The notes under the pieces: model-generated
Seen by the model: only the letters and a program-made list of their open reading frames with translations
Databases searched by the model: none
Told to the model about the DNA's origin: nothing
Assembly: GCA_963822335.1 (NCBI GenBank)
Contig: CAWGHE010000007.1
Coordinates: 741,464-805,463 of the forward strand
DNA from: an uncultured Actinomycetota bacterium
Lineage (GTDB): Bacteria > Actinomycetota > Actinomycetes > Mycobacteriales > Pseudonocardiaceae
Direction of reading: 5' to 3'
DNA: 64,000 nt
Shown: positions 1 to 64,000 of the stretch, one piece after another
Numbering within the stretch: position 1 is the stretch's first letter
How the letters are laid out: the number at the start of each line of letters is the position of its first letter
Position numbers and translations under genes: made by a program

Positions 1-414
1 GCCGGACGCGGCCACCAGCCGCCGGGCCGCCTCCGGGGACAGCACCGTGTGCCCGTCCGCGGCGACCCGCACGAGCCGGACCAGATCGCTCGGTGGCGTC
101 GACTTGACCAGGAACCCGGCGGCCCCGAGCTGCAGCGCGCGCAGCACGTAGGTGTCCGCGTCGAACGTCGTGAGCGCGACGACGGCGGGCGGGGTCACCA
201 TCGCCGCGATCCGCTCGATCGCGGTCAGGCCGTCGACACCGGGCATCCGCAGGTCCATCAGCACGACGTCCGGGTAGTGGTTCAGGACGGCCTCGACCGC
301 CTCGGCGCCGTCGTGCGCCCGGCCGACGACGTCGAGGTCGTCGGCCGCGGACAGGATCGTCGTCAGGTGCTCGCAGACCATCGGCTCGTCGTCGACCACG
401 AGCAGCCTGATCAT
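1..414 (-). CDS. NarL/LuxR-family response regulator, receiver domain (C-terminal part lies beyond the left window edge)
   Basis: Reverse translation from 414 reads MIRLLVVDDEPMVCEHLTTILSAADDLDVVGRAHDG...DVVLMDLRMPGVDGLTAIERI...LTTFDADTYVLRALQLGAAGFLVK, a typical REC domain. Its ATG overlaps the stop of the kinase gene (ATGA at 411-414). It is missing from the ORF track only because the window edge cuts it. Confidence 0.85.
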   Translation of the reverse strand, partial: MIRLLVVDDEPMVCEHLTTILSAADDLDVVGRAHDGAEAVEAVLNHYPDVVLMDLRMPGVDGLTAIERIAAMVTPPAVVALTTFDADTYVLRALQLGAAGFLVKSTPPSDLVRLVRVAADGHTVLSPEAARRLVAASG

Positions 415-1640
415 GGTGCAGTCCCTCCCCCCGTCGGCACGAACACCGGAAGCGTCGCATCCACCCGGAACCCGCCGTCGTCGGTGGGGCCGTGCTGCAG
501 CGTGCCGCCGACCAGGCCGACCCGCTGCTCCAGCCCGGCCAGACCGGCGCCGGACCCGCTGGCCGCGAGCGCCTCGTCCCGGCCGGCCGGTGCCGCGTCG
601 TTGACCACCCGGACCTCGACGCGGTCCGGGCCGTAGCGCACGTGCACCCCGGTCCGGGCGCCCGGCGCGTGCTTACGGACGTTCGTCAGAGCCTCCTGCA
701 CGACCCGGTAGGCCGTGCGCGCGACGGTCGGGGCGACGGAGTCCGGGGAGCCCTCGACGTCGAGGTCGTCGACCGGCACCCCGGCCGCGGCGGACTCGCG
801 GGCCAGCTCGGCGGGGTGCCCCGGCGGCGGCGCGCCCCCGTCGCGGCGTTCCGGTGCGGGGCCGGTGCCGTCCGGCTCGGTCCGCAGCACCCCGACGAGA
901 TCGCGCAGCTCGGTCAGCGCCTGCGCGCCCGCCGTCCGGATGCCTCCGGCCGCCGTCCGTACCTCCGGCGTCCCCGACGTCTCCAACGCGCCCGCGTGCA
1001 GCACGATCAGGCTGATCCGATGGGTGACGACGTCGTGCATGTCGGCGGCGAGCCGCCGCCGCTCGTCGAAGCGGGCCTGCTCGGCCAGCAGGTGCTGCTC
1101 GCGTTCGGCCCGCTCCGCCCGGTCGCGCAGCGACTGGACGAGCCGGCGGCGGGCGTCGAAGTACAGCGCGGCCAGCGCCGGCAGCAGCGTGGCGAGCAGG
1201 CCCAGCGGCGTGAGGTCCCAGGCCGGGGCCCACGGCCGTGCGGCCAGCACGGTGAGCACGGCCGTCACGGTGATCCACACGCGTCGCGGCGCGCTCATCA
1301 CGAGGAAGATCAGCACTGCTGGGGCGGCACGGGGGACGGTGCCCGGGCTGAGCTGCACGGCCGGCACGAACAGGCCCGGCGCGAACGCGTCGGACACGGC
1401 CATGAGCGCCGCCACCACCACGATGATCGCCGTGACCGTCCGCGGCGCGCGGAACAGCAGCAGGAGCGACAGGTCCGCGACGACCTGGAGGGCGACCCCG
1501 GCGTAGGGCCCGGCCCAGCCGGTCGTCGGCGGCCCGACCAGGCCGAGCGTCAGGTCGAGGGCCGTGGTCAGCACGACGAACCCGACGACCGTCCACCGCA
1601 CGATCCGCGGTACGGGCACCCGCTCCCTCACCTGCGTCAC
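411..1640 (-). CDS. Membrane sensor histidine kinase, HisKA_3 (NarX/DesK-like) type
   Basis: ORF 411..1640(-). Hydrophobic N-terminal half. H-box LAADMHDVVTHRISLIVLHAGAL, N-box VVQEALTNVRKHAPGA, G-box GSGAGLAGLEQRV. Translationally coupled to the response regulator. Confidence 0.85.
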   Translation of the reverse strand: MTQVRERVPVPRIVRWTVVGFVVLTTALDLTLGLVGPPTTGWAGPYAGVALQVVADLSLLLLFRAPRTVTAIIVVVAALMAVSDAFAPGLFVPAVQLSPGTVPRAAPAVLIFLVMSAPRRVWITVTAVLTVLAARPWAPAWDLTPLGLLATLLPALAALYFDARRRLVQSLRDRAERAEREQHLLAEQARFDERRRLAADMHDVVTHRISLIVLHAGALETSGTPEVRTAAGGIRTAGAQALTELRDLVGVLRTEPDGTGPAPERRDGGAPPPGHPAELARESAAAGVPVDDLDVEGSPDSVAPTVARTAYRVVQEALTNVRKHAPGARTGVHVRYGPDRVEVRVVNDAAPAGRDEALAASGSGAGLAGLEQRVGLVGGTLQHGPTDDGGFRVDATLPVFVPTGGGTAP

Positions 1641-1689
1641 CGTAGGCCGGGCGGCCGCGCGCCGGGCATCACCTTTCGTCGGTAGCGCG

Positions 1690-2661
1690 TCATCCCTTCA
1701 GCGGTCGCCACCAGCCGGGGTGGTCCCGGTACCAGGCGACGGTCCGGGCGAGCCCCTCGTCGAACGACGTGCGCGGCCGGTACCCCAGCTCGTCGGTGAT
1801 CTTCGTGATGTCCACGGAGTAGCGGCGGTCGTGGCCCTTGCGGTCGGTCACCGGACGGATGAACGAGGAGTCCCGGCCGGTCGCCTCGAGCAGCCGTTCG
1901 GTCAGCTCCCGGTTGGTCATCTCGGTGCCGCCGCCGATGTTGTAGATCTCCCCGGCACGCCCCCGCTCGGCCACGAGCTGGATGCCGCGGCAGTGGTCGT
2001 CGACGTGCAGCCAGTCCCGGGAGTTGCCGCCGTCGCCGTAGAGCGGGACGGGGATGCCGTCCATCAGGTTCGTGACGAACAGCGGGATGACCTTCTCCGG
2101 GTACTGGTACGGGCCGTAGTTGTTCGAGCAGCGGGTGATGCACACGTCCAGGCCGTGCGTGCGGTGGAACGCGCGCGCCATCAGGTCCGACCCCGCCTTC
2201 GACGCGGCGTAGGGCGAGTTCGGCAGCAGCGGGTCGGTCTCCGGCCAGGACCCGGTCTCGATCGAGCCGTAGACCTCGTCCGTGGACACGTGCACGAACC
2301 GGCCCGCCCCGGTCTCCAGCGCGGCGGCGAGCAGCGTCTGGGTACCGACCACATTGGTCCGGACGAACTCCGACGACCCGTCGATCGATCGGTCCACATG
2401 CGACTCGGCGGCGAAGTGGACGACGAGGTCCGCGCCGTCGAGCGTCTGCTTCGCCAGCGCTGCGTCGCCGATGTCACCGACCACCAGCCGCAGCCGCGGG
2501 TCGTCGGCGACCGGGTCCAGGTTGGCCCGGTTGCCGGCGTAGGTGAGCTTGTCCAGCACGACGAGCTCGTCCGGCTCGAAGCCGGGGTACCCGCCGCCCA
2601 GCGCGGTCCGCACGTAGTGCGACCCGATGAACCCGGCCCCGCCGGTCACCACCACCCGCAT
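1690..2661 (-). CDS. rmlB: dTDP-glucose 4,6-dehydratase
   Basis: Internal start of ORF 1690..3600(-) at the ATG whose complement is 2659-2661. MRVVVTGGAGFIGSHYV (Rossmann GxxGxxG), YAASKAGSD (YxxxK), DWLHVDDHCRGI; about 323 aa, the typical RmlB length. Confidence 0.9.
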   Translation of the reverse strand: MRVVVTGGAGFIGSHYVRTALGGGYPGFEPDELVVLDKLTYAGNRANLDPVADDPRLRLVVGDIGDAALAKQTLDGADLVVHFAAESHVDRSIDGSSEFVRTNVVGTQTLLAAALETGAGRFVHVSTDEVYGSIETGSWPETDPLLPNSPYAASKAGSDLMARAFHRTHGLDVCITRCSNNYGPYQYPEKVIPLFVTNLMDGIPVPLYGDGGNSRDWLHVDDHCRGIQLVAERGRAGEIYNIGGGTEMTNRELTERLLEATGRDSSFIRPVTDRKGHDRRYSVDITKITDELGYRPRTSFDEGLARTVAWYRDHPGWWRPLKG

Positions 2662-2727
2662 GCCGTTCCCTTCCTCGTCGGCCCGGTGCCCACAGCATGG
2701 CACGCACGAGATCGGGAAAATGCCGGT

Positions 2728-3630
2728 ATGAGCGACACCCCGGACCCCGCCCTGCGCCGTGCCCGGCTGCTGCCGCGGGCTGCGGTCTCCCGGCGCACGC
2801 TGCCGGTCGTGCGGGCCCTGATGCGGCTGGTCATGCGGCGTCCCGGCGCCGACTCCGTCGTGACGCTGCGTCATGGCGTCCGGGTGCACGTCTACCACCC
2901 GCCGGGTGCCGCGGACGGTCCCCGGCCGGCCCTGCTGTGGATCCACGGCGGGGGCTACGTGATCGGCTCGCCGACGCAGGACGACCCGCAGTGCCGCGAG
3001 ATCGCCGCGCGGCACGGTGCGCTCGTCGCGAGCGTCGACTACCGGCTGGCGCCCGAGCACCCGTTCCCGGTGCCGCTGGAGGACTGCTACGCCGCGCTCA
3101 CCTGGCTGGCCGCGCGCCACGACGTCGACGCGGGGCGGATCGCGATCGGTGGAGCGAGCGCCGGAGGCGGCCTCGCGGCGGCGCTGGCCCTGCTCGCCCG
3201 CGACCGCGGGGAGATCCGGCCCGTGCTGCAGCTGCTCAGCTACCCGATGGTCGACGACCGCACGACGCTGCGCGACGACCTCGACGAGAACCGCACGTAC
3301 CGGATGTGGAACCAGCGGAGCAACCGCTTCGGCTGGCGGAGCTACCTCGGGTCGGGATCGTCGGGCGACGTGCCTCCGCTCGCGGCTCCCGCCCGCGTCG
3401 AGGACCTGTCCGGCGTGGCGCCGGCCTGGATCGGTGTCGGCACCTACGACCTGTTCCACGACGAGGATCTCGCCTACGCCGAACGGCTGCGGGAGGCGGG
3501 CGTCGACTGCGCGGTGCACGTCTCGCCGGGCGCCTACCACGGCTTCGACGGCGTGGAGCCGGACGTGCCGGTGTCGCGAGCATTCACCGACGCCCGGCAC
3601 GCCGCGCTGGCGGCCGCCCTCCGGGAGTAG
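2728..3630 (+). CDS. Alpha/beta hydrolase, hormone-sensitive-lipase/esterase family
   Basis: ATG at 2728 inside ORF 1564..3630(+). Oxyanion motif WIHGGGYVIG, nucleophile elbow GGASAGG, C-terminal GAYHGF. Divergent from rmlB. Confidence 0.8.
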   Translation: MSDTPDPALRRARLLPRAAVSRRTLPVVRALMRLVMRRPGADSVVTLRHGVRVHVYHPPGAADGPRPALLWIHGGGYVIGSPTQDDPQCREIAARHGALVASVDYRLAPEHPFPVPLEDCYAALTWLAARHDVDAGRIAIGGASAGGGLAAALALLARDRGEIRPVLQLLSYPMVDDRTTLRDDLDENRTYRMWNQRSNRFGWRSYLGSGSSGDVPPLAAPARVEDLSGVAPAWIGVGTYDLFHDEDLAYAERLREAGVDCAVHVSPGAYHGFDGVEPDVPVSRAFTDARHAALAAALRE

Positions 3631-3664
3631 CTCTGAGCGCCGTTCGGACGCGGCTATCCGGGGC

Positions 3665-3691
3665 GGACAACGCCGCGCAGCAGATTTGTCC
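3665..3691. promoter_or_regulatory. Inverted repeat GGACAA-N15-TTGTCC, candidate operator upstream of the dikinase operon
   Basis: GGACAACGCCGCGCAGCAGATTTGTCC lies about 150 nt upstream of the ATG at 3828. The same half-sites with the same 15-nt spacing recur at 11433-11459 in the BMC promoter region. Confidence 0.5.
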
Positions 3692-3827
3692 TCACCACCC
3701 CTCGGCCGTGGGGGTCCCTCCGCGCGAGTGTGACCTACGCAACCCCGGCAGTCCTCGCCCCTCCCGGGCGGGCGTGCGCGCCGGCGCCGCGGCGACGCGG
3801 GACCACGAGTTCGAGGAGGAACGATCC

Positions 3828-4247
3828 ATGGGCGATGTGCTCGCCGAGGGCTACAACGTCTTCGACACCAAGAAGTCGCCGAGCGGGACGGTCAAGTACC
3901 TGGAGTCGCCGGCCGACGTCATCGGTCTGATCCAGTCCGGAAAGCTCGGGGAGCACATCCTGCTGGTGCGGGGCGGTACGACGACGTTCCTCGCCCCGGC
4001 GCTGTCGATGGGGTCCATCGGCGTGATCACGATGTCCGGGGCGCCGGAGTCGCACCTGGGCATCCTGTCGCGCGAGTTCCAGACGCCGTGCGTGATGACC
4101 GCGCACCTGACGTCGAGCGAGTCCCGCTACCTCGTCGGCTCGACCGACGAGTCGCACTTCGTCGAGATCGCCAAGGCGCTGGACGGGCGCAGGGTGCGGC
4201 TGGACTGCACCGACGACGAGACCGGCCGCGTCGTCGCGGACGACTGA
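3828..4247 (+). CDS. Stand-alone PEP-utilizing-enzyme mobile (swivel, phospho-His) domain protein, 139 aa
   Basis: RBS GAGGAGGA precedes the ATG at 3828. HILLVRGGTTTFLAPALSMGSIGVITMSGAPESHLGILSREFQTPCVMT aligns with the PpsA/PPDK swivel motif (...vlVt..t.P.w.p....a.giVT..GG.tsHaAIiaRE.GIPaV). There is no ATP-grasp or TIM-barrel domain in this ORF. Confidence 0.75.
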   Translation: MGDVLAEGYNVFDTKKSPSGTVKYLESPADVIGLIQSGKLGEHILLVRGGTTTFLAPALSMGSIGVITMSGAPESHLGILSREFQTPCVMTAHLTSSESRYLVGSTDESHFVEIAKALDGRRVRLDCTDDETGRVVADD

Positions 4248-4290
4248 GCTGCCCTCGACACACCGACCACCCGCCGAGCAGGGAGACGAC

Positions 4291-5726
4291 ATGACAGCGA
4301 CCGAGGGCAAGCGCGCGACGTACAAGGACCGCTACCGAGGAGGCCGACGACGGCCTGCGGTTCCAGGACCTCACCTACACCGGCAACTTCGTCGGCATGG
4401 AGCCCGTCACGGACGGGATCAAGGGCGACAAGATGATGAAGTCGCGCGCCAAGTCGGGCGTGCTGGAGAAGGTGTCCAAGGAGGACGTTCTCCGCGACCG
4501 GTTCACCATCGACGAGCTCAACGATCTGAACAACTACCTGGCCTGGAACATCTGGGACGTGCTGGTCATGCGCGCCACCGAGGGCGTCAGCGGCATGATC
4601 CCCCGCCAGGAGTACGAGATCCTGGCCTTCATGCACGAGTTCTACCGCTGGCCGGAGATCATGGCGCATGACCACGGAGGAGGTCGGCGGCGCCCAGGGG
4701 ATCATGGACATCGGTGCCACGGCCCGCCGGGAGATCGGCACCAAGGTCAACGCGGTGCACGACTGGTGCATCGGTGCGGTCGGCTTCGGCATGGGCCGCT
4801 GCGGACTGCTCGCCCTCGAGGTGATCAAGCCGGACGAGTACGTCGACGAGTCCAACGAGATCCTCAAGTTCATGCAGCGGGTGCTGTGGGGCAAGCGGCA
4901 GGACGGCTACATCCTCAACTCCCAGGACCGCTACCGCTGCCGCATCCACGAGCAGGACTTCCTGGACCAGATCGTCGCCCAGGTCGAGGAGCTGGAGCCG
5001 GACAGCCCCAAGCACCACACGTTCACCCAGTTCAACGCGGCCGCCGAGCTGCTGGCGTTCCTCGACCACTACGACTGCCGGCTCGGGCTCGGCGACACCG
5101 GCCCGTACGAGCTGCCGGACGGCAAGTTGCTGATCCTGCGCGACCTGTTCGTCAACGAGGAGGTCTTCCACTGGAGCGACGTCTGCGAGGACGCGAAGCT
5201 CCCGCACGTCTACTCGCTGGCCCTGATCATCGACCCGGAGAAGATGGGGCTCAACGAGATCCGGGTGAACGACATCTCCACCACGTTCACCCGCCCGAAG
5301 AACTACATCGACGCGATCGTCGGCGGCGCGGTGTTCGCCCGGGAGAAGTGGAACACCCCGATGGGCGAGGTCTACCCGATCAAGATCGACGACCTCGGTG
5401 ACCACATGGGACGCATCCAGCAGGCGACGCTGAAGCTGTACCAGAAGACGGCGAAGATGTGCCGTCGCGACCTGATCTGGAACGGCCAGTACGTCTACTA
5501 CATCGACATGATCCTCCCGCACATGCGGCTGGCCGGGACGTACGAGAAGGCCTGCCGCGACTACGACCTGTGGGAGATCGACCAGCGGGTCGCGAACTAC
5601 TACTACGACATCACCAAGCGCGGGTTCGCGCAGGAGACGGTGCCCAGCAAGATCTTCTCCGGGGCGGGATACCTGCCGTTCCCGGAGGGCGTGAGTCCGC
5701 GCCGGTCGAAGTACCGGGTGCTGTAA
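4291..5726 (+). CDS. Orphan protein of about 477 aa, unknown function; reading frame broken twice in this sequence (near 4330-4336 and 4660-4668)
   Basis: RBS GGGAGA plus ATG at 4291 (MTATEGKRATYKDRY). Coding continues in the +1 frame (TEEADDGLRFQDLTYTGNFVGMEPVTDGIKGDK...EFYRWPEIMA), then in the next +1 frame (MTTEEVGGAQGIMDIG...RRSKYRVL, stop at 5726). It is rich in K, D, Y, I and N relative to its neighbours. I recognise no family. Confidence 0.6.
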
Positions 5727-5738
5727 CCGTCCCCTTCT

Positions 5739-5777
5739 CCGGGCGGCGTGGCGTGGGGTGCGCGCCACGCCGCCCGG
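5739..5777 (+). terminator. Strong GC hairpin (15-bp perfect stem) between the orphan gene and the wHTH gene
   Basis: CCGGGCGGCGTGGCG (5739-5753), a 9-nt loop, then CGCCACGCCGCCCGG (5763-5777). No T-tract follows, as is usual in high-GC actinobacteria. Confidence 0.45.
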
Positions 5778-5803
5778 ACCTGTGCCCGAGCGGAGGCCTC
5801 GCT

Positions 5804-6412
5804 GTGCTGGACAAGACCGACTACGACGTGCTCAACGCCGTCGCGCTGAAGAAGATGGCCTCGGCCGGCGCCGTCGCCGAGACGACCGGGTTGCCCGAGT
5901 CCGACGTGAACGACGCGCTCGAGCGTCTGATCGGGCAGGGGCACGTCCTGGTGGCCGCGGGATCGGCGCTCCCCGCCGACTCCGCCGAGCCCGCCCTGCG
6001 CGAGGCCGCCGTCGAGCGCTACGCGGGGGTCCGGGAGGACGCGGGAGTCGCGGCACTCGTCGAGAAGTTCGAGACGGTCAACATGCAGTTCCTGTCCACG
6101 ATGTCGTCGTGGCAGCAGGTCGAGGTCGGCGGGAAGAAGGTCACCAACGACCATTCCGACCCGGACTACGACGAGAAGGTGATCGCGAGGCTGGACAAGC
6201 TCGTGCAGCGGCTGGCCCCGCTGCTCGATGCGCTCGCCGAGCACGACGCGCGCTTCGCCGGCTACACCCGCCGCTTCGCCGCGGCCCAGCAGGCCGTCGA
6301 CTCCGGGCGGCACGAGATGGTGTCCTCGCCGAGCGCGGACTCGGTGCACAACGTCTGGTTCGAGTTCCACGAGGACCTGCTGCGCACGCTGGGCCGGGAA
6401 CGCACCGAATGA
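5804..6412 (+). CDS. Hypothetical protein with an N-terminal winged-helix-like segment, 202 aa
   Basis: GTG at 5804 preceded by CGGAGG (5791-5796). VLDKTDYDVLNAVALKKMASAGAVAETTGLPESDVNDALERLIGQGHVLV looks MarR/wHTH-like; the C-terminal half is helical. High GC3 in this frame. Confidence 0.6.
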   Translation: MLDKTDYDVLNAVALKKMASAGAVAETTGLPESDVNDALERLIGQGHVLVAAGSALPADSAEPALREAAVERYAGVREDAGVAALVEKFETVNMQFLSTMSSWQQVEVGGKKVTNDHSDPDYDEKVIARLDKLVQRLAPLLDALAEHDARFAGYTRRFAAAQQAVDSGRHEMVSSPSADSVHNVWFEFHEDLLRTLGRERTE

Positions 6413-6419
6413 GCAGGCC

Positions 6420-8895
6420 ATGAGCGGTGTCGGCATCTCCCGTGTCCCCGCGCACACGTGGGCGTTCGCCGAGGCCGACGCGGCCGACGTCGCGCGGCTC
6501 GGCGGGAAGGGCGCCGGTCTGGCCCGGATGACGCAGCAGGGCCTGCGGGTGCCGCCGGGCTACGTCGTGGGCACCGAGGCGTGCCGGCGCTACCTCGCCG
6601 ACGGCCGCATGCCGGACGGGCTGGACGCCGAGATCGCGGCCCGTCTGGCGGATCTGGAGGCGGCGACCGGCAAGACGTTCGGCGCCGGCCCGCTGCCGCT
6701 GCTGCTGTCGGTCCGCTCCGGGGCGCCGGTCTCGATGCCCGGGATGATGGACACCGTCCTCAACCTCGGTCTGGGGCGTGACGCCGCGATCGCGATGGCC
6801 CGGGCCACCGGGGACTCCCGGTTCATGGCCGACCTGGTGGTCCGCTTCCACACGATGTACGCCGAGATCGTGCTCGGGGCGCTGGACCCGGGTGCGGACG
6901 TCGGGGACGTCGATCCCGGCGACGATCCCGGCGCCGCCTACGACCGGGTCTGGGCCACGTGCCAGCAGGCCCTCGCCGACGACGGCGACGACCCGGTCCC
7001 GGACGACCCGCGCGCCCAGCTGACCGGCGCCGTCGAGGCGGTGTTCCGGTCCTGGAACACCCGCCGCGCCCGCACCTACCGGGAGCACCACGGCATCGAC
7101 CATGCGATGGGGACCGCCGTCGTCGTGCAGTCGATGGTGTTCGGGAACCTCTCCGAGGACTCCGGGTCCGGTGTGGTGTTCACCCGCAACCCGGTCACCG
7201 GGGAGCCGGGGCTGTTCGGCGAGTATCTGGCGCACAGCCAGGGCGAGGACGTCGTCGCCGGCACCCGCACACCGGATCCGGTGACCGACGCGCTGCCGCC
7301 GGACCTGCTGACCGAGCTGCGCGCGGTCGGTGCGGACCTGGAGCGCTCGCACGGCGACGTGCTCGACATCGAGTTCACCGTGGAGCGGTCCACGCTGTAC
7401 CTGCTGCAGGTGCGCAGCGCGAAGCGCACGCCCGAGGCGGCAGTCCGGATCGCCTCCGATCTCCTCGACGAGAGCGCGGTCGGCGAGGCGGCCGCGCTGC
7501 GGGCCGTGACGTCGGCGCAGGTCCGCCACGTCCAGCGTCCGGGGTTCGACGACGACGAGGTCGCCCAGGCCCGGTCGTCCGGCCGGCTACTGACCGCCGG
7601 CATCGGGGCCTGCCCCGGCCAGGTGTCCGGGACCCTGGTGCTCGACCCGGACCGGGCCAAGGAGATCGCCGACGGTGGCACGCCGGTCGTGCTGGCCCGC
7701 TCGGTGACCAGCCCGGCCGACCTGCACGGCATGATCGCCGCGGCCGGGATCGTCACCGCCACCGGCGGCTCCACCAGCCACGCGGCCGTCGTCGCGCGGG
7801 CGCTGGGTACGACGTGCGTGGTCGGGGCCGGGGCACTGCGCATCGACGAGGGTGCGCGCTCGCTGCACGTCGGCGACCGGGTGCTCGCCGAGGGGGACGC
7901 GGTCTCGCTGGACGGCTCGACGGGCGAGCTGTTCGCCGGCACGTTCGCGACGGCGACCCCGGCCGCGGCGACCGACGCGCTCGCGTCGCTGCTCGGGACG
8001 GCGCGCCGGGTCTCCGGCTGTGAGGTGCTCGGCCGGGTCACGCTGCCCGCCGACGTCGAGCCGGTCCTGGCGTCCGGAGCGACCGGGCTGGTCACCGCCG
8101 TCGACGACGTCCTGGCCGCCACCGGACACCTCGACCTCCCTGGTGCACGGACTGCTGGAGGGCTCGGCCCGCGGACCGGACGAGCTGGCCGACCAGGTCG
8201 CGGCGGGGCTGACGCCGCTGCTCGCCGCGGCGGACGGGCGGGAGGTCGGGGTCCGTGCGATCGACCTGGTCGCCGACGAGGCCCGCGAGCTGCTGCAGCA
8301 GACCGCCGTCACCACCCGGCACCCGGAGCTGTCCGTGCCGCTCGGGCGACCGGAGCTGGTCCGGGCCCAGATCGACGGGCTCGCCCGCGCCGTGCGCGAG
8401 TCGGGGGGACGGGCGCACCTGGCGCTGCGGCACGTGTCCGACCCGGCCGAGGCCGCCGCGCTGCGCCCGCTGGCCGACGGGGCCGGGATCGGGATCGGGA
8501 CGTACCTGACCGCGCCCCGCGCCGTGCACGGGATCGAGGCGATCGCCGTCCACGGCGACGTGTGCTGGATCGAGCTGCGCACGCTGCAGGCGGCGATGAT
8601 CGGCCTGCCGCCGCGGCAGCTGTACACGGCCGAACCGCTGGACGGCTACCTCGCGCGTGGACTGTTCACACTGGACCCGCGGCGCACGCTCGACCCGACC
8701 GTGGCCGAGCTGCTGGCGCGCGCGGCCGCGACCCGGGACCGCCTGCCCGACTGCCGGATCGGCGTGCGGATGTCCGCCAGCGCCTCCGACGAGACGGTCA
8801 CGGCGCTGTACCGGATGGGATTCCGCCGATTCGCCGTGGATGCCGCCGGCAGCCGCCCGCTGCAGCTCGCGCTGGGGCAGGCCGCCGCCGGGTGA
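6420..8895 (+). CDS. Pyruvate,phosphate dikinase-like protein with a degenerate C-terminal domain; frame broken near 8138-8140
   Basis: N-terminal PPDK motifs: LGGKGAGLARM, LLSVRSGAPVSMPGMMDTVLNLGL, GSGVVFTRNPVTGE, DIEFTVERSTLYLLQVRSAKRT. Swivel motif: VTATGGSTSHAAVVARALGTTCVVG. After an extra C in the run at 8138-8140 the frame continues as LVHGLLEGSARGPDEL...LALGQAAAG (ORF 7852..8895). Confidence 0.8.
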
Positions 8896-9021
8896 TCAGC
8901 GGACGGGGCTGGGACCGTCGTCATCGGCCGGGCGGCCACGACCGTCGCCGGGGATCGACGGCCACGGACTGGTGGCCCGGCGACTCGGATCGGCGGCCGA
9001 CGCTGGTCGTGCCGACCGCGC

Positions 9022-9170
9022 GAACGTTCCGCTCAATGCTCGGTCCGGATCGGGCGGAACGTTGTGGTGGTCGGTGCCGGCGTCGGACGTTCCGCTCGAT
9101 CCTGGGCGCGCTGGTCGCGGCTGGAACGTCACTGGCGGTGGTGGCGCGGGACGTGTAGCTCGATCGACGG
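9022..9170. repeat. About 2.3 degenerate tandem copies of a ~64-nt unit in a convergent intergenic region
   Basis: GAACGTTCCGCTCAATGCTCGG...GGAACGTTGTGGTGGTCGG (9022-9085) is followed by GGACGTTCCGCTCGATCCTGGG...GGAACGTCACTGGCGGTGGTGG (9086-9150) and a partial third copy, GACGTGTAGCTCGATCGACGG. Confidence 0.5.
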
Positions 9171-9263
9171 TCGCACGGTCATGCCGGCCCGCGGTGGCGA
9201 GGTGCCGGGTCTCTACGGCGGGTGGCGGCACTGGCCCGGCAGGCACGGTGCAGCCCGCGAGGG

Positions 9264-10346
9264 TCAGGTCGCCGGTCGCAGATCCGGCCGCACGGCGGCG
9301 AGCAGCTCGGCGAGCGATCGGTCGGCGGGATCCGCCTCGGCGAGCGACCCGCCCGGCCGGCGGGTCGACGCTCGGGGGGCGAATCCGGGGGGGCCGGTGC
9401 GGACGGCGCATCGCCCGGTCACCGTCCTGCCACCGTGCCGCGGCGACGCGTCGCCGCCGCCGTCGCGCCGCTCGCCGCCATCGGCCGAGGCGTCGGCAGG
9501 CAGGGCGGAGGACACCGGCGCGCGGTGGACCGGCCCTGGGGACGGGCCCTGAGGAGACGGGCCTGGGGAGGCCGGCGCGGACGAGAGCGACACGGAGGAC
9601 GCCGGCGGAGCAGCGCAGGAGCCCGTCGCACACGCCTTGGTCGGCGGACCGGTGGCGTCGTCGCCGAGCAGGTACGCACCCACCTCCTGCGGCCACAGCG
9701 CGACGAACTCCGCGCCGGCCTCGGTGAGCTCGTCGGCCGAGTGCATCCCCCAGGCCACGCCGATCACCCGGATCCCGACCTCGCGGGCGTCGCGGACGTC
9801 GCCTGCGGTGTCGGTGACCAGCACGGTGCTGGACGGGCCGGGGGACAGCCGGCGGTTGCCCTCGTCGTAGTCGGCGGCGCAGCGGCGGCCGAAGCCGCTG
9901 CCCGCGTCGTCGAGGAACGCGCGGATCGCGGCCCGCTTGTCCGGCGCGACGTCGCCGCCGAACACGTGCGCGAAGCAGTACGCGATGTCGTTGTCCACCA
10001 GCACGCGTCGCAGCACGGCCATCGCGTTCGAGGACATCACGGCGAGCGTGCACTCCGAGGCCAGCCGCCGGACGACGTCCCGCATGCCCGGTACGAGCGG
10101 CGGCGAGTAGTCGCGGCGCAGCAGCGTCAGGAACTCCTGTTTGACCTCCTCGGCGTGCGCGTCGTCGCGGCAGCGCTCGGCCAGCGAGGCGAAGATGTTG
10201 CCGCGGAACAGCGCGAAGAACTCCTCCGGGGAGTCCACACCCAGCCCGTGCCGCCGGTTGACCTGCTCGAAGATCTCCCAGGACGCGATCCGGGTCTGGA
10301 CCAGCGTGCCGTCGAGATCGAAGACGACCGCACGCGTCGGATCCAT
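9264..10346 (-). CDS. HAD-superfamily hydrolase (phosphoglycolate-phosphatase-like) with a ~130-aa Pro/Ser/Ala-rich C-terminal tail
   Basis: Start ATG (complement 10344-10346) within ORF 9264..11285(-). MDPTRAVVFDLDGTLVQT (motif I DxDGT), AVMSSN (motif II), VLVTDTAGDVRDA (motif IV). The start overlaps the stop of the upstream gene (TGATG). Confidence 0.75.
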   Translation of the reverse strand: MDPTRAVVFDLDGTLVQTRIASWEIFEQVNRRHGLGVDSPEEFFALFRGNIFASLAERCRDDAHAEEVKQEFLTLLRRDYSPPLVPGMRDVVRRLASECTLAVMSSNAMAVLRRVLVDNDIAYCFAHVFGGDVAPDKRAAIRAFLDDAGSGFGRRCAADYDEGNRRLSPGPSSTVLVTDTAGDVRDAREVGIRVIGVAWGMHSADELTEAGAEFVALWPQEVGAYLLGDDATGPPTKACATGSCAAPPASSVSLSSAPASPGPSPQGPSPGPVHRAPVSSALPADASADGGERRDGGGDASPRHGGRTVTGRCAVRTGPPGFAPRASTRRPGGSLAEADPADRSLAELLAAVRPDLRPAT

Positions 10347-11338
10347 CACCCGAGCACGGCGTCCCAGATGGCGCCGAGCTCGCCGAGGCCGATGAAGTCC
10401 ATGCACTCGCCGAACCCGGTCCTCCCGTCCAGCGTCCAGCGGTGCAGGCAGTTGTGCCCGACGACGCCGGGCTGGGACTGCCACGGGAACGTGGTCAGGG
10501 CGTTGCCCTCCAGCTCGAACACGGTGTCCCGGGAGTCGGTGACCCGCACCCGGATCCGTTCCGGGTAGAGGCCCTTGCGGTCGGTGACGCCCTCGCCGGC
10601 CTTGAGCCCGTACAGCTGCCCGCCGTCGAGCACGTAGCCGTGCGTGAGGGACAGCGTCGTCGGCGCGTCCGGCCCGTTCTCCGGCTTGTAGTCGAACAGC
10701 CCGTGGAACACCGTCCCGTCCGGGAAGTGCGCGTGCATCCAGGACAGCCGCGACACCTGGCGTTCGGCCCGCACGCCCCAGCTGTGGTCCATCGTGGAGA
10801 TGCAGTCGATCGTCTCGGTCCGGCCGCGGATCGAGATCTCGCCCTCGAACCGTCCACTCTGGTCGAAGTGGCCGGCGTAGGCGTGCCCCCACGTCTTCGC
10901 CATGTCCTTGCCGGCGGCCATCGGGTCCTGGTCCGGGTCGTTGATGTCGTAGGCGTCGTGCAGCGCCGTGTAGCGGAAATGCAGCTCCAGCCCGGCCGCC
11001 GGGTCGGAGTAGTCGACGTCCCATACCCGGTTCGGGTCGCTGCAGTGCACCTTCAGTCCGTTCGCCAGCTCGTAGGAGACCAGGTTCGACGGCTGCGGCA
11101 CGACCAGGTGCTCCCAGGAGTCCCAGTACTCCGCCGCCCACGGCTCGCGCACGCGCCGGCTGTTCACCGAGACCGTCGATCCGACCACGCCGAGCGGCTC
11201 GCGGAACAGGCCGTACACGCCGACGTTCAGCGGGGCGGGACCGTCCTGGCCGGCGTAGAGGCCGAAGTAGTTGGTCTCCGCCCACAGCGGGTCGTCGCTG
11301 GTGGGGGCGTGGAACTGGGCGTCCTCGTCACGGATCAC
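10346..11338 (-). CDS. Conserved-looking hypothetical protein, 330 aa, unknown function
   Basis: GTG (complement 11336-11338) is preceded by GAGGAGGA at 5-nt spacing. VIRDEDAQFHAPTSDDPLWAETNYFGLYAG...STMDHSWGVRAERQ...HNCLHRWTLDGRTGFGECMDFIGLG. High GC3. Coupled to the HAD gene. Confidence 0.65.
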   Translation of the reverse strand: MIRDEDAQFHAPTSDDPLWAETNYFGLYAGQDGPAPLNVGVYGLFREPLGVVGSTVSVNSRRVREPWAAEYWDSWEHLVVPQPSNLVSYELANGLKVHCSDPNRVWDVDYSDPAAGLELHFRYTALHDAYDINDPDQDPMAAGKDMAKTWGHAYAGHFDQSGRFEGEISIRGRTETIDCISTMDHSWGVRAERQVSRLSWMHAHFPDGTVFHGLFDYKPENGPDAPTTLSLTHGYVLDGGQLYGLKAGEGVTDRKGLYPERIRVRVTDSRDTVFELEGNALTTFPWQSQPGVVGHNCLHRWTLDGRTGFGECMDFIGLGELGAIWDAVLG

Positions 11339-11432
11339 CGGGGTCCTCCTCGCGAGCGGCGGTGCGGGGCCTGGCGGACCGGCCCGCGCATCACCCTGCC
11401 CGCCGCCGGGGGGCGTGAACCAGCACACATCC

Positions 11433-11459
11433 GGACAGCGACCGGGCACGACGTTGTCC
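11433..11459. promoter_or_regulatory. Inverted repeat GGACAG-N15-TTGTCC in the divergent promoter region between the orphan/HAD operon and the BMC operon
   Basis: GGACAGCGACCGGGCACGACGTTGTCC. Same half-sites and same 27-nt span as 3665-3691. It lies about 90 nt upstream of the BMC-P start and about 108 nt upstream of the divergent gene start. Confidence 0.5.
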
Positions 11460-11536
11460 CGGCGGGATAAAGCCTCCGCCCGGCGCCCGCTCCTAGCGTG
11501 CTCGTCGAGCCCGACGGGTGTGGGAGGTGACCGGAC

Positions 11537-11836
11537 GTGCAGCTGGCAACGGTGCTCGGCCAGGTCGTCTCCACGGTCAAGGAGCCGGGGCTCGGCCGGT
11601 TCACGCTGCTGCTCGTGCGGGACACCGCCGACGGCGTCCCGGATTCCGACGACGACGGCGGGCCGGGATACGTGGCCGTCGACCTCGTCGGGGCCGGCGT
11701 CGGAGAGGTCGTGCTCGTCGCGTCCGGCGGCGCCGCGCGCGTCGCGGCCGGGGCGGACGCCCCGACCGACCGCGCCGTCGTCGCGATCGCCGACACCGTG
11801 ATCCGGACCGGCACGGTCACCTACCGCAAGACCTGA
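11537..11836 (+). CDS. BMC-P pentameric vertex shell protein (EutN/CcmL/PduN family)
   Basis: RBS GGGAGG (11522-11527) plus GTG at 11537. MQLATVLGQVVSTVKEPGLGRFTLLLVR...YVAVDLVGAGVGEVVLVASGGAAR...AVVAIADTV matches the EutN/CcmL pattern. Confidence 0.9.
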   Translation: MQLATVLGQVVSTVKEPGLGRFTLLLVRDTADGVPDSDDDGGPGYVAVDLVGAGVGEVVLVASGGAARVAAGADAPTDRAVVAIADTVIRTGTVTYRKT

Positions 11837-11851
11837 ACGAGGGAGGACGAC

Positions 11852-12190
11852 ATGGCTGCGACGCCGGGCGGTGCGCCCGCGACGGCGGCCCCCGCGGCAC
11901 CCGTGCTGCGCGGGGCGCTGGGGCTGATCGAGACGAAGGGGCTGGTCGGCGCGATCGAGGCCGCGGACGCGATGGTCAAGGCCGCGAACGTCCAGATCCT
12001 CGGCCACCGGGAGATCGGTGGCGGCCTGGTCACGGTCATGGTGCGTGGCGACGTCGGTGCCGTGAAGGCGGCGACCGACGCGGGCGCCGTCGCCGCGGGC
12101 AACGCAGGCGAGGTCGTCTCCGTGCACGTCATCCCGCGCCCGCACGACGAGACGGAGAGCATCCTCGCGGTCCTCACCCGCCCGAAGTGA
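11852..12190 (+). CDS. BMC-H hexameric shell protein (Pfam00936 type) with a 22-aa Ala/Pro-rich N-terminal extension
   Basis: RBS GGGAGGA plus ATG at 11852. [57 protein letters not shown]...[11 protein letters not shown] is the canonical PduA/EutM/CcmK-like sequence. Confidence 0.92.
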
Positions 12191-13577
12191 TGAGCACCCT
12201 CGACGAGGACCTGGCGTCGCTCGCCGAGGTCCGCCGCAAGGCTCGCGCGGCCCGCCGGGCGTTCGAGGCGGCCGACGGCGCCGACCAGGAGACCCTGGAC
12301 GGCTGGGTGCGCGCGATGGCGCTGGCCGGGACGAAGGCGGCCGAGGAGCTGGCCCGGCTCGCCGCGGACGAGACCGGCTACGGCGTCTACGAGCACAAGA
12401 TCTACAAGAACCGCTACAACACCGGGTTCGTCGCGCGCTGGATGCTCGAGCGGCGCGCGGTCGGTGTGCTGTGGGTCGACGAGGGGTCCCGGGTCACCGC
12501 CGTCGGCACGCCGATGGGGGTGATCGCCGGGATCATCCCGGTGACGAACCCGACGTCGACGGCGCTGTTCAAGAGCCTGGCCGCGGTGAAGTCCGGGAAC
12601 GCGATCGTGCACGCCCCGCACCCGCGGGCCGCGGCGTGCACGCACCGTGCGGCCGAGGTGATGGCCGAGGCCGCGACGAAGGCCGGTGCCCCGGAGGGCC
12701 TGGTCTCCTGCCTGGAGAGCCCGACGCTGCCGGCGACGGCGGAGCTGATGAGCCGCCCGGAGATCGCGCTCGTGCTCGCCACCGGCGGGCCGGGCATGGT
12801 GCGGGCCGCCTACTCCAGTCCGGGAAGCCGACGATCGCGGTCGGTGCCGGCAACGTCCCGGCCTACGTCGGCCGGAGCGTGCCGGACGCGGCCGAGGCCG
12901 CCGAAATGATCATCACGTCGAAGTCGTTCGACAACGGGACGGCGTGCGTGGCCGAGCAGTCGGTCGTCGTCGTCGAGGCGGTGGCGCACGAGTTCCTGGC
13001 GGCGTTCGAGTCCCGCGGCGCCTACTGGTGCAACGCCGCCCAGCAGGATGCGCTCGTCCGCGTGCTGTTCGACGAGCGCGGCGGGCTGCGCCCGGACGCC
13101 GTGGGCCAGACCGCGATCCGGCTGGCCGAGCTGGCCGGGTTCACCGTGCCGTCGACCACCCGGGTGCTCGCCGCCGAGCTGGACTCCGTCGGCCGGGGCA
13201 CCCCGCTGTCCCGCGAGATCCTCGGGCCGGTGCTGTCGGTCTACCGGGTCCGCGACGCCGATGCCGGCTACCGGCGCTGCCGGGAGATCCTGGCGCTCGA
13301 CGGCGAGGGGCACACGACGGCCGTGCACGCGTCCGACCCGGCGGAGATCGCCCGGTTCGGGCTCCTGCCGGCCGGCCGGATCGTGATCAACACGCCCGCG
13401 CTGTTCGGCGGCATGGGCTACTCCACCGACGTCGACCCGTCGTTCCAGCTCGGCACGGGAACCTGGAGCGGCTCGATCTGCTCGGACAACGTCACTCCGC
13501 TGCACTTGATCAACATCAAGCGGATCGCGCACGAGGTCCGCCCGTGGCGCAGCGTCTACGACACGGTCGAGCTGTAG
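12190..13577 (+). CDS. CoA-acylating aldehyde dehydrogenase (PduP/EutE-like); frame broken near 12817-12822
   Basis: The ATG overlaps the BMC-H stop (TGATG at 12188-12192). VGTPMGVIAGIIPVTNPTST, LATGGPGMVRAAYSS then (frame change) GKPTIAVGAGNVP, catalytic-Cys motif SFDNGTACVAEQS, HTTAVHASD. The two halves are ORFs 11518..12909 and 12471..13577. Confidence 0.88.
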
Positions 13578-13579
13578 TC

Positions 13580-14468
13580 GTGGCCACCGTGATCAGCGAT
13601 CCGGCAGCGCAGGCGGACAGATCTGTCCGCCGGCACTGCCGAACGGACGATCATCGAGGCGTGGCGCGGCTGCTCGGGGCCGGCGCGGCCGTGCTGTCCG
13701 GGACGTCGGTCCCCGGCAGCGCGGTCCGGACCCCGGTCCGGGTCGGCGTGGACCTGGGCACGGCCAGCTGCGTGCTCGTCGTGCTGGACGCCGCGGGCGA
13801 GCCGGTGTGGGTGGACGCGCATCCGTCCGGGGCGCTGGCCGACGGCGTGGTCGTCGACTTCGCCCGGGCGATCGCCACCGTGCGGGCGTTGAAGCAGCGT
13901 GCCGTCACGGCCCTCGGGACGGACGACTTTCCCCACGTGGCCACCGCCTACCCGCCGTGCATCCCGGTCGCCGACGCGCGGGCCTGCGCCTACGTGTGTG
14001 AGGCGGCCGGTTTCGGCGAGGTCGCGCTCGTCGACGAGGTGAGCGCCGCGCAGGCCGTCCTGGCGATCGACGACGGCGTCGTCGTCGACGTCGGAGGTGG
14101 TTCCACCGGGGTCGGGGTGTTCGTCGGCGGCGAGCTGGTCGCGCTGGACGACCGCGCCGGCGGCGGTCACCACCTGGACCTGGTGCTGGCCGGGGCGCTC
14201 GGCATCGGCGTCGCGGACGCGGAGCCGCGCAAACGCGAGCACCCCGACGAGTGCCTGCCGATCCTCGTCCCGGGGCTGCAGCGGATCGCCGAGTCGGTGC
14301 GCGCGATGACGACCGACCACCCCGGCCTGCCGCTGCACCTGGCCGGCGGAGCACTGATGATGCCCGGCGCGGACCGGGTGCTCGCCGACCTACCTGGAGC
14401 GATCTGTCGTGACCTACCCGCACGCCCTGCTGATCACGCCGCTCGGGATCGCGGGGTGCGCGACGTGA
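13580..14468 (+). CDS. EutJ-like actin/Hsp70-fold ATPase (BMC-associated chaperone-like protein); frame broken near 14387-14391
   Basis: VGVDLGTASCVLVVLD, VDVGGGSTGVGVF, AGGGHHLDLVLAG. After an extra C near 14389 the +1 frame gives YLERSVVTYPHALLITPLGIAGCAT-stop (TGA 14466-14468), the typical EutJ C-terminus. The start (GTG 13580 or 13589) is uncertain. Confidence 0.75.
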
Positions 14469-15094
14469 GCACGCCGACCCTGCGCACCTACGCGTTCATC
14501 GACCGGATGCAGCCGCAGTGCGCGGCGCACATCGCGGCGACCAGCCCGGGCGACGTGCCGCTCGCCGGCATGGCCGAGCTCTACATCGAGATGGCCCCGG
14601 GCAACGAGGTGTTCCGCGCTGCGGACATCGCGCTCAAGGCGGCCGGCGTGCGCCCGGCGTTGCAGATCATCGAGCGCGAGTTCGGGCTGCTGGAGATCCA
14701 CTCCGAGCAGCAGGCGGAGGTGCTGGCCTCCGGGGAGGCGGTGCTCGCCGAGCTGGGGATGTCCGAGTCCGACCGGATCCGCCCGTCGATCGCGTCGACG
14801 CAGTTCATCACGAACGTGCACCCGTACCAGGCGCAGCTGCTCAACAAGTGGCGCAAGGGATCCATGCTGATGCCCGGGCAGAGCCTGTTCGTCATGGAGG
14901 TCGCGCCCGCGGCCTACATCTCGATCGCCGCGAACGAGGCGGAGAAGGCCGCGGACATCACCGTGATCGAGCTGCGCGCGGTCGGCCGGTTCGGGCGGAT
15001 GTTCCTGTCCGGCACCGAGAGCGACGTGCAGGCCGCGCGGGACGCCGCCGTCGCCGCGCTGGAGGCCATCGACGGGCAGGAGCCGGGCCGATGA
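14465..15094 (+). CDS. BMC-T tandem-domain (pseudohexameric) shell protein, 209 aa
   Basis: The GTG overlaps the EutJ stop (GTGA at 14465-14468). Two BMC-like halves: LRTYAFIDRMQPQ...EVFRAADIALKAAGV...LLEIHSE and TQFITNVHP...AAYISIAANEAEKAADITVIELRAVGRFGRMFLSG. The ORF track fuses it with EutJ in the 716-aa ORF 12944..15094. Confidence 0.75.
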   Translation: MSTPTLRTYAFIDRMQPQCAAHIAATSPGDVPLAGMAELYIEMAPGNEVFRAADIALKAAGVRPALQIIEREFGLLEIHSEQQAEVLASGEAVLAELGMSESDRIRPSIASTQFITNVHPYQAQLLNKWRKGSMLMPGQSLFVMEVAPAAYISIAANEAEKAADITVIELRAVGRFGRMFLSGTESDVQAARDAAVAALEAIDGQEPGR

Positions 15095-16447
15095 CCGTCT
15101 GGTCGGTCGCCGACGTCGAGGCTGCTGCGGCGGGGTCGCGCACCGTGCACGTCAGTGCCCGGGACGTCGTCACCCCGCTGGCCCGGGAACGCGCCCGCGA
15201 GCTGGACGTGACCATCGATGTCGTCGACGGGGCCGCGACCGTGCCCGGGGCCGCGCGGCGCAACAGTGCCGCGCGAGCGGAGCGCTCGTCCGGCGTGCCG
15301 GCGGGCCTCGGCGGTGCGCGGCACTCCGGTCCGGGTGCACGAGCGGAGCGCTCGTCCAACGGGGCCGTGCGAGCGGAGCGCTCGTCCAACGGGGCCGCGC
15401 GGGCGAGCCGCTCGTCCGACCCGAGTGTGGCTCCACCACCGGTGCGACCCCCGTCCGGCGCTCTGTTCCGCCGCGGCGCCCCCCTCCCGGCCGGGCTCGG
15501 GGTGGTGCGAGCGGGGCGGACCGGCCGCGTGGCCGTCGTCGGCGCCGGACACGTCGGCATGATCACCGCGATGCGGCTGGCCGAGGCCGACGTGTTCGAC
15601 GAGGTCGTGCTCGTCGACATCGACGCCGGGCGCGCGGCCGGCGTCGCGCTGGACCTGACGCACACGGCGCCGCTCGCCGGGTTCGCCACCCGGGTGCGCG
15701 GCGTCGGCACCGTGGAGGGGGCGGGCTCCTGCGACTATGCCGTGATCACCGCCGGTCGCCCGCGGCAGCCCGGGATGAGCCGCAGCGACCTGATCGGCAC
15801 GAACGCCGCGATCGTCGGGGACGTCGCGTCCACGCTGGCCGCGACGTCGCCGCACGTCGTCCTCGTCGTCGTGACGAACCCGCTGGACGAGATGACCCAC
15901 CACGCGTGGCGGGCGTCCGGGCTGCCCGCCGAGCCGGGTGATCGGGATGGCCGGGGTGCTGGACACGGCCCGCTTCCAGGCGCTGGCGTCGCTGACCGGG
16001 GCGGTGCGGGCCGACCGGATCGACGCCGTCGCGCTCGGCAGCCACGGCGAGGAGATGGTCGTCCCGCTCTCGCAGGCCGCGGCGGGCGGGCGCCCGCTCG
16101 CCGAGACCGTCGACGGGTTGGACGCGATCGTCGACCGGACCCGCGGCTCCGGCGCCGAGGTCGTCGGGCTGCTGTCGTCCGGGAGCGCGTTCCTGGCGCC
16201 CGGCATGTCCGCGGCGCGGATGGTGCTGGCGATGGCCGCGGACTCCGGCGAGACGATGCCGGCCGCCGTGCTCGCCGACGGGCAGTACGGTATTCGCGAC
16301 GTCTACATCGGACTGCCGGTACGGCTCGGGCGCGACGGCGTCCGCGAGATCGTCGAGATCTCGCTGGCCCCCGACGAGCTCGCCGCCCTGCGCACCGCCG
16401 CCGACCGCATCGCCGAGCGGCTCGCCGACCTCGCTCCGGCCCGGTGA
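15091..16447 (+). CDS. LDH-like malate dehydrogenase-type enzyme with a ~140-aa N-terminal extension; frame broken near 15934-15937
   Basis: The ATG overlaps the BMC-T stop (ATGA at 15091-15094). Dehydrogenase core: VAVVGAGHVGMITAMRLA, ITAGRPRQPGMSRSDL (Arg at the MDH-specificity position), VVTNPLDEMTH, then after an extra C VIGMAGVLDTARF and LGSHGEEMVVPLS. N-terminus: MTVWSVADVEAAAAG...SARDVVTPLARERARELDVTIDVV plus a repeat linker. Confidence 0.8.
15271..15420 (+). repeat. Short in-frame tandem repeats (ARAERSS(N)G units) forming the low-complexity linker of the MDH N-terminal extension
   Basis: GAGCGGAGCGCTCGTCC occurs at 15275-15291, 15341-15357 and 15371-15387, with a degenerate copy at 15401-15417. 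It encodes ARAERSSG...ARAERSSNGAVRAERSSNGAARASRSS. Confidence 0.7.
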
Positions 16448-16451
16448 CCCG

Positions 16452-17487
16452 GTGCGGGCCGTGCTGTACGCCGGTGACGGGCGGGTGAGCGTGGAGCCCG
16501 TCACCGAGCCGGAGATCGCGGAGCCGACGGACGCGATCGTCCGCGTCCGCCGGGCCGCCGTCTGCGGCACCGACCTGCATGCCGTCGCCCACCCGGACGG
16601 GCTGCCCCGCGGCACGATCCTCGGGCACGAGTTCGTAGGCGAGATCGTCGAGACCGGGCCCGCGGTCGTCGGGCACCGGGTCGGCGACGTCGTCGTCGGC
16701 GCGGACTACACGGCCTGCGGGCGGTGCTGGTGGTGCCGGCGCGGTGATCACTGGGAGTGCGCCGAGCGCCGCTTCTTCGGCACCGGGACCGCGTTCGGGC
16801 CTGCGCTGGCCGGATCACAGGCCGAACTGGTGCGCGTGCCGCACGCGGACACCGTGCTCGTGGGCGTGCCCGATGACGTCGACCTGGACACGGCCGTGTT
16901 CCTCGGGCGACACGCTCGCCACCGGGTACGCCGCCGTGCAGCGTGCGGGGCTGCGGCCCGGGGACACGCTCGCCGTCGTGGGTGGCGGTCCGGTCGGTCA
17001 GCTGGTCAGCCTCGCCGCGCAGGCGCTCGGTGCCGGCGTCGTGGTGCTGGTGGAGCCGGTCGATGCCCGGCGGACGCTGGCCGCGGCGGAGGGTGCTGTC
17101 GTCGCGGACCCGGACCGGAGCCGCGACGTCGTCGACCGGGTGACCGACGCCCGCGGCGCCGACGCCGTCGTCGACGCGATCGGCGGCCCGGCCGGACTGG
17201 ACACGGCGTTCGGACTGGTCCGCCGGCGGGGCACGGTCGTGTCGGTCGGCGTGCACACCGCCGCGGAGTGGCCGCTGCCGGTCGCTCGGGCGTTCGCGGA
17301 GGAGCTGACGGTGCGGTTCGCGGTCGGCGACCTGATGCGCGATGCCCCTGATCTGGTCGGTCTCGTCCGTTCGGGTGCGATCGACCCGGCGGTCGTCGCA
17401 TCGGAGCGGATCGGTCTGGACGAGGCGCCCGAGGCATATCGGAAGATGGCCGAGCGCCATACCCTCAAGTCACTGCTCGTGATCTGA
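16452..17487 (+). CDS. Zn-dependent alcohol dehydrogenase (MDR family); frame broken near 16905-16907
   Basis: GTG at 16452. AAVCGTDLH, GHEFVGEIVETG, structural-Zn CGRCWWCRRGDHWEC. After an extra G in the GGG run the frame continues as GDTLATGYAAVQRAG...VVGGGPVGQL...HTLKSLLVI. The halves are ORFs 16452..17351 and 16744..17487. Confidence 0.85.
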
Positions 17488-17508
17488 CCAGCACGAGAGA
17501 GGTAAGCG

Positions 17509-19632
17509 ATGGCGCCATCCGAGCTCGGGACCGCCCTGATGACGGCCGTCGGGACCGGTGGGCTGACACGCCTGCTGCAGACCCGCCCGGACGACCCCCT
17601 CTCCGCTGCCGAGGCACTGGCCGCGGCCGCAGGACGCGAGATCGGTGTCCCGGTCCAGGTGCTCACCGACGACGGGTGGGTGCTGGCCGGCGTGCCATGG
17701 CTCAGCGACGGCGGGGACCGTGTCGACGCCGCGGGGGTCACCGTGCGGTGGTCCGGGGCGACGCGGGCGGTGCCGGCCGACCTGCTGCGCCAGGCGTGCG
17801 TGTGGCTGTCGCTGCTGCGCGAGCGCGCGGCCGCCCGCGAGGAGCTCACGTCGGCCGGTGCCGAGGCCGACTCGATCCGCGACGTCGTCGGGCGCCTGCT
17901 GTCGGTGCGCGACGCGGACCAGGTGCTCCTGTCGGTGGCCGACTGGGTGCTGCGGCTCCTCGACGCGGACATCTGCGGGGTCCTGCTGCGCGAGGGCGAC
18001 GAGGTCCGGATGCGGTCCTGTGTCGGCCACCGCGCCGTCGAGACCTCGCGGCTGCGGATGAAGCGCGGCCAGGGCGTCGCCGGGCTGGTGTTCCTCACCG
18101 GCGAGCCGGCGAAGGTCGACTCCTACCTCGAGGACCGCACGATCAGCCAGGACTTCATGTTCCTGGCCGAGAAGGAGCAGACGTGCTCCGCGCTCGCCGT
18201 GCCGCTGCGCCTGCAGGGCGAGCTGGTCGGCGTACTCGAGGTGTGGCGCCGTCGCGAGTCCGTGTTCACCGCTCGCGACGTCCAGCGGATGGTCACGCTC
18301 GCCGACTTCGCGACGATCGCGATCGACAACGCCCGCCTGCACGACGTGCAGCTGCAGGCCATGGAGAGCGCCGAGCAGGCGCGCGACGCGCTGGCCCGGC
18401 AGATGACCGTGCTGGACCGCGCGGCGCAGCTGCAACAGACGTTGCTCTCGACGGTGGTGCAGGGCGGCGGCCTCGCCGCGATCGCCCGGACCGTGGCCGT
18501 CGATCTCGGCTGCGAGGTGGGCGTCTACGGCCCGGACGGCGGGCGACTCGCCGCGCACTCCGGTCCGCGGCTGGCCAGCACGCTGCCCGAGTCCCTGACG
18601 GCGTCCGGCACCCGCGCCGGGCCCCGGTCCGGCCGGTGGGTCCGGCCGGTGCACGCCGACGGCGACCGCGTCGGTCAGGTCTGCCTGCTGCAGGGCGACC
18701 AGCCCGCCGAGACGATGGACGCCGTGGCCGGGCACGTCGCGATGGCCTGTTCGCTCGCGCTGCTGCGGGAGCGGGCGGCCAGCCGGGCGCGCTCCGAGGC
18801 GATGGAGCAGGTGCTCTGGGACCTGCTGCAGGGCCCGGTCGAGCACCGGCTTGCCGCGCGCACCCGCGCCCAGCAGCTGTCCGTCCCGCTCGGCGGCGCG
18901 CTGCGGGTGGTCTACGGGCAGATCGAGAACATCGGCCGGCTCGCGGCCGAGCAGGGATGGGAGACCGCGCAGTCCGACCGTGTGCGGCGCGACGTGCTGC
19001 GCGCGGTCCGGTGCGCGGACGGCGGCCGCGCGCCGTCGCTCGCCGGCCTGCGCGGGGACTTCCTCGTCGCGATCGCGGCCGACCTCGACCGGGGCGGGGC
19101 ACGTGAGCTCGTCACGGCCGTCTCGGCGGCCGTGCGCGAGCAGTCCGGTGTCCGCCTGAGCTGGGGCGTCAGCCGGGAGCACACCGACGTCGTCGAGCTG
19201 CCGAGCGCGTTGAACGAGGCGCAGACCGCACTGTCCGCGGCGCACCGCCTCGGCGGGGAGAACGTGTTCCTCTACGAGGAGCTCGGGATCGTCCGGCTGC
19301 TGCTGGGTTCCGGGAGCGACCCGGACCTGCAGACGTTCGTCGACGAGGTCACCGGGCCGTTGCTGGCCTACGACAGGGACAACGACGGCTCCCTGATCCG
19401 GACCCTGCGCGCGTTCTTCGACGCCGACTGCTCGCAGCGCGTCGCCGCGGAGCGGTTGTTCGTGCACCACAAGACGTTGCGCTACCGCCTGGACCGGATC
19501 CGCAGGTTGACCGGCCTGGACCTGTCGCGGCACGAGGACCGGATGCGGGCGGACTTCGCCCTGCGGTTGCTGCAGGTCAACCGGTGCGATCCGGAGATGA
19601 CCCACGGCGACGGGCTCACGCGGGAGGAGTGA
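17509..19632 (+). CDS. PucR/CdaR-family transcriptional regulator with a GAF domain, 707 aa
   Basis: ORF 17509..19632(+). GAF-like block: [35 protein letters not shown]...[14 protein letters not shown]...[22 protein letters not shown]-terminal PucR HTH: [44 protein letters not shown]. Confidence 0.85.
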
Positions 19633-19915
19633 TCGACCCTTCGACGACGCCCTCGGTCTCGCCGTGCGGGCGCGGGATGACGTGGCTGGTGTAGAGCTCG
19701 CCGACGGCGCGAGCGGCGGCCGACCCGGCGTCCACGGCCGCCTGCACCGCTCCGACGTCGCCGCGGACCAGCACGGACACCTGACCGTTGCGCAGCGTGC
19801 GGTAGCCCTGCAGCCGCACGTTCGCAGCCTTCACCATCGCGTCCGCGGCCTCGATCGCGCCGACCAGGCCCCTGGTCTCGACCAGACCGAGCGCACCGGA
19901 TCCCGCAGCCGTCAT
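19616..19915 (-). CDS. Second BMC-H shell protein with an atypical pore loop, 99 aa
   Basis: ATG (complement 19913-19915). [64 protein letters not shown]...[10 protein letters not shown]. The 3' end overlaps the regulator's 3' end by 17 nt (convergent). Confidence 0.88.
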
Positions 19916-20005
19916 CGCACGTCCCTCCGCCGGTCGTGGATCGACGGTAGCTCCGCGAGCGGCGCCGTCGCGATGTCCGCGGTGGATAGTCCGGGGCGCG
20001 CTCCG

Positions 20006-20027
20006 CTGTCCCGCTGCGGCGGGACAG
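20006..20027 (-). terminator. Hairpin (9-bp perfect stem, 4-nt loop) downstream of the GntR gene and upstream of the second BMC-H
   Basis: CTGTCCCGC-TGCG-GCGGGACAG, immediately 3' of the GntR stop at 20032 on the minus strand. Confidence 0.4.
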
Positions 20028-20031
20028 GGGG

Positions 20032-20709
20032 TCAGCGCTGGCCCAGCAGGTTCGTGCGGACGTCGAGCAGGTGCGCGCGCATGTGGTCGCGGGCCAGGTC
20101 GGGGTCGCGTTCGGTGAGCGCGTCGATGATGTCGCGGTGGCTCGTCCGGTAGCCGCCGCGGCGTTCGGGTGTCGAGGTGCGGCGCTTGATGCTGCCCCAG
20201 ACCGGCAGGTCGCGGGCCGCGTTCATCGTGTCGAACAGCCGCAGCAGGAGCGTGTTGTGCGCGGCGACGGCGATGCCGCGGTGCAGGGCGGAGTCCCAGC
20301 CCTCGAAGTCGGCGTACCCGGTGGCCTGCTCGCTGCGGGTCAGGCAGTGGTGCAGGTGGTCGATGTCGGCCTGGGTGGCCTGGCTGGCGGCCAGCGCGGC
20401 GATCTCGGGCTCCAGCAGCAGCCGGGTCTGCATGATCTCGGCCGGGCTCGTCTGCGGTACCTCCTCGGCGGGCGAGCCGGCGGACGTGGCGAGCGAGTCG
20501 GCGACGAACGTGCCGCGGCCGACCTGGCGCACGATCGACCCCTCCCGCTCGAGCACGGCGAGGGCCCCGCGCACGGCGGTGCGCCCGACGCCGAGCCGGT
20601 CGACGAGCGCGCGCTCGGTCGGCAGCTTCGACCCGGCGCTCAGCGTCCCGCTGCGCAGGCCGTCCACCAGCAGCGCCCGCACCTGTTCGCCCGCAGAAAC
20701 CTCGCTCAC
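20032..20709 (-). CDS. GntR-family (FadR/FCD subfamily) transcriptional regulator
   Basis: Part of ORF 20032..20772(-). Likely GTG start (complement 20707-20709) after [47 protein letters not shown] (wHTH) plus an FCD-like helical C-terminus. Confidence 0.85.
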
Positions 20710-20870
20710 CACACCTCCCGGACCAGCGCGACCAATCGCGAACCAATATAGCCGGTCGCGGAGGGCTGACAAGTACCGACCTGGCCGTTAGCCTCGGCAT
20801 CAGGCGCAACCAAAGCCGACCAGAGACATGATTGGTCGGCAATTGGTCGGGAGATCGAGGAGGCCGGGCG

Positions 20871-21743
20871 TTGAAGCTGGTCACGTACGAGGTGGACGGC
20901 CGTACCGGGCTGGGGCGCGTCGACGACGACGGCGTCACCGTGCGGGACCTGGCCGGGGTCACCGGCGCTCGCGGCCTGCTGCAGGTGATCGAGGAGTGGG
21001 ATGCGCTCGCGGAACCGATCGCTGCCGCGACCGGCCTCCCGGTCGTCGAGAACCCGCGGCTGCGCGCGCCGATCCCGTCGCCGCGGCGGGACCTGTTCGC
21101 GGTCGGCAAGAACTACCGCGAGCACGTCGCCGAGTTCGGGCGGTCCGGCTACGACACCCCGCAGCGCTCGGAGGACCTGCCGGACAAGCCGATCGTGTTC
21201 TCCAAGGCGACCACGTCGGTGACCGGCCCGTTCGACGACGTCGAGTCGCACCCGTCGGTGACGAGCGAGCTGGACTACGAGGCCGAGCTGGCCGTGATCA
21301 TCGGCCGCGGCGGCCGTGGCATCTCCTACGACGACGCACCGGACCACGTCTGGGGCTACACGATCGTCAACGACGTCACGGCCCGCGACGTGCAGCGCGA
21401 CCACAAGCAGTGGCTGCTCGGCAAGTCGCTGGACACGCACGCCCCGATGGGGCCGTGGGCGGTGTCCGCGGACGAGATCGACGACCTCGGTGTGCTGGAG
21501 GTGTCCAGCCACGTCAACGGCGAGCCGCGGCAGCGGGCCGCGGTCAAGGACCTGATCTTCGACGTGCCGGAGCTGATCCGGGTGATCTCCGCGGGGATCA
21601 CGCTGCTGCCCGGCGACGTCATCGCCACCGGCACCCCGGCCGGGGTCGGGATCGGCTTCGACCCGCCGAGGTTCCTGACCCGCGGCGACGTCGTCGAGTG
21701 CGCGATCACCGGCCTCGGCGCGCTCCGCAACACGATCGTCTAG
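20871..21743 (+). CDS. Fumarylacetoacetate hydrolase (FAH)-family protein
   Basis: TTG at 20871 after GAGGAGG (20857-20863), within ORF 20832..21743. [36 protein letters not shown]. Confidence 0.85.
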
Positions 21744-21757
21744 GAGGACGAAACACA

Positions 21758-22519
21758 GTGCAGGTCAACGGTAAGGAACTCGCCGTCGAGGTTCAGGGCG
21801 ACGGGCCGGCGGTGCTGCTGGTCCACGGGCTGGGCGGGACGTCGAACTTCTACCAGCCCCAGGTCGACGCCCTGGCCGAGCGGTTCACGGTGATCCGCCC
21901 GGACATGGAGGGCTCCGGCCGCTCCCCGGTCACCGGCGAGCTGAGCATCGACTCGTTCGCCGCCGACCTCGTCGGGATCCTCGACGGGCTCGGCGTCGAC
22001 TCGGCGCATGTGGTCGGACACTCGATGGCGACGCTGACCGTGCGCCGCCTCGCGGCGACCCACCCGGGCCGCGTCTCGCGCCTGGTGCTGCTCGGTGCCG
22101 TGAACCCGCCCGCGGACGCCGCCCGCCAGGGCCCGCGCGACCGCGCCGCGACCGTGCGCGAGCAGGGGCAGATCGCCGTCGCCGACGCGATCATGACGAA
22201 CGCGACGAGCGAGGCCACCCGCCGCGACCACCCGGCCGCCGCGGCGATGGTGCGCGAGCTCGTGCTGCGCCAGGACCCGGAGGGCTACGCCCGGTCCTGC
22301 GAGGCGCTGGCCGCCGCGACCGATCCCGGGCCGGTGGACCCGTCGTTGCCGTTGCTGCTGCTCACCGGCGACGAGGACAAGGTCGGACCGCCCGACGCGA
22401 GCCAGGCGCTGGCGGACGCGCACGGTTCCGCCGTCCTGGACGTGTTCAGCGGCTGCGGGCACTGGACCGCGCTGGAGAAGCCGGCCGAGGTCACCGAGCA
22501 CCTCGTGAAGTTCTTCTGA
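21758..22519 (+). CDS. Alpha/beta hydrolase (3-oxoadipate enol-lactonase-like)
   Basis: GTG at 21758 after AGGAGGA. LLVHGLGGTSNFY, nucleophile elbow VVGHSMAT, C-terminal GCGHWTALEKP. Confidence 0.8.
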   Translation: MQVNGKELAVEVQGDGPAVLLVHGLGGTSNFYQPQVDALAERFTVIRPDMEGSGRSPVTGELSIDSFAADLVGILDGLGVDSAHVVGHSMATLTVRRLAATHPGRVSRLVLLGAVNPPADAARQGPRDRAATVREQGQIAVADAIMTNATSEATRRDHPAAAAMVRELVLRQDPEGYARSCEALAAATDPGPVDPSLPLLLLTGDEDKVGPPDASQALADAHGSAVLDVFSGCGHWTALEKPAEVTEHLVKFF

Positions 22520-22547
22520 TCCTTTCACCTCGACGAGGAGGTCTTCC

Positions 22548-23843
22548 ATGTCCAAGGTCCTGTTCCGCGACGTGCGGATCCTCGACTCCACCGGAGCCGA
22601 TCCGTACCCGGGTGACGTGCTGGTCGAGGACGACCACATCGCCGCCGTCGGCGAGGTCGCCGCCGCCCGCGCCGAGGGTGCCCAGGTCGTCGAGGGTCGC
22701 GGGCGGACGCTGATGTCCGGGCTGTGCGACGCGCACACCCACTTCTCCTGGATCAACTCCGCCGACCTCGACGGCCTGGGCACGATGCCCGTCGAGGAGC
22801 ACCTGATCGCGGCGATGGAGTCGGCGAAGACCTACATCGACTCCGGCTACACGATGTGCCTGGGCGCCGCCTCGGCGAAGGACCGCCTCGACGTCGTCTG
22901 CCGCGACGCGATCGCCGCCGGCCGCATCCCCGGCCCGCGCTACCTGGCCAACGGCCCGGAGATCGCCGTCACCGGCGGCGCGCTCGTCCACTCGATCACC
23001 AAGTTCGCCGACGGCCCGGAGGGCATGCGCAAGGCCGTCCGCGAGCTGATCGAGCTCGGCGTCGACCAGATCAAGCTGTCGATGACCGGCGAGGAGATCA
23101 CCGGCACCCAGCGCGCCGAGGACACCTACTTCTCCGACGAGGAGGTGGCGGCCGCCGCCACCGAGGCGCACCGCCGCGGCAAGCGCGTCTGTGCGCACGC
23201 GCGCTCGGCCGAGAGCGTGAAGATGTGCCTGCGCAACAAGGTCGACATCATCTACCACGCCAGCTTCACCGACGCCGAGGGCATGGACATGCTCGAGGCG
23301 AACCGGGACTGGGTGTTCGTCGCGCCCGGCATCAACTGGCTGGTCGCCACGCTCTACGAGGCGGAGTCGTTCGGGTTCCCGCAGGAGGCCGCCGAGGCCG
23401 TCGGGTACAAGAAGGAGCTCGAGGTCGCGACCGAGGGCCTGCGCGAGATGCACCGGCGCGGGATCAAGCTGCTCCCGGGCGGTGACTACGGCTTCGCCTG
23501 GACCCCGCACGGCACCTACGCCCGCGACCTGGAGCACTTCGTCGAGCGCCTCGGCTTCACGCCGATGGAGGCGATCCTGTCCGCCACCAAGCTGGGCGGC
23601 GAGATCATGCTCAGGCCCGACGAGCTGGGCCAGGTCCAGCCGGGCTTCCTCGCCGACATGATCCTCGTCGACGGCGACCCGCTGGAGGACATCACGATCC
23701 TGCAGGACCGGGACAACATCCACGCGATCATGAAGGACGGCCGCTTCCACAAGCCCGACGCGAGCCCCGTCCTGCAGGAGGCGGGCCGGCCGGTCGACCG
23801 CGCCACCGCGAGCGCGGCCGCGACGGTCCAGGCCCGGGCCTGA
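22548..23843 (+). CDS. Amidohydrolase-superfamily (metal-dependent hydrolase) protein, 431 aa
   Basis: RBS GAGGAGG plus ATG at 22548. GLCDAHTHFS (HxH metal motif), VCAHARS, IIYHASF, LPGGDYGF. Confidence 0.85.
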   Translation: MSKVLFRDVRILDSTGADPYPGDVLVEDDHIAAVGEVAAARAEGAQVVEGRGRTLMSGLCDAHTHFSWINSADLDGLGTMPVEEHLIAAMESAKTYIDSGYTMCLGAASAKDRLDVVCRDAIAAGRIPGPRYLANGPEIAVTGGALVHSITKFADGPEGMRKAVRELIELGVDQIKLSMTGEEITGTQRAEDTYFSDEEVAAAATEAHRRGKRVCAHARSAESVKMCLRNKVDIIYHASFTDAEGMDMLEANRDWVFVAPGINWLVATLYEAESFGFPQEAAEAVGYKKELEVATEGLREMHRRGIKLLPGGDYGFAWTPHGTYARDLEHFVERLGFTPMEAILSATKLGGEIMLRPDELGQVQPGFLADMILVDGDPLEDITILQDRDNIHAIMKDGRFHKPDASPVLQEAGRPVDRATASAAATVQARA

Positions 23844-23849
23844 CCTCAC

Positions 23850-23881
23850 GGTGGGCGCCACCGTGCGCGGTGGCGCCCACC
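23850..23881 (+). terminator. Perfect 14-bp stem hairpin after the amidohydrolase gene
   Basis: GGTGGGCGCCACCG-TGCG-CGGTGGCGCCCACC, 7 nt after the stop codon at 23841-23843. Confidence 0.6.
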
Positions 23882-23900
23882 GTCCCGACCCGGAGCCGAC

Positions 23901-24247
23901 GTGCCCCTGCTGATCTGCCGCACCTGTCCCCGTTACGACCCGCCCGCAGCGGTGCGTTCGGCCGCGACCTCGACACCGCGCTCGCCGCCCATCCGGGTGC
24001 CGGGGATCTGCGGATCCGCCATGTCCAGTGCCTGGGCGGCTGCCCCGAACACGGCGTCGTCGCCGTCGACGGCATCGGCAAGGCCCGTGTCCGGTTCAAC
24101 GGGCTCACCGGCGACGACGCCGACGCGATCGTCACCGCCGCCCGCGCCCACGCCGGATGCGGCACCGGTGCGCCGGACGACTGGGAGGTCCCGGCCGAGC
24201 TCGCCGACCGGCTGAGCACGGTCACGTACAAGCGCCCGCCCGCCTGA
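23901..24247 (+). CDS. DUF1636-like predicted metal-binding protein; frame broken near 23939-23950
   Basis: GTG at 23901: VPLLICRTCPRYDPP (the CxxC N-terminus typical of the family). The -1 frame then continues as SGAFGRDLDTALAAH...RHVQCLGGCPEHGVVAVDG...RFNGLTGDDADAIV (ORF 23870..24247). Confidence 0.55.
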
Positions 24248-24259
24248 TCGTAGGTTCGA

Positions 24260-24982
24260 GTGGTGTCCACCGGAGCGCACCTGTCACTGACGCACCTGCA
24301 GCACGCCGCGTCGCGGTTCGCGGACGTGCTGAGCAGAGGCGACCTGGATGCGCCCGTGCCGACCTGCGGTGACTGGCGGCTGCTCGACCTCGCCCACCAC
24401 CTCGGCGGTATCCACCGGTGGGCCCGGACCGCCGTCGTCGAGGGGCGGGAGGGTTCCGAGGAGCCGGCCGATGCCCCGTCGGACCGTGCGGACGTCGTCG
24501 CGTGGTTCACCGAGGGTTCGACGGCGTTGCTGGACGCGCTGACGGCGGCCGGGCCGGACGCGCCGTGCTGGACGTTCGGACCGGAGCCGCACCGGGCCGG
24601 GTTCTGGTTCCGCCGCCAGGCCCACGAGACCACCGTGCACGCCTACGACGCCGAGCTCTCCCACGGCGAGCCCCGGCCGGTGCCCGGCGACCTCGCCCTC
24701 GACGGCGTCGACGAGGTCCTGACGATGTTCCTGCCCCGCCAGGTCCGGCTGGGGCGCACCACGTTGCCTGCCCTGCGCCTGGCGCTGGTCGCCGACGACG
24801 GGACGCGCCGGGAGATCGCGGGGGAGGACGCCCCGGCGTCGCCGGGCGCCGTCGTGAGCGGGCCGGCCGAGGCGCTCTACCTGCTGGTCTGGCGCCGGAT
24901 CGGGCTCGACGACGCCCGGGTCGCCGTGGACGGCGAGCGCGCCGTCGCCGAGGCCGTCCTCGCGGCGGATCTCACCCCGTAG
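24260..24982 (+). CDS. Maleylpyruvate-isomerase-family mycothiol-dependent (DinB-fold) protein
   Basis: ORF 24260..24982(+). CGDWRLLDLAHHLGGIHRWA, FWFRRQAHETTVHAYD; typical of the actinobacterial MDMPI N-terminal/DinB family. Confidence 0.7.
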   Translation: MVSTGAHLSLTHLQHAASRFADVLSRGDLDAPVPTCGDWRLLDLAHHLGGIHRWARTAVVEGREGSEEPADAPSDRADVVAWFTEGSTALLDALTAAGPDAPCWTFGPEPHRAGFWFRRQAHETTVHAYDAELSHGEPRPVPGDLALDGVDEVLTMFLPRQVRLGRTTLPALRLALVADDGTRREIAGEDAPASPGAVVSGPAEALYLLVWRRIGLDDARVAVDGERAVAEAVLAADLTP

Positions 24983-24985
24983 CGA

Positions 24986-26150
24986 TCACGCGATGCCGAG
25001 CTTCTCGGCGGCCAGCAGGCTGCCCTCGACCCGGCTCCTGATCTTGCGGAACGCGATGCCGCGGGCCAGATCGGGCAGCCCGGGCAACGGCTTCGGATCG
25101 TGCGAGAACGGCGAGAAGCCGCAGTTGTCGGTGGAGCCGAGCTGCTCGGCCCGGATGTGGAGCGCGGCCCGGACCAGGGTGTCGGCGACCTCGGGCACGC
25201 TCTCGACGCGCGGGCTGTGGGTGTCGATCACCCCGACGAAGGCCATCGGCGTGAGGCCGTTCGCGTCCGAACGCAGGTGCTCCCCGATCGCGGCGCAGAC
25301 GGCGTCCGGGTCCGGTTCGGCGACGAGCTGGAGCAGGAAGTAGCCGGCGTCGATCCGGAGGACCTCGCGGAGCAGGTCGGGATAGGGCACGTCCGCCGGC
25401 GACGAGCCGCGGTCGTCGGGCGAGCAGGTGTGCACGCCGATGTTCACGCGCTCGCGGGCGTTGAAGCGCTCCATCACCCGGTTGATCAGGTCGATGCAGT
25501 GCGCGAGCGTCCCGGACCCGGTCCAGGGGTTGCGGGGGTCGTTGCCGTTGGTGAGCCGCCCGTCGGAGAAGTCGAGGGAGACCCGCACGGCGCCGGCCGC
25601 GAACGCCGACCGGATGTCCTTCTCGCACTCCTCGACCAGATCCTGCTCGAACCGCTCCCGGGGGTAGCCGGGGACCTGTTCACCGGGCGGGTAGAGCAGC
25701 GCCAGCGCCGACGGCGCGATGACGGCCTGCTTCATCGGTCGCGTCGTGTGAGCCGGTCGAGCCGGCCAGCGTGTCGGCGGCGTAGGCCCGGTACCGGAAC
25801 GGGCCGCCGGTCAGCTGGCGCAGCAGACGGCCGTGCCCGTCGGTGAAGATCGCCGAATGCGGGTCGTCCACGTCCGGCGCCGACGCCACGCCGGTGCCGG
25901 TGGCGTCCGCCACCGGGTAGCTGGCGAACGACGTCCGCCCCAGCTCTCCGTCGGAGACGATCGGCGCCCCGGTGGCCTCGTACTGCGCCATCGTGTCCCG
26001 GACGGCGCGGTCCTGCGCGGCGCCCAGTGCGTCGTCGTCGATCCGCCCGGCGTCGTGTTCGGCGTAGGCGTCCAGCAACGCCTGCGGGCGGGGAAGTGAG
26101 CCGACCGGTTCGGTCGGGATGCCGGTCACGGCGCGCGGGTCGAACTTCAC
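24986..26150 (-). CDS. Cobalamin-independent methionine synthase (MetE C-terminal)-like methyltransferase-family protein; frame broken near 25741-25751
   Basis: GTG (complement 26148-26150). N-terminal part in ORF 25680..26324(-): VKFDPRAVTGIPTEPVGSLPRPQALL...APIVSDGELGR. C-terminal part in ORF 24986..25735(-): MKQAVIAPSALALLYP...VNIGVHTC...STDNCGFSPF. Confidence 0.6.
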
Positions 26151-26492
26151 GGTGCACCCCCTGGAGGCGGGGCACGTCACCGTGCACCACGGCTCCGTCG
26201 TCCGCTGCACCACCACTGCGACCACGTCGTCGCACGAGCACCGGAAGGTCAACACAGTGTGCCCCGGTCCGGCCCGGAGTTCACTCGTCGTTTCGTGGAG
26301 CGTCACGGAGCCGGTCGGGAACATGGCCGGGTCTGGTCCGTCACACCGTCGGTGATAGGTATCGCACGCACGGTCTGACCAGCGACGAGGAGCCGCAGCA
26401 ACCCGTTCTCGGGGCCGGGTCCTCGTGCCGGGTGCTCGGGATGGTTACCGTCGGGTACTGGCAGCGACGCCACGCCCCTGATCCCCCGTGAT

Positions 26493-27443
26493 GTGGAGGA
26501 TGTCGTGCCAACGTGTCCCACCGCCGCTCCCCGTACGACGATGCCGACCTGGAAGGACGGCCCCGAGGACGGCCCGACCGTCGTGTTCCTGCACGGCGCG
26601 ACGTCCGACCACCACTCCTGGGCCCCACAGGTCGACGCCCTGCGTGATCGCTTCCGGACCGTCACGGTCGACCTGAGGGGGCACGGCGACTCGCCCGAGC
26701 TGGGCCGGTTCGACTTCGACGCCGTCGTGAGCGACGTCCTGGACCTGCTCGGCGACCTGGAGCGTCCGGTGGCCCTGGTCGGCCTCAGCTTGGGCGGCGC
26801 GGTCGCCCAGGAGGTGGTCTACCGCGCGCCGGACGTCGTCGACGCACTGGTCGTCGCCGACGCGACGTGCGTGACGGCCCCGCGCTCCTTCCTCGAGAAG
26901 CCGGTCGCCACCACGGCGCTGTCCGGGATGGCGTTCCTGCCCGAGGAGATCTTCCATCGACGCGCCGCCGGGGCGCTGGCGAACGACAAGGATGTCTCCG
27001 ACGACCTCCTCTCCGACATGCAGGAGTGGTCGCCGGCCAGCGCCGTGCAGGTGCTGATCGAGCTCGTCACTTCCCTGCACCCGGACCCGGACTACGAACT
27101 GCCGGTGCCCGCCCTGCTGCTGCACGGTGCCGACGACCGGCTGGGCGACATCGCGCAGAGCACGCGCGCCTGGGCCGAGCGCGACTCCCGCGCCGAGTAC
27201 GCCGTGATCCCGGACGCCGGCCACGTCAGCAACCTCGACAACCCGGACGCGTTCACCGCGGTGCTGGAGTCGTTCCTGGACCGGCAGATGCCGGCGGCCC
27301 CGGAGCGCACCCGCCGCACCGGGCCTTCTGACGACCTGCCTCGCGTCGGACGTCCGCGGAGGAGCCGCCGCTGGGCCCGCCGTCTCGCAGCCGCTCTCGG
27401 GAGGCCGGGCGTAGAGCCCGGGCCGGCCCCGACGCCACGGTGA
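26493..27443 (+). CDS. Alpha/beta hydrolase
   Basis: ORF 26493..27443(+); an alternative GTG at 26505 follows GGAGGA. VVFLHGATSDHHSW, nucleophile elbow GLSLGG, DAGHVSNLDNP; basic, disordered C-terminal tail. Confidence 0.75.
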   Translation: MEDVVPTCPTAAPRTTMPTWKDGPEDGPTVVFLHGATSDHHSWAPQVDALRDRFRTVTVDLRGHGDSPELGRFDFDAVVSDVLDLLGDLERPVALVGLSLGGAVAQEVVYRAPDVVDALVVADATCVTAPRSFLEKPVATTALSGMAFLPEEIFHRRAAGALANDKDVSDDLLSDMQEWSPASAVQVLIELVTSLHPDPDYELPVPALLLHGADDRLGDIAQSTRAWAERDSRAEYAVIPDAGHVSNLDNPDAFTAVLESFLDRQMPAAPERTRRTGPSDDLPRVGRPRRSRRWARRLAAALGRPGVEPGPAPTPR

Positions 27444-27452
27444 TCTGACCGA

Positions 27453-27488
27453 GCGGCGCCGGCGCCTCTGACGGGGCGCCGGCGCCGC
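27453..27488 (+). terminator. Perfect 14-bp GC stem hairpin after the hydrolase gene
   Basis: GCGGCGCCGGCGCC-TCTGACGG-GGCGCCGGCGCCGC followed by TT; about 10 nt after the stop. Confidence 0.6.
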
Positions 27489-27833
27489 TTGGTCGTCGTC
27501 ACCTTGCGGCGGCGTTCGCGCTCCCCGACCGACGGCTCACCCGCGGGCCGTACACCGCGTTCCGGCCTCCGACCCGGCCCTCGGCGAGGGGTCCGGTGCC
27601 CTGGTGGTCGGCCCATGCCCGGACGTAGGCTGCCCCGGCACGTTGTGCCCCGGACCCGAGCGCCACGCGTCGAGCGTCGAGTCGACTCAGGTGTCCGTCT
27701 TGGGGTTCATCCGCAAGCACCCGGCCGTCGTCGTCCTCGTGCCGTCGTTCGTCATCGCGTGGGGCCTCCCACCGTTCGGTTGATCGGGCGTGACCCGCCG
27801 CAACCGAGTTCGAACCACCAAGAGGAGAAGTCG

Positions 27834-28163
27834 ATGAAATCCACAGGCGAGAAGGTCAGGCTACTTCCGAAGGGCGCCGAGATCGTCGGTGACGTCAGAA
27901 AAGCTCCGGGGGAGAAGGACTTCGCCGAAGGCCCCAACGTACTTCTGACCTCGGGTGACGGCCGGACGATTACGGCACTCGTGAGGAACGGGAACCCCGT
28001 CGACTACATCGTCTCGGACAAGGCCGGGAACGTGCTGCCGTCCACGCGGCATTCCAGCGAGCCGGTCACCAACAAGGCCGTGAAGTGCTACATCTGCTAC
28101 ACGTCGGACTCCGGGACCACCAAATGCGTCCAGATCACCTGCCCCGGCCAGCACACGAGCTGA
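27834..28163 (+). CDS. Small hypothetical protein (109 aa) with a Cys-rich C-terminus
   Basis: RBS AGAGGAGAA plus ATG at 27834. MKSTGEKVRLLPKGAEIVGDVRK...KAVKCYICYTSDSGTTKCVQITCPGQHTS. Noticeably lower GC than the flanks. A hairpin follows. Confidence 0.55.
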   Translation: MKSTGEKVRLLPKGAEIVGDVRKAPGEKDFAEGPNVLLTSGDGRTITALVRNGNPVDYIVSDKAGNVLPSTRHSSEPVTNKAVKCYICYTSDSGTTKCVQITCPGQHTS

Positions 28164-28167
28164 CCTG

Positions 28168-28196
28168 CCACGACAAGTTCGGCCTCTCACCGTGTT
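28168..28196 (+). repeat. Left copy of a 29-nt direct repeat (26/29 identical to 35748-35776)
   Basis: CCACGACAAGTTCGGCCTCTCACCGTGTT here versus CCACGACAAGATCGACCCCTCACCGTGTT at 35748. Confidence 0.7.
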
Positions 28197-28213
28197 CGTA
28201 CTGGTGAGGGGCC
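28181..28213 (+). terminator. Hairpin (11-bp stem with one G-U pair) after the small Cys-rich ORF
   Basis: GGCCTCTCACC-GTGTTCGTACT-GGTGAGGGGCC; overlaps the left direct-repeat copy. Confidence 0.45.
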
Positions 28214-28321
28214 GTTCTGCTGCCGCGTTGATGGATGAAGGTTGCCCATCGTCTCGACACGGTGCGATCCCCCTTGGCAGACGGGTGCTCAGTGCCTGGC
28301 CGACCTGAGAGTCTTGCCGGC

Positions 28322-28864
28322 ATGAGCGACACGGATGCTGGCCTGGGCAAGGTCGTCGTGAACAGGGCGATGTCGCTGGACGGCTTCATCGCCGGCCCCG
28401 ACGACGCGATGGACTGGATCATCGAGCACTTGACGGAGCACGCGTTTCCTGAGGTCATGCAGGCCACCGGCGCCATGCTGGTCGGCCGGCGCACTTACGA
28501 GGTCGGCAAGCGGATGTCCGCCGAGGGCCCCGAGTACGACGGGGGGCCGGTGTTCGTCCTGACGCACCAGCCGCCGGACGAGCCGGAGCAAGGGGCCACG
28601 TTCCTCACCTGCGATCTCGAGGAGGCCGTCGCCACGGCGCGCGCCGCCGCGGGTGAGAAGAACCTGGAAATCCTCGGAGCCGACCTGGCCAGTCAGTGCC
28701 TGCAGCGAGGTCTTGTCGACGAGGTTCTGGTGTACGTCCTGCCAGTCCTCTTCGGCGACGGTGTGCGGTTCTCAACGTCGGGCCTCGGCAGAATCGAACT
28801 TGAACCGTTCAGCAACGAGCAGTCGGGTCCCGTGACGATGCTCCGCTTCCGCGTGCGGAAGTAG
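28322..28864 (+). CDS. Dihydrofolate-reductase-like (RibD C-terminal domain) family protein
   Basis: ATG at 28322 within ORF 28235..28864. KVVVNRAMSLDGFIAGPDD, MLVGRRTYE, PVFVLTHQ, EVLVYVLPVLFGDGVRF. Confidence 0.8.
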   Translation: MSDTDAGLGKVVVNRAMSLDGFIAGPDDAMDWIIEHLTEHAFPEVMQATGAMLVGRRTYEVGKRMSAEGPEYDGGPVFVLTHQPPDEPEQGATFLTCDLEEAVATARAAAGEKNLEILGADLASQCLQRGLVDEVLVYVLPVLFGDGVRFSTSGLGRIELEPFSNEQSGPVTMLRFRVRK

Positions 28865-28938
28865 GACGGTGCGCTGCGGTCGCCCACGTCCCCGGCCGGA
28901 CACAACAAGATCGGCTCCTCACGTTCTTCTGTCCGTGC

Positions 28939-29460
28939 TCAGGCGCCGGCTCGCCAGATGGCGCCCGCGACGTCGACTCGTCGGTCGGGGGGCATCGAGT
29001 CGACGTCGAGCACACCGTGCACCCGGGCGAGCTGGGCGACCAGGTGCTCGGGTGGACAGCCATGTACCTCCGCCTCGCGGAGCAGCGTGTCAGCCACCTC
29101 ACCGCCGAGACCGTGCACCCGGAACTGGCACAAGGCTCCACCGAGCACGCGTGCGCACGCGCCGAGGACGTCCACGTCGCCGGTCGGGACCCCGACGGTG
29201 ACGCGCGTGTCCAGGGCGTCGGGCCACGGGCGGACCGCAGTCGCAATCGGGATCTTGAGACGGGCCCACGCACGCAGAGCCTCCCGTCCGCGCAGAGGAG
29301 CGGGCAGCAGGTGGCCGCTCGACTCGGTCTCGGCCAGGGCCAGCAGCAGCCCGCTGATGCGCCCGAGAACCTGAGTCCACTCAGCGGTGGTGCCCGGCAC
29401 GGCGCGCAACGCCGGGCCCGTGCTCTGATCACGCCTGATCGGGCGTTCCGGTGCGCTCAC
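28939..29460 (-). CDS. Hypothetical protein, 173 aa
   Basis: ORF 28939..29460(-) with high GC3 in this frame; I recognise no motifs. Confidence 0.45.
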   Translation of the reverse strand: MSAPERPIRRDQSTGPALRAVPGTTAEWTQVLGRISGLLLALAETESSGHLLPAPLRGREALRAWARLKIPIATAVRPWPDALDTRVTVGVPTGDVDVLGACARVLGGALCQFRVHGLGGEVADTLLREAEVHGCPPEHLVAQLARVHGVLDVDSMPPDRRVDVAGAIWRAGA

Positions 29461-29658
29461 GGTGCTCTCCTCGGTATCGACGTCGCCATCGTCTGACCGT
29501 CCGGGTGCGACGTCATCGCAAATTTGGGGTAGCCGCTGCCCGACCCGGACGGTTCAGGCCTCCGGCCGGGTGGACCAGGCGTCGCCGCCCGTGGTCGGCG
29601 GTGCCGATGTCACATCCGTCCTGCGCGGGCAGCGCCACGATCTCGACCGGAGTACGTG

Positions 29659-30573
29659 CTACCCGGCCAGGCGCTTGGCCGGGTCGGGAGGGGCGGCGCC
29701 GGCGCCGACGAGGGCGTCGGACCACTCGCCCAGCTGCTTGGTGAGGCCGTCGAGGTCGGGGCCGATCGCGCCGACGACAGTCTCCTGCATGGCGTCGGTG
29801 GTGGCCTCCAGCTCTCCGCGGAACCGCAGTCCCTCCGCGCTCAGGGTGTCGCCCACGACGAGCCCGCGGTCGCGCAGCGCGCTGACGGCGTCGTCCATCC
29901 GCTCGGCCGACCAGCCGCGCGACGGCGTGTAGGTGAGCAGGTCGTAGCCGCACCACAGCTCGGTGAGCACGTTGCTCTGCACCGGGTCGAGACCGGCGGT
30001 GGCGCATGCGGCCAGATGGGAGTCGCCGCGGTGTTCACGCAGCGTGTTGCAGGCGTGCACGAGCGCGGCGAGCGGGTCCCGCGGCCACGGGTCGGCGCGC
30101 AGGCCGGTGAACAGCGGCCGGGCCGTCGACTCTGCTGCCTCGATCCCCCGGCGGAGCTGGGCCACCGCGCGGGTGGCCTCGCCGTCGATCCCGCCGAGTT
30201 CGCGCCGGACGGTTCGGCCGGGCGCGTCCAGCCGGATCCGGACGACGTCGTCGCGGGACAGCGCGGCGACGCCCTTCTCGTAGACCGGGGCGATCAGGTC
30301 CGGGGCGAACACGCCGAGAGCCGTGACGGCCAGCGGCGTCGGCGGGGCGCCGAGGGCGGCGGTGCGCTGCCAGATGTAGGCGGCGAAGTAGTCGTCGAGC
30401 CCGAGGGCGGCGTAGTCCTCGGCCGCCTCGGGCGACCAGATGGCCTGGCATGCCAGCGGCTCGATCGCATCGCGCAGCGCCCGGGCGGCTGTGCGGTGCG
30501 TGGCGGCGGGTGAGGGCGGGCGGGGTGCGGTGGGCGGGGCGAAGAACAGCCCGCGCATGGCCTGGTAGTCCAT
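29659..30573 (-). CDS. Hypothetical protein, 304 aa (conserved-looking actinobacterial protein of unknown function)
   Basis: ATG (complement 30571-30573) inside the artefactual 1350-aa ORF 29659..33711(-). MDYQAMRGLFFAPP...AIWSPEAAEDYAALGLDDYFAAYIWQRTAALG...LREHRGDSHLAA... Confidence 0.55.
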   Translation of the reverse strand: MDYQAMRGLFFAPPTAPRPPSPAATHRTAARALRDAIEPLACQAIWSPEAAEDYAALGLDDYFAAYIWQRTAALGAPPTPLAVTALGVFAPDLIAPVYEKGVAALSRDDVVRIRLDAPGRTVRRELGGIDGEATRAVAQLRRGIEAAESTARPLFTGLRADPWPRDPLAALVHACNTLREHRGDSHLAACATAGLDPVQSNVLTELWCGYDLLTYTPSRGWSAERMDDAVSALRDRGLVVGDTLSAEGLRFRGELEATTDAMQETVVGAIGPDLDGLTKQLGEWSDALVGAGAAPPDPAKRLAG

Positions 30574-30732
30574 GGTGCTCCGATCGGTCGAGGCGTCGCG
30601 TAGAGGGTCGCCGGGAGGGGTTGCGCGCCGGTTGCGCCTGTCGCCCGCCGGGCGGCAGAGAGCCGTCTCGACGGTGACCCCGATGTGGTGGAGGATCACG
30701 CCCGCGGGTCCGGCGGCGGAGGGAGCGACCCG

Positions 30733-33723
30733 GTGCAGGACGTCGAGGTCCGGGTGCTCGGTCCTGTGGAGGTGCGGGTCGGCGGGCGCGCAGTGCCGAT
30801 CGGCAGCCGCAAGCAGCGCGTCGTACTGGCGGCACTGGCCGTCGAGGACAACCGGCTGGTCAGCACGGACGCCCTGACGGAGCTGCTGTGGGGCGACCGC
30901 AGCGTGCCACCGAGCGTGCGGGTGACGCTGCGGAGCCTGGTCTCCCGCCTGCGTCGCGCGCTCGGACCTGCCGGGGGCTGCATCGGCGCCCGCGATGGTG
31001 GGTACGTACTGAGGGTCGACCAAGCGGCGGTCGACACCGTCCGGTTCGAGCGCGGGCTGGCGCGGGGCCGCGACCAGCTCGCCGCCGGTCACGCCGCCGA
31101 TGCGGTCGGCACGCTGCGCGACGCTCTGGCCCTGTGGCGGGGGCCCGCCCACGCCGAGCTCGACGGGCACGAGTTCGCCCGCCCGGCTGCGCACCGGCTG
31201 GAGCAGGCGCGTCTCGCGGCCGTGGAAGACCTCGTCGACGCCGAGCTCCGCGCCGGCCTGACCGCGGACGCCCTCGACCGCGCCGAGGGACAGGTGGCCG
31301 CGCACCCGCTTCGTGAACGGGCCTGGGGCCAGCTGATGCTGGCGCGCTACCGCTCCGGCCGTCAGGCCGACGCGCTCGCCGCCTACCGGACGGTGCACGC
31401 CCTCCTGCGCGACGAGCTCGGCGTGGCACCGACCCCGACGCTGGTGGAGCTGGAGGCACGGATCCTGCGGCAGGACCCGCTGCTGTTCGACGACGGCGGT
31501 GCGGTGCACGCCCCCGGCCGCGCGGGCCCCGACCTGCCCACGGCGGCGACCCCGCTCGTCGGCCGGTCGGCCGAGCTCGGGGAGCTGGCCGGGGTGCTGG
31601 CAGAGTCCCGGCTGCTCACGCTGACCGGCACGGGTGGGGTGGGCAAGACCCGGCTGGCGCTGCGGCTCGCCACCGACGTCACGCCCGTTCACGACGGCGG
31701 CGTCCGGCTCGTCGAGCTTGCCCCGCTCGACCGGGACGCGGGTGACGGGGCCGTACTGGTCGAGGTGGCGTCGGCGTTCGGCGTCGCGACGGCGGGTGCC
31801 GGCGCGCCCGCCGAGATCGTGCAGCGCATCGCGGACCACGTCGGCGACCGGCGGGTGCTCCTGGTGGTCGACAACTGCGAGCACGTCGTCGACGCCGTCG
31901 CGCGCACCCTCGACGCGCTCCGGCGGCGCTGCTCCCGCCTCACGGTCCTCGCCACCAGCCGCGAGCCACTCGGCGTGGCCGGGGAGGTGGCCAGGGCCGT
32001 GGCGCCGCTCTCCCTGCCTCCGCCGGAGGCGGGGGAGGTCGCCGACCTGGCGGGCTCCGACGCCGTCGCGCTGTTCCGGCAGCGGGCCCGCGCGGTGTGC
32101 GCCGACTTCGAGCTGGACGCCGACAACGCCGCCGCGGTCGCCCGGATCTGCCGCCGCCTGGACGGCATCCCGCTCGCCCTGGAGCTCGCTGCGGCACGGA
32201 TGCGGGTGCTCGCAGCCGAGCAGATCGCCGCCCGGCTCGACGACCGGTTCGCCCTGCTCACCGCGGGGGAGCGGACCGCGTCGCCACGGCAGCGGACGCT
32301 CCGGGCCGCGATGGAGTGGAGCCACCGGCTGCTCACCGCCGACGAGCAGGTCGTGCTGCGCAGGCTGGCGGCCTTCGCCACGTCGTTCGACCTGGACGCC
32401 GCCGAGGCGGTCGCCGGCGACGGCGGGGAGCCGGGACGGGTCGCGGACCTGGTCTTCCGGCTGGTGGACAAGTCGGTGGTGGCCACCCGGCGCCGCCGCG
32501 GCGCGGTCCGCTTCGCGCTGCTGGAGACCGTGCGCAGCTACGCGTCCGAGCGACTGGCCGACGCCGGGGAGACCGCGGTGGTCCGCGCCCGGCACCGCGC
32601 GCACTACGTCGGGCTGGCCCGCGAGCAGCGCCGCGTGTGGGGAGCGGGCTGGGACTCCGCGCTCTGGCACCGCCGGGTCGCGGCCGAGGAGGAGAACTTC
32701 CGCGCCGCCGTCTCCTCGGCTCTGGCCGACGACGACCACGACGGTGCCCTGCTGCTGCTCAGCGGGCTCTGGGTCCACTGGGCGTGGGCCGCGGGACGCG
32801 CCGAGGCAGTGGGCTGGCTCCGCCGGGTCGTGGACGGCCCGGGTACGGACATCGTCGCGCGGTCCGAGTGCGCGATCGGGCTCGCGGTGCTGCTGCGGTG
32901 GTGGGAGGTCGGCGATCCGGAGCAGTCGGTGAGCCTGTTCGCGAGAGCCGCGGAGCTGGCCGAGGAGGCCGACGACGACGCCTGCCGCTTCTGGGCCCGT
33001 TACTTCCGCGCGGAGTTCCGCATGCTGACGGGCGACCGCGACGGCGCCCGCGCCGACTACCTCGACGCTCTGCGCTGGGCCGTCCCGCGCAGCAGCGCCG
33101 GGTGGTGCAGCTACAGCTTCGGGTGGATCGCGATGGGGTCCGGCGACGCCACCGCGGCCCGTGCCGAGTTCGCCCGGGCCGTCGACCTCTCCGGGCCCGA
33201 CGACCTCGTGCGTCCGCACGCCCTCGCTGCGCTGGCCCCGCTGCTGGCGGGGCACGACCGTGCGGGGGCGTCGGCGGCGGCGGCCGGGGCCCTCGCGTCC
33301 GCCCGTCAGTTCCCGCTGCCCGGTGTGCACGTGATGGCCCTCGTGCGGGCCGCGCAGGCATACGTCCTCTGCGAGCAGGACGACGCCGCGCGCGACATCG
33401 TTGCCGAGCTGTTCGAGCTCCAGCACCGCCTCGGCAACCTGCAGTTCCGGGCCGAGTCCTTCGAGGTGGTCGCCGTGCTGGCCGCCCGGTCCGGCAACGA
33501 CCGGGCGGCGGCCCGGCTCCTCGGTGCGGGCGGCACGGTCCGGGCCACCCGCACCGAGGACGACGCCGGCGTGCGGGTGCTCGGCGACGTCGTCGAAGCC
33601 ACCCGCCGCCGGGTACTCGCCGCGCTCGGCGCCGAGGCCTACGGCCGGGAGGCCGGGGCGGGAGCCGCGGTACCCGTGCCGGAGCTGGTCGCGGAGATGC
33701 GGAAAGCACACCCGTGGTGCTGA
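30733..33723 (+). CDS. SARP/AfsR-family large transcriptional regulator (OmpR-type wHTH + BTAD + NB-ARC ATPase + TPR-like C-terminus)
   Basis: GTG at 30733 after GGAGGGAG (the ORF opens at 30685). VRVLGPVEVRVGGRAVPIG, RERAWGQLMLARYRSGRQADALAAYR (BTAD), Walker A LTGTGGVGKTRLAL, LLVVDNCEHV. Confidence 0.88.
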   Translation: MQDVEVRVLGPVEVRVGGRAVPIGSRKQRVVLAALAVEDNRLVSTDALTELLWGDRSVPPSVRVTLRSLVSRLRRALGPAGGCIGARDGGYVLRVDQAAVDTVRFERGLARGRDQLAAGHAADAVGTLRDALALWRGPAHAELDGHEFARPAAHRLEQARLAAVEDLVDAELRAGLTADALDRAEGQVAAHPLRERAWGQLMLARYRSGRQADALAAYRTVHALLRDELGVAPTPTLVELEARILRQDPLLFDDGGAVHAPGRAGPDLPTAATPLVGRSAELGELAGVLAESRLLTLTGTGGVGKTRLALRLATDVTPVHDGGVRLVELAPLDRDAGDGAVLVEVASAFGVATAGAGAPAEIVQRIADHVGDRRVLLVVDNCEHVVDAVARTLDALRRRCSRLTVLATSREPLGVAGEVARAVAPLSLPPPEAGEVADLAGSDAVALFRQRARAVCADFELDADNAAAVARICRRLDGIPLALELAAARMRVLAAEQIAARLDDRFALLTAGERTASPRQRTLRAAMEWSHRLLTADEQVVLRRLAAFATSFDLDAAEAVAGDGGEPGRVADLVFRLVDKSVVATRRRRGAVRFALLETVRSYASERLADAGETAVVRARHRAHYVGLAREQRRVWGAGWDSALWHRRVAAEEENFRAAVSSALADDDHDGALLLLSGLWVHWAWAAGRAEAVGWLRRVVDGPGTDIVARSECAIGLAVLLRWWEVGDPEQSVSLFARAAELAEEADDDACRFWARYFRAEFRMLTGDRDGARADYLDALRWAVPRSSAGWCSYSFGWIAMGSGDATAARAEFARAVDLSGPDDLVRPHALAALAPLLAGHDRAGASAAAAGALASARQFPLPGVHVMALVRAAQAYVLCEQDDAARDIVAELFELQHRLGNLQFRAESFEVVAVLAARSGNDRAAARLLGAGGTVRATRTEDDAGVRVLGDVVEATRRRVLAALGAEAYGREAGAGAAVPVPELVAEMRKAHPWC

Positions 33724-33729
33724 CCCGCC

Positions 33730-34197
33730 TCAGGAGTGCGCGACGCGGAACACCCGGTAGTCGATCCGCGGGCCCGGCAGGATCCGTGCCTCGGCGACGA
33801 ACACCGTCCGGTTGACCCACGCGTACCGGTCGTCACCGGTCTCGAGGCGCGGAGTGGTGACGAAGTACTGCTCGCCGAAGTCGGTCGGGATGTCGCCGCC
33901 CGCGAGGACGGCCAGTACCGCCGGCGTCAGCTCGAGGAGCCCGTGCAGCTGGATGTAGATGCACGCGCCGTCGACGGTGAGCACGGTGTTGCGGGCGTCG
34001 AGCCGCCCGTAGCCGTCCTGGCCGATCAGCAGCCAGTCACCGCCCGCGGACGGGGCGAGCGTGCCCTTGAGACGGTCGCCGACGACCTCTCCTCCGGACC
34101 CGGTGGCGATCATCCGGTGGCCGTACGGGCCGGTCCCGACGTCGGCGACCCCGCCGACGTCCACGTAGTAGTCGAGTTCCTTGATCAGCTCAGGCAC
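33730..34197 (-). CDS. DUF3237-family protein, 155 aa
   Basis: ORF 33730..34197(-). GPYGHRMIATGSGGEVVGDRLKGTLAPSAGGDWLLIGQDGYGRLDARNTVLTVDGACIYIQ matches the DUF3237 pattern. Confidence 0.7.
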   Translation of the reverse strand: MPELIKELDYYVDVGGVADVGTGPYGHRMIATGSGGEVVGDRLKGTLAPSAGGDWLLIGQDGYGRLDARNTVLTVDGACIYIQLHGLLELTPAVLAVLAGGDIPTDFGEQYFVTTPRLETGDDRYAWVNRTVFVAEARILPGPRIDYRVFRVAHS

Positions 34198-34460
34198 GGT
34201 GCACCTCTCGGGGAATGCGGGGTAACGCGAACACCGGAAGGGTCACCGCAGGCGGATGCGCGCCGGTTGCGCGATGGCCGACGAGCGGCCCGAGGGACCG
34301 TGGACAGACCTTCCTGCAGTGTCTGAGGAACGGACTCCAGCTCCTCAGAAGATCAAAGTCTTCGGACAGGCTGGGGCGTCGATTCCGCTCACCGTGCCAC
34401 GTCGCACGATCAGCTGTCGCACGTCGGCTGAGTCACCAGTGGCCGAGACCTCTACAGCCG

Positions 34461-35420
34461 TCACAAGATCGCGATCGGGTTGACCGGTGAGCCGGTGGCC
34501 ACGGCCAGCCGGAGCGGCGCAATCACGCACAGGAATGACCATTGCTCGAACTCGGCACAGAGCGGGGCCAGGACCGCGAAGTCGAGATAATCGATGAGGT
34601 GCACGCCCAGCGCGGCGATCGCGAGCACGTGCACGGGAAAGTCGACGCCCGGCACCACGCTGGGCGCGGTGTCGTTGTTCCCGTCGCTGCCCAGCAGGGC
34701 GATCTTCCGGTCGGCCAGGTACTCCATGACCGACGGATGCACGCCCGCCCGGGAGTCAGCCGCATCCCAGGGGCCCAACTGGGAGCGCCGAAGGCTGTGC
34801 CCGACCCGGACGAAGACCAGGTCGCCCTGGCCGACCTCGACCTGCTGGTCCCGTTCGGCGGCGATCAGGTCATCCGCGCTCACGTGATCTCCCGGCTCGA
34901 CCCAGGCGACGCCACGCGCCCGGGGCACGTCCAGCAGCACCCCCCGGCCGGCGATGCCGTCCGCGGCCGCGGCGATCGAGAGCTCGGCCGCTCCGGTGTC
35001 GCTGACGATGTCGGCCGGCCGGTTGTTGTAGAGCCTGCCGTCATAGATGACATGGCTGAGGGCGTCGATGTGCGTGTCGGCATTGCCATGGATGTCCATG
35101 CCGATCCGGTCCATCGCGAACGAGAGCCCACCGGCCGGCGCGCTGTCACCGGTCTTCGTCATCGTGTGCCGGGCCGGGTCGGGGTTGTCGGCTGTCACGC
35201 GGTACTCGATGGGGCCGCCCAGGGACACCGATCGCCCCAGCTTCACCTCGCCGGCCGCGGCGAGCATGGTCGCGGGCGCAAGATAGTTCAGCGCACCACG
35301 CCGGTCGGCCGGCCCCCAGGGCGGCAGGGCGCGTAGCCGGTCATACAGCCGCTGGAATTCAGCCTGGGACATCCCCCCTGGCGGTGCGGCGTCCGGGCCG
35401 GTGTTCTGGCTGCCCGTCAT
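34461..35420 (-). CDS. Cyclase-family protein (kynurenine-formamidase-like fold)
   Basis: ATG (complement 35418-35420) after GGAGG, within ORF 34461..35486(-). DIHGNADTHIDALSHV (HxxxHxDxxxH-type metal motif), GRGVLLDV, GDLVFVRVG, LLGSDGNND. Confidence 0.75.
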   Translation of the reverse strand: MTGSQNTGPDAAPPGGMSQAEFQRLYDRLRALPPWGPADRRGALNYLAPATMLAAAGEVKLGRSVSLGGPIEYRVTADNPDPARHTMTKTGDSAPAGGLSFAMDRIGMDIHGNADTHIDALSHVIYDGRLYNNRPADIVSDTGAAELSIAAAADGIAGRGVLLDVPRARGVAWVEPGDHVSADDLIAAERDQQVEVGQGDLVFVRVGHSLRRSQLGPWDAADSRAGVHPSVMEYLADRKIALLGSDGNNDTAPSVVPGVDFPVHVLAIAALGVHLIDYLDFAVLAPLCAEFEQWSFLCVIAPLRLAVATGSPVNPIAIL

Positions 35421-35530
35421 CTCATCGGCCTCCGGGTGGTTCAGTGCCCCGGCGGAACAATGCTCGGCCAAGCCGATTTTCGCCACCGGCGTGCGGGTCG
35501 ACGGCTGGCGAGCCCGTCAAGGAAACGTAG

Positions 35531-35785
35531 GGCTCGACGGCGGCGTCCCGCCTACCCGGGGTCGCCGAGTGGGCCGGGCACTCCGTCGAGGTGTTGCTCA
35601 AGGAGTACGCCACGACGATCGACGGCCAGGACGTGATGGTGCGCCGCCACGTTGAGGAATCCTTCGGGCATCGGCCTGACGGGACGCCGTGGGGACACGA
35701 TGGGGACAGACGCCCGCTCACGCCCGGTCAGGGCCGGACGCAGCGGTCCACGACAAGATCGACCCCTCACCGTGTTGTCACTTAG
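35531..35785 (+). pseudogene. Tyrosine recombinase (phage-type integrase) C-terminal remnant
   Basis: This frame reads ...PGVAEWAGHSVEVLLKEYATTIDGQDVMVRRHVEESF..., the integrase C-terminus with the catalytic-Tyr motif (LLKxYA). An adjacent frame reads GLDGGVPPT just upstream, which implies a frameshift near 35555-35560. The N-terminal ~75% is absent. Confidence 0.7.
35748..35776 (+). repeat. Right copy of the 29-nt direct repeat
   Basis: CCACGACAAGATCGACCCCTCACCGTGTT, 26/29 identical to 28168-28196. It lies at the 3' end of the integrase remnant. Confidence 0.7.
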
Positions 35786-35796
35786 TCACGCTCACT

Positions 35797-36627
35797 CTAG
35801 GAGCTCATCGGCGCCATCTCGGTCATCGGCTCCGCACCGGGGATGGTGAGAGCCGGGATCGCGTCCGGGGCGGCGAGGAGCAGCACACCGAGCGTGAGCA
35901 GCACGACTGCCGTTCCATAGACGGCCACCCGGCGCCACGGGAGGGTCTTCTCGACGGCGATCAGTCCGGCGACCACGGCCATCCAGATGAGGCTCATGAC
36001 CCCCAACGCGAAGAACGACGCCATCAGCGCCCAGCAACAGCCGACGCACCACATGCCGTGCTTGGCGCCCATCCGCAGCGCACCCCAGCGGCCGTCCCGC
36101 CAGGCGCCGAGCAGGAAGCCGAGTGGGCTGGTGCATTTGTCGAGGCAGACGTCCTTGAGCGGGGTCAGCTCGTAGACGGCCGCGACGATGAGCGTGGCTC
36201 CGGCGACCCACCTGCCCGCGCGGTCCCATGCGAACACGTCGCCCGGCATCCGGTCGAGTGCTGCCGCGAGCGTGAAGGCACCCAGACCCGCGACGGTCCA
36301 CGTGACCAGGTAGCCCGCGGCGAACAGCAGCGGTGACAGGGGAGACCGCGTCCTGGTCATGCGGGAGTACAACGCGACCGTCGGGGCGACCGACGGGAAC
36401 ATCATCGCCGCCATCATCACGAGCCAGACTGCGAGGAACCAACCCAGCCCGCCCAGCCCGGACCACGGCCCCTCGTCCATGCCGCGCATCTGGTGGGCCG
36501 TCCACCACCAGCCGACGCCGGCGAGGACGAACAGCACGGCGACCAGCCCGAGACGGACGCGGACGGCGGCGTACGCCGGCGCCAGACCGTCGGCTCGGCC
36601 GGGGTGTCCCCTCGCCGGAGCGCTCAT
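35797..36627 (-). CDS. DUF2182-family predicted metal-binding integral membrane protein
   Basis: ORF 35797..36627(-). Multiple TM segments, MMAAMMFPS, CLDKCTSPLGF, HGMWCVGCCWALM. Sits downstream of its usual DUF1326 partner. Confidence 0.75.
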   Translation of the reverse strand: MSAPARGHPGRADGLAPAYAAVRVRLGLVAVLFVLAGVGWWWTAHQMRGMDEGPWSGLGGLGWFLAVWLVMMAAMMFPSVAPTVALYSRMTRTRSPLSPLLFAAGYLVTWTVAGLGAFTLAAALDRMPGDVFAWDRAGRWVAGATLIVAAVYELTPLKDVCLDKCTSPLGFLLGAWRDGRWGALRMGAKHGMWCVGCCWALMASFFALGVMSLIWMAVVAGLIAVEKTLPWRRVAVYGTAVVLLTLGVLLLAAPDAIPALTIPGAEPMTEMAPMSS

Positions 36628-36632
36628 CGGGG

Positions 36633-37235
36633 TCAGGCGGCCCAGGTGAAATCGGAGGCGGACAGACCGGTCTTGCCCTCGTACTCGATGCCGAAGGCGT
36701 TGATCCGCGAGTGCCGCGCCTCGGCCATCGTCAAGTTCGACCCGACCGGGTGGAACATGCCGTCGAACCGAACCGGCCTGCCGTTCTCGACCCCGAACGG
36801 CACGATGTCCACGATCTCGAACTCGATCGCGTCGCCGACGCGGACGCTGTGCAGCAGCCCGTCGTCGGTCACCTCGATCGCCGCTCGCTCGACCCCGACG
36901 ATCTCGCCCACGAGGGGAGCGAGCGCGGCCATCGGGCCCCCGAGCTGTCCGCCGAAGACCTGGACCAGCTTGTCGAACTGTTCGTCCGTGGCCTGGTCGT
37001 CGACGAACATCCCGATTCGCCAGTTGCCGTCGGTCATAACCTTCGGAGTATCGATGATCGTGACCACCTTGCGGCCCCGGACGTCCGTGCCGTCGATCTC
37101 ACCCTCACGGAGGCTGAAGGCCAGCGTCGCACGACAGAAGTCGTAGGTGGCGCCGTGATCGAACGAGAGATTGCACGGGCACATGAGCTCGCACGAGCAA
37201 GTCTCGGCGTAACTGCCCTTGAGGTTCCACGACAT
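36633..37235 (-). CDS. DUF1326-family protein
   Basis: ATG (complement 37233-37235) after GGAGGGGG, within ORF 36633..37262(-). MSWNLKGSYAETCSCELMCPCNLSF is the hallmark Cys-rich N-terminus. Confidence 0.75.
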   Translation of the reverse strand: MSWNLKGSYAETCSCELMCPCNLSFDHGATYDFCRATLAFSLREGEIDGTDVRGRKVVTIIDTPKVMTDGNWRIGMFVDDQATDEQFDKLVQVFGGQLGGPMAALAPLVGEIVGVERAAIEVTDDGLLHSVRVGDAIEFEIVDIVPFGVENGRPVRFDGMFHPVGSNLTMAEARHSRINAFGIEYEGKTGLSASDFTWAA

Positions 37236-37277
37236 CGCTGGCCCCCTCCGTAGGGACGGCAAGTGTCCATCCGGGGG

Positions 37278-37646
37278 ATGAGCGGGTCAACCGCCTGCGA
37301 GGGGATCACGACGACCGCTTCGTTCGTCGCAAAGGACGGTCGCCGCGCGGGTTGAGCGAGGGGAGCCCGACTCTCACCGCGCCGACGCCTTCCTCGGCGA
37401 CAACAACACTGCCACTGCCAGTGGCGACAACAGCGAGGCCGCCGCCGCCCTCGGCGACAACAACACCGCCACCGCCAGCGGCGACAACAGCCGGGCCCAG
37501 GCTTTCGACGGCGACGGCAACACCGCCACGGCCAGCGGCGACAACAGCCGCGCCGACGCCTCCTCCGGCGACAACAACACCGCCACCGCCAACAGCGACG
37601 CGTGCAGCGCTACGGCCTCCGGCGGCGGGCAGACCGACTCCTGCTA
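37278..37646 (+). other. Repeat-protein ORF (19-aa GDNNTATASGDNSxAxAxx units) lacking an in-frame start as sequenced
   Basis: The frame that is open from 37282 to the TAG at 37644-37646 has high GC3 and encodes ...ADAFL(GDNNTATASGDNSEAAAAL)(GDNNTATASGDNSRAQAFD)(GDGNTATASGDNSRADASS)(GDNNTATANSDACSATASG)GGQTDSC. It contains no ATG, GTG or TTG. An ATG at 37278 lies in the -1 frame (MSGSTACEGITTTASFVAKDG..., stop 37353-37355). Confidence 0.4.
37396..37623 (+). repeat. Four tandem 57-bp repeats
   Basis: Units occupy 37396-37452, 37453-37509, 37510-37566 and 37567-37623, each starting GGCGAC(A/G)(A/G)CAACAC(T/C)GCCAC. Confidence 0.85.
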
Positions 37647-37907
37647 GCCCGAGGCTTTTCACCGGTAGTTCCCGCGGAGGTGCCCTCGCCGGGCGGGCCG
37701 GTCCGGCCCGTTCCTTGATGACGTCGTCCTGCGACACCGGCCGTCCGGCGCGCGGGCTCAGCACGTACTGCCGCGGCGAGGTGAGCGAACTTGCCCGCCG
37801 AGACGTCGCCAGAGCGGCCGAAACACGTGTGTCGATAAATCGTCACCGACGTCGACATCGCTCGTTGGGGGTGTTGGACAGTCCAAACCGGGCCCTGGTC
37901 GAGGAGG

Positions 37908-39023
37908 ATGAAGATGGGCTTAGCGGGACCTTGTCGAACTCGACGCGGCGGTTTGATCGCAGTGTTGGTGGCCGCGCTCGCTGCAACGCTGGTCGCGACG
38001 GGCTCAGCCAGTGCCGGCCAGACCGCGCCGTCGCCGGTGACCGTGCTCGACGCCAACGCCGACTCGCCCAGCGGGGCGGAGTGTCGGGATCTGAGCTTTC
38101 CGGTCCACCAGTTCGCGGGTGATGCGAAGGTGCAGCAGGTCTTCGGTCAATTCTGCAGTCGGGGCGAGATCGATGAGAAGACCCCGGTGCAGATCCTGAT
38201 CCACGGCGGGTCCTACAACCATGCCTACTGGGACTGGCCGTACCAGCCGGGGAAGTACTCCTACGTGGCCGCGGCGACGAAGCAGGGGTACGCCACGCTG
38301 AACATCGACCGACTCGGCTACGGACGTAGTGATCACCCGCTGCCGGTCACGCTCGACTTCCGGGTCGCCGGCTTCGTGACTCACCAGCTGGTGCAGTACC
38401 TACGCTCGGGAGCGGTGGGGCCACGGTTCGACAGGGTGATCCTCAACGGACATTCGATGGGTGGTCTGACCGCCCAGCGCGAGGCGTCGGCGTACAGGGA
38501 CGTCGACGGCGTGATCGTCACCGGGGTGGGACACAACTTCGCGCCGAAGGGCATCGCCCAGGTCGCTGACAAGTTCTACCCCGCCGATCTCGATCCGAAG
38601 TTCCAGGGCAAGATCCCCCCGGGCTATCTGACGACGCTTCCGGGCAACCGGGCAAAGACCTTCGTGCAGCCCGGTGACTACGACCCGGGGATCGAGCCGA
38701 TCGAGGAGGAGCTCAAGGACACGCTGAGCCCCACGGAGCTCACCGGGATCACGGCGGATTCCTACGACCCCAGCATCACCCGCGGGATCGAGGCGCCCGT
38801 GCTCTACGCGCTGGGCCAGCACGACCTGATCTGGTGCCCGACGACCGAGGACTGCAACACCGACCCCCAGTTCGCCGCCGAGGGCAGCTTCTACGGCCCG
38901 AAGGCGCAGTACAGCAGCTACGTCGTACCGGAATCGGCCCACTCGGTGAACGTCACCAGCTCGGCGCCGCAGTTCTACCGGGAGACGTTCTCCTGGCTGG
39001 CCGACAAGGGTCTCGCGCCCTGA
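37908..39023 (+). CDS. Secreted alpha/beta hydrolase (signal peptide)
   Basis: RBS GAGGAGGA plus ATG at 37908. N-terminal signal MKMGLAGPCRTRRGGLIAVLVAALAATLVATGSASA. Nucleophile elbow NGHSMGG. Lower-GC, hydrophilic mature part. Confidence 0.8.
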   Translation: MKMGLAGPCRTRRGGLIAVLVAALAATLVATGSASAGQTAPSPVTVLDANADSPSGAECRDLSFPVHQFAGDAKVQQVFGQFCSRGEIDEKTPVQILIHGGSYNHAYWDWPYQPGKYSYVAAATKQGYATLNIDRLGYGRSDHPLPVTLDFRVAGFVTHQLVQYLRSGAVGPRFDRVILNGHSMGGLTAQREASAYRDVDGVIVTGVGHNFAPKGIAQVADKFYPADLDPKFQGKIPPGYLTTLPGNRAKTFVQPGDYDPGIEPIEEELKDTLSPTELTGITADSYDPSITRGIEAPVLYALGQHDLIWCPTTEDCNTDPQFAAEGSFYGPKAQYSSYVVPESAHSVNVTSSAPQFYRETFSWLADKGLAP

Positions 39024-39140
39024 CCGCGCAGCGCCGGTAGTCGTGGCACCGGCCGGCCGGGCGAACGCGACACCGGGCGTCGAGTCCGTGTGCGGTTCGC
39101 TCGGTCGGCCTATTGCTCCATCGAACAACTGTGTCCATAG

Positions 39141-39158
39141 TTCGACAGTACTGTCGAA
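39141..39158. promoter_or_regulatory. Perfect 18-bp palindrome, candidate operator
   Basis: TTCGACAGTACTGTCGAA ends 13 nt before the ATG at 39172 and just before its RBS (CAGGAGG). A related half-site, TCGAACAACTGTG, lies at 39121-39133. Confidence 0.5.
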
Positions 39159-39171
39159 CAGGAGGCGAGAC

Positions 39172-40050
39172 ATGGCAACGGTGTCAACGTTCGAGGTCGA
39201 GGTGGGCGGTCAGCGGCTGAGCGGGCGGGCTGCTGAACCGGACGGACGGGCGCGAGCGATCGTGTTCGCCTTGCACGGCGGGTCCTATTCGAGTCGCTAC
39301 TACGACCTTCGTGCCGCGTCTCGCGCGTCGGCGTTGCAGAACTACGCGAGCTTGGGCTATCGGGTGATCGCACTGGACCGCCCCGGATACGGCGCCGCGG
39401 ACGACATCGCGCCTGAGGCGGCCGGCTTCACCGCCCAAGCCGACGCCCTCCGCGCCGCCGTGGTCCAGCTTCACGGGGACCGCGGCGAGGGACTTCCCGT
39501 CTTCCTGATCGGCCACTCGATCGGGGGCATGATCGCGATGATGGTTGCTGCCGGCGACGTCGCTGCACCGCTGCGCGGCGTCATGGCGTCGGGGATGGGC
39601 ATGGTGTGGCAGCCGGGGATCCTGGAGATGTGGAGCTCGCTGATCAGCGAGGACTCGCATGTCCCGGTGCCGAACGAGGCCCGCGATAAGATCATGTTCG
39701 CCGCCGAGCCGGCCCTGGTGGACCCGGCGGTCCAGCGCGAGGCGGGTGCGGACCTGCAACCCATCCCGGCCGAGGAATTACGCGGCGCGGTCGCCTGGCA
39801 CGAGACGATGCCGGTGGTGGCCGCGGATATCCGCGTCCCCGTGCTGCACGTTCTGCCTGAGCACGACGGCATCTGGGCCTCAGACGAGCACGCGCAACGG
39901 CAGGCAGCCACCGCGCTCAAGGCCGTCGACGGCGCGGCCGTGACGGTGCAGCGGGCCGCCGGCCACTGCCTCGACGCCCACCGGGCCGGTTACGCCCATC
40001 ACCTCGCGACCGCCTCGTTCCTCGAGACCTGTCTCGCCGCTCGTCCGTGA
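39172..40050 (+). CDS. Alpha/beta hydrolase
   Basis: ATG at 39172 within ORF 39043..40050. IVFALHGGSYSSRYY, nucleophile elbow IGHSIGG, C-terminal AAGHCLD. Confidence 0.8.
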   Translation: MATVSTFEVEVGGQRLSGRAAEPDGRARAIVFALHGGSYSSRYYDLRAASRASALQNYASLGYRVIALDRPGYGAADDIAPEAAGFTAQADALRAAVVQLHGDRGEGLPVFLIGHSIGGMIAMMVAAGDVAAPLRGVMASGMGMVWQPGILEMWSSLISEDSHVPVPNEARDKIMFAAEPALVDPAVQREAGADLQPIPAEELRGAVAWHETMPVVAADIRVPVLHVLPEHDGIWASDEHAQRQAATALKAVDGAAVTVQRAAGHCLDAHRAGYAHHLATASFLETCLAARP

Positions 40051-40171
40051 CCGGCCTCGTCACGAACTACGCGCTCCCGCCTGTGCGTACCACGAGTGTC
40101 GGGAAATCGACGGATCTGTTGCAGACACATATCCCGCCCGCAGAACGCGGGCTGACTCCAGGAGGTTATCG

Positions 40172-41528
40172 GTGACCACGACGATGGTCCGCCCCCGCGC
40201 GGCGTTTGCAGCGGTCGGCCTCTGTTTCGGTGCGATCGTGTTCGACGGGTACGACCTGATCGTCTACGGCTCTGTCGTACCGGCCCTGCTGCACTATGAG
40301 CCGTGGGGCCTCACCGCGGCCGAGGTCGGCGCGATCGGCAGCTACGCGCTGGTCGGGATGTTCCTCGGGGCGATCGCCTCGGGAGCGCTGACCGACCTGA
40401 TCGGACGGCGAAGGCTGTTCATCATCTCGCTCACCTGGTTCTCAGTGATGATGCTGCTGGCCGCGACGGCGCCCACCCCGGAGCTGCTGGGCTTGTTCCG
40501 CTTCCTGGCCGGGCTGGGATTCGGCGGCATCCCGCCCACCGCCATCGCGCTGGTCGTCGAGGTGGCGCCGATCGCACGGCGCCAGGTGGTCAACGGCCTG
40601 ATGCTCTGCGGATTCCCGGTCGGTGGAGTGGCGGCCGCGGTGCTGGCGATAGTGCTGCTCGAGCCGGTCGGGTTCCGAACGCTGTTCGCCGTCGGCGCGC
40701 TACCCCTGGTGACGCTCGTGCCGCTCGCGGTGTGGCTGCTTCCCGAGTCGCCGAGCTTCGTCCGCCGAGAACGGGGCGCCGTCCGGGGGTCGCAACCGCG
40801 CGAGATCGCGCAGCTGCTGAAGGGCCGCGCCGCCGTCGCCACGGCGCTTCTTCGTCGTCGCCAACTTCTGCGGATTCCTGCTGGTGTTCGGTCTGAACAC
40901 CTGGCTGCCGCAGCTGATGCGGGGCGCCGGATTTGCGCTCGGATCGGCACTGGCGTTCTTGCTGGTGCTCAACCTCGGGGCGATCGCAGGCGGCCTGGCC
41001 GGATCGGCGCTCGCGGATCGCTACGGCGGTCGGTGGGTGGCGACGACCCTGTTCGTCCTCGCGGTCGTGGCATTGGCGTTGATCGCCGTGCCTCTGCCGA
41101 CCGCGGTGCTCTACCTGCTGGTGTTCCTCGCCGGGGCGGCGACCACCGGCAACCAGATCGTGGTCTACGGCTACGTGGCGACGTATTACCCGCCCGTGCG
41201 ACGCGCCACTGCGCTCGGGCTGAGCAGCGGCATCGGTCGACTCGGCGCGGTGACCGGACCCGTCCTGGGCGGGGCGCTCGTCGCCGCCGGACTCGGTCTC
41301 GACTGGAACGTCGGCGTGTTCGCCCTGGTCGCCGTCGTCGGAGCCGTCGCCTGTGCGCTCGTACCGCGGCTCGTGGGGACCCCGGTCGGCGGGGCTGGTC
41401 CTGTGCCCTCGGCCGGTGCCGGCCGGGGGCCCGGCTCGCACGCCGAGCCGGCCGACGAGCCGGCTACACCTGCACCGACGGCCGGAGGTGCCGCCGGATC
41501 GGTTCGTGAAGAGGGGGTCTCGACATGA
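40172..41528 (+). CDS. MFS transporter (aromatic-acid/H+ symporter-like); frame broken near 40843-40848
   Basis: GTG at 40172. FDGYDLIVYGSVVPAL, GALTDLIGRRRLF (MFS motif A-like), LAGLGFGGIPP. The +1 frame then gives FFVVANFCGFLLVFGLNTWLPQLM...LADRYGGRW...(ORF 40884..41528). Confidence 0.8.
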
Positions 41529-42355
41529 CGGTGAACGCCCTCAGTCCGAAGCGGCTGCCCGACGTGAGGCAGGATGTTCCTCACAGCAGATCGGCAGAGC
41601 AAGGTGGGGCATCGATGGCGCGGCAGCACAACCGCCGACGACTCGTGTCCAACGAGCTGCTCGAGCACTCGGCCCGGCTGTTCGCATCCCAGGGCTACGG
41701 CAACACCTCCTTCCAGGACATCGCCGACGCAATGGGCATCAGTCGCCCCGCGCTGTACCACTACGTCAGCAACAAAGAGGAGATCCTCGCCGCGCTCGTG
41801 CGCGACGTCCTCGAACGCGTCGTCGAGATCCTCGAGCAGGTCCGCAGCCGCGACGACCTCACCGAAGACGCTCGCGTCGAAGAGGCCCTCCGTCAGATCA
41901 TCGTCAACAACGCGCGCAACACCACTCGGTTCCGCCTGCTCGATCGCAGCGAACCCGACCTGCCCGTCGAGATCGCCGAGATGCACCGCCAGGCCCGCCG
42001 CCGCGTCCTGGAGCTGCTCACCGGTCTGATCGACGACGCCACGAACGCGGGCCGGTTTCGCCCGCTCCCCGCGCGAACCGTCGCCCTGGGCATGCTGGGC
42101 ATGGCCAACTGGGTCGCGTGGTGGTACCGCGCGGGCACGGACGGCGATGCCGAGGCAGTCGCCGATGTGCTCACCGACCTCGCCATGACCGGTGTACGCC
42201 GGGGGGACGACCGTCAGGTCCAGCCCGGCCCCTGGGCGGCGCTCGCCCTGCTCAAGGAAGACATCAGCCACCTCGAGAGCGCCCTGTCGACCACTCTGTC
42301 CGAGCCCGGTCGCGGTGCCACGGGGTCCGACCCGGATCCGGGTCCGCAGGACTAG
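41525..42355 (+). CDS. TetR-family transcriptional regulator
   Basis: ORF 41525..42355(+); ATGA overlap with the MFS gene. An alternative start at ATG 41615 (MARQHNRRRL) follows AGGTGGGG. LLEHSARLFASQGYGNTSFQDIADAMGISRPALYHYVSNKEEIL is the TetR HTH. Confidence 0.88.
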   Translation: MTVNALSPKRLPDVRQDVPHSRSAEQGGASMARQHNRRRLVSNELLEHSARLFASQGYGNTSFQDIADAMGISRPALYHYVSNKEEILAALVRDVLERVVEILEQVRSRDDLTEDARVEEALRQIIVNNARNTTRFRLLDRSEPDLPVEIAEMHRQARRRVLELLTGLIDDATNAGRFRPLPARTVALGMLGMANWVAWWYRAGTDGDAEAVADVLTDLAMTGVRRGDDRQVQPGPWAALALLKEDISHLESALSTTLSEPGRGATGSDPDPGPQD

Positions 42356-42399
42356 TCACTTCCGATTCTCACGCTGTTCTTCGCATGCCACGCATGTCC

Positions 42400-42427
42400 T
42401 TGACATGTATGTCGATAGTTTTACAAT
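42400..42427 (+). promoter_or_regulatory. Near-consensus sigma-70-type promoter (TTGACA-N16-TACAAT) with an overlapping small inverted repeat
   Basis: TTGACA at 42400-42405 and TACAAT at 42422-42427, in an unusually AT-rich spacer. GACATGTATGTC (GACAT-N2-ATGTC) overlaps the -35 element. RBS GAGGAG at 42441-42446, ATG at 42452. Confidence 0.55.
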
Positions 42428-42451
42428 CGTGTTGGGTTCAGAGGAGTTGCC

Positions 42452-44134
42452 ATGCTGATCGACACCGAGACGTCGCCGCCCTTCCCGCCGGAGCGGGCCG
42501 CGCGCTACCGACGCGAGGGCCTGTGGACGGGAGAGGCGCTCGGTGCCGCGCTCCGTCGGGTGGCTCAGGCGCACTCCGACCGGCTCGCGCTGGTCACCGT
42601 CGAGGATCGAGTGACCTACGCCGAGCTAGACGAGCTGAGCGAGAGCTTCGGCGCCGGGCTGCTGGGATCCACCCCGTTGCGGACCGGCGACCGGGTGATG
42701 TTCCAACTCGGCAATGAGATCGAGACCGTGGTCGCCTACTACGGGTGCCTCAAGGCCGGGATCATCCCGGTCTGCACCTTGCCCCAGCACGGGGAACGCG
42801 AGATCGGCCAGCTCGCCGAGCACACGGGCGCGCGCGGCCACATCGTGCAGGCCGACTTCCGCAACCGTGACCTGACCGACCTCGCGCAGCGGGTGCAGCA
42901 CGAGGTCGACGTCCTGGACATACTCATCGTCACCCGCGGCGCCGTCCCCCTCCCGGCGTACTCGTACGACCGGATCCTGAACGCCGGTCGCGAATCGCGG
43001 GCCCGCGAGGAGCTGGCAAGGGTCGAGATCGACCCGGGCGGGTTGGTCGCACTCCAGCTGTCCGGCGGCACCACCGGGCTGCCGAAGGTGGCCCCGCGCC
43101 GGCACGAGGAATACCTCTACAACTCTCGCGTGTGGGCGCAGGCGCTCGACCTCACCGAGGACTCGGTGTTGCTGCACCCGCTGCCGATCATGCACAACGC
43201 GGGTACCGCGGCAGCGTTGCAGCCGGTGCACCTCGTCGGCGGCACCTGCGTGCTGGCTCCGGGGGCCGACCCGGGCCCGCTGCTGGAGCTGATCGCGAAG
43301 GAACAGGTCACGGTGGTGCCGGTCGTGCCTCCGGCCGTGGCGATCCGGATGCTCGAGCACCCGCAGGCCCGCGACACCGACCTGAGCAGCCTGCGCCGGT
43401 TCGTGCTCGGCGGCCAGCGCCCGAGCGCGGACCTGATCGAACGTCTCGACCGGGAGCTGGGCATCCGGGCGCTGCAGATGTTCGGGATGGCCGAGGGGAT
43501 GTTCCTCTACACCCCGCCCGACGCCCCCGAGCAGGCTCGGACCGGCACCGTCGGCACGCCGATCTCACCGGCCGACGAGGTACGCGTCCTCGACATCGCC
43601 GACGAACAGGAGGTGCCGGACGGGGAGCTCGGAGAGCTGGCGTGCCGGGGCCCGTACACGATCAATGGCTACTACCGGGCCGCCCGGCACAACGCCACTG
43701 CGTTCACCTCCGACGGGTTCTACCGCACCGGTGACCTGGTCACCCGCCACGTCATGGGCGGCCGGGACTACTACGCGATCGACGGGCGGATCAAGGACGT
43801 CATCAACCGCGGCGCCGAGAAGATCCATGCCGAGGAGCTCGAGGAACTGCTCGTGCACTACCCGAACGTCCGCAACGCCGCCGTGGTCGCCATGCCAGAC
43901 CCTGTTCTCGGCGAGCGGATCTGCGCCTACCTCGTCGTCGCCGCCGGCGCCGAGTCGCCGACTGTCCTCTCGGTTGGCGAGTACCTGCTCGGTCGGGGAC
44001 TGGCGAAGTTCAAGTTGCCCGAACGGATCGAAGTGCTCGACGCGTTCCCGCTGACCAACGTCGGCAAGGTCTCGAAGAAGGACCTGCGGGCGGACATCGA
44101 AGAGAAGATCGAGAAGGAGAGCGTCGCGTCATGA
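42452..44134 (+). CDS. Aryl-acid adenylating enzyme / aryl-CoA ligase (DhbE/EntE-like AMP-binding family)
   Basis: ORF 42452..44134(+). ALQLSGGTTGLPKVAPRRH, YRTGDLV, GRIKDVINRGAEKI, KLPERIEVLDAFPLTNVGKVSKKDL. Confidence 0.88.
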   Translation: MLIDTETSPPFPPERAARYRREGLWTGEALGAALRRVAQAHSDRLALVTVEDRVTYAELDELSESFGAGLLGSTPLRTGDRVMFQLGNEIETVVAYYGCLKAGIIPVCTLPQHGEREIGQLAEHTGARGHIVQADFRNRDLTDLAQRVQHEVDVLDILIVTRGAVPLPAYSYDRILNAGRESRAREELARVEIDPGGLVALQLSGGTTGLPKVAPRRHEEYLYNSRVWAQALDLTEDSVLLHPLPIMHNAGTAAALQPVHLVGGTCVLAPGADPGPLLELIAKEQVTVVPVVPPAVAIRMLEHPQARDTDLSSLRRFVLGGQRPSADLIERLDRELGIRALQMFGMAEGMFLYTPPDAPEQARTGTVGTPISPADEVRVLDIADEQEVPDGELGELACRGPYTINGYYRAARHNATAFTSDGFYRTGDLVTRHVMGGRDYYAIDGRIKDVINRGAEKIHAEELEELLVHYPNVRNAAVVAMPDPVLGERICAYLVVAAGAESPTVLSVGEYLLGRGLAKFKLPERIEVLDAFPLTNVGKVSKKDLRADIEEKIEKESVAS

Positions 44135-45753
44135 GGCTCGATAGCATCGCCGTCATCGGCGGCGGCCCGGGCGGACTGTACGCCGCGCGACTGCTCAAGC
44201 TGGCCCATCCCGACGCCGTCGTGCGGGTGTACGAGCAGGGGAGGCCGGAGAAGACCTTCGGCTTCGGTGTCGCGGTCGCCGGGCGCACCCAGCGCAACCT
44301 CGAGGAGGCCGATCCGGCCACCCAAGCCGACATCATCGAAGCCGGTCGGCCGCACGACATGCGAATGCTGGTCGGTGGCCGAGCGGCGCGGGTCCACAAC
44401 GGACCGCTGATCGGCATTGCACGCCCCACGTTGCTCGACGTGCTCGACCGGCACGCACGGGCCGCCGGCGTGGACCTGCACTACGGCGAGCGCCGCCAGC
44501 TCGACGATCTCGACGCCGACCTGGTCGTCGTCGCCGACGGGGTGAGCAGCCAGACCCGCACCGACCACGCCGAGGACTTCGGCGCCGAGGTCGAGACGGC
44601 CGGCGGGCTCTACCTCTGGGCCGGGGCGGACTTCGCGCTCGAGACGGCGATCTTCGCGCCCGTGACGACCGCGCACGGCACGTTCGTCACACACGCCTAC
44701 CCGTACGCGGCCGACCGCAGCACGTTCTTGATCGAGACTGACGAGGCGACGTGGCGCGCGGCGGGTTTCGATGCGACCACCGAGGAGACCGCCGCGGAGG
44801 AGTCCGACACCGCGGCGCTGGCCTACCTGGAGGAGGCCTTCGCCGAGCATCTCGACGGTCACCACCTGATCGGCAACCGAACCCGCTGGCTGCGGTTCCG
44901 TACCGTGCACTGCCGGCACTGGACCCGCGGCAACGCCGTGCTGCTCGGCGACGCCGCGCACACGGCGCACTACTCGGTCGGCTCGGGCACCAAGCTGGCG
45001 ATGGAGGACGCGATCGCCCTGCGCGATGCCATCGCCGGTGCCTCCGACCTGCCGACCGCGCTGGCCACCTACGAGCACGGACGTCGCCCCCAGGTCGAGC
45101 GGCTCCAGGAACTGGCACGACGTAGCCGGCTGTGGTGGGACTCCTTCCCGCAGCGCACCACGCTCCCTGTCGACCAACTGATGCTCGCCTACATGACCCG
45201 GACCGGGAACGTGGGGTTGCAGCGCTTCACCGGGACGAACCCGGACATCGTCCAGCGCGGCCTCGGCCAGTTCGCCGGCCTCCACCCGTCCCAGGTGCCG
45301 GTCGAGGGTGTCGTCGACTGGGTGCTCGGCCGCCCGCTCGTCCACGGCGACCGCGAGTGGGCCACCCGGATCTTGACCTCCACCGATCGGGAGCGGCTGT
45401 GCGCGCCGGCCCCGGACACCGCGACCCCGCCGCCGACCGGCGCAGAGCTCGCCCTCGTCACCGTCGACATCGATGACCCCTGGAGCCGGGAGTCCGACAC
45501 CCAGGTCAAGGAACTCCACGCCCTCGTCCTCGCCGGCTGGAGCGGGTTCTGGCTAACCGGATCGCAGACGCGCCGGAACGTGCTGACCCGCCTCGACCTC
45601 GGCGAGCGGCTTCGTGCCGAAACCACGGGACTGGTCGTCGTCGACGGCCCGGCCTCGTGCGCCGACGACTTCGCCGCAGGCGTCGCCGCCGCCCGCACGC
45701 ACCTGGTCTGCCCCCTACCCTCCGCCGTCGCACCGGCGGACGCGACCGACTGA
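44131..45753 (+). CDS. FAD-dependent monooxygenase of the aryl-CoA hydroxylase type (anthraniloyl-CoA monooxygenase / salicyloyl-CoA 5-hydroxylase-like N-terminal domain)
   Basis: ORF 44131..45753(+); ATGA overlap with the ligase gene. IAVIGGGPGGLYAA (GxGxxG), VVVADGVSS, LLGDAAHTAHYSVGSGTKLAMEDA. Confidence 0.75.
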   Translation: MRLDSIAVIGGGPGGLYAARLLKLAHPDAVVRVYEQGRPEKTFGFGVAVAGRTQRNLEEADPATQADIIEAGRPHDMRMLVGGRAARVHNGPLIGIARPTLLDVLDRHARAAGVDLHYGERRQLDDLDADLVVVADGVSSQTRTDHAEDFGAEVETAGGLYLWAGADFALETAIFAPVTTAHGTFVTHAYPYAADRSTFLIETDEATWRAAGFDATTEETAAEESDTAALAYLEEAFAEHLDGHHLIGNRTRWLRFRTVHCRHWTRGNAVLLGDAAHTAHYSVGSGTKLAMEDAIALRDAIAGASDLPTALATYEHGRRPQVERLQELARRSRLWWDSFPQRTTLPVDQLMLAYMTRTGNVGLQRFTGTNPDIVQRGLGQFAGLHPSQVPVEGVVDWVLGRPLVHGDREWATRILTSTDRERLCAPAPDTATPPPTGAELALVTVDIDDPWSRESDTQVKELHALVLAGWSGFWLTGSQTRRNVLTRLDLGERLRAETTGLVVVDGPASCADDFAAGVAAARTHLVCPLPSAVAPADATD

Positions 45754-45802
45754 CGACGTCGAGCGATTGCCGCTCGCAGGCGAGCAATCTTGAGGAGAAA
45801 CC

Positions 45803-46504
45803 GTGAGCGAGAACAACATCCAGACCGAACACCGGGTGAAGGGCGTCGACCACGCCGCGTTCCCGACCTTCGACCCAGCTGCGACGGTCCGCTTCTACCG
45901 CGACACGCTGAAGTTTCCCGTCGTGCACTCCATCTGCGCTGCCGGCTGGGGCCCTGAGGACCACCCGGACTTCATCCACTTCTTCTTCGACATCGGCAAC
46001 GACGACCGCATCGCCTTCTTCTACTACTTCGGTCTCGACCCGGCCGCGGTCGGCGCCACCGGCGCGGCCGGCCCCGAGGGACCGGTGGCGACCAAGGGTG
46101 ACGTCTACGCCCGCTTCACCGCCGCAGCGCCGGACTTCTTCGTCCGCTCGCGCCACCTGGCCATCCACGTCGACTCGGAAGATGACCTGCTCGAGTACCG
46201 GCGCCGCCTCGACGGGAGTTCCTGGCCGTGCGAGATGCAGGTCAAGCACGAGACGATCGAGTCGATCTACACCCACGACCCCAACGGCTACATGGTCGAG
46301 ATCACCCGTGCGCTGCGCCCCGTCACCCCGCAAGAGGATCTCGACGCCGAGCTGACCATCGACGCGCTCTGCGAGGTCGCCTCGGGCCCCGAGCCGTCGT
46401 TGGACAAGTTGCTCACCCGCAAGGCCGAGCTGATCGTCGGACGGGCCGCCGCGTGGGAGGCAGCCCGGCAGGCGTCCGCCCCCGCCGAGGAGGTGACGAC
46501 GTGA
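45803..46504 (+). CDS. VOC-superfamily (glyoxalase/extradiol-dioxygenase fold) protein
   Basis: GTG at 45803 after GAGGAGAA. VDHAAFPTFDPAATVRFYRDTLKF, HLAIHVDSEDDL, IESIYTHDPNGYMVEI. Confidence 0.75.
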   Translation: MSENNIQTEHRVKGVDHAAFPTFDPAATVRFYRDTLKFPVVHSICAAGWGPEDHPDFIHFFFDIGNDDRIAFFYYFGLDPAAVGATGAAGPEGPVATKGDVYARFTAAAPDFFVRSRHLAIHVDSEDDLLEYRRRLDGSSWPCEMQVKHETIESIYTHDPNGYMVEITRALRPVTPQEDLDAELTIDALCEVASGPEPSLDKLLTRKAELIVGRAAAWEAARQASAPAEEVTT

Positions 46505-46821
46505 CCGCGGTGTTCGTGCTCGACGTACCGGAGAACGAGGGCGTCGTCGCGGTCGCCGAACAGGACGCCCTGCTCCAAGTGGAGAAGGTCGGGCCGTACT
46601 ACCGGATCGCCCTCGGCGACGCCGAGGACCCTGACGCCGCCGGCACGACCGGGTCCGGCGATGACGTCGGTGCGGGCTGCACCAGCACCCGCTCCCAGAT
46701 CGTCATCGACCGCCGGGCCACCGGATGCCGGCACGCCGTCTGGTACTCCGCGCTGGCCGGGTTGCAGGACGCCCGGGTGGTACAGCACGACAAGAACGCG
46801 TTGCGTCTGATCCGCCGCTGA
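46501..46821 (+). CDS. Small hypothetical protein, 106 aa
   Basis: The GTG overlaps the VOC stop (GTGA at 46501-46504). High GC3. VTAVFVLDVPENEGVVAVAEQDALLQVEKVGPYYRIALGD...RHAVWYSALAGL. I cannot assign a family with confidence. Confidence 0.5.
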   Translation: MTAVFVLDVPENEGVVAVAEQDALLQVEKVGPYYRIALGDAEDPDAAGTTGSGDDVGAGCTSTRSQIVIDRRATGCRHAVWYSALAGLQDARVVQHDKNALRLIRR

Positions 46822-46914
46822 GACCCGGACACGGGCCCATGCCCGACGCGGCGTGGGCCCGGTGTCTCCTGTCCGTCGCGGCCGGCCACCGGTCGCCCAA
46901 CGAAACCAGGAACG

Positions 46915-47727
46915 ATGATGACCGACCCGATCCCCAGCACGGCGCGCCCTGCCGAATCCGCACGGACGCACCACCGCATCGGGCTGGTGGTCCCCAGCTC
47001 GAACGTGACCGTAGAGACGGAGATGCCGGCGCTGCTGCAGCGCCACCGCGACGCGACCTTCTCCTTCCACTCGACCCGGATGCGCATGCACACCGTCTCG
47101 CCGGACGAGCTGCGGGCCATGAACGCCCAGCGCGAGCGCTGCGTCGACGAGATCGGGGACGCCGGGGTCGACGCGATCCTCTACGCCTGCCTGGTCGCCC
47201 TCATGGCCCAGGGGCACTCCGACGGCGTCGGCGAGCACGAGCACACCGAGAAGGCCGTCACCGGCCAGCTGACCGAGCGGGGCCTTGACCCTGCGGTCAC
47301 CTCCAGCGCCGGTGCCCTCGTACACGCGCTCCGGGCGACCGGCATGGACCGTGTCGCGCTGGTCATGCCCTACCTGCAACCGATCGCCGAGCTCGTTGTC
47401 GCCTACATCGAGGCAGAGGGCTTCACCGTCACCGACTGGCGGGCCCTCGAGGTCGCAGACAACGCCGAGGTCGGCTGTATCGCGGGCGACCGGGTCCTCG
47501 AGGCGGCACGCTCGCTCGAACTGGCCGGCGCCGACGCGCTCATCCTGTCCGCCTGCGTGCAGATGCCGTCGTTGCCCCTGGTGCAGGCGGTTGAGGACGA
47601 GTTCAGGCTCCCCGTCCTGTCCGCCGCGACCGCGGGCGCGTTCACCCTGCTCGACCGGCTGGGGCTGCCTGTCGACCTCCCGGGAGCCGGGCGGCTGCTC
47701 ACCCGCGACGCGAAGGTCGGCATCTGA
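46915..47727 (+). CDS. maiA: Maleate cis-trans isomerase (Asp/Glu-racemase superfamily)
   Basis: ORF 46915..47727(+). RIGLVVPSSNVTVETE, the two catalytic-Cys contexts ILYACLVA and LILSACVQMPS, and PVLSAATAGAF. Confidence 0.8.
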   Translation: MMTDPIPSTARPAESARTHHRIGLVVPSSNVTVETEMPALLQRHRDATFSFHSTRMRMHTVSPDELRAMNAQRERCVDEIGDAGVDAILYACLVALMAQGHSDGVGEHEHTEKAVTGQLTERGLDPAVTSSAGALVHALRATGMDRVALVMPYLQPIAELVVAYIEAEGFTVTDWRALEVADNAEVGCIAGDRVLEAARSLELAGADALILSACVQMPSLPLVQAVEDEFRLPVLSAATAGAFTLLDRLGLPVDLPGAGRLLTRDAKVGI

Positions 47728-47729
47728 CG

Positions 47730-48968
47730 ATGGCCAAGAACCCCGGACTCAACGTCGACTGGTACCCGGCCGCCCTGCCCACCGGCACCGGCGTCCACCT
47801 GCAGACCAGCGTCACCGTGGACGGCAACGCCGCCAAGGGAACCCTCTACGCCCCGCCCGGCCGCGAACCCCGCGACACCACGGTCGTCGTGATGATGCAC
47901 CCACGTGTCGACTTCTCCCGCCACTACCTGATTCCCGCCCTCGTCGAGGCCGGTCACGCCGTCTACGCCCAGCAGGCCCGGGACGCCGGCAGCGACCTGC
48001 GCCTGATCCACGAACAGGCCCTACTCGATCTCGGCGCAGGACTGGAGTGGCTGCACACCGTCGGGTTCCGCCGCACGGTCGGTCTGGGCAACTCCGGCGG
48101 CGGCGGGCTACTCACCTACTACGTCCAGCAGTCCCACCGAGCCGCCGCCGACCGCGTCGCGCGCACCCCGGCCGGCCGGCCGAGCTCACTCGACAAGGCC
48201 ACCCTCCCGACACTCGACGCACTGGCCTACCTTGCCCCGCACCCCGGGCAGGGCACCCTGCTCAGCCGCTGCATCGACGCGTCGGTCACCGACGAGGACG
48301 ACCCGTTCTCCATCGACCCCGCACTCGACCCCTTCTCCGAGCACAACGGCCACCGGCCCGCACCGGAGAGTTCCGCCTACCCGGCAGAATTCGTCGAGCG
48401 CTACCGCGCTGCGCAACTCGCTCGGATCGCCCGCATCGACGAGTGTGCCCGCGCACATGTCTCCGAGGCCCTCGATGCCCGCCGGAAGGTCAAGGCCGGC
48501 ACCGCGACCGCTGCCGACCGCCACCGGGCCGGCACCGCACGGCTGATCACGACCTGGCGCACCGACGCCGATCTGCGTGCGATGGATCTCAGCCTCGACA
48601 AGTCCGACCGCGACTATGGATCCGTCTACGGCCCTACCCCGGAAGTCACCAACTACGGCATCGTCGGCTTCGGACGCCTGACCACTCCGGACGCGTGGCT
48701 GTCGACGTGGTCGGCGCTGTCATCGAACGCCACCATCGCCAAGACCGGGCCGGACATGACCCTGCCGACCCTGCTCATCTCCTACACCGCCGACAACTGC
48801 GTGTTCCCCAGTGACTTCGACGGCATTGTTGATGCCATCGCCAGCACCGACAAGCAGATCCACGCGATCCCCGCCGACCACTACGGCAACCCGGTAAGCA
48901 CGGGGAAGCAACGGCGAGACGATGCAGCCGACCTCATCGGACAATGGATCATGTCGACTCGACCGTAG
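47730..48968 (+). CDS. Alpha/beta-hydrolase-fold protein, 412 aa
   Basis: ORF 47730..48968(+). VVVMMHPRVDF, nucleophile-elbow-like GLGNSGGGG, C-terminal IPADHYG. Confidence 0.65.
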   Translation: MAKNPGLNVDWYPAALPTGTGVHLQTSVTVDGNAAKGTLYAPPGREPRDTTVVVMMHPRVDFSRHYLIPALVEAGHAVYAQQARDAGSDLRLIHEQALLDLGAGLEWLHTVGFRRTVGLGNSGGGGLLTYYVQQSHRAAADRVARTPAGRPSSLDKATLPTLDALAYLAPHPGQGTLLSRCIDASVTDEDDPFSIDPALDPFSEHNGHRPAPESSAYPAEFVERYRAAQLARIARIDECARAHVSEALDARRKVKAGTATAADRHRAGTARLITTWRTDADLRAMDLSLDKSDRDYGSVYGPTPEVTNYGIVGFGRLTTPDAWLSTWSALSSNATIAKTGPDMTLPTLLISYTADNCVFPSDFDGIVDAIASTDKQIHAIPADHYGNPVSTGKQRRDDAADLIGQWIMSTRP

Positions 48969-49355
48969 CTGAGGCGGCTACCAGCACATAGGCAATGGGC
49001 GGTACCGGCCACCAGGGCCGAGTCCGTTCCGGTGCGGGCCCACCTCCCTAACGGGCCGCAGCGATCCCTCTACGGAGTCCGGTGGACGGGTTGATCTTCG
49101 GGGCGCACGCTGGGCGCGTCGGAACCAAGCGGTGATGACGGCACGCTTGACCTCTTCGACGGCCGCTGCGAACGCACCGCACGCCGCGAGGCGATTGTGT
49201 GCTCCTCGCACACCCTCCGGCGTCCTCGCACGCGCTCGGGCGCCTGCGACGACACCACTTCGGGTGCAAGGACGGGCGAGCCGGAGCGCCCGGCGGCTGA
49301 CCGTCAGCGAGGTGCTGAAGCCCGCACAATGCGAGCCCTTGTCGGTACATCGGGG

Positions 49356-49384
49356 TGAAAGTAGTATCTCGCCTACCGATTTCA
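49356..49384. promoter_or_regulatory. Imperfect 11-7-11 inverted repeat upstream of the Rrf2 gene, candidate Rrf2 operator
   Basis: TGAAAGTAGTA-TCTCGCC-TACCGATTTCA (half-sites TGAAAnnnGTA / TACnnnTTTCA) in a locally AT-richer patch, about 116 nt upstream of the ATG at 49500. Confidence 0.4.
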
Positions 49385-49499
49385 ATGGTGACTCGGGAGG
49401 TGCGGGCCATGCCGGTCTGCTGCGGATCGTTGCGGCGCCCGGCTCGTCCGTTCGACGGCAGACACGGTTCGGCTCGTTGCCGACGGAGGCGGGCTGGCC

Positions 49500-49949
49500 A
49501 TGAACCACACCAACCACGCGGACTATGCGTTGCGGGTTCTGCTCTACCTCCGTGTGGCACCCGGGCGGCGCGGTTCCATCGCCGCGATATCGGCCGCCCA
49601 CCACATCTCACGCCACCACCTCGACAAGGTCGTGCAGCGGATGTCCGGAGCCGGGCTGGTGGAGACCGTCCGGGGCCGGGGTGGCGGGGTGCGCCTGACG
49701 CGCGACCCCTCGGACATCACGGTCGGGGACGTGATGCGGGCGATGGAGAACGACTACGCGGTCGTGGAGTGTCTCGGCCACCGGCGCTACTGCCGGGTCG
49801 CCGGTGTGTGCGGGGCGCGCAGCGTGTTCGCCCGGGCGCTCGACTCGTACTTCGCCGTCCTCGACGAGGCGACGTTGGACGACATCGCGGCGAACGACCA
49901 GGGCCTGCGCGGTGCGCTGGGTCTGGTCGGTCTGACCGCACCACCCTGA
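49500..49949 (+). CDS. Rrf2-family transcriptional regulator (NsrR/IscR-like, three-Cys cluster motif)
   Basis: ORF 49500..49949(+). MNHTNHADYALRVLLYL, SIAAISAAHHISRHHLDKVVQRMSGAGLVETVRGRGGGVRL (wHTH), CLGHRRYCRVAGVCG (Cx6Cx5C). Confidence 0.88.
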   Translation: MNHTNHADYALRVLLYLRVAPGRRGSIAAISAAHHISRHHLDKVVQRMSGAGLVETVRGRGGGVRLTRDPSDITVGDVMRAMENDYAVVECLGHRRYCRVAGVCGARSVFARALDSYFAVLDEATLDDIAANDQGLRGALGLVGLTAPP

Positions 49950-49980
49950 GAGGCGACGGGTCGCGACCGAGGGAGGGCTC

Positions 49981-51285
49981 GTGCCGATCGACTTCGACCT
50001 GACGCCGGACCAGCGGACGTTGAAGTACTCGGTGCGGGAGTTCGCCCGTGAGGTCCTGCGCCCGGCCGCGGAACGCGCGGACGCCCTCGCCGATCCGCAG
50101 GAAGCGTTCGCCGGGATGAAGCCGGCCTACGAGCAGGCCCGCGGAATGGGGCTGGCGACCGGATTCCTCCCGCGGGAGTACGGAGGTGGTGGCGCGTCGA
50201 ACGTCGACTTCCTGATCGCCGTCGAGGAGCTTTGCGCCGTCGATCCCGGATTCCCGACGATCCTGCTCGTCAACGGCCTCGCGCTCATGCCGCTGCTGTG
50301 GTTCGGCACCGAGCAACAGCGCGAGCACTGGATCGGCCGGGCGACGTCGGCGTCGAGCACCGACTACCTGGCCGGCTGGGTGGTGAGCGAGCGCGGCGGC
50401 ACGGCCAACTTCGACCACCCCAGCGCCAACGCCGGGATCCAGGTCGTGGCCGACCACGATAAGGCCGCTGGCGAGTACGTGCTCAACGGCGAGAAGCACT
50501 GGCCGTGCAACGCGGGCGGCTGGGACCTGCGGGGGGCTGACGTCAACCTGTGCGTCGTGCGGACCGACCGGCACGCCGGGGGCAAGGACGGCCTGAGCGG
50601 CGTGCTCGTTGAAAGGGGCACGCCGGGCGTCGAGTACGAGGTCATCGACAAGACCGCGCACCGGACCTGCCAGAACGTGACGATGACGTTCCGCAACGTG
50701 CGCGTGCCGGAGGGGAACCTGATCGCCCAGGGCGACGGCGACCTGCTGGTCAACCGCGCCTTCACCTGGTCCGGGCCGATCGCCGGTATCGCCGCCGTCG
50801 GTGTCGCCCGCGCCGCCTACGAGTTCGCCCTGAAGTGGGCTAGGACCTACACCGGTGGCGGGTCGACACCGATCATCGACCACCAGGCCGTCGGGAACCT
50901 CCTGGTCGACGTCGCGGCCCGGATCGAGGCCGGGCGGTACCTGTCCTGGAAGGCGGCGCACTACCTGGACCGCCACGATGGCGAGGGGCACGCGCTCGGC
51001 GCGATGAACAAGACGTTCTGCGGTGACGTGATGCAGGGCGTCGTGTTCGACTGCATGCGGATCGTCGGGGTCAACTCGATCGACAAGAAGTTCGGCATGG
51101 AGAAGCTCTACCGGGAGTCGCTCGTCTTCCCGCTCTACGACGCCGGGAATCTTGCCATGCAAAGGCGGCGGGCATGGGGTGTGATGGCCGACCCCGCATT
51201 CTCGCCGGACCTATTCGTCGACGGAGAGCCGTTCGGATTCAAGAAGTCCATGGAAGGCTACGGCGTGGTCGCGCCGACCGCTTAG
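49981..51285 (+). CDS. Acyl-CoA-dehydrogenase-fold flavoprotein, nitroalkane-oxidase-like (paralog 1)
   Basis: GTG at 49981. NGEKHWPCNAGGWDLRGADVNLCVVR. C-terminal LVFPLYDAGNLAMQRRRAWGVMADPAFSPD has Asp where ACADs carry the catalytic Glu (YEG motif). Confidence 0.75.
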   Translation: MPIDFDLTPDQRTLKYSVREFAREVLRPAAERADALADPQEAFAGMKPAYEQARGMGLATGFLPREYGGGGASNVDFLIAVEELCAVDPGFPTILLVNGLALMPLLWFGTEQQREHWIGRATSASSTDYLAGWVVSERGGTANFDHPSANAGIQVVADHDKAAGEYVLNGEKHWPCNAGGWDLRGADVNLCVVRTDRHAGGKDGLSGVLVERGTPGVEYEVIDKTAHRTCQNVTMTFRNVRVPEGNLIAQGDGDLLVNRAFTWSGPIAGIAAVGVARAAYEFALKWARTYTGGGSTPIIDHQAVGNLLVDVAARIEAGRYLSWKAAHYLDRHDGEGHALGAMNKTFCGDVMQGVVFDCMRIVGVNSIDKKFGMEKLYRESLVFPLYDAGNLAMQRRRAWGVMADPAFSPDLFVDGEPFGFKKSMEGYGVVAPTA

Positions 51286-51315
51286 TCGTATAGAACCTGT
51301 GCTGCGGGGTAAACG

Positions 51316-52719
51316 GTGACAGCAACTGCACACCAGGATCGTCCGGTGAGCCCTCCGGCGGTGCTCGACGACCGCGCCCGGATGACCGCGCTGACCGACG
51401 CCTGGGAGCGGTTCGTCGACGGCGACGATGCGGCGCCCGGCGTCGGCGACGAGATCCTCGCGTCCTGGTACCGCTCGCGCGACGTGCACCGCATCGACCC
51501 CTGCCGTTGGGCGCCATCTCGGACACCGACGCGCCGGGCCCGGCACAGCCCCCATCCCGAGGTGTTCGCCACGCTCGGCGCCGCGGCCGCCTCCCTCGTC
51601 GGGCACCGTCCGCCGATCGGCGCGATCGTCACCGATGGTGACGGATGGACGGTCACGTCGATCCGCGGGCCGGCCGACGGCCCGCGGGAGGTGTGCTGGT
51701 CGGAGGCCATGACGGGCACGAGCGGGGTGGGCGTCGGGCTGGTGCGGCGAGGTCCGACGGTGGTCCGCGGTCCCGAACACTGGTGCCTGGCGCTGCACGG
51801 GTGGTCGTGCGTGGCCTACGCCGTCCGCGACATGGTCACCCGGGACCCGATCGCCACGATCGCGCTCTTCGCGCGCGACCCGGCCGACGTGCTCGAGCCG
51901 TCTGACGAGCTGCGCGCCCGGGGGCGCGCGATCGAGGGCGACCTGCGGGCATGCGCGGCCCGGGACGGCCTCGCCCTGGTACACGAGTTCTCGCGGGTCA
52001 GTCGCGGGCACCGCGGGGTGCTCCTGGCCGTCGACGAGGCGGGCGGCGTCGTCGCGGCGAACGACGAGGGTCGCCGATGCCTGCCGTGGCTGCCCTCCGG
52101 CTACCTGGTCGACCCGGCGGTGCGCTGGCGTCCGGCGGACCCGCGCGTGCGCAGGTTCCTGGAGCGGTCCGGCGAGGCTGTGCGGGCAGGCCGGGAGTGT
52201 GTCGGGCGCCGCGAGCTCGGCAGCGCCTACACCGGGGCCCCCGACGTATTCGAGGTGCGGCCCGTCGTGACCCCGTTCGGCCCGGTCGGTTGGCTCCTGC
52301 TCGGCGGCCGTCACCGTGAGTGTCGGGACGGGCTGTCGGACGGGGACGGAGCACCGGTGCCGGAGCCCGACGACGGCGCCCGTGGTGGCCGGGTCCCCGC
52401 GGTGCACGGTGATCACGTCGTGCTGCTGCGGCCGGCGGAGATCCGCTACGCCGAGGCGGACGGGCACGCCGTGTGGCTGGCCACCGATCTGGGCCGGGTC
52501 CGCGCCACGACTCGGGGAATCGACAACGTGGCCGCGGAGCTGGCCGCCGGCGGGCTGCGGCGGGTGCACCGCAGCTTCGTGGTGAACCTCGACCGGGTGC
52601 GTGGGATCGAGGCGACGAAGGGCGGCGGGCTGCTCCTGAGCACCGACCCGCACCGGAACGAGCGAATTCCCGTTTCCCGGCCCAATATCCCGCGAATCCG
52701 ACGCGCTCTCGGAATCTGA
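51316..52719 (+). CDS. Transcriptional regulator with an N-terminal GAF-like sensory region and a C-terminal LytTR DNA-binding domain
   Basis: GTG at 51316. N-terminus: ILASWYRSRDVHRIDP (AcoR/GAF-type activator-like). C-terminus: VVLLRPAEIRYAEADGHAVWLATDLGRVRATTRGIDNVAAELAAGGLRRVHRSFVVNLDRVRGIE (LytTR). Confidence 0.75.
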   Translation: MTATAHQDRPVSPPAVLDDRARMTALTDAWERFVDGDDAAPGVGDEILASWYRSRDVHRIDPCRWAPSRTPTRRARHSPHPEVFATLGAAAASLVGHRPPIGAIVTDGDGWTVTSIRGPADGPREVCWSEAMTGTSGVGVGLVRRGPTVVRGPEHWCLALHGWSCVAYAVRDMVTRDPIATIALFARDPADVLEPSDELRARGRAIEGDLRACAARDGLALVHEFSRVSRGHRGVLLAVDEAGGVVAANDEGRRCLPWLPSGYLVDPAVRWRPADPRVRRFLERSGEAVRAGRECVGRRELGSAYTGAPDVFEVRPVVTPFGPVGWLLLGGRHRECRDGLSDGDGAPVPEPDDGARGGRVPAVHGDHVVLLRPAEIRYAEADGHAVWLATDLGRVRATTRGIDNVAAELAAGGLRRVHRSFVVNLDRVRGIEATKGGGLLLSTDPHRNERIPVSRPNIPRIRRALGI

Positions 52720-52880
52720 CCGGCCGTTCCGGGGCCGACCCGCCGCCGCGCCGTCCGTGCCACGATTCCGCCCGTCCGTGCCACGGATCTTCTCCCGCGT
52801 TCACTCTCGGGTCATCATTTCGTTCGATATCGACGGATGACCGTATTTTTCGATCGGCTGCCACGGAAACCGGAGAAACG

Positions 52881-54200
52881 ATGTTCGACTTCACCCTCAC
52901 GCCGGACCAGCGGAAGATCCAGGACGGCGCACGCGAGTTCGCGACCGAGGTGCTCGCACCGATCACGCCCGCCGTGGACGAGGAACCGGACCCTCTCAAG
53001 GGTTTCCAGATGCTGAAGCCGGCCTACGCGGAGGCCTGCAAGCGCGGGATGGCGTACGGCATGCTGCCCGCGGAGTACGGCGGAGGCGGTCTGAACAACG
53101 TCGACTTCCTGATCGCCGCCGAGGAGGTGCAGGCCGTCGACCCCGGTTTCGGGACGACGCTGCTGGTCAACGGGCTCGGCTTGATGCCCGTCTGGTACTA
53201 CGGGACCGAGGAGCAGAAGCAGCGCTTCATCGGTCGGGCCACGGCCGACAAGTCCGGCGAGTTCATCGTCGGGTACGCCGCGAGCGAGCCGCCGGGTTCA
53301 CCGGGTGGGACGGCGAACTTCGACGCCCCGGCCAGTGGCGGGGCCGGCATGGCCGTGACCGCACGCCGTGACGGCAACGACCTGATCCTCAACGGCCGCA
53401 AGTACTGGCCGTGCAACGTGGCCGGCTGGGACGGGAACGGCGCCGACATGAACCTGGTCGTCGTCCGGACCGACCCGGAGGCGGGCGGCACCGCCGGTCT
53501 GTCCGCGGTGATCGTCGAACGGGGCACGCCGGGCGTCTCGTACAGCCTGATCAGCACGGCCGGCCAGCGCAGCGCGCCGAACGCCGAGATCATCTTCCAG
53601 GACGCGCGGGTCCCGGCGGACAACCTGATCGAGGGCACCGCCGGCAACGGGGACCTGCTGATCAACCGGAACTTCGCGTGGTCCGGGCCGGTCGCCGGGA
53701 TCGGGGCGGTGGCGATCGCCCGCTCCGCCTACGAGGCCGCGCTCGACTTCGCCAAGACGTACACGGCCGGCGGCTCGCATCCGATCATCCACCACCAGTA
53801 CCCCGGCTACGTGCTCGGTGACGTCGCTGCACGGATCGACGCGGCCCGTGCGTACTGCTACAAGACCGCCCACTACCTGGACACGCACGGCTACCACGGC
53901 GAGCTGATCGGGGCGCAGAACAAGGTCTTCTGCACGGAGCTGATGTTCGACTGCGTCTACAAGTGCATGCAGGTCGTCGGCGTGAACTCGCTGGACAAGA
54001 AGTACCCGTTCCACCGGTGGCTGCGGGAGGCGGCCGTGTTCCCGCTCTACGACGCCGGCAACTTCGGCATGCAGCGCCGGCGCGTGCACGGCGTCATGGC
54101 GGACCCGTCGTTCGACCCGCGTGCGGTGATGAACCACGAGGCCGTCGAGTTCACGAAGGACATGGAGGGCATCGGGACGGTCCCGGGACCGACCAAGTAG
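52881..54200 (+). CDS. Acyl-CoA-dehydrogenase-fold flavoprotein, nitroalkane-oxidase-like (paralog 2)
   Basis: RBS CGGAGAA plus ATG at 52881, within ORF 52473..54200. NGRKYWPCNVAGWDGNGADMNLVVVR and AAVFPLYDAGNFGMQRRRVHGVMADPSFDP. Clearly paralogous to 49981..51285. Confidence 0.78.
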   Translation: MFDFTLTPDQRKIQDGAREFATEVLAPITPAVDEEPDPLKGFQMLKPAYAEACKRGMAYGMLPAEYGGGGLNNVDFLIAAEEVQAVDPGFGTTLLVNGLGLMPVWYYGTEEQKQRFIGRATADKSGEFIVGYAASEPPGSPGGTANFDAPASGGAGMAVTARRDGNDLILNGRKYWPCNVAGWDGNGADMNLVVVRTDPEAGGTAGLSAVIVERGTPGVSYSLISTAGQRSAPNAEIIFQDARVPADNLIEGTAGNGDLLINRNFAWSGPVAGIGAVAIARSAYEAALDFAKTYTAGGSHPIIHHQYPGYVLGDVAARIDAARAYCYKTAHYLDTHGYHGELIGAQNKVFCTELMFDCVYKCMQVVGVNSLDKKYPFHRWLREAAVFPLYDAGNFGMQRRRVHGVMADPSFDPRAVMNHEAVEFTKDMEGIGTVPGPTK

Positions 54201-54211
54201 CGATTCCGTTC

Positions 54212-54248
54212 GTGCGGGGCCGTCGTCCGAGCAGCGACGGCCCCGCAC
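54212..54248 (+). terminator. Perfect 14-bp stem hairpin after the second NAO-like gene
   Basis: GTGCGGGGCCGTCG-TCCGAGCAG-CGACGGCCCCGCAC, 12 nt after the stop. Confidence 0.6.
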
Positions 54249-54351
54249 GCGCGTGCGCCGGGCCGTCAGTCCGCGCTCAACGACGTTGACTCGACGTCCG
54301 CCACCGCGCGTCGGCTGAGCCACCACTGAGCGCCGTCCGGCCGCTGAGGGA

Positions 54352-55185
54352 TCAGCTTTGTCGGGCGGCTGCGAGTTTGAAGGAAACCGGAAGCTGGTAC
54401 TTCTCGCCGGTCCGGTAGTCGTCCACGTGGCGGTCGAAGCTGGCCCGGATCCGGCGCACGACCTCGGCCGACTGGCCGCGGATCATCGCTGATGTCCGGA
54501 CCGTGCCATGCAGCAAGCCATCCCACAGCTCATCGGCGCTGTCGACGCTTTGCGTGAACTCGACGGTCCGGATGCCGATATCCACGAAGCCCTGGTCCGT
54601 CAGTAGCGATTCGAGCTCGAGGTCGTCGGCGAACCGGAAGAAGTTCGGTCCGGCCGGCACCACCTCGGGTGGGGCGATGCCGACCTCCTGCACCGCGTCG
54701 AGAAGGACCCCGACCAGTCGGGCGCGTGTGGGGAAGTTCCAGGCGGTCAGCGCCAACCGGCCCTCGTCGGTCAACACGCGCCGGAACTCCGCTACCGCCT
54801 GCTCCGGCCGGCCGAAGTGTGGCAAACCGAGGTTGCTGACGACCGCATCGAAGCAACGATCCGGGAAAGGGAGCGCCTGTGCGTCACCCTCCTGGAACTC
54901 GGCCCGTGGAAAGCGTTGCCGGGCGATCCTGACCATGGGCTCGGCGATGTCGACTCCGACGGCCGTTGCACCGCGCTCCGCCGCGCGTGCCGCGAGATGA
55001 CCCGGGCCGCACGCGACGTCGAGTACGCGCGTGTCGGGTCGGGCATCGACCGCGTCGAGCAGTGCATCACTGAGGCGGCTGGTCATGGTGGGCCAATAGA
55101 CGTCGTACCCCGCCGCCGTCGCCTCCCAGCCGGCGGCTTCGAAGGCGTTAAAGGCATCAGCGTCGATCAAGGCCGTCTCCCTCAC
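54352..55185 (-). CDS. Class I SAM-dependent methyltransferase
   Basis: ORF 54352..55185(-). Motif I VLDVACGPGHLA. FDAVVSNLGLPHF, EGRLALTAW. Confidence 0.85.
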   Translation of the reverse strand: MRETALIDADAFNAFEAAGWEATAAGYDVYWPTMTSRLSDALLDAVDARPDTRVLDVACGPGHLAARAAERGATAVGVDIAEPMVRIARQRFPRAEFQEGDAQALPFPDRCFDAVVSNLGLPHFGRPEQAVAEFRRVLTDEGRLALTAWNFPTRARLVGVLLDAVQEVGIAPPEVVPAGPNFFRFADDLELESLLTDQGFVDIGIRTVEFTQSVDSADELWDGLLHGTVRTSAMIRGQSAEVVRRIRASFDRHVDDYRTGEKYQLPVSFKLAAARQS

Positions 55186-55454
55186 TCAGCCCACAGCCGA
55201 GGTTGCCCCGGAGTCCGAGCGTCCGCCAAGCATCCATGCTGGTCAAGGAGTCCCGCGCTTCTACCGGGCCTTCGTCGCCGAAGCAGCCGACGACCTCGGC
55301 ACCGTCATCAGGCTGGCGGGCCGGTAATGGGTCTCCTACAGATCGATCCACCTCAGCCGCGTGGCGGTGGTTACTGAAGACACACAGGACTCTAGCTCGG
55401 TACGTTGTGATTCCCCGTCCGAACCTGGAGTCCGACTTGAACGATAGCGTTAGC

Positions 55455-56076
55455 ATGGAGATTGCCGCGTGGCTGCAAGGAGTAGGGACAGTCGCCGCGG
55501 TTGTCCTTGCGCTATTCATGCAAGTATTCATTGTGTGGTATCGGCGACCGCGAATCGACCTTAGGGTATCTCCAGGACCGGACGGTCAGGATCTCGTCAC
55601 AAGCACCCCGGATGACCGCGGTTACAATATCTGTAGGCTTCGTGGACGTTTGTCCGTAATTAAGGGCAAGCCCGCCTCCGATGTGGAGGTGATTGTTCAG
55701 GACTGGCGGAGTCCAACGTCGCAGAGTCCTCCCCTTTGCCCACGGAAATACCCTTCGGTGGGCCAATTCCGACGAGGAGCTTGTGCGGATTCCCTCCGGA
55801 ACTTGGCGGCGAATCGACCTAATTCATTGGATGGCGGCAAACGGCGACGGAGCGCAGCTGATTCTGTGGCTCGGTTTGCGAAATTCGCGTGGCTACCCGC
55901 CGAAACCTTGGTTTCAGATCACCGAGAGCGGAGCTTATTCGTTCACTGGTAATAGCTGGGGAGAGCAATTTCAAACCTACCCGATGGCGGTTATCCTTTC
56001 GCTACGACGCCAATCCAGTCAGCTCACACAGCGAATTAGTGGTGCTTGTCCACGCGATTCGAATCCGTCAGCTTGA
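55455..56076 (+). pseudogene. Low-GC hypothetical gene with an N-terminal TM helix, fragmented by at least one frame break (near 55705-55720)
   Basis: ATG at 55455: MEIAAWLQGVGTVAAVVLALFMQVFIVWYRRPRIDLRVSPG...DVEVIVQDWRS. A different frame then gives ...RVLPFAHGNTLRWANSDEELVRIPSGTWRRIDLIHWMAANGDGAQLILWLGL...TYPMAVILS. One counted 60-nt line (55501-55560) is 50% GC, versus roughly 70% for the flanks by eye. Confidence 0.4.
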
Positions 56077-56229
56077 CGTCGCCCTAAGCGGTAGATCCGG
56101 GGCACTGAGCATGAACGTGCCTGCGTTACCACAGCTCTCGCAACCCGCAGTCGTGCACCAGGCCGGGGGGAACCCGGTGCCGGAGCGGCCACGGCGTCCT
56201 GAACTGAGACAGGAACCCGCCACGGTTTG

Positions 56230-56883
56230 TCAGCATCCGCCTTGGTGGGCCTCGAACCCGACGGTGATGTGTCGATGCATGACCTCGTAGGCGTGGTCCG
56301 GCCCGACCCGCATCGCCCCCGTCAGCTCGTAGTGCTGCAAAAGCCCCTTCTCGGCATCGTTGGCCAGCGTGTGGAACTGTTCGAAGATCTGCAGTGCCTT
56401 CGCACGGTCCCACACGCTGTCGAACAGCTCGACTAGAATCGGGTTTTCGGACGCCTCGACGACGGATCGGTGGACCACTCGGTTCTGGTGGTAGGTCTCG
56501 GCGGCGGTGACGGCTCCGCTGTTGACCGCTCCATCGATGGCCGCCTCGACGTTCCGGATCGCCGGCTCCCCGAGTTCGGCGACCCGGCGCGCGGCGTAGG
56601 CCTCGACCGCGATCCGGGACTCGTAGAGATGGTCCAGGTCGGCGTCGGCGATGGCACGGACCGTGTACCCCTTCCGGCCGGTCGGCTCGACGAGGCCTTC
56701 ACGTTCCAGGCGACGGAGCGCGTCCCGCACGGGCGTCCGGCTGATCTCGAGCCGCTCGGCGAGGGCGTCCATCACGAGGCGTGAGCCCGGAGGCAGGTCG
56801 CCCGCGAGCATCGCCTCGCTGATGCGGCGGTAGGCCTCGTCGGCCAGTGGCGTTCCCCCTCGCCCGATGGGCTGGAGCACCAT
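56230..56883 (-). CDS. GntR-family (FCD subfamily) transcriptional regulator
   Basis: ATG (complement 56881-56883) within ORF 56230..56985(-). LVMDALAERLEISRTPVRDALRRLEREGLVEPTGRKGYTV plus an FCD-type C-terminus. Divergent from the Rieske oxygenase operon. Confidence 0.85.
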   Translation of the reverse strand: MVLQPIGRGGTPLADEAYRRISEAMLAGDLPPGSRLVMDALAERLEISRTPVRDALRRLEREGLVEPTGRKGYTVRAIADADLDHLYESRIAVEAYAARRVAELGEPAIRNVEAAIDGAVNSGAVTAAETYHQNRVVHRSVVEASENPILVELFDSVWDRAKALQIFEQFHTLANDAEKGLLQHYELTGAMRVGPDHAYEVMHRHITVGFEAHQGGC

Positions 56884-57090
56884 GCCGCGACCTCCACGTC
56901 TGTCGTCACCAGCCGCGGCTGTCTGCCTGCACGGTCCGGCCCACTGCTCGGGCCCGTGCCGCATGCCACGGGACCAGGGCCCCATGGCCCGTCACCGATT
57001 CTAGTTCTTGCGGGACGGGCGACGGCGAGCCATGCTCCACCGTATACGAAACACCGAACACGAAACACGGGAATCGTCTCGGAGGCAGTG

Positions 57091-58416
57091 ATGACACTCC
57101 AACGCGAGCCGCTGACCGGGCGTCCGGCGCTGGCCCGCACCGACTACGCGGAGCTCGTACGCGAGGACCGGGTGCACCGGGTGCTGTACACCGATCCGGG
57201 GATCTTCGCCGAGGAGATGGTCAAGGTCTTCGGCGGACGCTCGTGGGTCTACCTGGCGCACGAGTCGCAGGTGCCGGAGCCGAACTCGTTCCTCTCGATT
57301 CGGATGGGCCTGCGTCCCGTGATCGTCACCCGGGACCGGGAGGGCATGTTGCACGCCGTGTTCAACCGGTGCACCCACCGGGCGGCGACGCTGTGCCGGG
57401 AGGAGTCCGGCGTGGCGAAGAGCTTCCAGTGCCCGTACCACGGGTGGACGTTCCGCAACACCGGGGAGCTGGTCGGGGTCCCGTGGCCCCAGGGCTACGG
57501 CGCCGGCTTCGACCGGTCCCAGTACGGGCTGCACCGGCTGCGGGTGGAGTCCTACCGTGGTTTCGTCTTCGGCACGCTGAACCGGTCCGCACCGCCGGTG
57601 GTGGACTGGCTGGGTCCGGCTGCCGGCTGGCTCGACTACTGGATCGACCGCGCCCCGCAAGGCGAGGTCGTCGTCCGCAGCGCCGCGAACCGGATGGGTT
57701 ACCGCGGCAACTGGAAGCTCGCCTACGACAACGCCGGCGACGGCTACCACCCGGCGTTCTCCCACCGGTCCCTGCTGCAGATGGCCTCCCGGATGGGGGA
57801 CAGCAAAGACATGTCGTACTTCGGCGTCTCGCCCGACGAGGGGCCGATGCGCACCTACATGCTCGGCAACGGGCACAGCGTGCTCGACCAGCGCCCGAAC
57901 TACGACGGTCCGGGCAGCTTCTGGGCGAACCAGCGACCGCAGCCGGGCCGCGAGCGCTTCGAGGAGCGGATCCGCGCCGAGCACGGCCACGACGCCGACC
58001 GGCTGCTCGACCTGACCATCGGTTCGCAGATCAACCTGAACATCTTCCCGAACCTGCTGGTGATCGGGAACCAGATCCAGGTCATCGAACCGCTGGGGGT
58101 CGACCGCACTCAGCTCACCTGGCACGCCACCACCATCGGCGGGGTGCCGCCGGAGGTGAACACCATGCGGATGCGCACGCAGGAGGATTTCCCGTCGTTC
58201 GGCGAGCCGGACGACCAGGCGAACTTCGAGGAGGCCCAGCGCGGGCTCGGCGCGCCAGAGGCCGAGTGGGTCCTCATGAACCGGGGGCTGGACATGCCCG
58301 GGTGGCAGGAGGTCGGGCCGGACGGCGTCGTGTCCAGCCGAGCGACTGACGAGCTGCACATGCGGCGCTACTACGCCGCATGGCTCGACCTGATGGACAA
58401 GGACACGAACCGATGA
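57091..58416 (+). CDS. Rieske non-heme iron aromatic ring-hydroxylating oxygenase, alpha subunit
   Basis: RBS GGAGG plus ATG at 57091. Rieske motif CTHRAATLC...CPYHGWTF. Mononuclear-iron motif NAGDGYHPAFSH. Confidence 0.9.
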   Translation: MTLQREPLTGRPALARTDYAELVREDRVHRVLYTDPGIFAEEMVKVFGGRSWVYLAHESQVPEPNSFLSIRMGLRPVIVTRDREGMLHAVFNRCTHRAATLCREESGVAKSFQCPYHGWTFRNTGELVGVPWPQGYGAGFDRSQYGLHRLRVESYRGFVFGTLNRSAPPVVDWLGPAAGWLDYWIDRAPQGEVVVRSAANRMGYRGNWKLAYDNAGDGYHPAFSHRSLLQMASRMGDSKDMSYFGVSPDEGPMRTYMLGNGHSVLDQRPNYDGPGSFWANQRPQPGRERFEERIRAEHGHDADRLLDLTIGSQINLNIFPNLLVIGNQIQVIEPLGVDRTQLTWHATTIGGVPPEVNTMRMRTQEDFPSFGEPDDQANFEEAQRGLGAPEAEWVLMNRGLDMPGWQEVGPDGVVSSRATDELHMRRYYAAWLDLMDKDTNR

Positions 58417-59012
58417 GCACCCGGATCCCCGCCGAGTACGCCGACACGTCATCGTGGTCCTACCACGTCGACACGTCCTACTACGACGAGCTGGCCCGCC
58501 AGTCCGCCCTGTTGCGCGAGGACTGGCCCGAGGCCGGCACCGACGAGCTCGTGCGGGCCCAGTCCTTCCTCACCCGGGAGGCCCGGCTGATCGACGAGGG
58601 CCGGTTCAACGACTGGCTGGACCAATTCACCGACGACTGCCTGTACTGGGTCCCGGTGACCCCGGGCGGCGGCGACCCGACCGTCGAGGTGTCGCACGCG
58701 TTCGACGACCGGCGCCGGCTCACCGACCGGGTCTACTGGCTGCGCACCGGGCTGGCCTTCAGCCAGATCCCCGCGTCCCGGACCCGGCGCGTCATCGGGA
58801 ACGTCGAGACCACCGTCGACCCCGCGACCGGTGAGCACCTGGTCCGCTCCACCGTCGTGGTGCACGAGTTCCGTGCCGGAGTCACCAAGATCTACCCGGG
58901 CTGGTACGGCCACGTGCTGCGGGCGACCGGGAACGGCTGGCGGATCAGGGTGAAGCAGGTCAACCTGCTCGACTCCGACCAGTTCCACGAGAACCTCACC
59001 CTGGTCTTCTGA
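58413..59012 (+). CDS. Aromatic ring-hydroxylating oxygenase, beta subunit
   Basis: ATGA overlap with the alpha-subunit gene. LTREARLIDEGRFNDWLDQFTDDCLYWVP, RRLTDRVYWL and a C-terminal ...KQVNLLDS...NLTLVF, typical of the SnoaL/NTF2-like small subunit. Confidence 0.85.
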   Translation: MSTRIPAEYADTSSWSYHVDTSYYDELARQSALLREDWPEAGTDELVRAQSFLTREARLIDEGRFNDWLDQFTDDCLYWVPVTPGGGDPTVEVSHAFDDRRRLTDRVYWLRTGLAFSQIPASRTRRVIGNVETTVDPATGEHLVRSTVVVHEFRAGVTKIYPGWYGHVLRATGNGWRIRVKQVNLLDSDQFHENLTLVF

Positions 59013-59013
59013 G

Positions 59014-59298
59014 ATGACCGACGACGACCTGTCGGCCCGGGTCGAGGCACTGCACCGACAGAACGCCCTGCTCGAACAACAGGTGACCCGGCTGCGGCGC
59101 CAGCTGGCCAGCGTCACCCCCCTGGTCGAGCAGGCCAAGCACCTGGCGTTCTGGGACTTCACGCCCTATGAGGTCAGCCCGGACGACACGTGGGTGGCGG
59201 TCGACCGGGAAAAGGCGGCGGCCCTGATGGCCGCGCTCGCCCGCATCGACCACTGGAACCCCTGGGGGACCACCATCGAGCCGAGGCCCCAGCCGTGA
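59014..59298 (+). CDS. Hypothetical 94-aa protein (predicted coiled-coil N-terminus)
   Basis: ORF 59014..59298(+), tightly packed between the beta-subunit and GATase-like genes. LSARVEALHRQNALLEQQVTRLRRQLAS. Confidence 0.5.
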   Translation: MTDDDLSARVEALHRQNALLEQQVTRLRRQLASVTPLVEQAKHLAFWDFTPYEVSPDDTWVAVDREKAAALMAALARIDHWNPWGTTIEPRPQP

Positions 59299-59981
59299 CG
59301 GCCGTCGCCGTGATCACGCACGCGGACCGGTCCGTCGTCGGGCTGGTCGAGGCCGTGGCCGGGGAACGTGGGCACACACTCCGGACCGTCCGCCCGTACC
59401 GAGGCGAGCATCTTCCCGACCTCGGCGAGATCGGCGCCGTGGTCGCGCTGGGTGGTCCGCAGAGCGCCTACGACGACCATCGGTATCTGCGCGAGGAAGA
59501 GCGTTTCCTGACCGCGGCCGTCGATGCCGACGTCCCGGTGCTCGCGATCTGCCTGGGCTCCCAGATCCTCGCCAGGGCACTGGGCGGGACGGCGCATCCC
59601 GGCGAGACCGGTCTGGAAGCCGGGATCATCCGGGTCGAGTCCGCGGGCGACGCCCCGACCGAGGTCGCCGGGGAGTACTTCTCGTTCCACTCTGACTCGA
59701 TGACCCCTCCCGACGGCGCCGACGTGCTCGCCGCGTCCGATCGGTACCTGCAGGCGTGGAGGTGGGGGTCGGCACTCGCGATCCAGTTCCACCCCGAGAT
59801 GACGATCGAGGGCATCGAGGGCCTGCTGACCATCGAGGGCACGAAGCTCGGACGGAACGGCGTCGACGTGGCGGCGATGCGGGCCGAGGCCGAGCAGTAC
59901 TTCGCGGCCGGCGCCGCCGACGCCCACGCCCTGCTCCACCACTGGTTCGACCGGCTCGTCCCCGACCGTCCTTGCAACTGA
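59295..59981 (+). CDS. Class-I glutamine-amidotransferase-like protein (TdnT/AtdA2-like)
   Basis: The GTG overlaps the previous stop (GTGA at 59295-59298). VLAICLGSQILA (nucleophile Cys), AIQFHPE. Confidence 0.8.
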   Translation: MTAVAVITHADRSVVGLVEAVAGERGHTLRTVRPYRGEHLPDLGEIGAVVALGGPQSAYDDHRYLREEERFLTAAVDADVPVLAICLGSQILARALGGTAHPGETGLEAGIIRVESAGDAPTEVAGEYFSFHSDSMTPPDGADVLAASDRYLQAWRWGSALAIQFHPEMTIEGIEGLLTIEGTKLGRNGVDVAAMRAEAEQYFAAGAADAHALLHHWFDRLVPDRPCN

Positions 59982-60000
59982 TCCCCAAAGGAGAGATCAC

Positions 60001-61494
60001 GTGCCCACCACCGGAAAGTTCATCGAGCGTCACGCCCTCTACACCTCCGAGAAGGCCGAAGCGGCGGAGCGGTCGAAGAAACTCGTCGAGCAGTGCGACG
60101 TCGACATCGTCCGGCTCGTCTGGCCCGATCAGCACGGACTACTGCGGGGCAAGGCGCTGAGCAAATCGGCCTACCTCGGTGCCCTCGAGTCCGGCAACGA
60201 GATCACCATGGCCCCGTTCTTCTTCGACCCGGCGAACGCGATCGTGCTGAACCCGTTCACCGTCGACGGGGGCTTCGCCGTCGAGGGTCTGGGCGGCAGC
60301 CCGAACGTCACGATGGTCCCCGACCCCGACACGTTCCAGCTCCTGCCGTGGGCACCGAAGACGGCGGTGGTCTTCGCCGACCTCTACATGAACAACGGGT
60401 CAATGTTCCCGCTGGCGCCGCGCACCATCCTGCGGAACGCGCTGGCGAAGCTGGCCGAGCAGAACTACAAGCTGGTCGCCGGCATCGAGATGGAGTGGTA
60501 CCTCACCCGGATCGTGGACGACCTGCTCGGGAAGTGCTCGCTCGGTGCGCCGGGCACGCCCGCGGACCCGCCACTGGTCGCTCCGGTCGCGCGTGGCTAC
60601 AACTACCTGCTCGTCGACCACCTCGACGAGATCGACGACGCGCTCGCCCCAATCCGTGACTCGGTGCTGGCGATGGGGTTGCCGCTGCGTTCGTTCGACG
60701 ACGAGTGGGCGCCGAGCCAGGTCGAGACGTCGTTCGACGTGCTCGAGGGGATGGCCGTCGCGGACTCCGCCAGCCTGTTCCGGATGGCGGTCAAGCAGAC
60801 CGCGAAGCGGCACGGCCACCTCGCCTCGTTCATGTGCACGCCGGCGATCGCCGGGTTCTACTCCAGCGGCTGGCACCTGCACACGTCGGTGGCCGACGCG
60901 ACGACCGGTGAGAACCTGATGGTTCCCGCCGAGGGCGAGGCACTGTCCGAACTCGGGCAGCACTACGTCGGCGGTCAGTTGGCCCACGGCGCCGCGGCAT
61001 CGGTGTTCACCACGCCGACCGTCAACGGGTACCGGCGCCGCCGCCCCTACTCGCTGGCCCCCGACCGGCTGAGCTGGGCCTACGACAACCGCGCCGCGAT
61101 GATGCGCGTGATCAGCGCGCCGGGCGACAAGGCGTCGCACGTCGAGAACCGCGTCGGCGAGGCCGCGGCGAACCCGTACCTCTACGTGGCCTCCCAGGTG
61201 GTCGCCGGGCTCGACGGCATCGTCAACCGGATCTCACCCGGGCCGCTGAGCGACGACCCCTACACCGCCGACGTCCCCCAGCTGCCGACCAGCCTCAAGG
61301 AGGCTGTCGGGGTGCTGGAGGAGGACCAGTTCTTCCGGGAGGAGTTCGGCAGCACCGTCGTCGACTACCTGATCACGATGAAGCGCAGCGAGATCACCCG
61401 TTACGAGGCATGGGTCGCCGAGAACTCCGACCCCGACACCTACGTCAACGGGGTCACCGACTGGGAGCACCGCGAGTACTTCGAACTGTTCTAG
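60001..61494 (+). CDS. Glutamine-synthetase-like protein (gamma-glutamyl-arylamide/amine synthetase type, TdnQ/AtdA1-like)
   Basis: GTG at 60001 after AAAGGAGAG. VDIVRLVWPDQHGLLRGK, GIEMEWYL, SFDDEWAPSQVE, SGWHLHTS, NRAAMMRV, ENRVGEAAANPY. Confidence 0.85.
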   Translation: MPTTGKFIERHALYTSEKAEAAERSKKLVEQCDVDIVRLVWPDQHGLLRGKALSKSAYLGALESGNEITMAPFFFDPANAIVLNPFTVDGGFAVEGLGGSPNVTMVPDPDTFQLLPWAPKTAVVFADLYMNNGSMFPLAPRTILRNALAKLAEQNYKLVAGIEMEWYLTRIVDDLLGKCSLGAPGTPADPPLVAPVARGYNYLLVDHLDEIDDALAPIRDSVLAMGLPLRSFDDEWAPSQVETSFDVLEGMAVADSASLFRMAVKQTAKRHGHLASFMCTPAIAGFYSSGWHLHTSVADATTGENLMVPAEGEALSELGQHYVGGQLAHGAAASVFTTPTVNGYRRRRPYSLAPDRLSWAYDNRAAMMRVISAPGDKASHVENRVGEAAANPYLYVASQVVAGLDGIVNRISPGPLSDDPYTADVPQLPTSLKEAVGVLEEDQFFREEFGSTVVDYLITMKRSEITRYEAWVAENSDPDTYVNGVTDWEHREYFELF

Positions 61495-62684
61495 CGCCGA
61501 GCGTCGGCCGCGCGACCGCGTTGGCCGGACACCTCGTACTGTCACGCGCCGCCGACGCGTTCTCCCCGCGTTCCGCGGGCTGCTCAGCGGGCAGTGCCGT
61601 CCGTCCTGCAGGCCCGCCGGCGCAGCGGATCACTGTCACTGTCGTTCGACCGCCGTTCTACACCGCGGGCGAACCGGTCTGGGACGGGACCGGAGTCCCT
61701 GTGGAGCGTTGTCGAAGTTGCACTGGCAGACGTCGTGAAAATGCCGTAGGCGTCGCCAGAGTTGCACCGGCGGGTGACGGCCGTCCGTGATCGGTCACGG
61801 TGAGGTGCCGAGCGATACTCCGAGGCGAACGGCTCGCCGGATGGCAGCCGTGCATCGGCCGTGCCGCGTTCGGCGGCGTGATGCCGGTCAGGGCCGCTCC
61901 GCAGGGGAACACGTCGCCGCCTGATCTGCCATCGTCCACCACGTGCACGGCGACGGGGTGTTCGGTTCGTCAGGCTGGTCCTCTACGCGGGATGCGGCGC
62001 CCCGTGCCACCAGGGCAGGGCGTGCGCGCCCGCCCGTCGACGCCCCTCGACCGTCGTGGGCGCCGGCTCGATCGGCCGAGAGGATCGCCTCGGACGGGTC
62101 GAGGAGGCGTTGGCCCGGTGGTGCGGCGGCAGACTCCCGAAGTCGCTCGACCGCGGGTCGTTGCCGAACTCCCGACAGAGTTGTCCATAGATGTCGTGGT
62201 GGTGCGGGGGCCGGCCGACCGACGAGGGGATGTCCTCGACTGCTGCGGCGCGGACGCTGTCGTAGACCGGCGTGGACGCTGTGTTCACGTTCGTGATCAC
62301 TCTCTCTGGCGTGATGAGCGAAGGCCCAGGTCCGGCGATCGTGCTTGCCGTCTCCGGGTGGGAAGCTGGGGAGCCCTCGGCCGCGCCCGGCGGCCGATGT
62401 CGTGGCATCGGACCTGCTCGCCGCGCCGTTAGCCTCCTCGACGCCGTGTCAGCGGGTTTCGCTGGAATGCACGAACATCATCGGCATCTGCCCCGTCGCG
62501 GCAGGTGGCGGGGGCCGCGGTTGCCCTACCTCGGTGTAGGCCGGATGGCTGTCGCCCTTCCGCCGGGCTGCGTGGGGAGGGATCACGTGCGCGCGTCGGG
62601 CGTCGGTCAGCGCCCAAGAAACTGAGGTGCGAGGGGGAACCTCCCGATCCGCTGGGCGTCCTACCCAGGTGAGGAGGTGCGCCC

Positions 62685-63167
62685 ATGGCCCAGCCAGCAC
62701 CCACCGCCCAGCAGTGCCCCGCCGTGCTCACCGGTGTCATGATCCGGCACGGGATCCCGATCACTGAATCGCTCACCGCCGACCTGACCACGGTCGTCGT
62801 CGGCCGCGAGTCCCACCTGCTCACGTACCTGCCGTGTCACGCCCGAACCCGGGCCGGGCAGGTTCTGGTGCACAGCGTCCGCTCCGAGGCGTTCCGCGAC
62901 GGTTTGCACGACGCCGCCACATGGTTGAGCCGCCGCGCCACCGCCGCGGCGCGGCGGGCCGATTACGCCGCCAGGCGGCAGCGGGCACTGCGGCGGGCGG
63001 CCCTGGTCCGGGCCGATGGCCGCGACCGCGGACAGCGGCTCCAGAGCCATCTGATCGCGAGGCGGAGCGGAGACTGCATGAGGACGAGCAAGCCGGACGC
63101 TGCACGACGGGCGACCACAGTCGATGGACGTGGGACGACCACGGGACGGGCGGCGCCCGGATGGTGA
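62685..63167 (+). CDS. Hypothetical protein, 160 aa
   Basis: RBS GAGGAGG plus 6 nt plus ATG at 62685; Arg/Ala-rich helical C-terminus. No recognised family. Confidence 0.5.
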   Translation: MAQPAPTAQQCPAVLTGVMIRHGIPITESLTADLTTVVVGRESHLLTYLPCHARTRAGQVLVHSVRSEAFRDGLHDAATWLSRRATAAARRADYAARRQRALRRAALVRADGRDRGQRLQSHLIARRSGDCMRTSKPDAARRATTVDGRGTTTGRAAPGW

Positions 63168-63481
63168 CGTTCGACTCCGCTGCCGTCTACGCCGACGCCC
63201 GGCTCCAGTCCATCGCCGCCGCCCGGCTCGCCGTCATCGAGGACGGCGGTGGACCTGACCAGGCTCTGGGCTACGAGGAGATCCTGCGGCGCATGCTCGA
63301 GCGGCACGGCCCGATCGGCGCCCTCGCCCTGATCGTCGCCCTGGCCCGCGAAGTCGGCGTGCTGGTCGGGCTCGCCGCCGAGCACGGCGGGGAAGCCCCG
63401 GCCGAGCTGCTCGACCAGCTGGAGATGGACGCGCTCAGCGCCGGCCCGGACGCCGGCGGGGACTGCCCACCAGCGCCCTGA
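63161..63481 (+). CDS. Hypothetical protein, 106 aa
   Basis: The ATG at 63161 overlaps the previous stop (ATGGTGA). MVTFDSAAVYADARLQSIAAARLAVIEDGG...; high GC3. Confidence 0.45.
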   Translation: MVTFDSAAVYADARLQSIAAARLAVIEDGGGPDQALGYEEILRRMLERHGPIGALALIVALAREVGVLVGLAAEHGGEAPAELLDQLEMDALSAGPDAGGDCPPAP

Positions 63482-63574
63482 TGACCAGCACATGATCGCT
63501 CGATGCGGTGGCCTCCACGGGAGCTGCCATCAGGTCGGTCGGACGGGCGCGGTGGGACAAGTATTGCTCGGACA

Positions 63575-64000
63575 TTACTGTGGATCCAACAGAATCCGGT
63601 GTAGAGCCGAGCGGGACGCGACGTCATCGTAGGCCCGCCGCCAGCCGCTCAGCGGGAAAACAGCGCTCTTCGGTGGTGTGATCGCGCCTGCTTCGAAGAG
63701 CCCGAACACGTCGCGGTAACACTCGGCGACGAGGTCCGGCCGGCGTTTGCGGTAGTCGCTGATCTGCAGGCCGGAGATCTCGATGTTCTTTAGCAGCGGG
63801 TAGTTCATCCGGAGTTCGGGGATACGGCCCGCCGCGAATCCGACGACAACCAGCCGGCCGCGCCAGGCCAGCGAGCGGACCGCGCCGTCGAACGGGTCGC
63901 CGCCGAGCATGTCGACGACGACGTCGATGCCGCGGCCGTCGGTCTCGGCCAGTACCTGCTGCCGAACGCTCTCGTGCAGGTCCGGACGGCCGAGGTCAAC
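63575..64000 (-). CDS. Zn-independent MDR-family NAD(P)H:quinone oxidoreductase, C-terminal part (N-terminus beyond the right window edge)
   Basis: ORF 63575..63910(-) extends upstream in frame to the window edge. ...IDVVVDMLGGDPFDGAVRSLAWRGRLVVVGFAAGRIPELRMNYPLLKNIEISG... is typical of the Qor family. Confidence 0.75.
   Translation of the reverse strand, partial: VDLGRPDLHESVRQQVLAETDGRGIDVVVDMLGGDPFDGAVRSLAWRGRLVVVGFAAGRIPELRMNYPLLKNIEISGLQISDYRKRRPDLVAECYRDVFGLFEAGAITPPKSAVFPLSGWRRAYDDVASRSALHRILLDPQ

Follow-up and report, generated by a model that had tools for sequence, protein, structure and literature searches.

Does a bacterial microcompartment operon share a single operator with the operons beside it and, if so, which regulator is likely to bind there? 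The question is raised by the 64,000-nucleotide stretch of DNA analysed here (the window), in which a first-pass annotation had pointed out two inverted repeats of matching geometry: GGACAACGCCGCGCAGCAGATTTGTCC at 3665-3691, upstream of a dikinase operon, and GGACAGCGACCGGGCACGACGTTGTCC at 11433-11459, between a microcompartment (BMC) operon and a divergently transcribed gene pair. Both repeats lie where they were reported. The end of the first is 136 nt 5' of the ATG at 3828, and the second is contained within the 198-nt divergent region (11339-11536). The annotation read them as a common operator, so that a single regulon would take in the dikinase operon, the gene pair for the DUF7064 ('orphan') and HAD proteins, and the BMC operon; phylogenetic footprinting supports this reading.

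Organisation of the gene cluster

The dikinase operon (3828-8895, plus strand) was delineated from Pfam and NCBIfam matches, tblastn comparison with intact P. alni orthologues, and conserved gene order. Its four genes encode a PEP-utilizers swivel protein of 139 aa (3828-4247), a 477-aa protein of unknown function (4291-5726), a wHTH protein belonging to a 206-aa family (5804-6412), and a PPDK-like dikinase (6420 to about 8895). The genes for the 477-aa protein and the dikinase are both frameshifted in the window. Running leftward from the divergent region on the minus strand, the DUF7064-HAD operon (9264-11338) encodes a DUF7064/DUF7065 protein (10346-11338) and a HAD phosphatase (9264-10349). 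Running in the opposite direction, on the plus strand, is a MIC1-type microcompartment operon (11537-17487) encoding BMC-P (EutN), BMC-H, an aldehyde dehydrogenase, an MreB/actin-like protein, BMC-T (CsoS1D-like), an Ldh/Mdh-like dehydrogenase, and a zinc alcohol dehydrogenase (Zn-ADH); several of these genes are frameshifted in the window. Only 21 nt after the ADH gene follows a gene for a GAF-GGDEF_2-HTH_30 (PucR-family) regulator (17509-19632, plus strand), and convergent with it is a lone, or satellite, BMC-H shell gene (19616-19915, minus strand).

Pfam content, orthologous loci, and the published description all identify the locus as MIC1. The orthologous locus of Pseudonocardia thermophila DSM 43832 is labelled MIC1 in the catalogue (PMC8217296). 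Loci of this type have been catalogued since 2014, with no known substrate, signature enzyme, or phosphotransacylase (PMC4207490; PMC8217296).

A three-box operator

The first-pass annotation held that such a pair of repeats was very unlikely to arise by chance, but this argument was made post hoc and is unsound. A look-elsewhere test took in all inverted repeats with 6-bp arms, spacers of 0-30 nt, and 11 of 12 positions shared, across about 12 kb of non-coding DNA and with weighting for base composition; of 200 random sets, 146 contained a repeat pair at least as informative as the observed one. The exact repeat pattern had no match in 100 shuffles, and GGACA-N17-TGTCC with one mismatch allowed was observed twice in the window against 2.83 expected. 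The repeats exceed chance only because they are conserved in other genomes.

Comparison with those genomes also changed the outline of the sites. Both boxes of the 27-nt repeat are real, but each site contains a third box that had been missed, CTATCC at 3654-3659 in site 1 and GGATAA at 11465-11470 in site 2, so that the full site is 38 bp long. The consensus is YTRTCC-N5-GGACAA-N15-YTRTCC, comprising boxes A, B, and C respectively. Boxes A and B, whose centres are 11 bp apart, make up a 17-bp core palindrome, YTRTCC-N5-GGAYAR. Site 1 (3654-3691, plus strand) faces the dikinase operon and consists of box A (CTATCC, 3654-3659), N5, box B (GGACAA, 3665-3670), N15, and box C (TTGTCC, 3686-3691). 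Site 2 (11433-11470, minus strand) is common to the divergent DUF7064-HAD and BMC promoters. It reads TTATCC-N5-GGACAA-N15-CTGTCC on the minus strand, which corresponds on the plus strand to GGACAG (11433-11438), TTGTCC (11454-11459), and GGATAA (11465-11470).

The annotation had found no third copy in the other intergenic regions it read. There is one, a degenerate site on the minus strand (site 3, 20011-19973), 5' of the lone BMC-H gene, composed of GGACAG (20011-20006), N16, CTATCC (19989-19984), N5, and GGACAT (19978-19973). It escaped the earlier pattern because of its 16-nt spacer and variant boxes. The N16 spacer is also found in the closest relative (L081), and four other loci (L084, L086, L087, and L091) have the canonical N15 at this position. 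No fourth box that pairs with box C was found; what is conserved there, TCCATCGG or GCNCTGG, is unlike a half-site. A predicted operator is present before every transcription unit of the block: the dikinase, DUF7064-HAD, and MIC1 operons, and the lone BMC-H gene.

The operator is asymmetric. Box C faces the two enzyme operons, to which the palindrome is distal, and box A faces the two putative shell-gene promoters, where the palindrome would abut the -35 region. Box C, a putative auxiliary half-site, lies two helical turns beyond the core palindrome.

Conservation and specificity of the operator

Orthologous loci were gathered through DUF7064 homologues and the contigs that encode them; the dikinase, used as a query against genome contigs, returned only generic pyruvate-phosphate dikinases with 40-50% identity and no synteny. 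The annotation had proposed looking for the motif upstream of orthologous operons, and there the boxes and their spacing are kept in about 20 clusters from three actinobacterial orders. The same boxes occur at the same promoters in Pseudonocardia, Amycolatopsis, Actinomycetospora, Rhodococcus, Ornithinicoccus, and soil metagenomes. Site 2 is present in the DUF7064-BMC divergent region of all 12 related actinobacterial loci examined, and an equivalent of site 1, with three boxes at the same spacing, is present in each of the nine related loci with a readable region upstream of the dikinase-operon orthologue. In total, 40 sites (37 distinct) were collected from the window and 22 loci. Over 19 sites, the boxes have an information content of 1.62 bits per column, against 0.35 for the spacers, and the N5/N15 spacing is found in every recovered site except the N16 third site of the window's own lineage. 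The shell-less cluster of Paraburkholderia keeps the 17-bp core palindrome. By the standards of comparative footprinting, the recurrence of the boxes at orthologous promoters shows that they are functional sites.

A position weight matrix (PWM) scan of the window and nine 21-kb loci matched only the expected promoter positions, and gave no matches in 30 random control windows. When metagenome contigs were scanned with the exact three-box pattern, cluster genes were found at the match in 11 of the 12 contigs with a GC content of at least 0.69. Contig L103, of high GC, carries no cluster genes, but its match is at the contig edge and is therefore uninformative. The sequence of the operator, its conservation, its geometry, and its genomic specificity are direct observations.

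These data bear on whether the recurrence could be coincidental, or whether the repeats could be DNA or RNA hairpins acting as a terminator or attenuator, an idea to which we give almost no credence. The pair is non-significant within the window alone and the arms could pair in principle, but coincidence fits poorly with a geometry that is fixed across three orders and a core palindrome that reaches a proteobacterium. A hairpin would have a stem of only 6 bp and a non-conserved 15-nt loop, no compensatory changes are seen, and site 2 lies between divergent promoters. Box B is constant (GGACAA) and box C variable, and the two are complementary in only 25 of 37 pairs. That complementarity is not kept points to recognition of each half-site by a protein, rather than to a hairpin. 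No Rfam family was found in 3000-21000 of the window, and no terminator-like sites in the regions of sites 1 and 2. In our view the comparative data already refute this explanation.

Putative promoter elements

Conserved -10-like hexamers are set at fixed offsets from the operator, on both its sides. For the putative dikinase-operon promoter this is GAGTGT (3726-3731, plus strand), 34 nt after box C, where relatives have CACTGT then GAC; the hexamer is flanked by two conserved blocks, CCCCTCGG (3698-3705) and CGCAAC (3738-3743). The putative DUF7064-HAD promoter has CAGGGT (11393-11398, minus strand), likewise 34 nt from box C. On the other side of site 2, the putative BMC-operon promoter has TAGCGT (11494-11499, plus strand) 23 nt after box A, which is TACTGT in most relatives. 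The putative promoter of the lone BMC-H gene has TACCGT (19944-19949, minus strand), 23 nt after the proximal box. Of the 37 distinct sites collected, 28 have an NAnnnT hexamer 33-34 nt past box C, and 25 of 36 have a TAnnnT hexamer 22-23 nt past box A; the background is 0.014 per offset in both cases. We designate these hexamers putative -10 elements solely from their conservation and position.

Judged by the fixed offsets from the putative -10 elements, the operator would span about -83 to -36, a typical position for an activator. No sigma-70-consensus promoter was found in the regions of sites 1 and 2, as expected given that activator-dependent promoters are proposed. The possibility that TTGTCC is itself a -35 element was considered and rejected, there being no -10 element 16-18 nt downstream.

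Candidate regulators

Two proteins encoded in the cluster, the PucR-family regulator and the 206-aa wHTH protein, are candidates for binding the operator. Their genes are found together in every cluster recovered, including those of Rhodococcus, Ornithinicoccus, and the shell-less Paraburkholderia, so co-occurrence cannot separate them.

The GAF-PucR regulator is likely the better-fitting of the two and is our predicted binder. PucR-family regulators are mostly activators, with sites that are inverted repeats of 17-24 bp located just upstream of the -35 element (PMC7652997; PMC13599513; PMC11617747). Their oligomers are dimers, tetramers, or octamers, in which about one helical turn separates the recognition helices (PMC7652997; PMC13599513; PMC11617747). 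The A-B palindrome is within this range at 17 bp, its half-sites are about one helical turn apart, and an HTH_30 regulator is encoded beside the sites in all related clusters. Further, conservation of the PucR protein is highest in HTH_30, where column identity is 0.92 versus 0.53-0.83 elsewhere. A 10-residue segment of the protein is near-invariant and is retained, together with the 17-bp palindrome, in Paraburkholderia at an overall identity of 38%. The nearest NCBIfam models are CdaR, AdeR, and PmfR, the last two of which are named as activators.

The wHTH protein might instead bind the operator as a MarR- or GntR-like ligand-responsive repressor, either alone or with PucR on different boxes, though we consider this unlikely. 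In its AlphaFold model (pLDDT 95), a winged helix at the N-terminus, with the wHTH at residues 4-57, is joined to a helical C-terminal domain, and in some databases the protein is annotated as a MarR-family regulator. Its sub-threshold Pfam matches are to TrmB and MarR families, with scores that fall short of membership (22.1 against a gathering threshold of 25.6 for TrmB and 21.8 against 27 for MarR_2), and it has no NCBIfam match and no relative among solved structures. Weak Foldseek matches are mostly to wHTH regulators (GntR/FCD VanR, PadR, IclR, and MarR), but all have E-values of at least 0.025. Conservation is lowest in helices 2 and 3, which would be the part that reads DNA (column identity 0.50 and 0.60, whereas the C-terminal domain has 0.82). 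Asp, Glu, and Ala are abundant in these helices and Arg, Lys, Ser, and Thr scarce, and the putative recognition helix is acidic. It lacks the conservation and the DNA-compatible composition expected of a recognition helix for a conserved operator, which is hard to square with near-invariant DNA boxes.

A 17-bp palindrome is typical in size for a wHTH dimer, such as one of MarR or GntR type, and its position on the shell-gene promoters, at about -51 to -35, could serve repression equally well. Site 1 is upstream of the wHTH protein's own operon, which would allow autoregulation, but at that promoter the palindrome would occupy about -83 to -67, where a repressor would be poorly placed. The wHTH gene also abuts the dikinase gene, with a 4-nt overlap in several relatives and a gap of only 2 nt in P. 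alni, so the protein may be an enzyme subunit.

Binding of the boxes by a regulator encoded elsewhere, for example a global factor, one that responds to nutrients, or the HisKA_3 two-component system (1-1640) that adjoins the cluster in the window, is in our estimation very unlikely. The site scans covered the window, related loci, and metagenome contigs, and a larger genome-wide regulon could exist; nevertheless, metagenome DNA of high GC content has the pattern almost exclusively at this cluster. No two genomes share the same flanking genes, yet the boxes and the two regulator genes inside the cluster are present throughout. As the flanks are not conserved, the two-component system next to the cluster was discounted as the regulator. 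To our knowledge, the boxes are unlike the well-known actinobacterial operators, namely those of GlnR, PhoP, CRP/GlxR, DosR, AmtR, and LexA.

We return to the GAF-GGDEF_2-PucR regulator, and think it probable that this protein binds the 38-bp three-box site before all four transcription units as a ligand-dependent activator. It may bind as a dimer or tetramer and would, in response to its ligand, activate weak promoters from about -83 to -36. Its own gene, as the last of the BMC operon, would also be induced. In this model the identity of the binder, the direction of regulation, the transcription starts, and the inducer are inferred.

Implications for MIC1

An operator common to the shell and enzyme units is an argument for assigning the genes for the dikinase, DUF7064, and the phosphatases to the MIC1 pathway, which would make their products candidate MIC1 signature enzymes. 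Tentatively, the operator may define the true extent of MIC1, and the co-regulated dikinase complex, with DUF7064 and the phosphatases, may be the long-missing signature enzyme system; we regard this as possible rather than probable. The complex would then comprise a PPDK-like enzyme that lacks the usual PEP/pyruvate domain, a separate swivel protein, and the 477-aa and 206-aa proteins. A single GAF-PucR sensor would drive shell and enzyme promoters through two geometries of one asymmetric three-box site, and the Paraburkholderia cluster would be the same pathway run without a compartment, providing a natural shell-less comparator. The operator supplies a promoter-reporter, and the regulator a candidate GAF sensor, so that the inducer, and through it the substrate, could be sought by screening. 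For the PucR family, which is poorly characterised, the operator would also provide a defined binding architecture.

Comparison with known systems

Like the catalogued MIC1 loci, the cluster encodes BMC-H, BMC-P, BMC-T, an aldehyde dehydrogenase, Ldh-like and zinc alcohol dehydrogenases, and an MreB-like protein, along with a hydrolase and a phosphatase but no phosphotransacylase (PMC4207490; PMC8217296). The catalogues differ in naming no regulator, operator, or dikinase (PMC4207490; PMC8217296). The words PucR and dikinase are absent from both main texts (PMC4207490; PMC8217296), and PucR, pfam13556, and pfam01326 from the 2021 supplements (PMC8217296). The boundary of the proposed regulon is wider than that of the catalogued locus.

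The closest parallel for the regulator is GabR of Corynebacterium glutamicum, also an actinobacterial PucR-type activator encoded beside its targets (PMC7652997). Its operator, in the gabR-gabT divergent region, consists of multi-part inverted repeats at about -87 to -23, immediately upstream of the -35 element; GabR is a higher oligomer that requires both sites for strong binding, and its autoregulation is apparently positive (PMC7652997). Unlike the regulator described here, GabR lacks both GAF and GGDEF-like domains. It binds two 21-bp repeats whose sequence is unrelated to that of the boxes, and it acts at one target promoter, whereas four are proposed here. No microcompartment is involved, and binding in our case is a prediction. 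Other PucR-family proteins, mostly activators, also use inverted repeats of 17-24 bp: PutR/PrcR and AdeR of Bacillus subtilis bind 17-bp and 24-bp repeats, respectively, and IppR of Rhodococcus a 24-bp motif (PMC13599513; PMC7652997; PMC11617747). In MabR of M. tuberculosis, a further such regulator, the HTH recognition helices of the C-domain dimer are about 34 Å apart (PMC13599513; PMC7652997; PMC11617747), a separation that fits the 11-bp spacing of the A and B centres. MabR tetramers suggest a possible way for the window's regulator to reach box C, although MabR has a globin-like sensor domain in place of GAF and the DNA sequences also differ. Three half-sites with 5/15 spacing, used from both sides by promoters of different arrangement, are not described in these reports (PMC7652997; PMC13599513; PMC11617747).

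The regulatory logic, in which a locus-encoded, substrate-sensing regulator switches on shell and enzyme genes together, has precedents among other microcompartments. In Salmonella, EutR is encoded by the last gene of the eut operon and is positively autoregulated, and PocR regulates pdu. The RMM1 locus has a GntR regulator (PMC4207490). As with EutR, the regulator gene here is the last of an operon that it is proposed to activate. These regulators belong to the AraC or GntR families, whereas the predicted binder here is a GAF-PucR protein, and the window's regulon would also include two adjacent operons without shell genes. In these terms, the regulon is a new prediction of a familiar kind.

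A proposed three-box operator at four promoters

The first-pass annotation described a 27-nt inverted repeat, GGACA(A/G)-N15-TTGTCC, in two promoter regions of the window (71.4% G+C), and both positions hold. GGACAACGCCGCGCAGCAGATTTGTCC lies at 3665-3691 and stops 136 nt short of the ATG (3828) of the gene for a 139-aa PEP-utilizers protein, while GGACAGCGACCGGGCACGACGTTGTCC lies at 11433-11459, inside the 198-nt gap between the DUF7064/DUF7065 gene (10346-11338, minus strand) and the BMC-P gene (11537). The two boxes of the repeat are real, but the full site has three: A (YTRTCC), B (GGACAA) and C (YTRTCC), with five nucleotides between A and B and 15 between B and C. Site 1 thus spans 3654-3691 on the plus strand and site 2 spans 11433-11470 with its architecture on the minus strand, so that site 2 faces the DUF7064-HAD operon as site 1 faces the dikinase operon. 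No third copy had been reported; a minus-strand equivalent is nevertheless present at 20011-19973 (GGACAG-N16-CTATCC-N5-GGACAT), upstream of the lone BMC-H gene (19616-19915). This site 3 escaped the original pattern, as well as fixed-spacer and flexible-spacer scans, because of its 16-nt spacer, which is also present in the closest relative, L081. Each transcription unit in the conserved block, four in total (dikinase, DUF7064-HAD, BMC and lone BMC-H), therefore carries a site at its promoter. An extra palindrome with the same half-sites, CTGTCC-N10-GGACAG, adjoins site 3 at 20006-20027 (minus strand) and is not found in L081.

Within the window alone, the repeat pair is no more than chance expectation. 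The exact pattern, which was picked post hoc, occurs twice in the window and in none of 100 shuffles; with one mismatch allowed, GGACA-N17-TGTCC gives two matches against 2.83 expected. In the crude non-coding fraction, which amounts to about 12 kb, 276 inverted-repeat pairs share both arms and spacer. After weighting for base composition, a pair at least as informative turned up in 146 of the 200 random sets, so the earlier statement that recurrence by chance is very unlikely does not stand as worded. Another inverted repeat that recurs in the window, T(C/T)GACA-N4-TGTCGA, has a higher information content than this pair. One copy (39141-39159) lies about 15 nt ahead of the ATG (39173) of an alpha/beta-hydrolase gene. 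The other (42399-42418) directly follows a TetR-family gene (41615-42355) and lies shortly before a gene for an AMP-binding (acyl-CoA synthetase-like) protein (42452). The repeat is probably the operator of that TetR protein.

Conservation of the site across related clusters

Orthologous loci were reached through homologues of the DUF7064 protein in Pseudonocardia (P. kongjuensis, P. alni, P. thermophila, P. abyssalis, P. benzenivorans and P. phyllosphaerae), Amycolatopsis rubida, Actinomycetospora sp., a 90%-identical metagenome contig, Rhodococcus sp. T7 and Ornithinicoccus hortensis. The gene order is kept: a lone BMC-H, then PucR-ADH-Ldh-like-BMC-T-actin-like-AldDh-BMC-H-BMC-P on one strand; divergent from these DUF7064, HAD and usually Y_phosphatase3; and next the dikinase operon, encoding the 139-aa swivel protein, a 477-aa protein, a 206-aa protein and the dikinase (~830 aa), beyond which the flanks vary. 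In most relatives Y_phosphatase3 separates HAD from the dikinase; it is missing from the window (8896-9263), L081 and L091, and in the Rhodococcus locus (L092) a SurE-type phosphatase takes its place and the dikinase operon has moved beside the PucR gene. The window and L081 form a 202-aa lineage of the 206-aa protein family, with the N16 third site and without Y_phosphatase3. Pseudonocardia endophytica encodes two paralogues of the 206-aa protein (P0124 and P0127, 82% and 71% identical to that of the window) on one 3.5-Mb contig, an indication that the dikinase module, or the cluster as a whole, is present twice.

Phylogenetic footprinting supports the proposal of a shared operator and a single regulon. 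The repeat and the third box are present in both intergenic regions of every readable locus with the invariant spacing YTRTCC-N5-GGACAA-N15-YTRTCY, and in a set of 19 sites the information content per column is 1.62 bits for the boxes against 0.35 for the spacers. Metagenome contigs bring the set to 40 sites (37 distinct) and the consensus to YTRTCC-N5-GGACAAC-N14-TTGTCC. Scanning with a PWM placed a canonical site upstream of the lone BMC-H in L084, L086, L087 and L091 and weaker ones there in L089, L090 and L093. It gave no other match in the 64-kb window or in the nine loci of 21 kb to which it was applied, and none in 30 random windows. The exact three-box pattern returned 80 loci from public metagenomes. 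Twelve of these contigs have a G+C of at least 0.69, and 11 of the 12 carry genes of the microcompartment/dikinase cluster at the match, which in the twelfth sits at the contig edge; the remaining 68 (28-66% G+C) look like chance matches.

A hairpin formed by boxes B and C was considered and rejected. The two are perfectly complementary in only 25 of the 37 distinct sites (A and B in only three), and the nearly invariant box B (GGACAA) does not change to compensate for the variants of box C (TTGTCC, CTGTCC, CTATCC, TTGTCT). Each half-site is conserved by itself, as expected for protein recognition. The enzyme module also occurs without any BMC shell gene in Paraburkholderia terrae (58% G+C; L214, 7056-21002), where GAF-PucR is divergent from DUF7064, HAD, swivel, a 472-aa protein, a 191-aa protein, dikinase, ADH and AldDh. 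Both intergenic regions there contain a 17-bp palindrome, TTATCT-CCGAG-GGATAA (9469-9485) and TTATCC-GCGAG-CGATAA (11761-11777), the second followed by TTATCT at 17 nt, not 15. Its presence in this shell-less cluster marks the A-B palindrome as the conserved core. On this comparison, the 27-bp repeat is half of the A-B core plus an auxiliary half-site of the actinobacterial clusters.

Promoter geometry

No sigma-70-consensus promoter or terminator-like site was found in either promoter region, and an Rfam search matched no family. Of 37 sites, 28 have an NAnnnT hexamer that begins 33-34 nt past box C; its sequence is CACTGT in front of the dikinase operon and GAGCGT or CAGGGT in front of DUF7064. 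On the other side, 25 of 36 sites have a TAnnnT hexamer (TACTGT, TAGCGT, TACCGT) whose start is 22-23 nt beyond box A. The background for such hexamers in the same flanks is 0.014 per offset. If these are -10 elements, two boxes would fall at about -72 to -67 and -51 to -46 in both promoter types, with the third at about -83 to -78 in the enzyme operons (box-C side) and about -40 to -35 at the shell promoters (box-A side). All boxes would then lie on one helix face, at spacings of 11, 21 and 10-11 bp.

The candidate regulator

Two candidates, the GAF-GGDEF_2-HTH_30 PucR-family protein (GAF-PucR, 17509-19632) and the 206-aa wHTH protein of the dikinase operon (5804-6412), are encoded in every cluster found, so co-occurrence cannot choose between them. 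Alignments do discriminate. HTH_30 is the most conserved segment of GAF-PucR (column identity 0.92 versus 0.53-0.83 elsewhere), and its near-invariant motif reads VHQKTVRYRL in Paraburkholderia despite 38% overall identity. A wHTH fold is confidently predicted for the 206-aa protein (AlphaFold pLDDT 95; helices 4-16, 21-28 and 32-44, wing 48-57), but helices 2 and 3 are its least conserved parts (0.50 and 0.60; C-terminal domain 0.82) and are acidic. No NCBIfam model covers this protein, none of the solved structures is related to it, and Foldseek gives weak matches (all E-values at least 0.025).

PucR-family regulators are mostly activators that bind 17-24-bp inverted repeats directly upstream of the -35 element (PMC7652997, PMC13599513, PMC11617747). 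GabR forms an octamer and binds a pair of repeats that spans -87 to -23 (PMC7652997). MabR assembles into dimers and tetramers, in which one helical turn separates the recognition helices (PMC7652997, PMC13599513, PMC11617747). This literature fits GAF-PucR as the putative binder, and by sequence and analogy we favour it, with activation as the likely mode. GAF-PucR would bind the operator and activate the promoters of the cluster and, as its gene lies 21 nt behind the ADH gene, would also positively autoregulate.

An exact three-box match (CTTGTCC-AATGC-GGACAA-N15-TTGTCC, 6462-6499) occurs in the metagenome contig L140 (54% G+C), between a canonical PucR/GGDEF_2/HTH_30 gene, whose stop codon lies 15 bp before the match, and a terminator-like hairpin (region 5218-6499); a GGACAA box also precedes the start of that gene. 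This single case likewise favours PucR: it may hint that HTH_30 of this type reads TTGTCC-like half-sites, or it may be coincidental. In O. hortensis (L093, 1707-3947) the PucR orthologue is out of frame in the HTH_30 region, with no HTH_30 called and the operator sites intact, reflecting either a recent loss of the regulator's function or an error in the assembly.

Frameshifted enzyme genes

Relative to intact P. alni orthologues, five enzyme genes of the window cluster are split by frameshifts: those for the 477-aa protein (4291-5726; two shifts, near 4340 and 4664), dikinase (6420-8895; about 8135-8179), AldDh (12187-13577; about 12813), the Ldh-like protein (15091-16447; about 15930) and ADH (16452-17487; about 16907). 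No break affects the genes for the regulator, the shell proteins, DUF7064 and the 206-aa protein. Either assembly indel errors or a decaying cluster would account for this. A second P. benzenivorans assembly (L088) has the same kind of gene splitting relative to L087.

Relationship to known microcompartment systems

Sequence comparison supports a shared operator and one regulon, with four refinements: the site has three boxes, it stands at four promoters, its core is 17 bp long, and PucR is the favoured regulator. The dikinase is matched by the short PRK05878 model and by pyruvate-phosphate dikinase over the N-terminal 600 residues of the latter, but its C-terminal region is different. The main texts of both catalogue papers (PMC4207490, PMC8217296) mention neither PucR nor dikinase, the supplements of the 2021 catalogue (PMC8217296) contain no occurrence of PucR, pfam13556 or pfam01326, and a literature search on MIC1 regulation found no paper. 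The operator in common is new evidence that the dikinase operon belongs to the MIC1 system, and the predicted regulon makes MIC1 function experimentally approachable. The shell operon matches the MIC1 microcompartment type, the label that the orthologous P. thermophila DSM 43832 locus carries in the 2021 catalogue (PMC8217296); the predicted regulon and its operator are new, and of a familiar sort.

Follow-up and report, generated by a model that had tools for sequence, protein, structure and literature searches.

A PPDK-derived four-gene module, possibly a multi-subunit histidine-phosphorelay dikinase, adjacent to a MIC1-type microcompartment operon

Gene organization of the locus

The window, i.e. 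the whole 64,000-nucleotide stretch of DNA analysed here, contains four co-directional genes (A-D) on the plus strand, which are followed by two genes on the minus strand, a microcompartment operon and a regulator gene (Table 1). The ATG codon of gene A is preceded by a strong ribosome-binding site, GAGGAGG. The strand and coordinates given for the four genes in the preliminary description are correct, but its observation was only partly confirmed because it read through three frame breaks in B and D without mention. Similarly, the length of ~477 aa reported for protein B is right, but only for a conceptual translation across two frame changes.

Table 1. Coordinates of the features in the window
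Feature	Position	Strand	Description or basis
Operator-like inverted repeat	3665-3691		GGACAA-N15-TTGTCC; ~137 bp upstream of gene A
Gene A	3828-4247	+	139-aa stand-alone swivel (PEP-utilisers mobile) domain; intact
Gene B	4291-5726	+	477-aa orphan; conceptual translation only, two frame changes needed
Gene C	5804-6412	+	202 aa, intact; N-terminal wHTH and helical domain
Gene D	6420-8895	+	~824 aa once one inserted base is removed; PPDK-derived
HAD-family phosphatase	9264-10349	-	Pfam HAD_2 and Hydrolase matches
DUF7064/DUF7065 protein	10364-11338	-	Pfam matches
Operator-like repeat, second copy	11433-11459		GGACAG-N15-TTGTCC; divergent promoter of shell operon
MIC1-type microcompartment operon	11537-16447 (approximate limits)	+	tblastn with L001 and L052 proteins; Pfam content of syntenic locus L001
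BMC-P	11537-11836	+	MIC1 operon; tblastn with L001/L052 proteins
BMC-H	11852-12190	+	MIC1 operon; tblastn with L001/L052 proteins
CoA-acylating AldDH	~12190-13577	+	frame break 12813-12816; AldDH typing
EutJ/MreB-like	~13600-14465	+	frame break 14386-14391
BMC-T(dp)	14456-15094	+	MIC1 operon; tblastn with L001/L052 proteins
MDH/LDH-like, N-terminal extension	15091-16447	+	frame break ~15920-15933
GAF–PucR-type transcription regulator	17506-19632	+	Pfam GAF, GGDEF_2, HTH_30

Six frame breaks are present within 12 kb, two in B and one each in D and the AldDH, EutJ-like and MDH-like genes. Compared with Pseudonocardia endophytica, the breaks in B (at ~4335 and ~4667) are 1-nt insertions, as is that in D (near 8136-8140). 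Five of the six were aligned at the DNA level, all being 1-2-nt insertions; for the break in the MDH-like gene, only a frame jump was detected. Because three further breaks affect neighbouring genes, we read the frame breaks as assembly indels. Their number within this short region would also be expected if the cluster were a decaying pseudogene array in the source genome, and the window copy may be non-functional in these five genes if the breaks are real. We consider such decay unlikely; the five aligned breaks are uniformly small insertions, the surrounding sequence is free of stop codons and other damage and retains 85-94% protein identity, and the pattern, in a source contig of 1.19 Mb, fits uncorrected long-read assembly errors.

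Swivel protein A and PPDK-like protein D

Protein A matches Pfam PF00391 (E 3e-7) and contains the motif MSGAPESHLGILSREFQTPCV with His76 (codon 4053-4055), the putative phospho-acceptor, confirming its earlier assignment as a phospho-His swivel domain. The sequence GAPESHLGILSRE is invariant among 76 A orthologues, and the swivel His is retained in fused relatives.

Protein D matches PPDK_N (E 1e-45) and the swivel domain (E 5e-20), and GGSTSHAAVVARALG contains its swivel His454 (codon 7779-7781), in agreement with the reported intact ATP-grasp and swivel His. The ATP-site motifs GGKG, SVRSGAPVSMPGMMDT and DIEFTVE…LQVRSAKRT align with their PPDK counterparts. Residues 3-553 match PPDK (1kbl, E 1e-117), and the barrel profile matches PPDK 5jvn (E 4e-14), but no conservation is seen at the barrel positions corresponding to R617, E745, N768/D769 and C831. 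Because the catalytic residues of the PEP/pyruvate barrel are gone, D is not a true PPDK, and because D also scores below the cut-off of TIGR01828 (527 versus 843 bits), complementation of a genuine ppdK function is unlikely. D-like proteins of 555-570 aa that lack the barrel partner the fused ABC proteins described below, and the barrel is therefore dispensable. D scores above the NCBIfam cut-off for PRK05878. This model has 534 positions, spans the ATP-grasp and swivel only, is presumably built on the Rv1127c/VadK type and would name D 'pyruvate, phosphate dikinase'. This name and the high similarity over residues 3-553 could suggest an ordinary cellular pyruvate phosphate dikinase with unrelated small neighbours. 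We find this barely credible in view of the altered barrel residues, the missed equivalog cut-off, and the strict co-occurrence and fusions of the four genes.

By analogy, D resembles the autophosphorylating VadK class. VadK (Rv1127c, M. tuberculosis) is a truncated PPDK relative and a PPDK-derived histidine kinase; its autophosphorylation on the swivel His was demonstrated experimentally, and it is read as regulatory, not catalytic, in the control of the methylcitrate cycle (PMC13400623). The ATP-grasp and swivel core is common to VadK and D, and the barrel-less D-like proteins have exactly the VadK architecture. D differs in that a degenerate barrel is still present and in that its module has defined A-B-C partners and a BMC context.

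Orphan protein B and protein C

Intact orthologues of B with a length of 475-478 aa are without exception named 'hypothetical' and share 75-91% identity; across Actinomycetota, Proteobacteria and Vulcanimicrobiota, identity is 72-92%. Searches of B against Pfam, NCBIfam and PDB sequences gave no match, and a Foldseek search of the PDB with its AF2 model (pLDDT 93.9, pTM 0.93) returned nothing below E 0.6. B was accordingly described correctly as having no recognisable motif, and none of these searches placed it in any characterised family. A diverged PPDK-type barrel was ruled out as the identity of B (hhalign probability 0.07%). We propose that B is the phosphoryl-acceptor or catalytic subunit.

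The gene for C is intact, and an identical protein is present in public data (P0270). Its wHTH-like character was recognised previously; the AF2 model (pLDDT 94.4) has an N-terminal wHTH, the only part that locally matches MarR/GntR/PadR folds, and TrmB and MarR_2 matches fall under the Pfam cut-offs. The helical domain bears the invariant motif SVHNxWFEFHEDLLRTLGR, and conservation is strongest at the C-terminal HNxWFEFHEDLL, whereas residues 32-44, predicted to form the recognition helix, vary despite a conserved operator. In distant relatives, C forms the C-terminal domain of a fused protein, and the C-terminus of P0130 is homologous to it (E 1e-18). C appears to be part of an enzyme and not an obvious regulator; given the modelled wHTH fold, it may also have a regulatory role.

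Conservation and fusion of the module genes

The comparison set comprised 80 related genome loci from the three phyla named above. B was found in 79 of them, A in 73, C in 71 and D in 66, and the missing genes are mostly at contig ends. The clustering of A-D is far beyond chance, and the co-occurrence asked of other genomes was thus seen in 66-79 of the 80 loci across the three phyla. A+B and A+B+C fusions of the Rosetta-stone type are present in at least five distant clusters. Because A, B and C are fused in one chain in distant relatives, the free swivel His, B and C are linked as parts of a single enzyme. These single chains, swivel plus orphan with or without a C-like part, support the suggestion that the orphan is probably the catalytic or substrate partner and the free swivel its phosphocarrier. 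The genes of distant variants lie, translationally coupled, within catabolic operons that also contain P450, ADH, AldDH and CoA ligase genes. AMP-forming ligases are located directly upstream of A in ~20 loci, and two companion phosphatases, Y_phosphatase3 and the HAD phosphatase, are conserved.

Microcompartment operon and shared operator

The first shell gene (11537) starts 2.64 kb beyond the end of D (8895), in line with the earlier estimate of 2.6 kb. The MIC1 class was defined in PMC4207490 and PMC8217296. The window shares with MIC1 (Axen 2014; Sutter 2021) a set of shell, AldDH, MDH-like and EutJ-like genes, and by gene content we assign the window BMC to the MIC1 type. Neither a signature enzyme nor the ABCD module is named in the published MIC1 descriptions (PMC4207490, PMC8217296).

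The closest NCBIfam and PDB relatives of the HAD phosphatase are phosphoglycolate-phosphatase-like. Its long low-complexity C-terminal tail ends in an amphipathic helix (…SLAELLAAVR…) and resembles an encapsulation peptide; all shell-linked loci have this tail, which is missing in the shell-less Xanthobacter and Allosphingosinicella. The DUF7064/DUF7065 protein, for which no relative was found among PDB sequences, is encoded in 58 of the 80 loci and, on the plasmid of Methylibium PM1, next to the distant ABC genes. Both this protein and the encapsulated-looking HAD phosphatase appear to belong to the same unit as the module. In shell-less operons, the acylating AldDH is replaced by AldDH2 and an AMP-ligase.

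The 64 kb contain exactly two copies of the repeat GGACA-N17-TGTCC (0.05 expected by chance), and the two operons indeed carry the same inverted repeat in their promoter regions. It is also found upstream of A orthologues in ~12 loci and of the fused ABC gene in locus L003; in ~30 loci, BMC-P has the conserved motif in its upstream region, and the core GACAA-N15-TTGTC is present in Williamsia and Gordonia too. The proposed link between module and BMC, shared operator included, was found again in many genomes, and their adjacency is preserved in two different gene orders. Judging from the adjacency, the operator and the HAD tail, the module is probably a dedicated part of the MIC1 pathway. The GAF–PucR-type regulator, which adjoins the module in at least 13 loci and also its distant PM1 version, is a candidate controller of the regulon.

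Proposed reaction

The ATP-site motifs and swivel His of D, the fusions and the co-occurrence give comparative support to the ATP-driven His-phosphorelay dikinase suggested in the preliminary description. We give an even chance to the reading that the region encodes a PPDK-derived, multi-subunit enzyme of this kind dedicated to the MIC1 microcompartment pathway. Sequence comparison establishes how the genes are arranged, that their histidines are conserved, that the barrel of D is dead, and that the genes fuse, co-occur and have an operator in common with the shell operon. The phosphotransfer steps, their direction and the substrate class are inferred, as follows. ATP would bind in the ATP-grasp of D, which would phosphorylate its own His454; if D works like PPDK, the His would receive the beta-phosphate, and the gamma-phosphate would go to Pi or water. 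The catalytically dead C-terminal barrel of D would serve only as a scaffold or docking surface. The phosphoryl group would then pass to His76 of A, which would be the mobile domain in an enzyme made up of A, B and C. To our knowledge, swivel-to-swivel transfer has no direct precedent in the PPDK/PEPS family; alternatively, A could be phosphorylated directly at the ATP site of D. B and the invariant HNxWFEFHEDLL motif of C would pass the phosphoryl group to a small metabolite, possibly a short-chain methyl-ketone or hydroxy-carbonyl compound. The product would be handled by the DUF7064/65 protein and the HAD phosphatase, which bears its tail where a shell exists. The resulting aldehyde would be converted to acyl-CoA by the acylating AldDH inside the shell or, in shell-less genomes, through AldDH2 and the AMP-forming ligase.

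The same components could instead form a signalling phosphorelay, in which D would be a histidine kinase of the VadK kind, A a carrier similar to HPr, and B/C the sensor or effector. The relay would act on an enzyme activity or, via the wHTH of C on GGACA-N17-TGTCC, on transcription of the MIC1 regulon. The wHTH fold, the position of the operator before both operons and the fused ABC gene, and the regulatory role described for VadK speak for this reading, but we think it rather improbable. A dedicated GAF–PucR regulator is already present at the loci, conservation in C peaks away from the variable recognition helix, B is conserved across phyla in the manner of an enzyme, and the distant variants are coupled into catabolic operons.

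It is also conceivable, albeit improbable, that the machinery runs in reverse, with an energy-rich phosphorylated product of the pathway, for example an acyl or enol phosphate, donating via B/A to D, which would make ATP from AMP and PPi. It would thereby stand in for the phosphotransacylase/kinase pair, whose absence is the reason why the MIC1 core is called 'incomplete'. The PPDK reaction is reversible, and the ligases upstream of A yield AMP and PPi; the lack of PTAC in MIC1 (PMC4207490) points the same way. However, the conserved, often tailed HAD phosphatase and Y_phosphatase3 would waste the harvested phosphate, no enzyme able to make an acyl phosphate is evident, and the aerobic hosts have little need for substrate-level ATP. 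A split xenobiotic- or antibiotic-inactivating phosphotransferase of the rifampicin phosphotransferase (RPH) kind would share the domain logic of ATP-grasp, swivel and non-homologous substrate-binding domain. We hold it to be very improbable, since the NF041857 match is weak (60 bits against a 999-bit cut-off), the setting is catabolic, from aldehyde to acyl-CoA with shell proteins, and the extreme conservation of B is atypical of resistance enzymes.

Comparison with known systems

D has the ATP-grasp and swivel His domains of PPDK (EC 2.7.9.1; Clostridium symbiosum, 1KBL) and, C-terminally, a barrel homologous to that of PPDK from which the ligands for PEP/pyruvate and Mg have been lost; separate proteins, namely the second swivel A, the new-family protein B, and C, would provide the phosphoryl acceptor. 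The dikinase that we favour also resembles phenylphosphate synthase of Thauera aromatica (PpsABC). This split dikinase, related to PEP synthase, phosphorylates a non-pyruvate small molecule, releasing AMP and Pi. It has several subunits, with a separate ATP-binding subunit, a His carrier and a small accessory subunit, but PpsABC has only one His-carrying protein, and its subunit for the acceptor resembles PEP synthase; B shows no detectable similarity to any PEP-utiliser domain. RPH also combines an ATP-grasp domain and a swivel His with an unrelated substrate-binding domain; it is a single chain with a resistance function, and no homology was found between RPH and B.

His-to-His relays that start from a swivel domain are known from the PTS (enzyme I to HPr) and from DhaM to DhaL/DhaK, and the Dha relay terminates on a C3 hydroxy-ketone. 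Their donor is PEP instead of ATP, and their carriers have HPr or EIIA folds, which a Pfam search did not find in the window module. Similar to the pathway proposed here, the actinobacterial BMC RMM1 is supplied with aldehyde through a phosphorylated intermediate (aminopropanol kinase and phospho-lyase), although RMM employs an APH-type kinase and a PLP lyase.

Organization of the gene module and frame breaks

The window has a G+C content of ~72% and consists of actinobacterial DNA. Four co-directional genes encode a swivel protein (A), an orphan protein (B), a protein with a wHTH and a helical domain (C) and a PPDK-like protein (D). The preliminary description had recognized these four genes correctly, but did not report that some of them contain frame breaks. 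Likewise, the 477-aa orphan that it described does exist in relatives (475–478 aa), whereas in the window a product of this length requires two frame corrections. Besides the frame changes in B and D, a tblastn search with proteins from syntenic loci detected frame jumps in three neighboring genes (AldDH, EutJ-like and MDH-like), giving a total of six breaks spread over five conserved genes within a span of 12 kb. In a DNA alignment with Pseudonocardia endophytica, five of them (two in B and one each in D, AldDH and the EutJ-like gene) are insertions of 1–2 nt, and the DNA flanking them is otherwise well conserved; the sixth, in the MDH-like gene, is seen as a tblastn frame jump only. We read the breaks as assembly indels, in a pattern typical of an unpolished long-read assembly, and further genes of the window may also be affected. 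Real decay of the cluster in the source genome appears improbable. In the whole window (1–64000), no Rfam family reaches the gathering threshold, and tRNA and tmRNA genes are absent.

Features of the window discussed in the text
Feature	Positions	Strand	Remarks
Operator copy	3665-3691		upstream of A
Genes A-B-C-D	3828-8895	+	four co-directional genes; short intergenic gaps
A, 139 aa	3828-4247	+	PEP-utilisers mobile (swivel) domain only, PF00391 E 3e-7
B	4291-5726	+	477 aa only with two frame changes, ~4335 and ~4667
C, 202 aa	5804-6412	+	intact; identical public protein P0270, on a 1.19-Mb contig
D	6420-8895	+	PPDK_N E 1e-45; swivel, PF00391 E 5e-20; one frame change near 8136-8140
HAD phosphatase	9264-10349	-	downstream of D
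DUF7064/65 protein	10364-11338	-	downstream of D; divergent promoter after it
Operator copy	11433-11459		upstream of BMC-P
Shell operon	~11537-16447		
AldDH frame jump	12813-12816		
EutJ-like frame jump	14386-14391		
MDH-like frame jump	~15920-15933		
Second BMC-H gene	19643-19897	-	directly past PucR regulator
Gentisate/maleylpyruvate-degradation-like set	20032-24982		
Arylmalonate-decarboxylase-like gene	46822-47727		
Rieske dioxygenase alpha subunit	56785-58416		
Glutamine-synthetase-like gene	59830-61494		

Conservation of the module

The conceptual B protein matched 446 relatives. The best 120 of these are full-length (475–478 aa) and 75–91% identical; every one of them is named "hypothetical", and none carries a Pfam domain. 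An exhaustive HMMER scan found only 259 B clusters among 1.84 billion cluster representatives, with full-length relatives extending down to ~25% identity. Among unannotated proteins that one might meet, B ranks with the most conserved.

With each species represented by one genome, a scan yielded 179 B-encoding loci, and 80 were kept for analysis. B is 72–92% identical throughout these 80 loci. They occur in actinobacteria (Pseudonocardia, Actinomycetospora, Amycolatopsis, Nakamurella, Rhodococcus, Nocardia, Gordonia, Williamsia, Cryobacterium and Microbacterium), in Bradyrhizobium, Xanthobacter, Methylocella silvestris and other Rhizobiales, and in Dokdonella, Steroidobacteraceae, Burkholderiales and Vulcanimicrobiota. 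After clustering of all ORFs, B is present in 79 of the 80 loci, A in 73, C in 71 and D in 66; the gene order A-B-C-D is constant, and the missing genes are mostly at contig ends. The G+C content of B in the window is 0.646, below that of its neighbors (0.70–0.76). Together with an identity of ~75% between Actinomycetota and Proteobacteria, this value would fit either horizontal spread or a strong compositional constraint.

D is derived from PPDK

Residues 3–553 of D align to the PPDK of Clostridium symbiosum with an E value of 1e-117. As the preliminary description had stated, the ATP-grasp is intact (GGKG, SVRSGAxxSMPGMMDT and DxEFTxE…LQxRxxKRT in the alignment to 1kbl/9pzl) and the swivel His is present: His454 lies within GGSTSHAAVVARALG, where the motif expected in PPDK, with the catalytic His, is G-G-x-T-S-H-A-A. 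The C-terminal domain of ~290 aa, searched as a profile of 29 orthologues, is homologous to the PPDK/enzyme I barrel (E 4e-14) but is only 42% conserved. The positions matching R617, E745, N768/D769 and C831 (C. symbiosum numbering), which we take to be the PEP/pyruvate residues of the PPDK barrel, are substituted and variable among the 29 orthologues. Against the PPDK equivalog model TIGR01828, D scores 527.6 bits, below the cut-off of 843.45. A genuine PPDK was rejected on these two grounds, and D, as judged from its sequence, is PPDK-derived rather than a PPDK. The rifampicin phosphotransferase model NF041857 gave 60.1 bits, below its cut-off of 999. In contrast, D exceeds the cut-off of NCBIfam PRK05878 (487.5 versus 456 bits) over profile positions 25–525 of 534; this model is limited to the ATP-grasp and swivel regions and is presumably of the VadK/Rv1127c type.

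VadK (Rv1127c), a truncated PPDK of M. tuberculosis, undergoes Mg-ATP-dependent autophosphorylation on its swivel His (PMC13400623), and would be the closest characterized analogue of the presumed activity of D. The window D differs from VadK-type truncated PPDKs in that a degenerate barrel is still present, whereas the D-like partners of fused A-B-C proteins in Rhodococcus opacus B4 and in a metagenomic contig (L087) are 555–570 aa long and likewise have no barrel. Through the module, partner proteins may come to light for the VadK-type kinases, which were described only recently. As a conjecture, Rv1125 and Rv1126c of M. tuberculosis might be homologous to B and C; a look-up of cluster members returned unnamed environmental proteins only.

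A, B and C as parts of one putative enzyme

A scores 30.4 bits against PF00391, above the Pfam gathering threshold of 23.1. Its phospho-His, His76, lies within GAPESHLGILSRE; this motif aligns with GGSTSH of D, and the His does not vary among 76 orthologues and is kept in every fusion described below.

B has no match in Pfam or NCBIfam. Its 48-sequence profile gave a best E value of 0.88 against PDB sequences, and Foldseek comparison of its model with 350,542 PDB chains gave a best E value of 0.68 at a TM of ~0.1. A diverged PEP-utiliser or PPDK-type barrel was rejected for B (hhalign probability 0.07%). In the AF2 model (pLDDT 93.9, pTM 0.93), the N-terminal half is helical, and there is a beta-rich region flanked by helices; with a confident predicted structure and no PDB match, B is a candidate for a new enzyme fold. 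The residues kept down to 25% identity include R94, P104, Y108, G168, R263, G265, D268, G270-P271-Y272, R283 and W294, among which the arginines and the aspartate could plausibly be ligands for phosphate and metal.

C scores below the Pfam gathering thresholds of both TrmB (22.1 versus 25.6 bits) and MarR_2 (21.8 versus 27 bits). Its AF2 model (pLDDT 94.4) consists of an N-terminal wHTH followed by a helical domain. In Foldseek, the wHTH matched MarR, PadR and GntR domains locally (rmsd 1.3–5 Å over 70–100 residues), and the full-length fold had no match. The profile and structure searches that had been proposed for the two proteins accordingly assign B to no family or fold in Pfam, NCBIfam or the PDB and uphold the wHTH in C. 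The invariant residues of C are concentrated in a C-terminal motif, SVHNxWFEFHEDLLRTLGR. Its predicted recognition helix is variable, while the operator of the locus (see below) is conserved, which is suggestive, though no more than that, against sequence-specific DNA binding by C.

Natural fusions connect the three proteins. Three relatives of 772–794 aa (P0130, P0138 and P0142) comprise an N-terminal PF00391 swivel, the B domain and ~200 further residues, and this tail in P0130 is homologous to C of the window (E 1e-18). P0144 and P0225 are swivel–B fusions, and a plasmid protein of R. opacus B4 (793 aa) has PF00391 and a weak TrmB-type match at the position of C. A PPDK_N gene lies before or after these fusions. 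Because of the fusions and the conserved swivel His, C would appear to act as a subunit or as a domain, and not as a regulator in its own right, and A, B and C may well constitute one enzyme.

Linkage with a MIC1 microcompartment

The shell operon encodes, in order, BMC-P, BMC-H, AldDH, an EutJ/MreB-like protein, BMC-Tdp and an MDH/LDH-like protein with an N-terminal extension, and is followed by a GAF-PucR regulator. A second BMC-H gene, 68% identical to the BMC-H of A. callitridis, lies beyond this regulator. The neighborhood corresponds to MIC1 ("Metabolosome with Incomplete Core 1"; Axen 2014, Sutter 2021), a class recognized by BMC-P/-H/-Tdp, a pfam00171 AldDH, an Ldh-type dehydrogenase with an N-terminal extension, an MreB/EutJ-like protein and a phosphatase, and described as having neither a PTAC nor a known signature enzyme (PMC4207490). 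The ACI and ARO types were excluded, the former being acidobacterial and the latter having ring-cleavage enzymes. The tree files of the catalogue place the MIC1 label on the same genera and loci, and in Rhodococcus sp. ACS1 the MIC1 BMC-H (CJ179_49055) is 14 genes from the orphan (CJ179_49125). MIC1 accounts for 46 loci in the 2021 catalogue (Sutter 2021, PMC8217296), whose supplements do not mention dikinase-like genes (pfam01326, pfam00391 or "dikinase"). We found no later paper on MIC1 function and, in the literature, no proposal of an aldehyde-generating enzyme or substrate for it.

Among the 80 loci, genes within 10 kb of B include DUF7064/65 in 58, the BMC AldDH in 53, BMC-P in 52, HAD in 47, the EutJ-like gene in 46 and BMC-H in 45. 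The co-occurrence of A–D (66–79 of 80 loci) with shell genes, which had been put forward as a check, is thereby borne out. This linkage outlasts rearrangement. In Actinomycetota, A-B-C-D is followed by HAD and DUF7064 on the opposite strand and then by the shell operon, whereas Proteobacteria have a single operon DUF7064-HAD-A-B-C-D, divergent from the shell operon. Four loci (Methylocella silvestris TVC, two of Xanthobacter, and L063) have a single shell-less operon: ZnADH, AMP-ligase, AldDH2, DUF7064, HAD, A, B, C, D and PucR. The shell AldDH is typed as CoA-acylating (best models AdhE-N, EutE and SauS), and in the shell-less operons a non-acylating AldDH and an AMP-forming ligase stand in for it. 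Both versions of the pathway thus end in the conversion of an aldehyde to an acyl-CoA.

The inverted repeat GGACA-N17-TGTCC occurs exactly twice in the 64-kb window, as the preliminary description had noticed for the two promoters. The chance expectation is 0.05, and at least two sites were found in 0 of 100 shuffles. Thirty-nine fetched loci have exact copies at the equivalent positions, the core GACAA-N15-TTGTC is retained in Williamsia and Gordonia, and a distant metagenomic relative has the repeat just upstream of its fused A-B-C gene. Its conserved repetition at both promoters indicates that it is the operator of one regulon.

In the comparison of loci L005–L082, the HAD phosphatase carries an extension in all shell-linked loci (70–200 residues of low complexity with a Cys-rich patch and a poly-Arg run), which ends in an amphipathic helix (…D/ELLxAVRRV… in actinobacteria and …LLxSLRRL… in proteobacteria). 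The extension is absent from the shell-less Xanthobacter (236 aa) and Allosphingosinicella (251 aa) proteins. By sequence, the tail looks like a BMC encapsulation peptide, and its distribution suggests that a phosphorylated compound may be a substrate inside the shell.

Related loci and possible substrates

On the RPME01 megaplasmid of Methylibium petroleiphilum PM1 (480–495 kb), a protein 31% identical to B is accompanied by DUF7064/65, a swivel resembling A, a "MarR" protein resembling C and a regulator of the GAF-PucR type. This set directly adjoins the hcmAB-hcl-meaB cluster for 2-hydroxyisobutyryl-CoA mutase/ligase and a TPP enzyme, and the 25 kb examined contain no D-like gene. On pROB02 of R. 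opacus B4 and in two metagenomic contigs (L087 and L088), the A-B-C genes, fused or split, are in operons with cytochrome P450, ferredoxin, ferredoxin reductase, Zn-ADH, AldDH, CoA ligases, two APH/EcKL-type kinases and a Y_phosphatase3 protein. A Y_phosphatase3 protein also follows D in 18 of the close loci. A class-III aminotransferase and an APC permease, each of them RMM-like, are encoded nearby on pROB02.

PPDK enol-phosphorylates pyruvate, which is a methyl ketone. This ancestry, the gene contexts and the host range suggest that the substrates are short-chain compounds with a carbonyl or hydroxy group, which we regard as a lead and not as a result. The hosts (Pseudonocardia, Rhodococcus, Gordonia, Xanthobacter, Methylocella, Bradyrhizobium and Methylibium with its MTBE plasmid), along with the P450, ADH and AldDH contexts, hint at the degradation of short-chain or branched hydrocarbons or ketones. 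The acetone-induced 507-aa AldDH of Actinomycetospora chiangmaiensis, from an acetone/2-HIBA proteome paper, could not be linked to the locus, and literature searches on ethylene glycol and on Methylocella and propane brought up nothing relevant to induction. An analogy with the steroid 25-OH kinase/ATP-dependent dehydratase was rejected, that kinase being an unrelated APH-type phosphotransferase.

Proposed mechanism

The preliminary description had proposed a split dikinase, in which the orphan would be the likely substrate-binding or catalytic partner and the free swivel would possibly act as a phosphocarrier. Independent comparative evidence lends support to this proposal and extends it, in that the module would lie inside the MIC1 pathway and its regulon. 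We consider the chances about even that the module is a split His-phosphorelay dikinase and forms part of the MIC1 pathway. A purely regulatory relay, in which the wHTH of C might find a place, is unlikely in our estimation. That the module runs in reverse seems very improbable.

If the split dikinase is adopted, A, B and C, together with D, the tail-bearing HAD and DUF7064/65, might possibly supply the missing signature chemistry of MIC1 by way of a phosphorylated, caged precursor; we advance this more specific version only tentatively. The new-fold enzyme, charged from ATP via the histidine relay, would act in the cytosol and phosphorylate a small compound with a carbonyl or hydroxy group, such as an acetone- or acetol-type metabolite of short alkanes and branched compounds. 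The caged precursor would then enter the shell, where the encapsulated phosphatase would free the reactive aldehyde, only inside the shell, for the acylating AldDH. If true, no microcompartment before this one would have received a phospho-intermediate made by a dikinase, and B would add a new fold to those that catalyze the transfer of a phosphoryl group from phospho-histidine.

Compared with PPDK/PEPS-type systems, the putative novelties are a two-swivel relay, a catalytic protein without a matched fold and the connection to a microcompartment. The repertoire of re-used PPDK modules would be widened to a two-swivel relay. MIC1 is widespread, and the putative ATP-driven phosphorelay adjoining it, which is conserved and apparently co-regulated, may offer a concrete, testable entry point.

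Other genes of the window

Three further regions were observed. The gentisate/maleylpyruvate-degradation-like set comprises a GntR-FCD regulator, an FAA-family hydrolase, an amidohydrolase and a mycothiol-dependent maleylpyruvate isomerase. An arylmalonate-decarboxylase-like gene is located farther along, and the Rieske ring-hydroxylating dioxygenase alpha subunit and the glutamine-synthetase-like gene, taken together, recall aniline-type dioxygenase clusters.

Follow-up and report, generated by a model that had tools for sequence, protein, structure and literature searches.

The bacterial microcompartment (BMC) genes belong to a conserved unit of 15 genes and 16 kb (positions 3828 to 19915 of the window, the whole 64-kb stretch of DNA analyzed), which is wider than the segment from 11537 to 19915 singled out in a preliminary description. 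The unit is composed of shell genes (one BMC-P, two BMC-H, and one BMC-T-dp), core enzymes (an acylating aldehyde dehydrogenase [AldDH], a malate dehydrogenase [MDH]-family dehydrogenase, a Zn-dependent alcohol dehydrogenase [Zn-ADH], and EutJ), a GAF-PucR regulator, and six accessory genes encoding a phospho-His carrier, a 477-aa orphan, a 202-aa protein, a pyruvate, phosphate dikinase (PPDK) paralog, a DUF7064/65 protein, and a HAD phosphatase.

Pfam confirmed the full shell set, including the BMC-H on the opposite strand, where it had been placed before. The EutN/CcmL-type BMC-P (11537 to 11836, forward strand; PF03319, E = 1e-21) is followed by the first BMC-H (11852 to 12190, forward; PF00936, E = 3e-28), which carries the motifs KAAN and PRPH. 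The second BMC-H (19616 to 19915, reverse; PF00936, E = 8e-30) starts with the ATG at 19915. The intact tandem BMC of CsoS1D/CcmP type (14465 to 15094, forward; Pfam BMC) is assigned to the T-dp type because its orthologs bear the CsoS1D_N domain (PF27545). This protein is 87 to 97% identical across genera, and its scores against PDB sequences are 214 bits for CcmP, 198 for HO, 173 for CsoS1D, and 173 and 147 for the RMM proteins MSM0275 and MSM0271. The overlaps TGATG (12188 to 12192), GTGA (14465 to 14468), and ATGA (15091 to 15094) are present as first described.

The enzyme genes also lie at the positions given before, as judged by Pfam, but those for AldDH, EutJ, the lactate/malate dehydrogenase, and Zn-ADH are not single open reading frames (ORFs), each being split over two frames that join near 12817, 14389, 15931, and 16905, respectively. 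The CoA-acylating AldDH (12190 to 13577, forward; Pfam Aldedh; a +2 insertion at ~12817) aligns gap-free to intact orthologs once its frames are joined. Its catalytic Cys lies in NGTACVAEQ and is conserved in orthologs, it has no terminal extension, and its best PDB relatives are the acetylating acetaldehyde dehydrogenases 5j78 and 3k9d, plus AdhE. The EutJ-like ATPase (13580 to 14468, forward; Pfam MreB_Mbl/FtsA; +C insertion at ~14389) has an intact ortholog in P. endophytica that passes the NCBIfam EutJ equivalog model. The malate/lactate dehydrogenase-family enzyme (15091 to 16447, forward; Pfam Ldh_1_N/Ldh_1_C; +C at ~15931) has an ortholog that passes NCBIfam NF004863 (malate dehydrogenase subfamily; 298 bits versus a cutoff of 283). 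In all loci, this enzyme keeps three BMC-specific features: a DVVTPLARERARELGV domain at its N terminus, a P/A/S linker of variable sequence, and a RPPSGALFRRGAPLP motif. The Zn-dependent medium-chain dehydrogenase (16452 to 17487, forward; Pfam ADH_N and ADH_zinc_N; +C at ~16905) precedes the intact GAF-PucR transcription regulator (17509 to 19632, forward; Pfam GAF, GGDEF_2, and HTH_30), which is also kept in all loci and has a 40%-identical relative adjoining a shell-less module in Paraburkholderia.

The accessory genes begin with a small stand-alone PEP-utilizer of 139 aa (3828 to 4247, forward; PF00391), a phospho-His swivel that keeps its start MGDVLAEGYNVF and its His motif GAPESHLGILSRE in every locus. 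The 477-aa orphan (4291 to 5726, forward; two +C insertions, at ~4336 and ~4667) has no match in Pfam, NCBIfam, or PDB sequences. Its family comprises 424 clusters, and all source-named members among the 120 listed are from Actinobacteria; identity is 84 to 99% in orthologous loci and 69 to 72% in Paraburkholderia. Its AF2 model (pTM 0.83) has no PDB fold neighbor and no recognizable active site. The intact 202-aa protein (5804 to 6412, forward), conserved in 30 loci, has weak HTH-like Pfam matches only, below cutoff. The PPDK paralog of ~824 aa (6420 to 8895, forward; Pfam PPDK_N and PEP-utilizers; +C at ~8137) combines an ATP-grasp, a phospho-His swivel, and a remodeled C-terminal domain. 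Residues 16 to 559 align to solved PPDKs, an ortholog passes NCBIfam NF004531 (516 bits versus a cutoff of 456), and the ATP-grasp and the catalytic His (motif GGSTSHAAVVAR) are retained. By profile, the C-terminal part corresponds to the PEP/pyruvate domain of PPDK (E = 4.5e-4), with MIE.PRA replaced by YLT.PRA and GTNDL by EVRAL. In PPDK, these two motifs of the acceptor domain hold the metal/PEP (PEP/pyruvate) ligands.

On the opposite strand, the ATG of the HAD-IA phosphatase (9264 to 10346, reverse; Pfam HAD_2; DxDxT motif FDLDGT) overlaps the stop codon of the DUF7064/DUF7065 gene (10346 to 11338, reverse; PF23212/PF23213). The phosphatase ends in a long low-complexity linker and a C-terminal amphipathic helix, DELLAAVRRVC, conserved in 32 BMC-linked orthologs; this helix resembles an encapsulation peptide, and the tail is missing from the shell-less Paraburkholderia homolog (234 aa). 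No obvious encapsulation signal was found in the other accessory proteins, the MDH-family enzyme being likewise excepted. The DUF7064/65 protein (330 aa, intact) has no match in the PDB by sequence profile. Its AF2 model (pLDDT 92, pTM 0.90) retrieved 25-phosphosteroid lyase as the top Foldseek match (9g4c/9fzn/9g2i; E = 3e-12 to 2e-11, TM 0.62 to 0.67, 16 to 17% identity), followed by AttH and pericyclases, in a fold that also houses CrtC-type hydratases. The model thus makes this protein a candidate phosphate-eliminating lyase.

About 40 related loci were compared, and 35 orthologous loci were found (Pseudonocardia, Actinomycetospora, Amycolatopsis, Cryptosporangium, Nakamurella, and Actinophytocola). 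Some 30 loci, representing at least six genera, share an unvarying gene order across the unit while the flanking genes vary, and the linkage of accessory and shell genes survives rearrangement of the locus in Rhodococcus and Nocardia. In Paraburkholderia terrae, all six accessory genes and the same type of regulator form a shell-less operon, which continues with a Zn-ADH, an Aldedh protein 28% identical to the AldDH of the BMC loci, and an AMP-binding (acyl-CoA) ligase. In distant relatives, the swivel, orphan, and 202-aa protein form one polypeptide, with the swivel at the N terminus and the 202-aa part at the C terminus. A PPDK-like gene follows one such fusion, and another is surrounded by genes for a P450, APH kinases, Y_phosphatase3, a weak DUF7065 match, an ALDH, and an ADH. 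Synteny, rearranged loci, and the shell-less version strongly support the partners proposed in the preliminary description, namely, the split dikinase operon and the divergent pair listed there as an orphan plus HAD.

The gene content agrees with the descriptions of MIC1 in the BMC catalogue papers. The BMC-T and AldDH of Rhodococcus sp. ACS1, labeled bmcType=MIC1 in the tree files of the catalogue, are 83% and 78% identical, respectively, to their counterparts here, the second figure covering the 174 residues that were available. On the evidence of its genes, the locus is very probably a MIC1-type metabolosome locus, from a Pseudonocardia-like actinomycete. The implication of the preliminary description that this is an unrecognized kind of BMC, against which it had itself set membership of an already characterized type, is therefore not borne out, although MIC1 is a catalogued type without functional characterization, known from 45 loci (Sutter 2021). 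The locus is a further copy of a known actinobacterial cluster; the larger unit with its accessory module is the addition.

The seven frameshifts of the block, located in six genes, are all insertions. In six of them, a single C has been added and can be aligned directly behind a codon, three of these six resembling both ortholog alleles (G and C) in tandem, and in AldDH the +2 insertion fuses two Ser codons, AGC and TCC. The window holds eight frameshifts in total, all insertions, and in seven of these the added base is a C that can be set at a codon boundary (P = ~7e-4 for seven of seven inserted bases being C); an unrelated gene of the MFS family, 21 kb past the block, shows the same signature. 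Joining the frames leaves no in-frame stops, and no nonsense mutations or deletions were found. The dN/dS ratio is 0.14 to 0.29 in five broken genes versus 0.07 to 0.31 in the intact genes other than HAD, whose value of 0.46 came from a poor alignment and was left out of the range. Against a technical origin, frameshifts are about fivefold overrepresented in the block (seven of eight in 25% of the window, P = 4e-4; five of six by the GC3 method alone, P = 5e-3), a concentration not expected if sequencing errors arose at a uniform rate.

This clustering would suit a recently inactivated, decaying MIC1 copy, possibly tolerated through a second paralogous one. Redundancy is plausible, since P. 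endophytica, a close relative, carries a pair of paralogous MIC1 loci. The MIC1 locus of Pseudonocardia sp. CNS-139 appears degraded in a 124x SPAdes assembly. However, the dN/dS ratios, the uniformity of the insertions, the resemblance of several to synonymous alleles in tandem, and the event in the MFS gene all speak against decay, as do multiframe matches in two other metagenome-assembled genomes (L008 and L012). Decay is thus possible but doubtful, and a dead pseudogene cluster, as the preliminary description had considered, is unlikely. The frameshifts are most likely consensus or assembly artifacts, and the MIC1 locus is therefore probably functional in the organism.

The absence of a recognizable signature enzyme or phosphotransacylase (PTAC), reported before, was upheld. 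When essentially all ORFs of the 64-kb window with GC3 support were scanned with Pfam, no PduL/Pta, APH kinase, class III aminotransferase, B12 or glycyl-radical enzyme, or class II aldolase was retrieved. The 35 orthologous loci likewise lack a known signature enzyme or PTAC within 10 kb on either side. Of the genes considered, the accessory set is the strongest candidate for generating the aldehyde, and its gene neighborhoods make it quite probable that it is the functional partner or signature of the MIC1 compartment. How it would generate the aldehyde can be proposed tentatively as phosphorylation followed by elimination. The PPDK paralog would spend ATP to load a phospho-histidine, and the phosphoryl group would pass through the swivel domain(s) to a hydroxyl of a substrate held by the 477-aa/202-aa enzyme; the fusions suggest the orphan as the acceptor. 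The DUF7064/65 protein would then eliminate phosphate, giving an enol or alkene that would tautomerize to the aldehyde. The shell would retain the aldehyde, and AldDH would turn it into acyl-CoA, with the MDH-type and/or Zn dehydrogenase restoring NAD+, while the HAD phosphatase, with its encapsulation-peptide-like tail, would clear phosphoester inside the compartment. The scheme leaves CoA recycling without a PTAC unaccounted for. "ATP-dependent dehydration" by a kinase and a lyase is documented (PMC8449060, PMC7411048, and PMC11061730).

The module might instead replace PTAC and acetate kinase, with the orphan turning acyl-CoA into acyl-phosphate and the PPDK paralog, working in reverse, making ATP while CoA is recycled. 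PTAC is absent from MIC1, PduL is a case in which a PTAC had an unrecognized fold, and PPDK is reversible and makes ATP from a high-energy phosphoryl donor. This reading is nonetheless improbable: the Paraburkholderia module lacks both shell genes and an acylating AldDH, and with its 28%-identical ALDH and AMP-forming acyl-CoA ligase, no acyl-CoA-to-acyl-phosphate step is needed there. The constant lyase-like protein and the phosphatases fit phosphoester chemistry better. That the compartment merely happens to lie next to the dikinase genes and the HAD/DUF7064 pair, with no functional link between them, for example, around a gluconeogenic PPDK, could be read from the match to the NCBIfam "pyruvate, phosphate dikinase" model and from the accessible text of both catalogue papers, where the accessory genes go unmentioned, but it is very improbable given the invariant order between variable flanks, the linkage kept through rearrangement, the replaced motifs that in PPDK hold the PEP/pyruvate ligands, the HAD tail found only in BMC-linked loci, and one regulator family beside both BMC and shell-less versions. 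Taken as a whole, a MIC1 locus with an accessory aldehyde-generating module and artifactual frameshifts is the best explanation and a moderately probable one.

The locus had also been called RMM-like, and the label holds only loosely. The gene order P-H-AldDH-EutJ-T resembles that of RMM, and in the catalogue, the MIC1 AldDH adjoins MIC2, beyond which the nearest characterized type is RMM1; RMM1 and MIC1 occur together in three genomes. An RMM1/AAUM-type (aminoacetone/1-amino-2-propanol) compartment with its kinase and phospholyase encoded elsewhere in the genome is nevertheless highly improbable. The rarity of this co-occurrence implies that most MIC1 genomes lack the RMM kinase and phospholyase. 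An APH kinase, a class III aminotransferase-like phospholyase, an SDR, and a permease are all missing from the window, and the 35 orthologous loci, which have their own conserved accessory module, show no further genes that recur. The BMC-T scores higher against CcmP and HO than against the RMM proteins, and the locus has one BMC-T-dp, whereas RMM1 has two. The proposed scheme would share its logic with the kinase and phospholyase of RMM1, and with 25-hydroxysteroid kinase and 25-phosphosteroid lyase, but in both cases the proteins are unrelated.

Genes were called from third-position GC (GC3) frame analysis and Pfam in a window with a GC content of about 72%. This bore out every gene of the bacterial microcompartment (BMC) operon placed at 11537 to 19915 by the preliminary description: on the plus strand, a BMC-P (EutN/CcmL), a BMC-H, an aldehyde dehydrogenase (AldDH) with its catalytic Cys in NGTACVAEQ, an EutJ/MreB-like ATPase (Pfam and NCBIfam), a tandem-domain BMC-T, an LDH/MDH-family dehydrogenase from 15091, a Zn-dependent dehydrogenase, and a GAF-PucR regulator, and on the minus strand, a second BMC-H. 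The start/stop overlaps quoted there (TGATG at 12188 to 12192, GTGA at 14465 to 14468, and ATGA at 15091 to 15094) were correct when the sequence was read again. The reported lack of a signature enzyme and of a phosphotransacylase (PTAC) also held, as the Pfam scan of essentially all GC3-supported open reading frames (ORFs) in the window revealed no PduL/Pta, APH kinase, class-III aminotransferase, B12-dependent enzyme, glycyl-radical enzyme, or class II aldolase. Together with six accessory genes, these genes form a conserved 15-gene block at 3828 to 19915.

Elsewhere in the window, two very long ORFs overlap on opposite strands at 29659 to 33729. Pfam identifies a SARP/BTAD-AAA regulator on the plus strand (30604 to 33723) and an HTH_67 protein on the minus strand (roughly 29659 to 30480), which is confined to the 3' part of the long ORF on that strand. 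At 56785 to 61494, a run of genes encodes Rieske dioxygenase subunits alpha and beta, a GATase, and a glutamine-synthetase-like protein, with a GntR regulator upstream on the minus strand (56230 to 56991), an arrangement reminiscent of aniline/arylamine dioxygenase clusters.

The locus is very probably a MIC1 (metabolosome with incomplete core 1), a published type (Axen et al. 2014, PMC4207490; Sutter et al. 2021, PMC8217296) that is rediscovered here, because every feature given for MIC1 in the catalogue is present in the window. A missing signature enzyme and a missing PTAC belong to the published definition of MIC1 (PMC4207490, PMC8217296), and no PduL/Pta or known signature enzyme was found in the window or in 35 orthologous loci. 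The host is actinobacterial, and the nearest proteins and loci come from Pseudonocardia, Actinomycetospora, and Amycolatopsis. [quoted passage not shown] The pfam00171 AldDH of MIC1 has no encapsulation peptide; here, positions 4 to 452 of the 462-position AldDH profile align to residues 25 to 472 of 488 of the acetylating AldDH 5j78, and alignment to the orthologs and to 5j78 revealed no N- or C-terminal extension. Also shared with MIC1 are a Zn-binding dehydrogenase, a phosphatase (HAD), an MreB/EutJ-like protein, and an LDH/MDH-pfam dehydrogenase with a BMC-specific N-terminal extension, as described for the pfam02866 protein of MIC2 and MIC1 (Sutter et al., PMC8217296). Nothing differs in kind, and the window copy carries seven frameshifting insertions.

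In the catalogue tree files, Rhodococcus sp. ACS1, Nakamurella DSM 44233, and Pseudonocardia DSM 43832 are labeled bmcType=MIC1. The shell clades or HMMs specific to MIC1 bear the names H_mocha_MIC1, Tdp_denim_MIC1, and P_purpleBlue_mic1. The window proteins are 83% (BMC-T) and 78% (AldDH, over the 174 residues available) identical to those of Rhodococcus sp. ACS1. A look-up in public assemblies gave no exact copy of the window BMC-T, whether its first residue was taken as V or as M. The BMC-T is 87 to 97% identical to proteins of Pseudonocardia, Actinomycetospora, Ornithinicoccus, Marmoricola, and others, and the nearest genome, that of P. endophytica, has a nucleotide identity of about 85%. 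The locus type is thus not new, and its interest lies in a testable idea about the missing chemistry of MIC1 and in an orphan enzyme family. MIC1 has been without a proposed substrate or chemistry since 2014, and a literature search for functional work on it yielded nothing beyond the catalogue paper and its preprint. In the accessible parts of the text of the catalogue papers, there is no mention of the PPDK paralog, swivel protein, 477-aa orphan, or DUF7064/65 as MIC1 components.

Of the other BMC types, MIC2 (Sutter et al. 2021) has the closest AldDH. It shares the MDH-family enzyme with its BMC-specific N-terminal extension, and its minimal shell includes a BMC-T-dp of the same major clade. 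MIC2 is, however, found mostly in Proteobacteria and has a single BMC-H; its 6-phosphogluconate-dehydrogenase-like protein and glutamine synthetase are both absent from the block. The designation "RMM-like" in the preliminary description is only loosely right. RMM1/AAUM (aminoacetone utilization, Mycobacterium/Rhodococcus) is likewise an actinobacterial metabolosome without PTAC and has a similar gene order (P-H-AldDH-EutJ-T), but it has two BMC-T-dp, an SDR, a permease, and a GntR regulator. The block contains a single BMC-T-dp, which scores higher against CcmP (214 bits) and HO (198 bits) than against two RMM BMC-Ts (173 and 147 bits), and all of the RMM enzymes are absent from it; the window ORFs scanned gave no match to PF01636, PF00202, or PF00106 (the RMM1 kinase, phospholyase, and SDR). 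The preliminary interpretation is partly supported: it was sound in finding no known signature enzyme or PTAC and in its choice of candidate partners, and it missed that the type was already catalogued. The aromatic type (ARO), prompted by FAA-hydrolase, MDMPI, and amidohydrolase genes downstream, was rejected: a single P. endophytica locus is the only one to keep these flanks, and ARO lacks a BMC-T and has an AldDH of another kind.

The region downstream of the block (20032 to 25000) encodes a GntR-FCD regulator, an FAA hydrolase, an alpha/beta hydrolase, an amidohydrolase, a DUF1636 protein, and a mycothiol maleylpyruvate isomerase, and looks like a gentisate or aromatic ring-cleavage pathway. 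It is placed outside MIC1 because this neighborhood is common only to P. endophytica locus 1.

Orthologous loci (n = 35) were collected by scanning a genome collection with an AldDH alignment, and mapping by tblastn revealed one invariant gene order in about 30 of them. It begins on the plus strand with the small PEP-utilizer protein, the 477-aa orphan, the 202-aa protein, and the PPDK paralog, continues on the minus strand with Y_phosphatase3 (sometimes), HAD, and DUF7064/65, and returns to the plus strand with EutN, BMC-H, AldDH, EutJ, BMC-T, MDH, ADH, and PucR, followed by BMC-H on the minus strand. The genes that flank the block vary between loci. Analysis of the gaps and flanks of the orthologous loci, used as ORF clustering was swamped by high-GC antisense shadow ORFs, found no further recurrent gene, PTAC included. 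The loci of Rhodococcus and Nocardia keep all parts together, but there the BMC operon does not lie downstream of the dikinase genes and instead converges with them. The partners named in the preliminary description, the dikinase operon and the orphan plus HAD pair, are thus tied to the shell genes by invariant synteny, by linkage that persists through rearrangement, and by a shell-less counterpart.

This counterpart lies in Paraburkholderia terrae, where DUF7064/65, HAD, the small PEP-utilizer, the orphan (69 to 72% identical), a 191-aa protein, and the PPDK paralog form an operon adjoined by a GAF-PucR regulator, with genes for a Zn-ADH, an ALDH, and an AMP-forming acyl-CoA ligase coming next. 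Within ±10 kb of the module, there are no genes for shell proteins, EutJ, or MDH. The six accessory genes therefore constitute a self-standing catabolic module. Its downstream neighbors would act on alcohols, aldehydes, and acids, and judging from the gene neighborhoods, Actinobacteria appear to have coupled the module to a compartment.

Several individual loci show features of their own. The P. terrae PPDK paralog (locus L059, 14389 to 16910) is called as two overlapping ORFs of 277 and 573 aa, divided at about residue 272 to 275 of its actinobacterial counterpart; the division may fall naturally between ATP-grasp subdomains, or it may be one more frameshift. In the rearranged loci of Rhodococcus sp. 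ACS1 (L056) and Nocardia jiangxiensis (L057), the dikinase module comes after a second ALDH, a Zn-ADH, and an AMP-binding ligase, an arrangement that resembles the Paraburkholderia operon without shell genes. Mobility is hinted at in Nocardia, where three phage-type integrases, a reverse transcriptase, and a transposase HTH lie on the flanks of the locus. P. endophytica SMFZ01000002.1 carries two complete paralogous MIC1 blocks, at about 0.87 Mb (L001/L003) and 1.70 Mb (L002/L005), with BMC-Ts 97% and 91% identical to that of the window. A CoA-transferase A/B pair and Y_phosphatase3 are attached only to the second block; the CoA-transferase pair was rejected as a PTAC substitute, being present in this one paralogous locus (L002 = L005) and nonrecurrent.

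Comparison with intact orthologs located seven frameshifts within the block: +1 events in the 477-aa orphan (about 4336, and 4667), the PPDK paralog (about 8137), EutJ (about 14389), the LDH/MDH gene (about 15931), and the Zn-ADH (16905), and a +2 event in the AldDH (about 12817). Outside the block, an unrelated MFS transporter (40234 to 41528) has the eighth break, near 40834, and is split over two plus-strand frames. All eight breaks in the window are insertions. Each of the seven single-base events adds a C, which can be positioned immediately behind a full codon (TAC·C·GAG, GCG·C·ATG, CTC·C·CTG, GAC·C·TAC, GAG·C·CGG, GGG·C·GAC, and GCG·C·TTC), and the probability of seven of seven inserted bases being C is about 7e-4. 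The MFS junction (ACG GCG·C·TTC TTC) bears the same signature as the breaks in the block, which suggests a systematic error mode of the assembly. In three single-C events, G or C occurs among orthologs at the synonymous site, as if both alleles stood in tandem, and the +2 event (TCC·AG·TCC·GGG) resembles a merge of the Ser codons AGC and TCC, both found among orthologs.

Once the frames are joined, internal stops are absent. The dN/dS values against P. endophytica are 0.14 to 0.29 for five broken genes and 0.07 to 0.31 for the intact genes except HAD, which aligns poorly and has a value of 0.46. The breaks are probably artefacts of consensus or assembly, which is likelier than a real and recent inactivation of the locus, a reading that appears doubtful. 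They are nevertheless clustered, with seven of eight falling within the 25% of the window taken up by the block (P = 4e-4), or five of six when only GC3-detected breaks are counted (P = 5e-3). Such clustering might reflect a duplicated or strain-heterogeneous region, which is conceivable because P. endophytica has two paralogous copies. Because the breaks recur in one systematic form, with an additional C following a codon, pseudogene calls should not rest on the underlying assembly. A MIC1 copy that appears truly degraded is found in Pseudonocardia sp. CNS-139 (L033; MKJX01000170.1, about 7400 to 17700; 124x SPAdes assembly), where EutN, BMC-H, AldDH, ADH, and PucR are multi-frame, MDH is undetected, and the upstream dikinase module is absent.

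The PPDK paralog passes the NCBIfam short-PPDK model NF004531 (516 bits; cutoff, 456). Its residues 16 to 559 align to the nucleotide-binding and phospho-His domains of solved PPDKs, and the His motif GGSTSHAAVVAR is kept, so that both an ATP-grasp domain and a phospho-His swivel are present. In contrast, the full-length model TIGR01828 is failed by the paralog/ortholog (544 bits; cutoff, 843), and the C-terminal 270 aa are a barely recognizable PEP/pyruvate domain (E = 4.5e-4). Profile alignment did not find in it the conserved PEP/pyruvate-domain motifs of functional PPDK: YLT.PRA and EVRAL stand where the aligned plant PPDKs have MIE.PRA and GTNDL, presumably the metal/PEP ligand motifs, with the ligands of the C. 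symbiosum enzyme taken to be Glu745, Asn768/Asp769, and Cys831.

The small protein is a stand-alone swivel domain of 139 aa with its own His. The 477-aa orphan has no match in Pfam, NCBIfam, or PDB sequences, and its confidently predicted model (pTM 0.83) has no fold neighbor in the PDB. An exhaustive profile search found 285 representatives of the orphan family, some of which are swivel-orphan-202-aa fusions in the same order as the genes in the block; pairwise fusions among these domains also occur. The three genes therefore seem to encode one enzyme, in which the phospho-His domain would serve a novel acceptor domain, the orphan being the putative acceptor. One fusion is followed by a PPDK-like gene, and another, in metagenomic locus L061, has as neighbors a P450 system, two APH kinases, Y_phosphatase3, a weak DUF7065 match, an ALDH, and an ADH.

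The HAD protein carries the nucleophile motif DxDxT. All 32 BMC-linked orthologs have a variable low-complexity linker and, at its end, a conserved amphipathic helix (DELLAAVRRVC), and the shell-less Paraburkholderia homolog ends before the linker. This tail (9264 to 9650) has the classic layout of an encapsulation peptide and is probably encapsulation-peptide-like; in the window and in orthologs L003 to L037, a Cys-Gly motif, CGCGC(D/G)G, and a poly-Arg stretch, RRERRRR, often precede the helix. A regular expression found no further HAD-type terminal helices in the block, the pattern being too strict even for the HAD of the window. A phosphonate route, with HAD as a PhnX-like phosphonatase, was rejected, as NCBIfam matches were weak and subthreshold and no PEP mutase or transaminase is present.

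In all loci, the extension of the MDH-type enzyme is tripartite, with a conserved domain (about 45 aa) joined by a linker to a second motif. The domain (15091 to 15520) contains DVVTPLARERARELGV, the linker varies from about 40 to 150 aa across orthologs, and the second motif, RPPSGALFRRGAPLP, lies directly before the Rossmann fold. The domain is called EutQ/cupin-like in the catalogue (PMC8217296); against Pfam, one sequence gave a weak E3_binding (peripheral-subunit-binding) match (E = 0.011) and another gave nothing. The enzyme itself passes an NCBIfam malate dehydrogenase subfamily model. By eye, it keeps the Arg of the PRQPGMSR loop, presumably the oxaloacetate-specifying Arg102. The closest solved relatives of the AldDH are acetylating acetaldehyde dehydrogenases.

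The predicted model of DUF7064/65 (pLDDT 92) has as its best PDB fold matches in Foldseek the 25-phosphosteroid lyase structures 9g4c, 9fzn, and 9g2i (E = 3e-12 to 2e-11, probability 1.00, TM 0.62 to 0.67), with AttH and pericyclases ranking lower. A profile built from 38 DUF7064/65 sequences matched no PDB sequence at E ≤ 10, so the predicted link to a phosphate-eliminating lyase is a lead at the level of fold only. As this fold is common to AttH and pericyclases, it does not define function.

These observations are compatible with a tentative proposal, in which MIC1 might enclose an undescribed route to an aldehyde. ATP would load the phospho-His of the PPDK paralog, and the swivel domain(s) would carry the phosphoryl group to the hydroxyl of a substrate, possibly a small alcohol or diol, bound by the enzyme formed by the new-fold 477-aa acceptor and the 202-aa protein. 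DUF7064/65 would eliminate phosphate to give an enol or alkene and then the aldehyde, from which the acylating AldDH would make acyl-CoA within the shell. The MDH-type enzyme and/or the Zn-ADH would regenerate NAD+, and the tagged HAD would hydrolyze stray phosphoester. The comparisons make the question of MIC1 testable through the six-gene module invariantly linked to the shell operon, its shell-less proteobacterial counterpart, the three-gene fusions, the fold link to a phosphate-eliminating lyase, and the HAD tail. If the proposal is true, the role of BMC signature would fall to an "ATP-dependent dehydratase" that tolerates oxygen and works without B12 or radicals, an encapsulated HAD and malate/oxaloacetate-type NAD+ recycling would replace the canonical alcohol dehydrogenase/PTAC arrangement, and the orphan family, which comprises a few hundred sequence clusters and has no fold relative, would gain a function.

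The phosphotransfer system is best compared with the PPDK/PEP synthase family, which has multicomponent offshoots such as phenylphosphate synthase and rifampicin phosphotransferase. Both share the ATP-grasp domain, the phospho-His swivel with a TSHAA motif, and the passing of the phosphoryl group to a third, substrate-specific domain, and phenylphosphate synthase offers a precedent for a split into several polypeptides. The block differs in that the C-terminal domain of the paralog lacks MIE.PRA and GTNDL and in that a second, stand-alone swivel accompanies a putative acceptor domain of about 410 aa with no sequence or fold relative.

The logic of a kinase plus a lyase is documented for RMM1 and for steroid side-chain dehydration (PMC8449060, PMC7411048), in both cases with proteins unrelated to those of the block. 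In Sterolibacterium denitrificans, 25-hydroxysteroid kinase and 25-phosphosteroid lyase carry out an ATP-dependent dehydration (PMC8449060, PMC7411048), so that the phosphorylate-then-eliminate route is established chemistry there, and APH-type kinases and a P450 also occur in the related metagenomic context L061. However, the lyase is only 16 to 17% identical to DUF7064/65 with no profile-level match, the steroid kinase is an APH-type phosphotransferase and not a dikinase, and the steroid pathway is unencapsulated and yields an alkene rather than an aldehyde. RMM1/AAUM is closer in its proposed logic, in which a kinase makes a phosphoester and a lyase removes phosphate to give the aldehyde for an acylating AldDH. 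Its enzymes, an APH-type kinase and a class-III aminotransferase-like phospholyase, are unrelated to the proteins of the block, which has a PEP-utilizer-type phosphotransfer system and the DUF7064/65 beta-barrel protein instead. If the proposed route is correct, MIC1 would represent a third independent solution for generating aldehydes in metabolosomes, after B12/radical dehydratases and aldolases, and parallel to that of RMM1.
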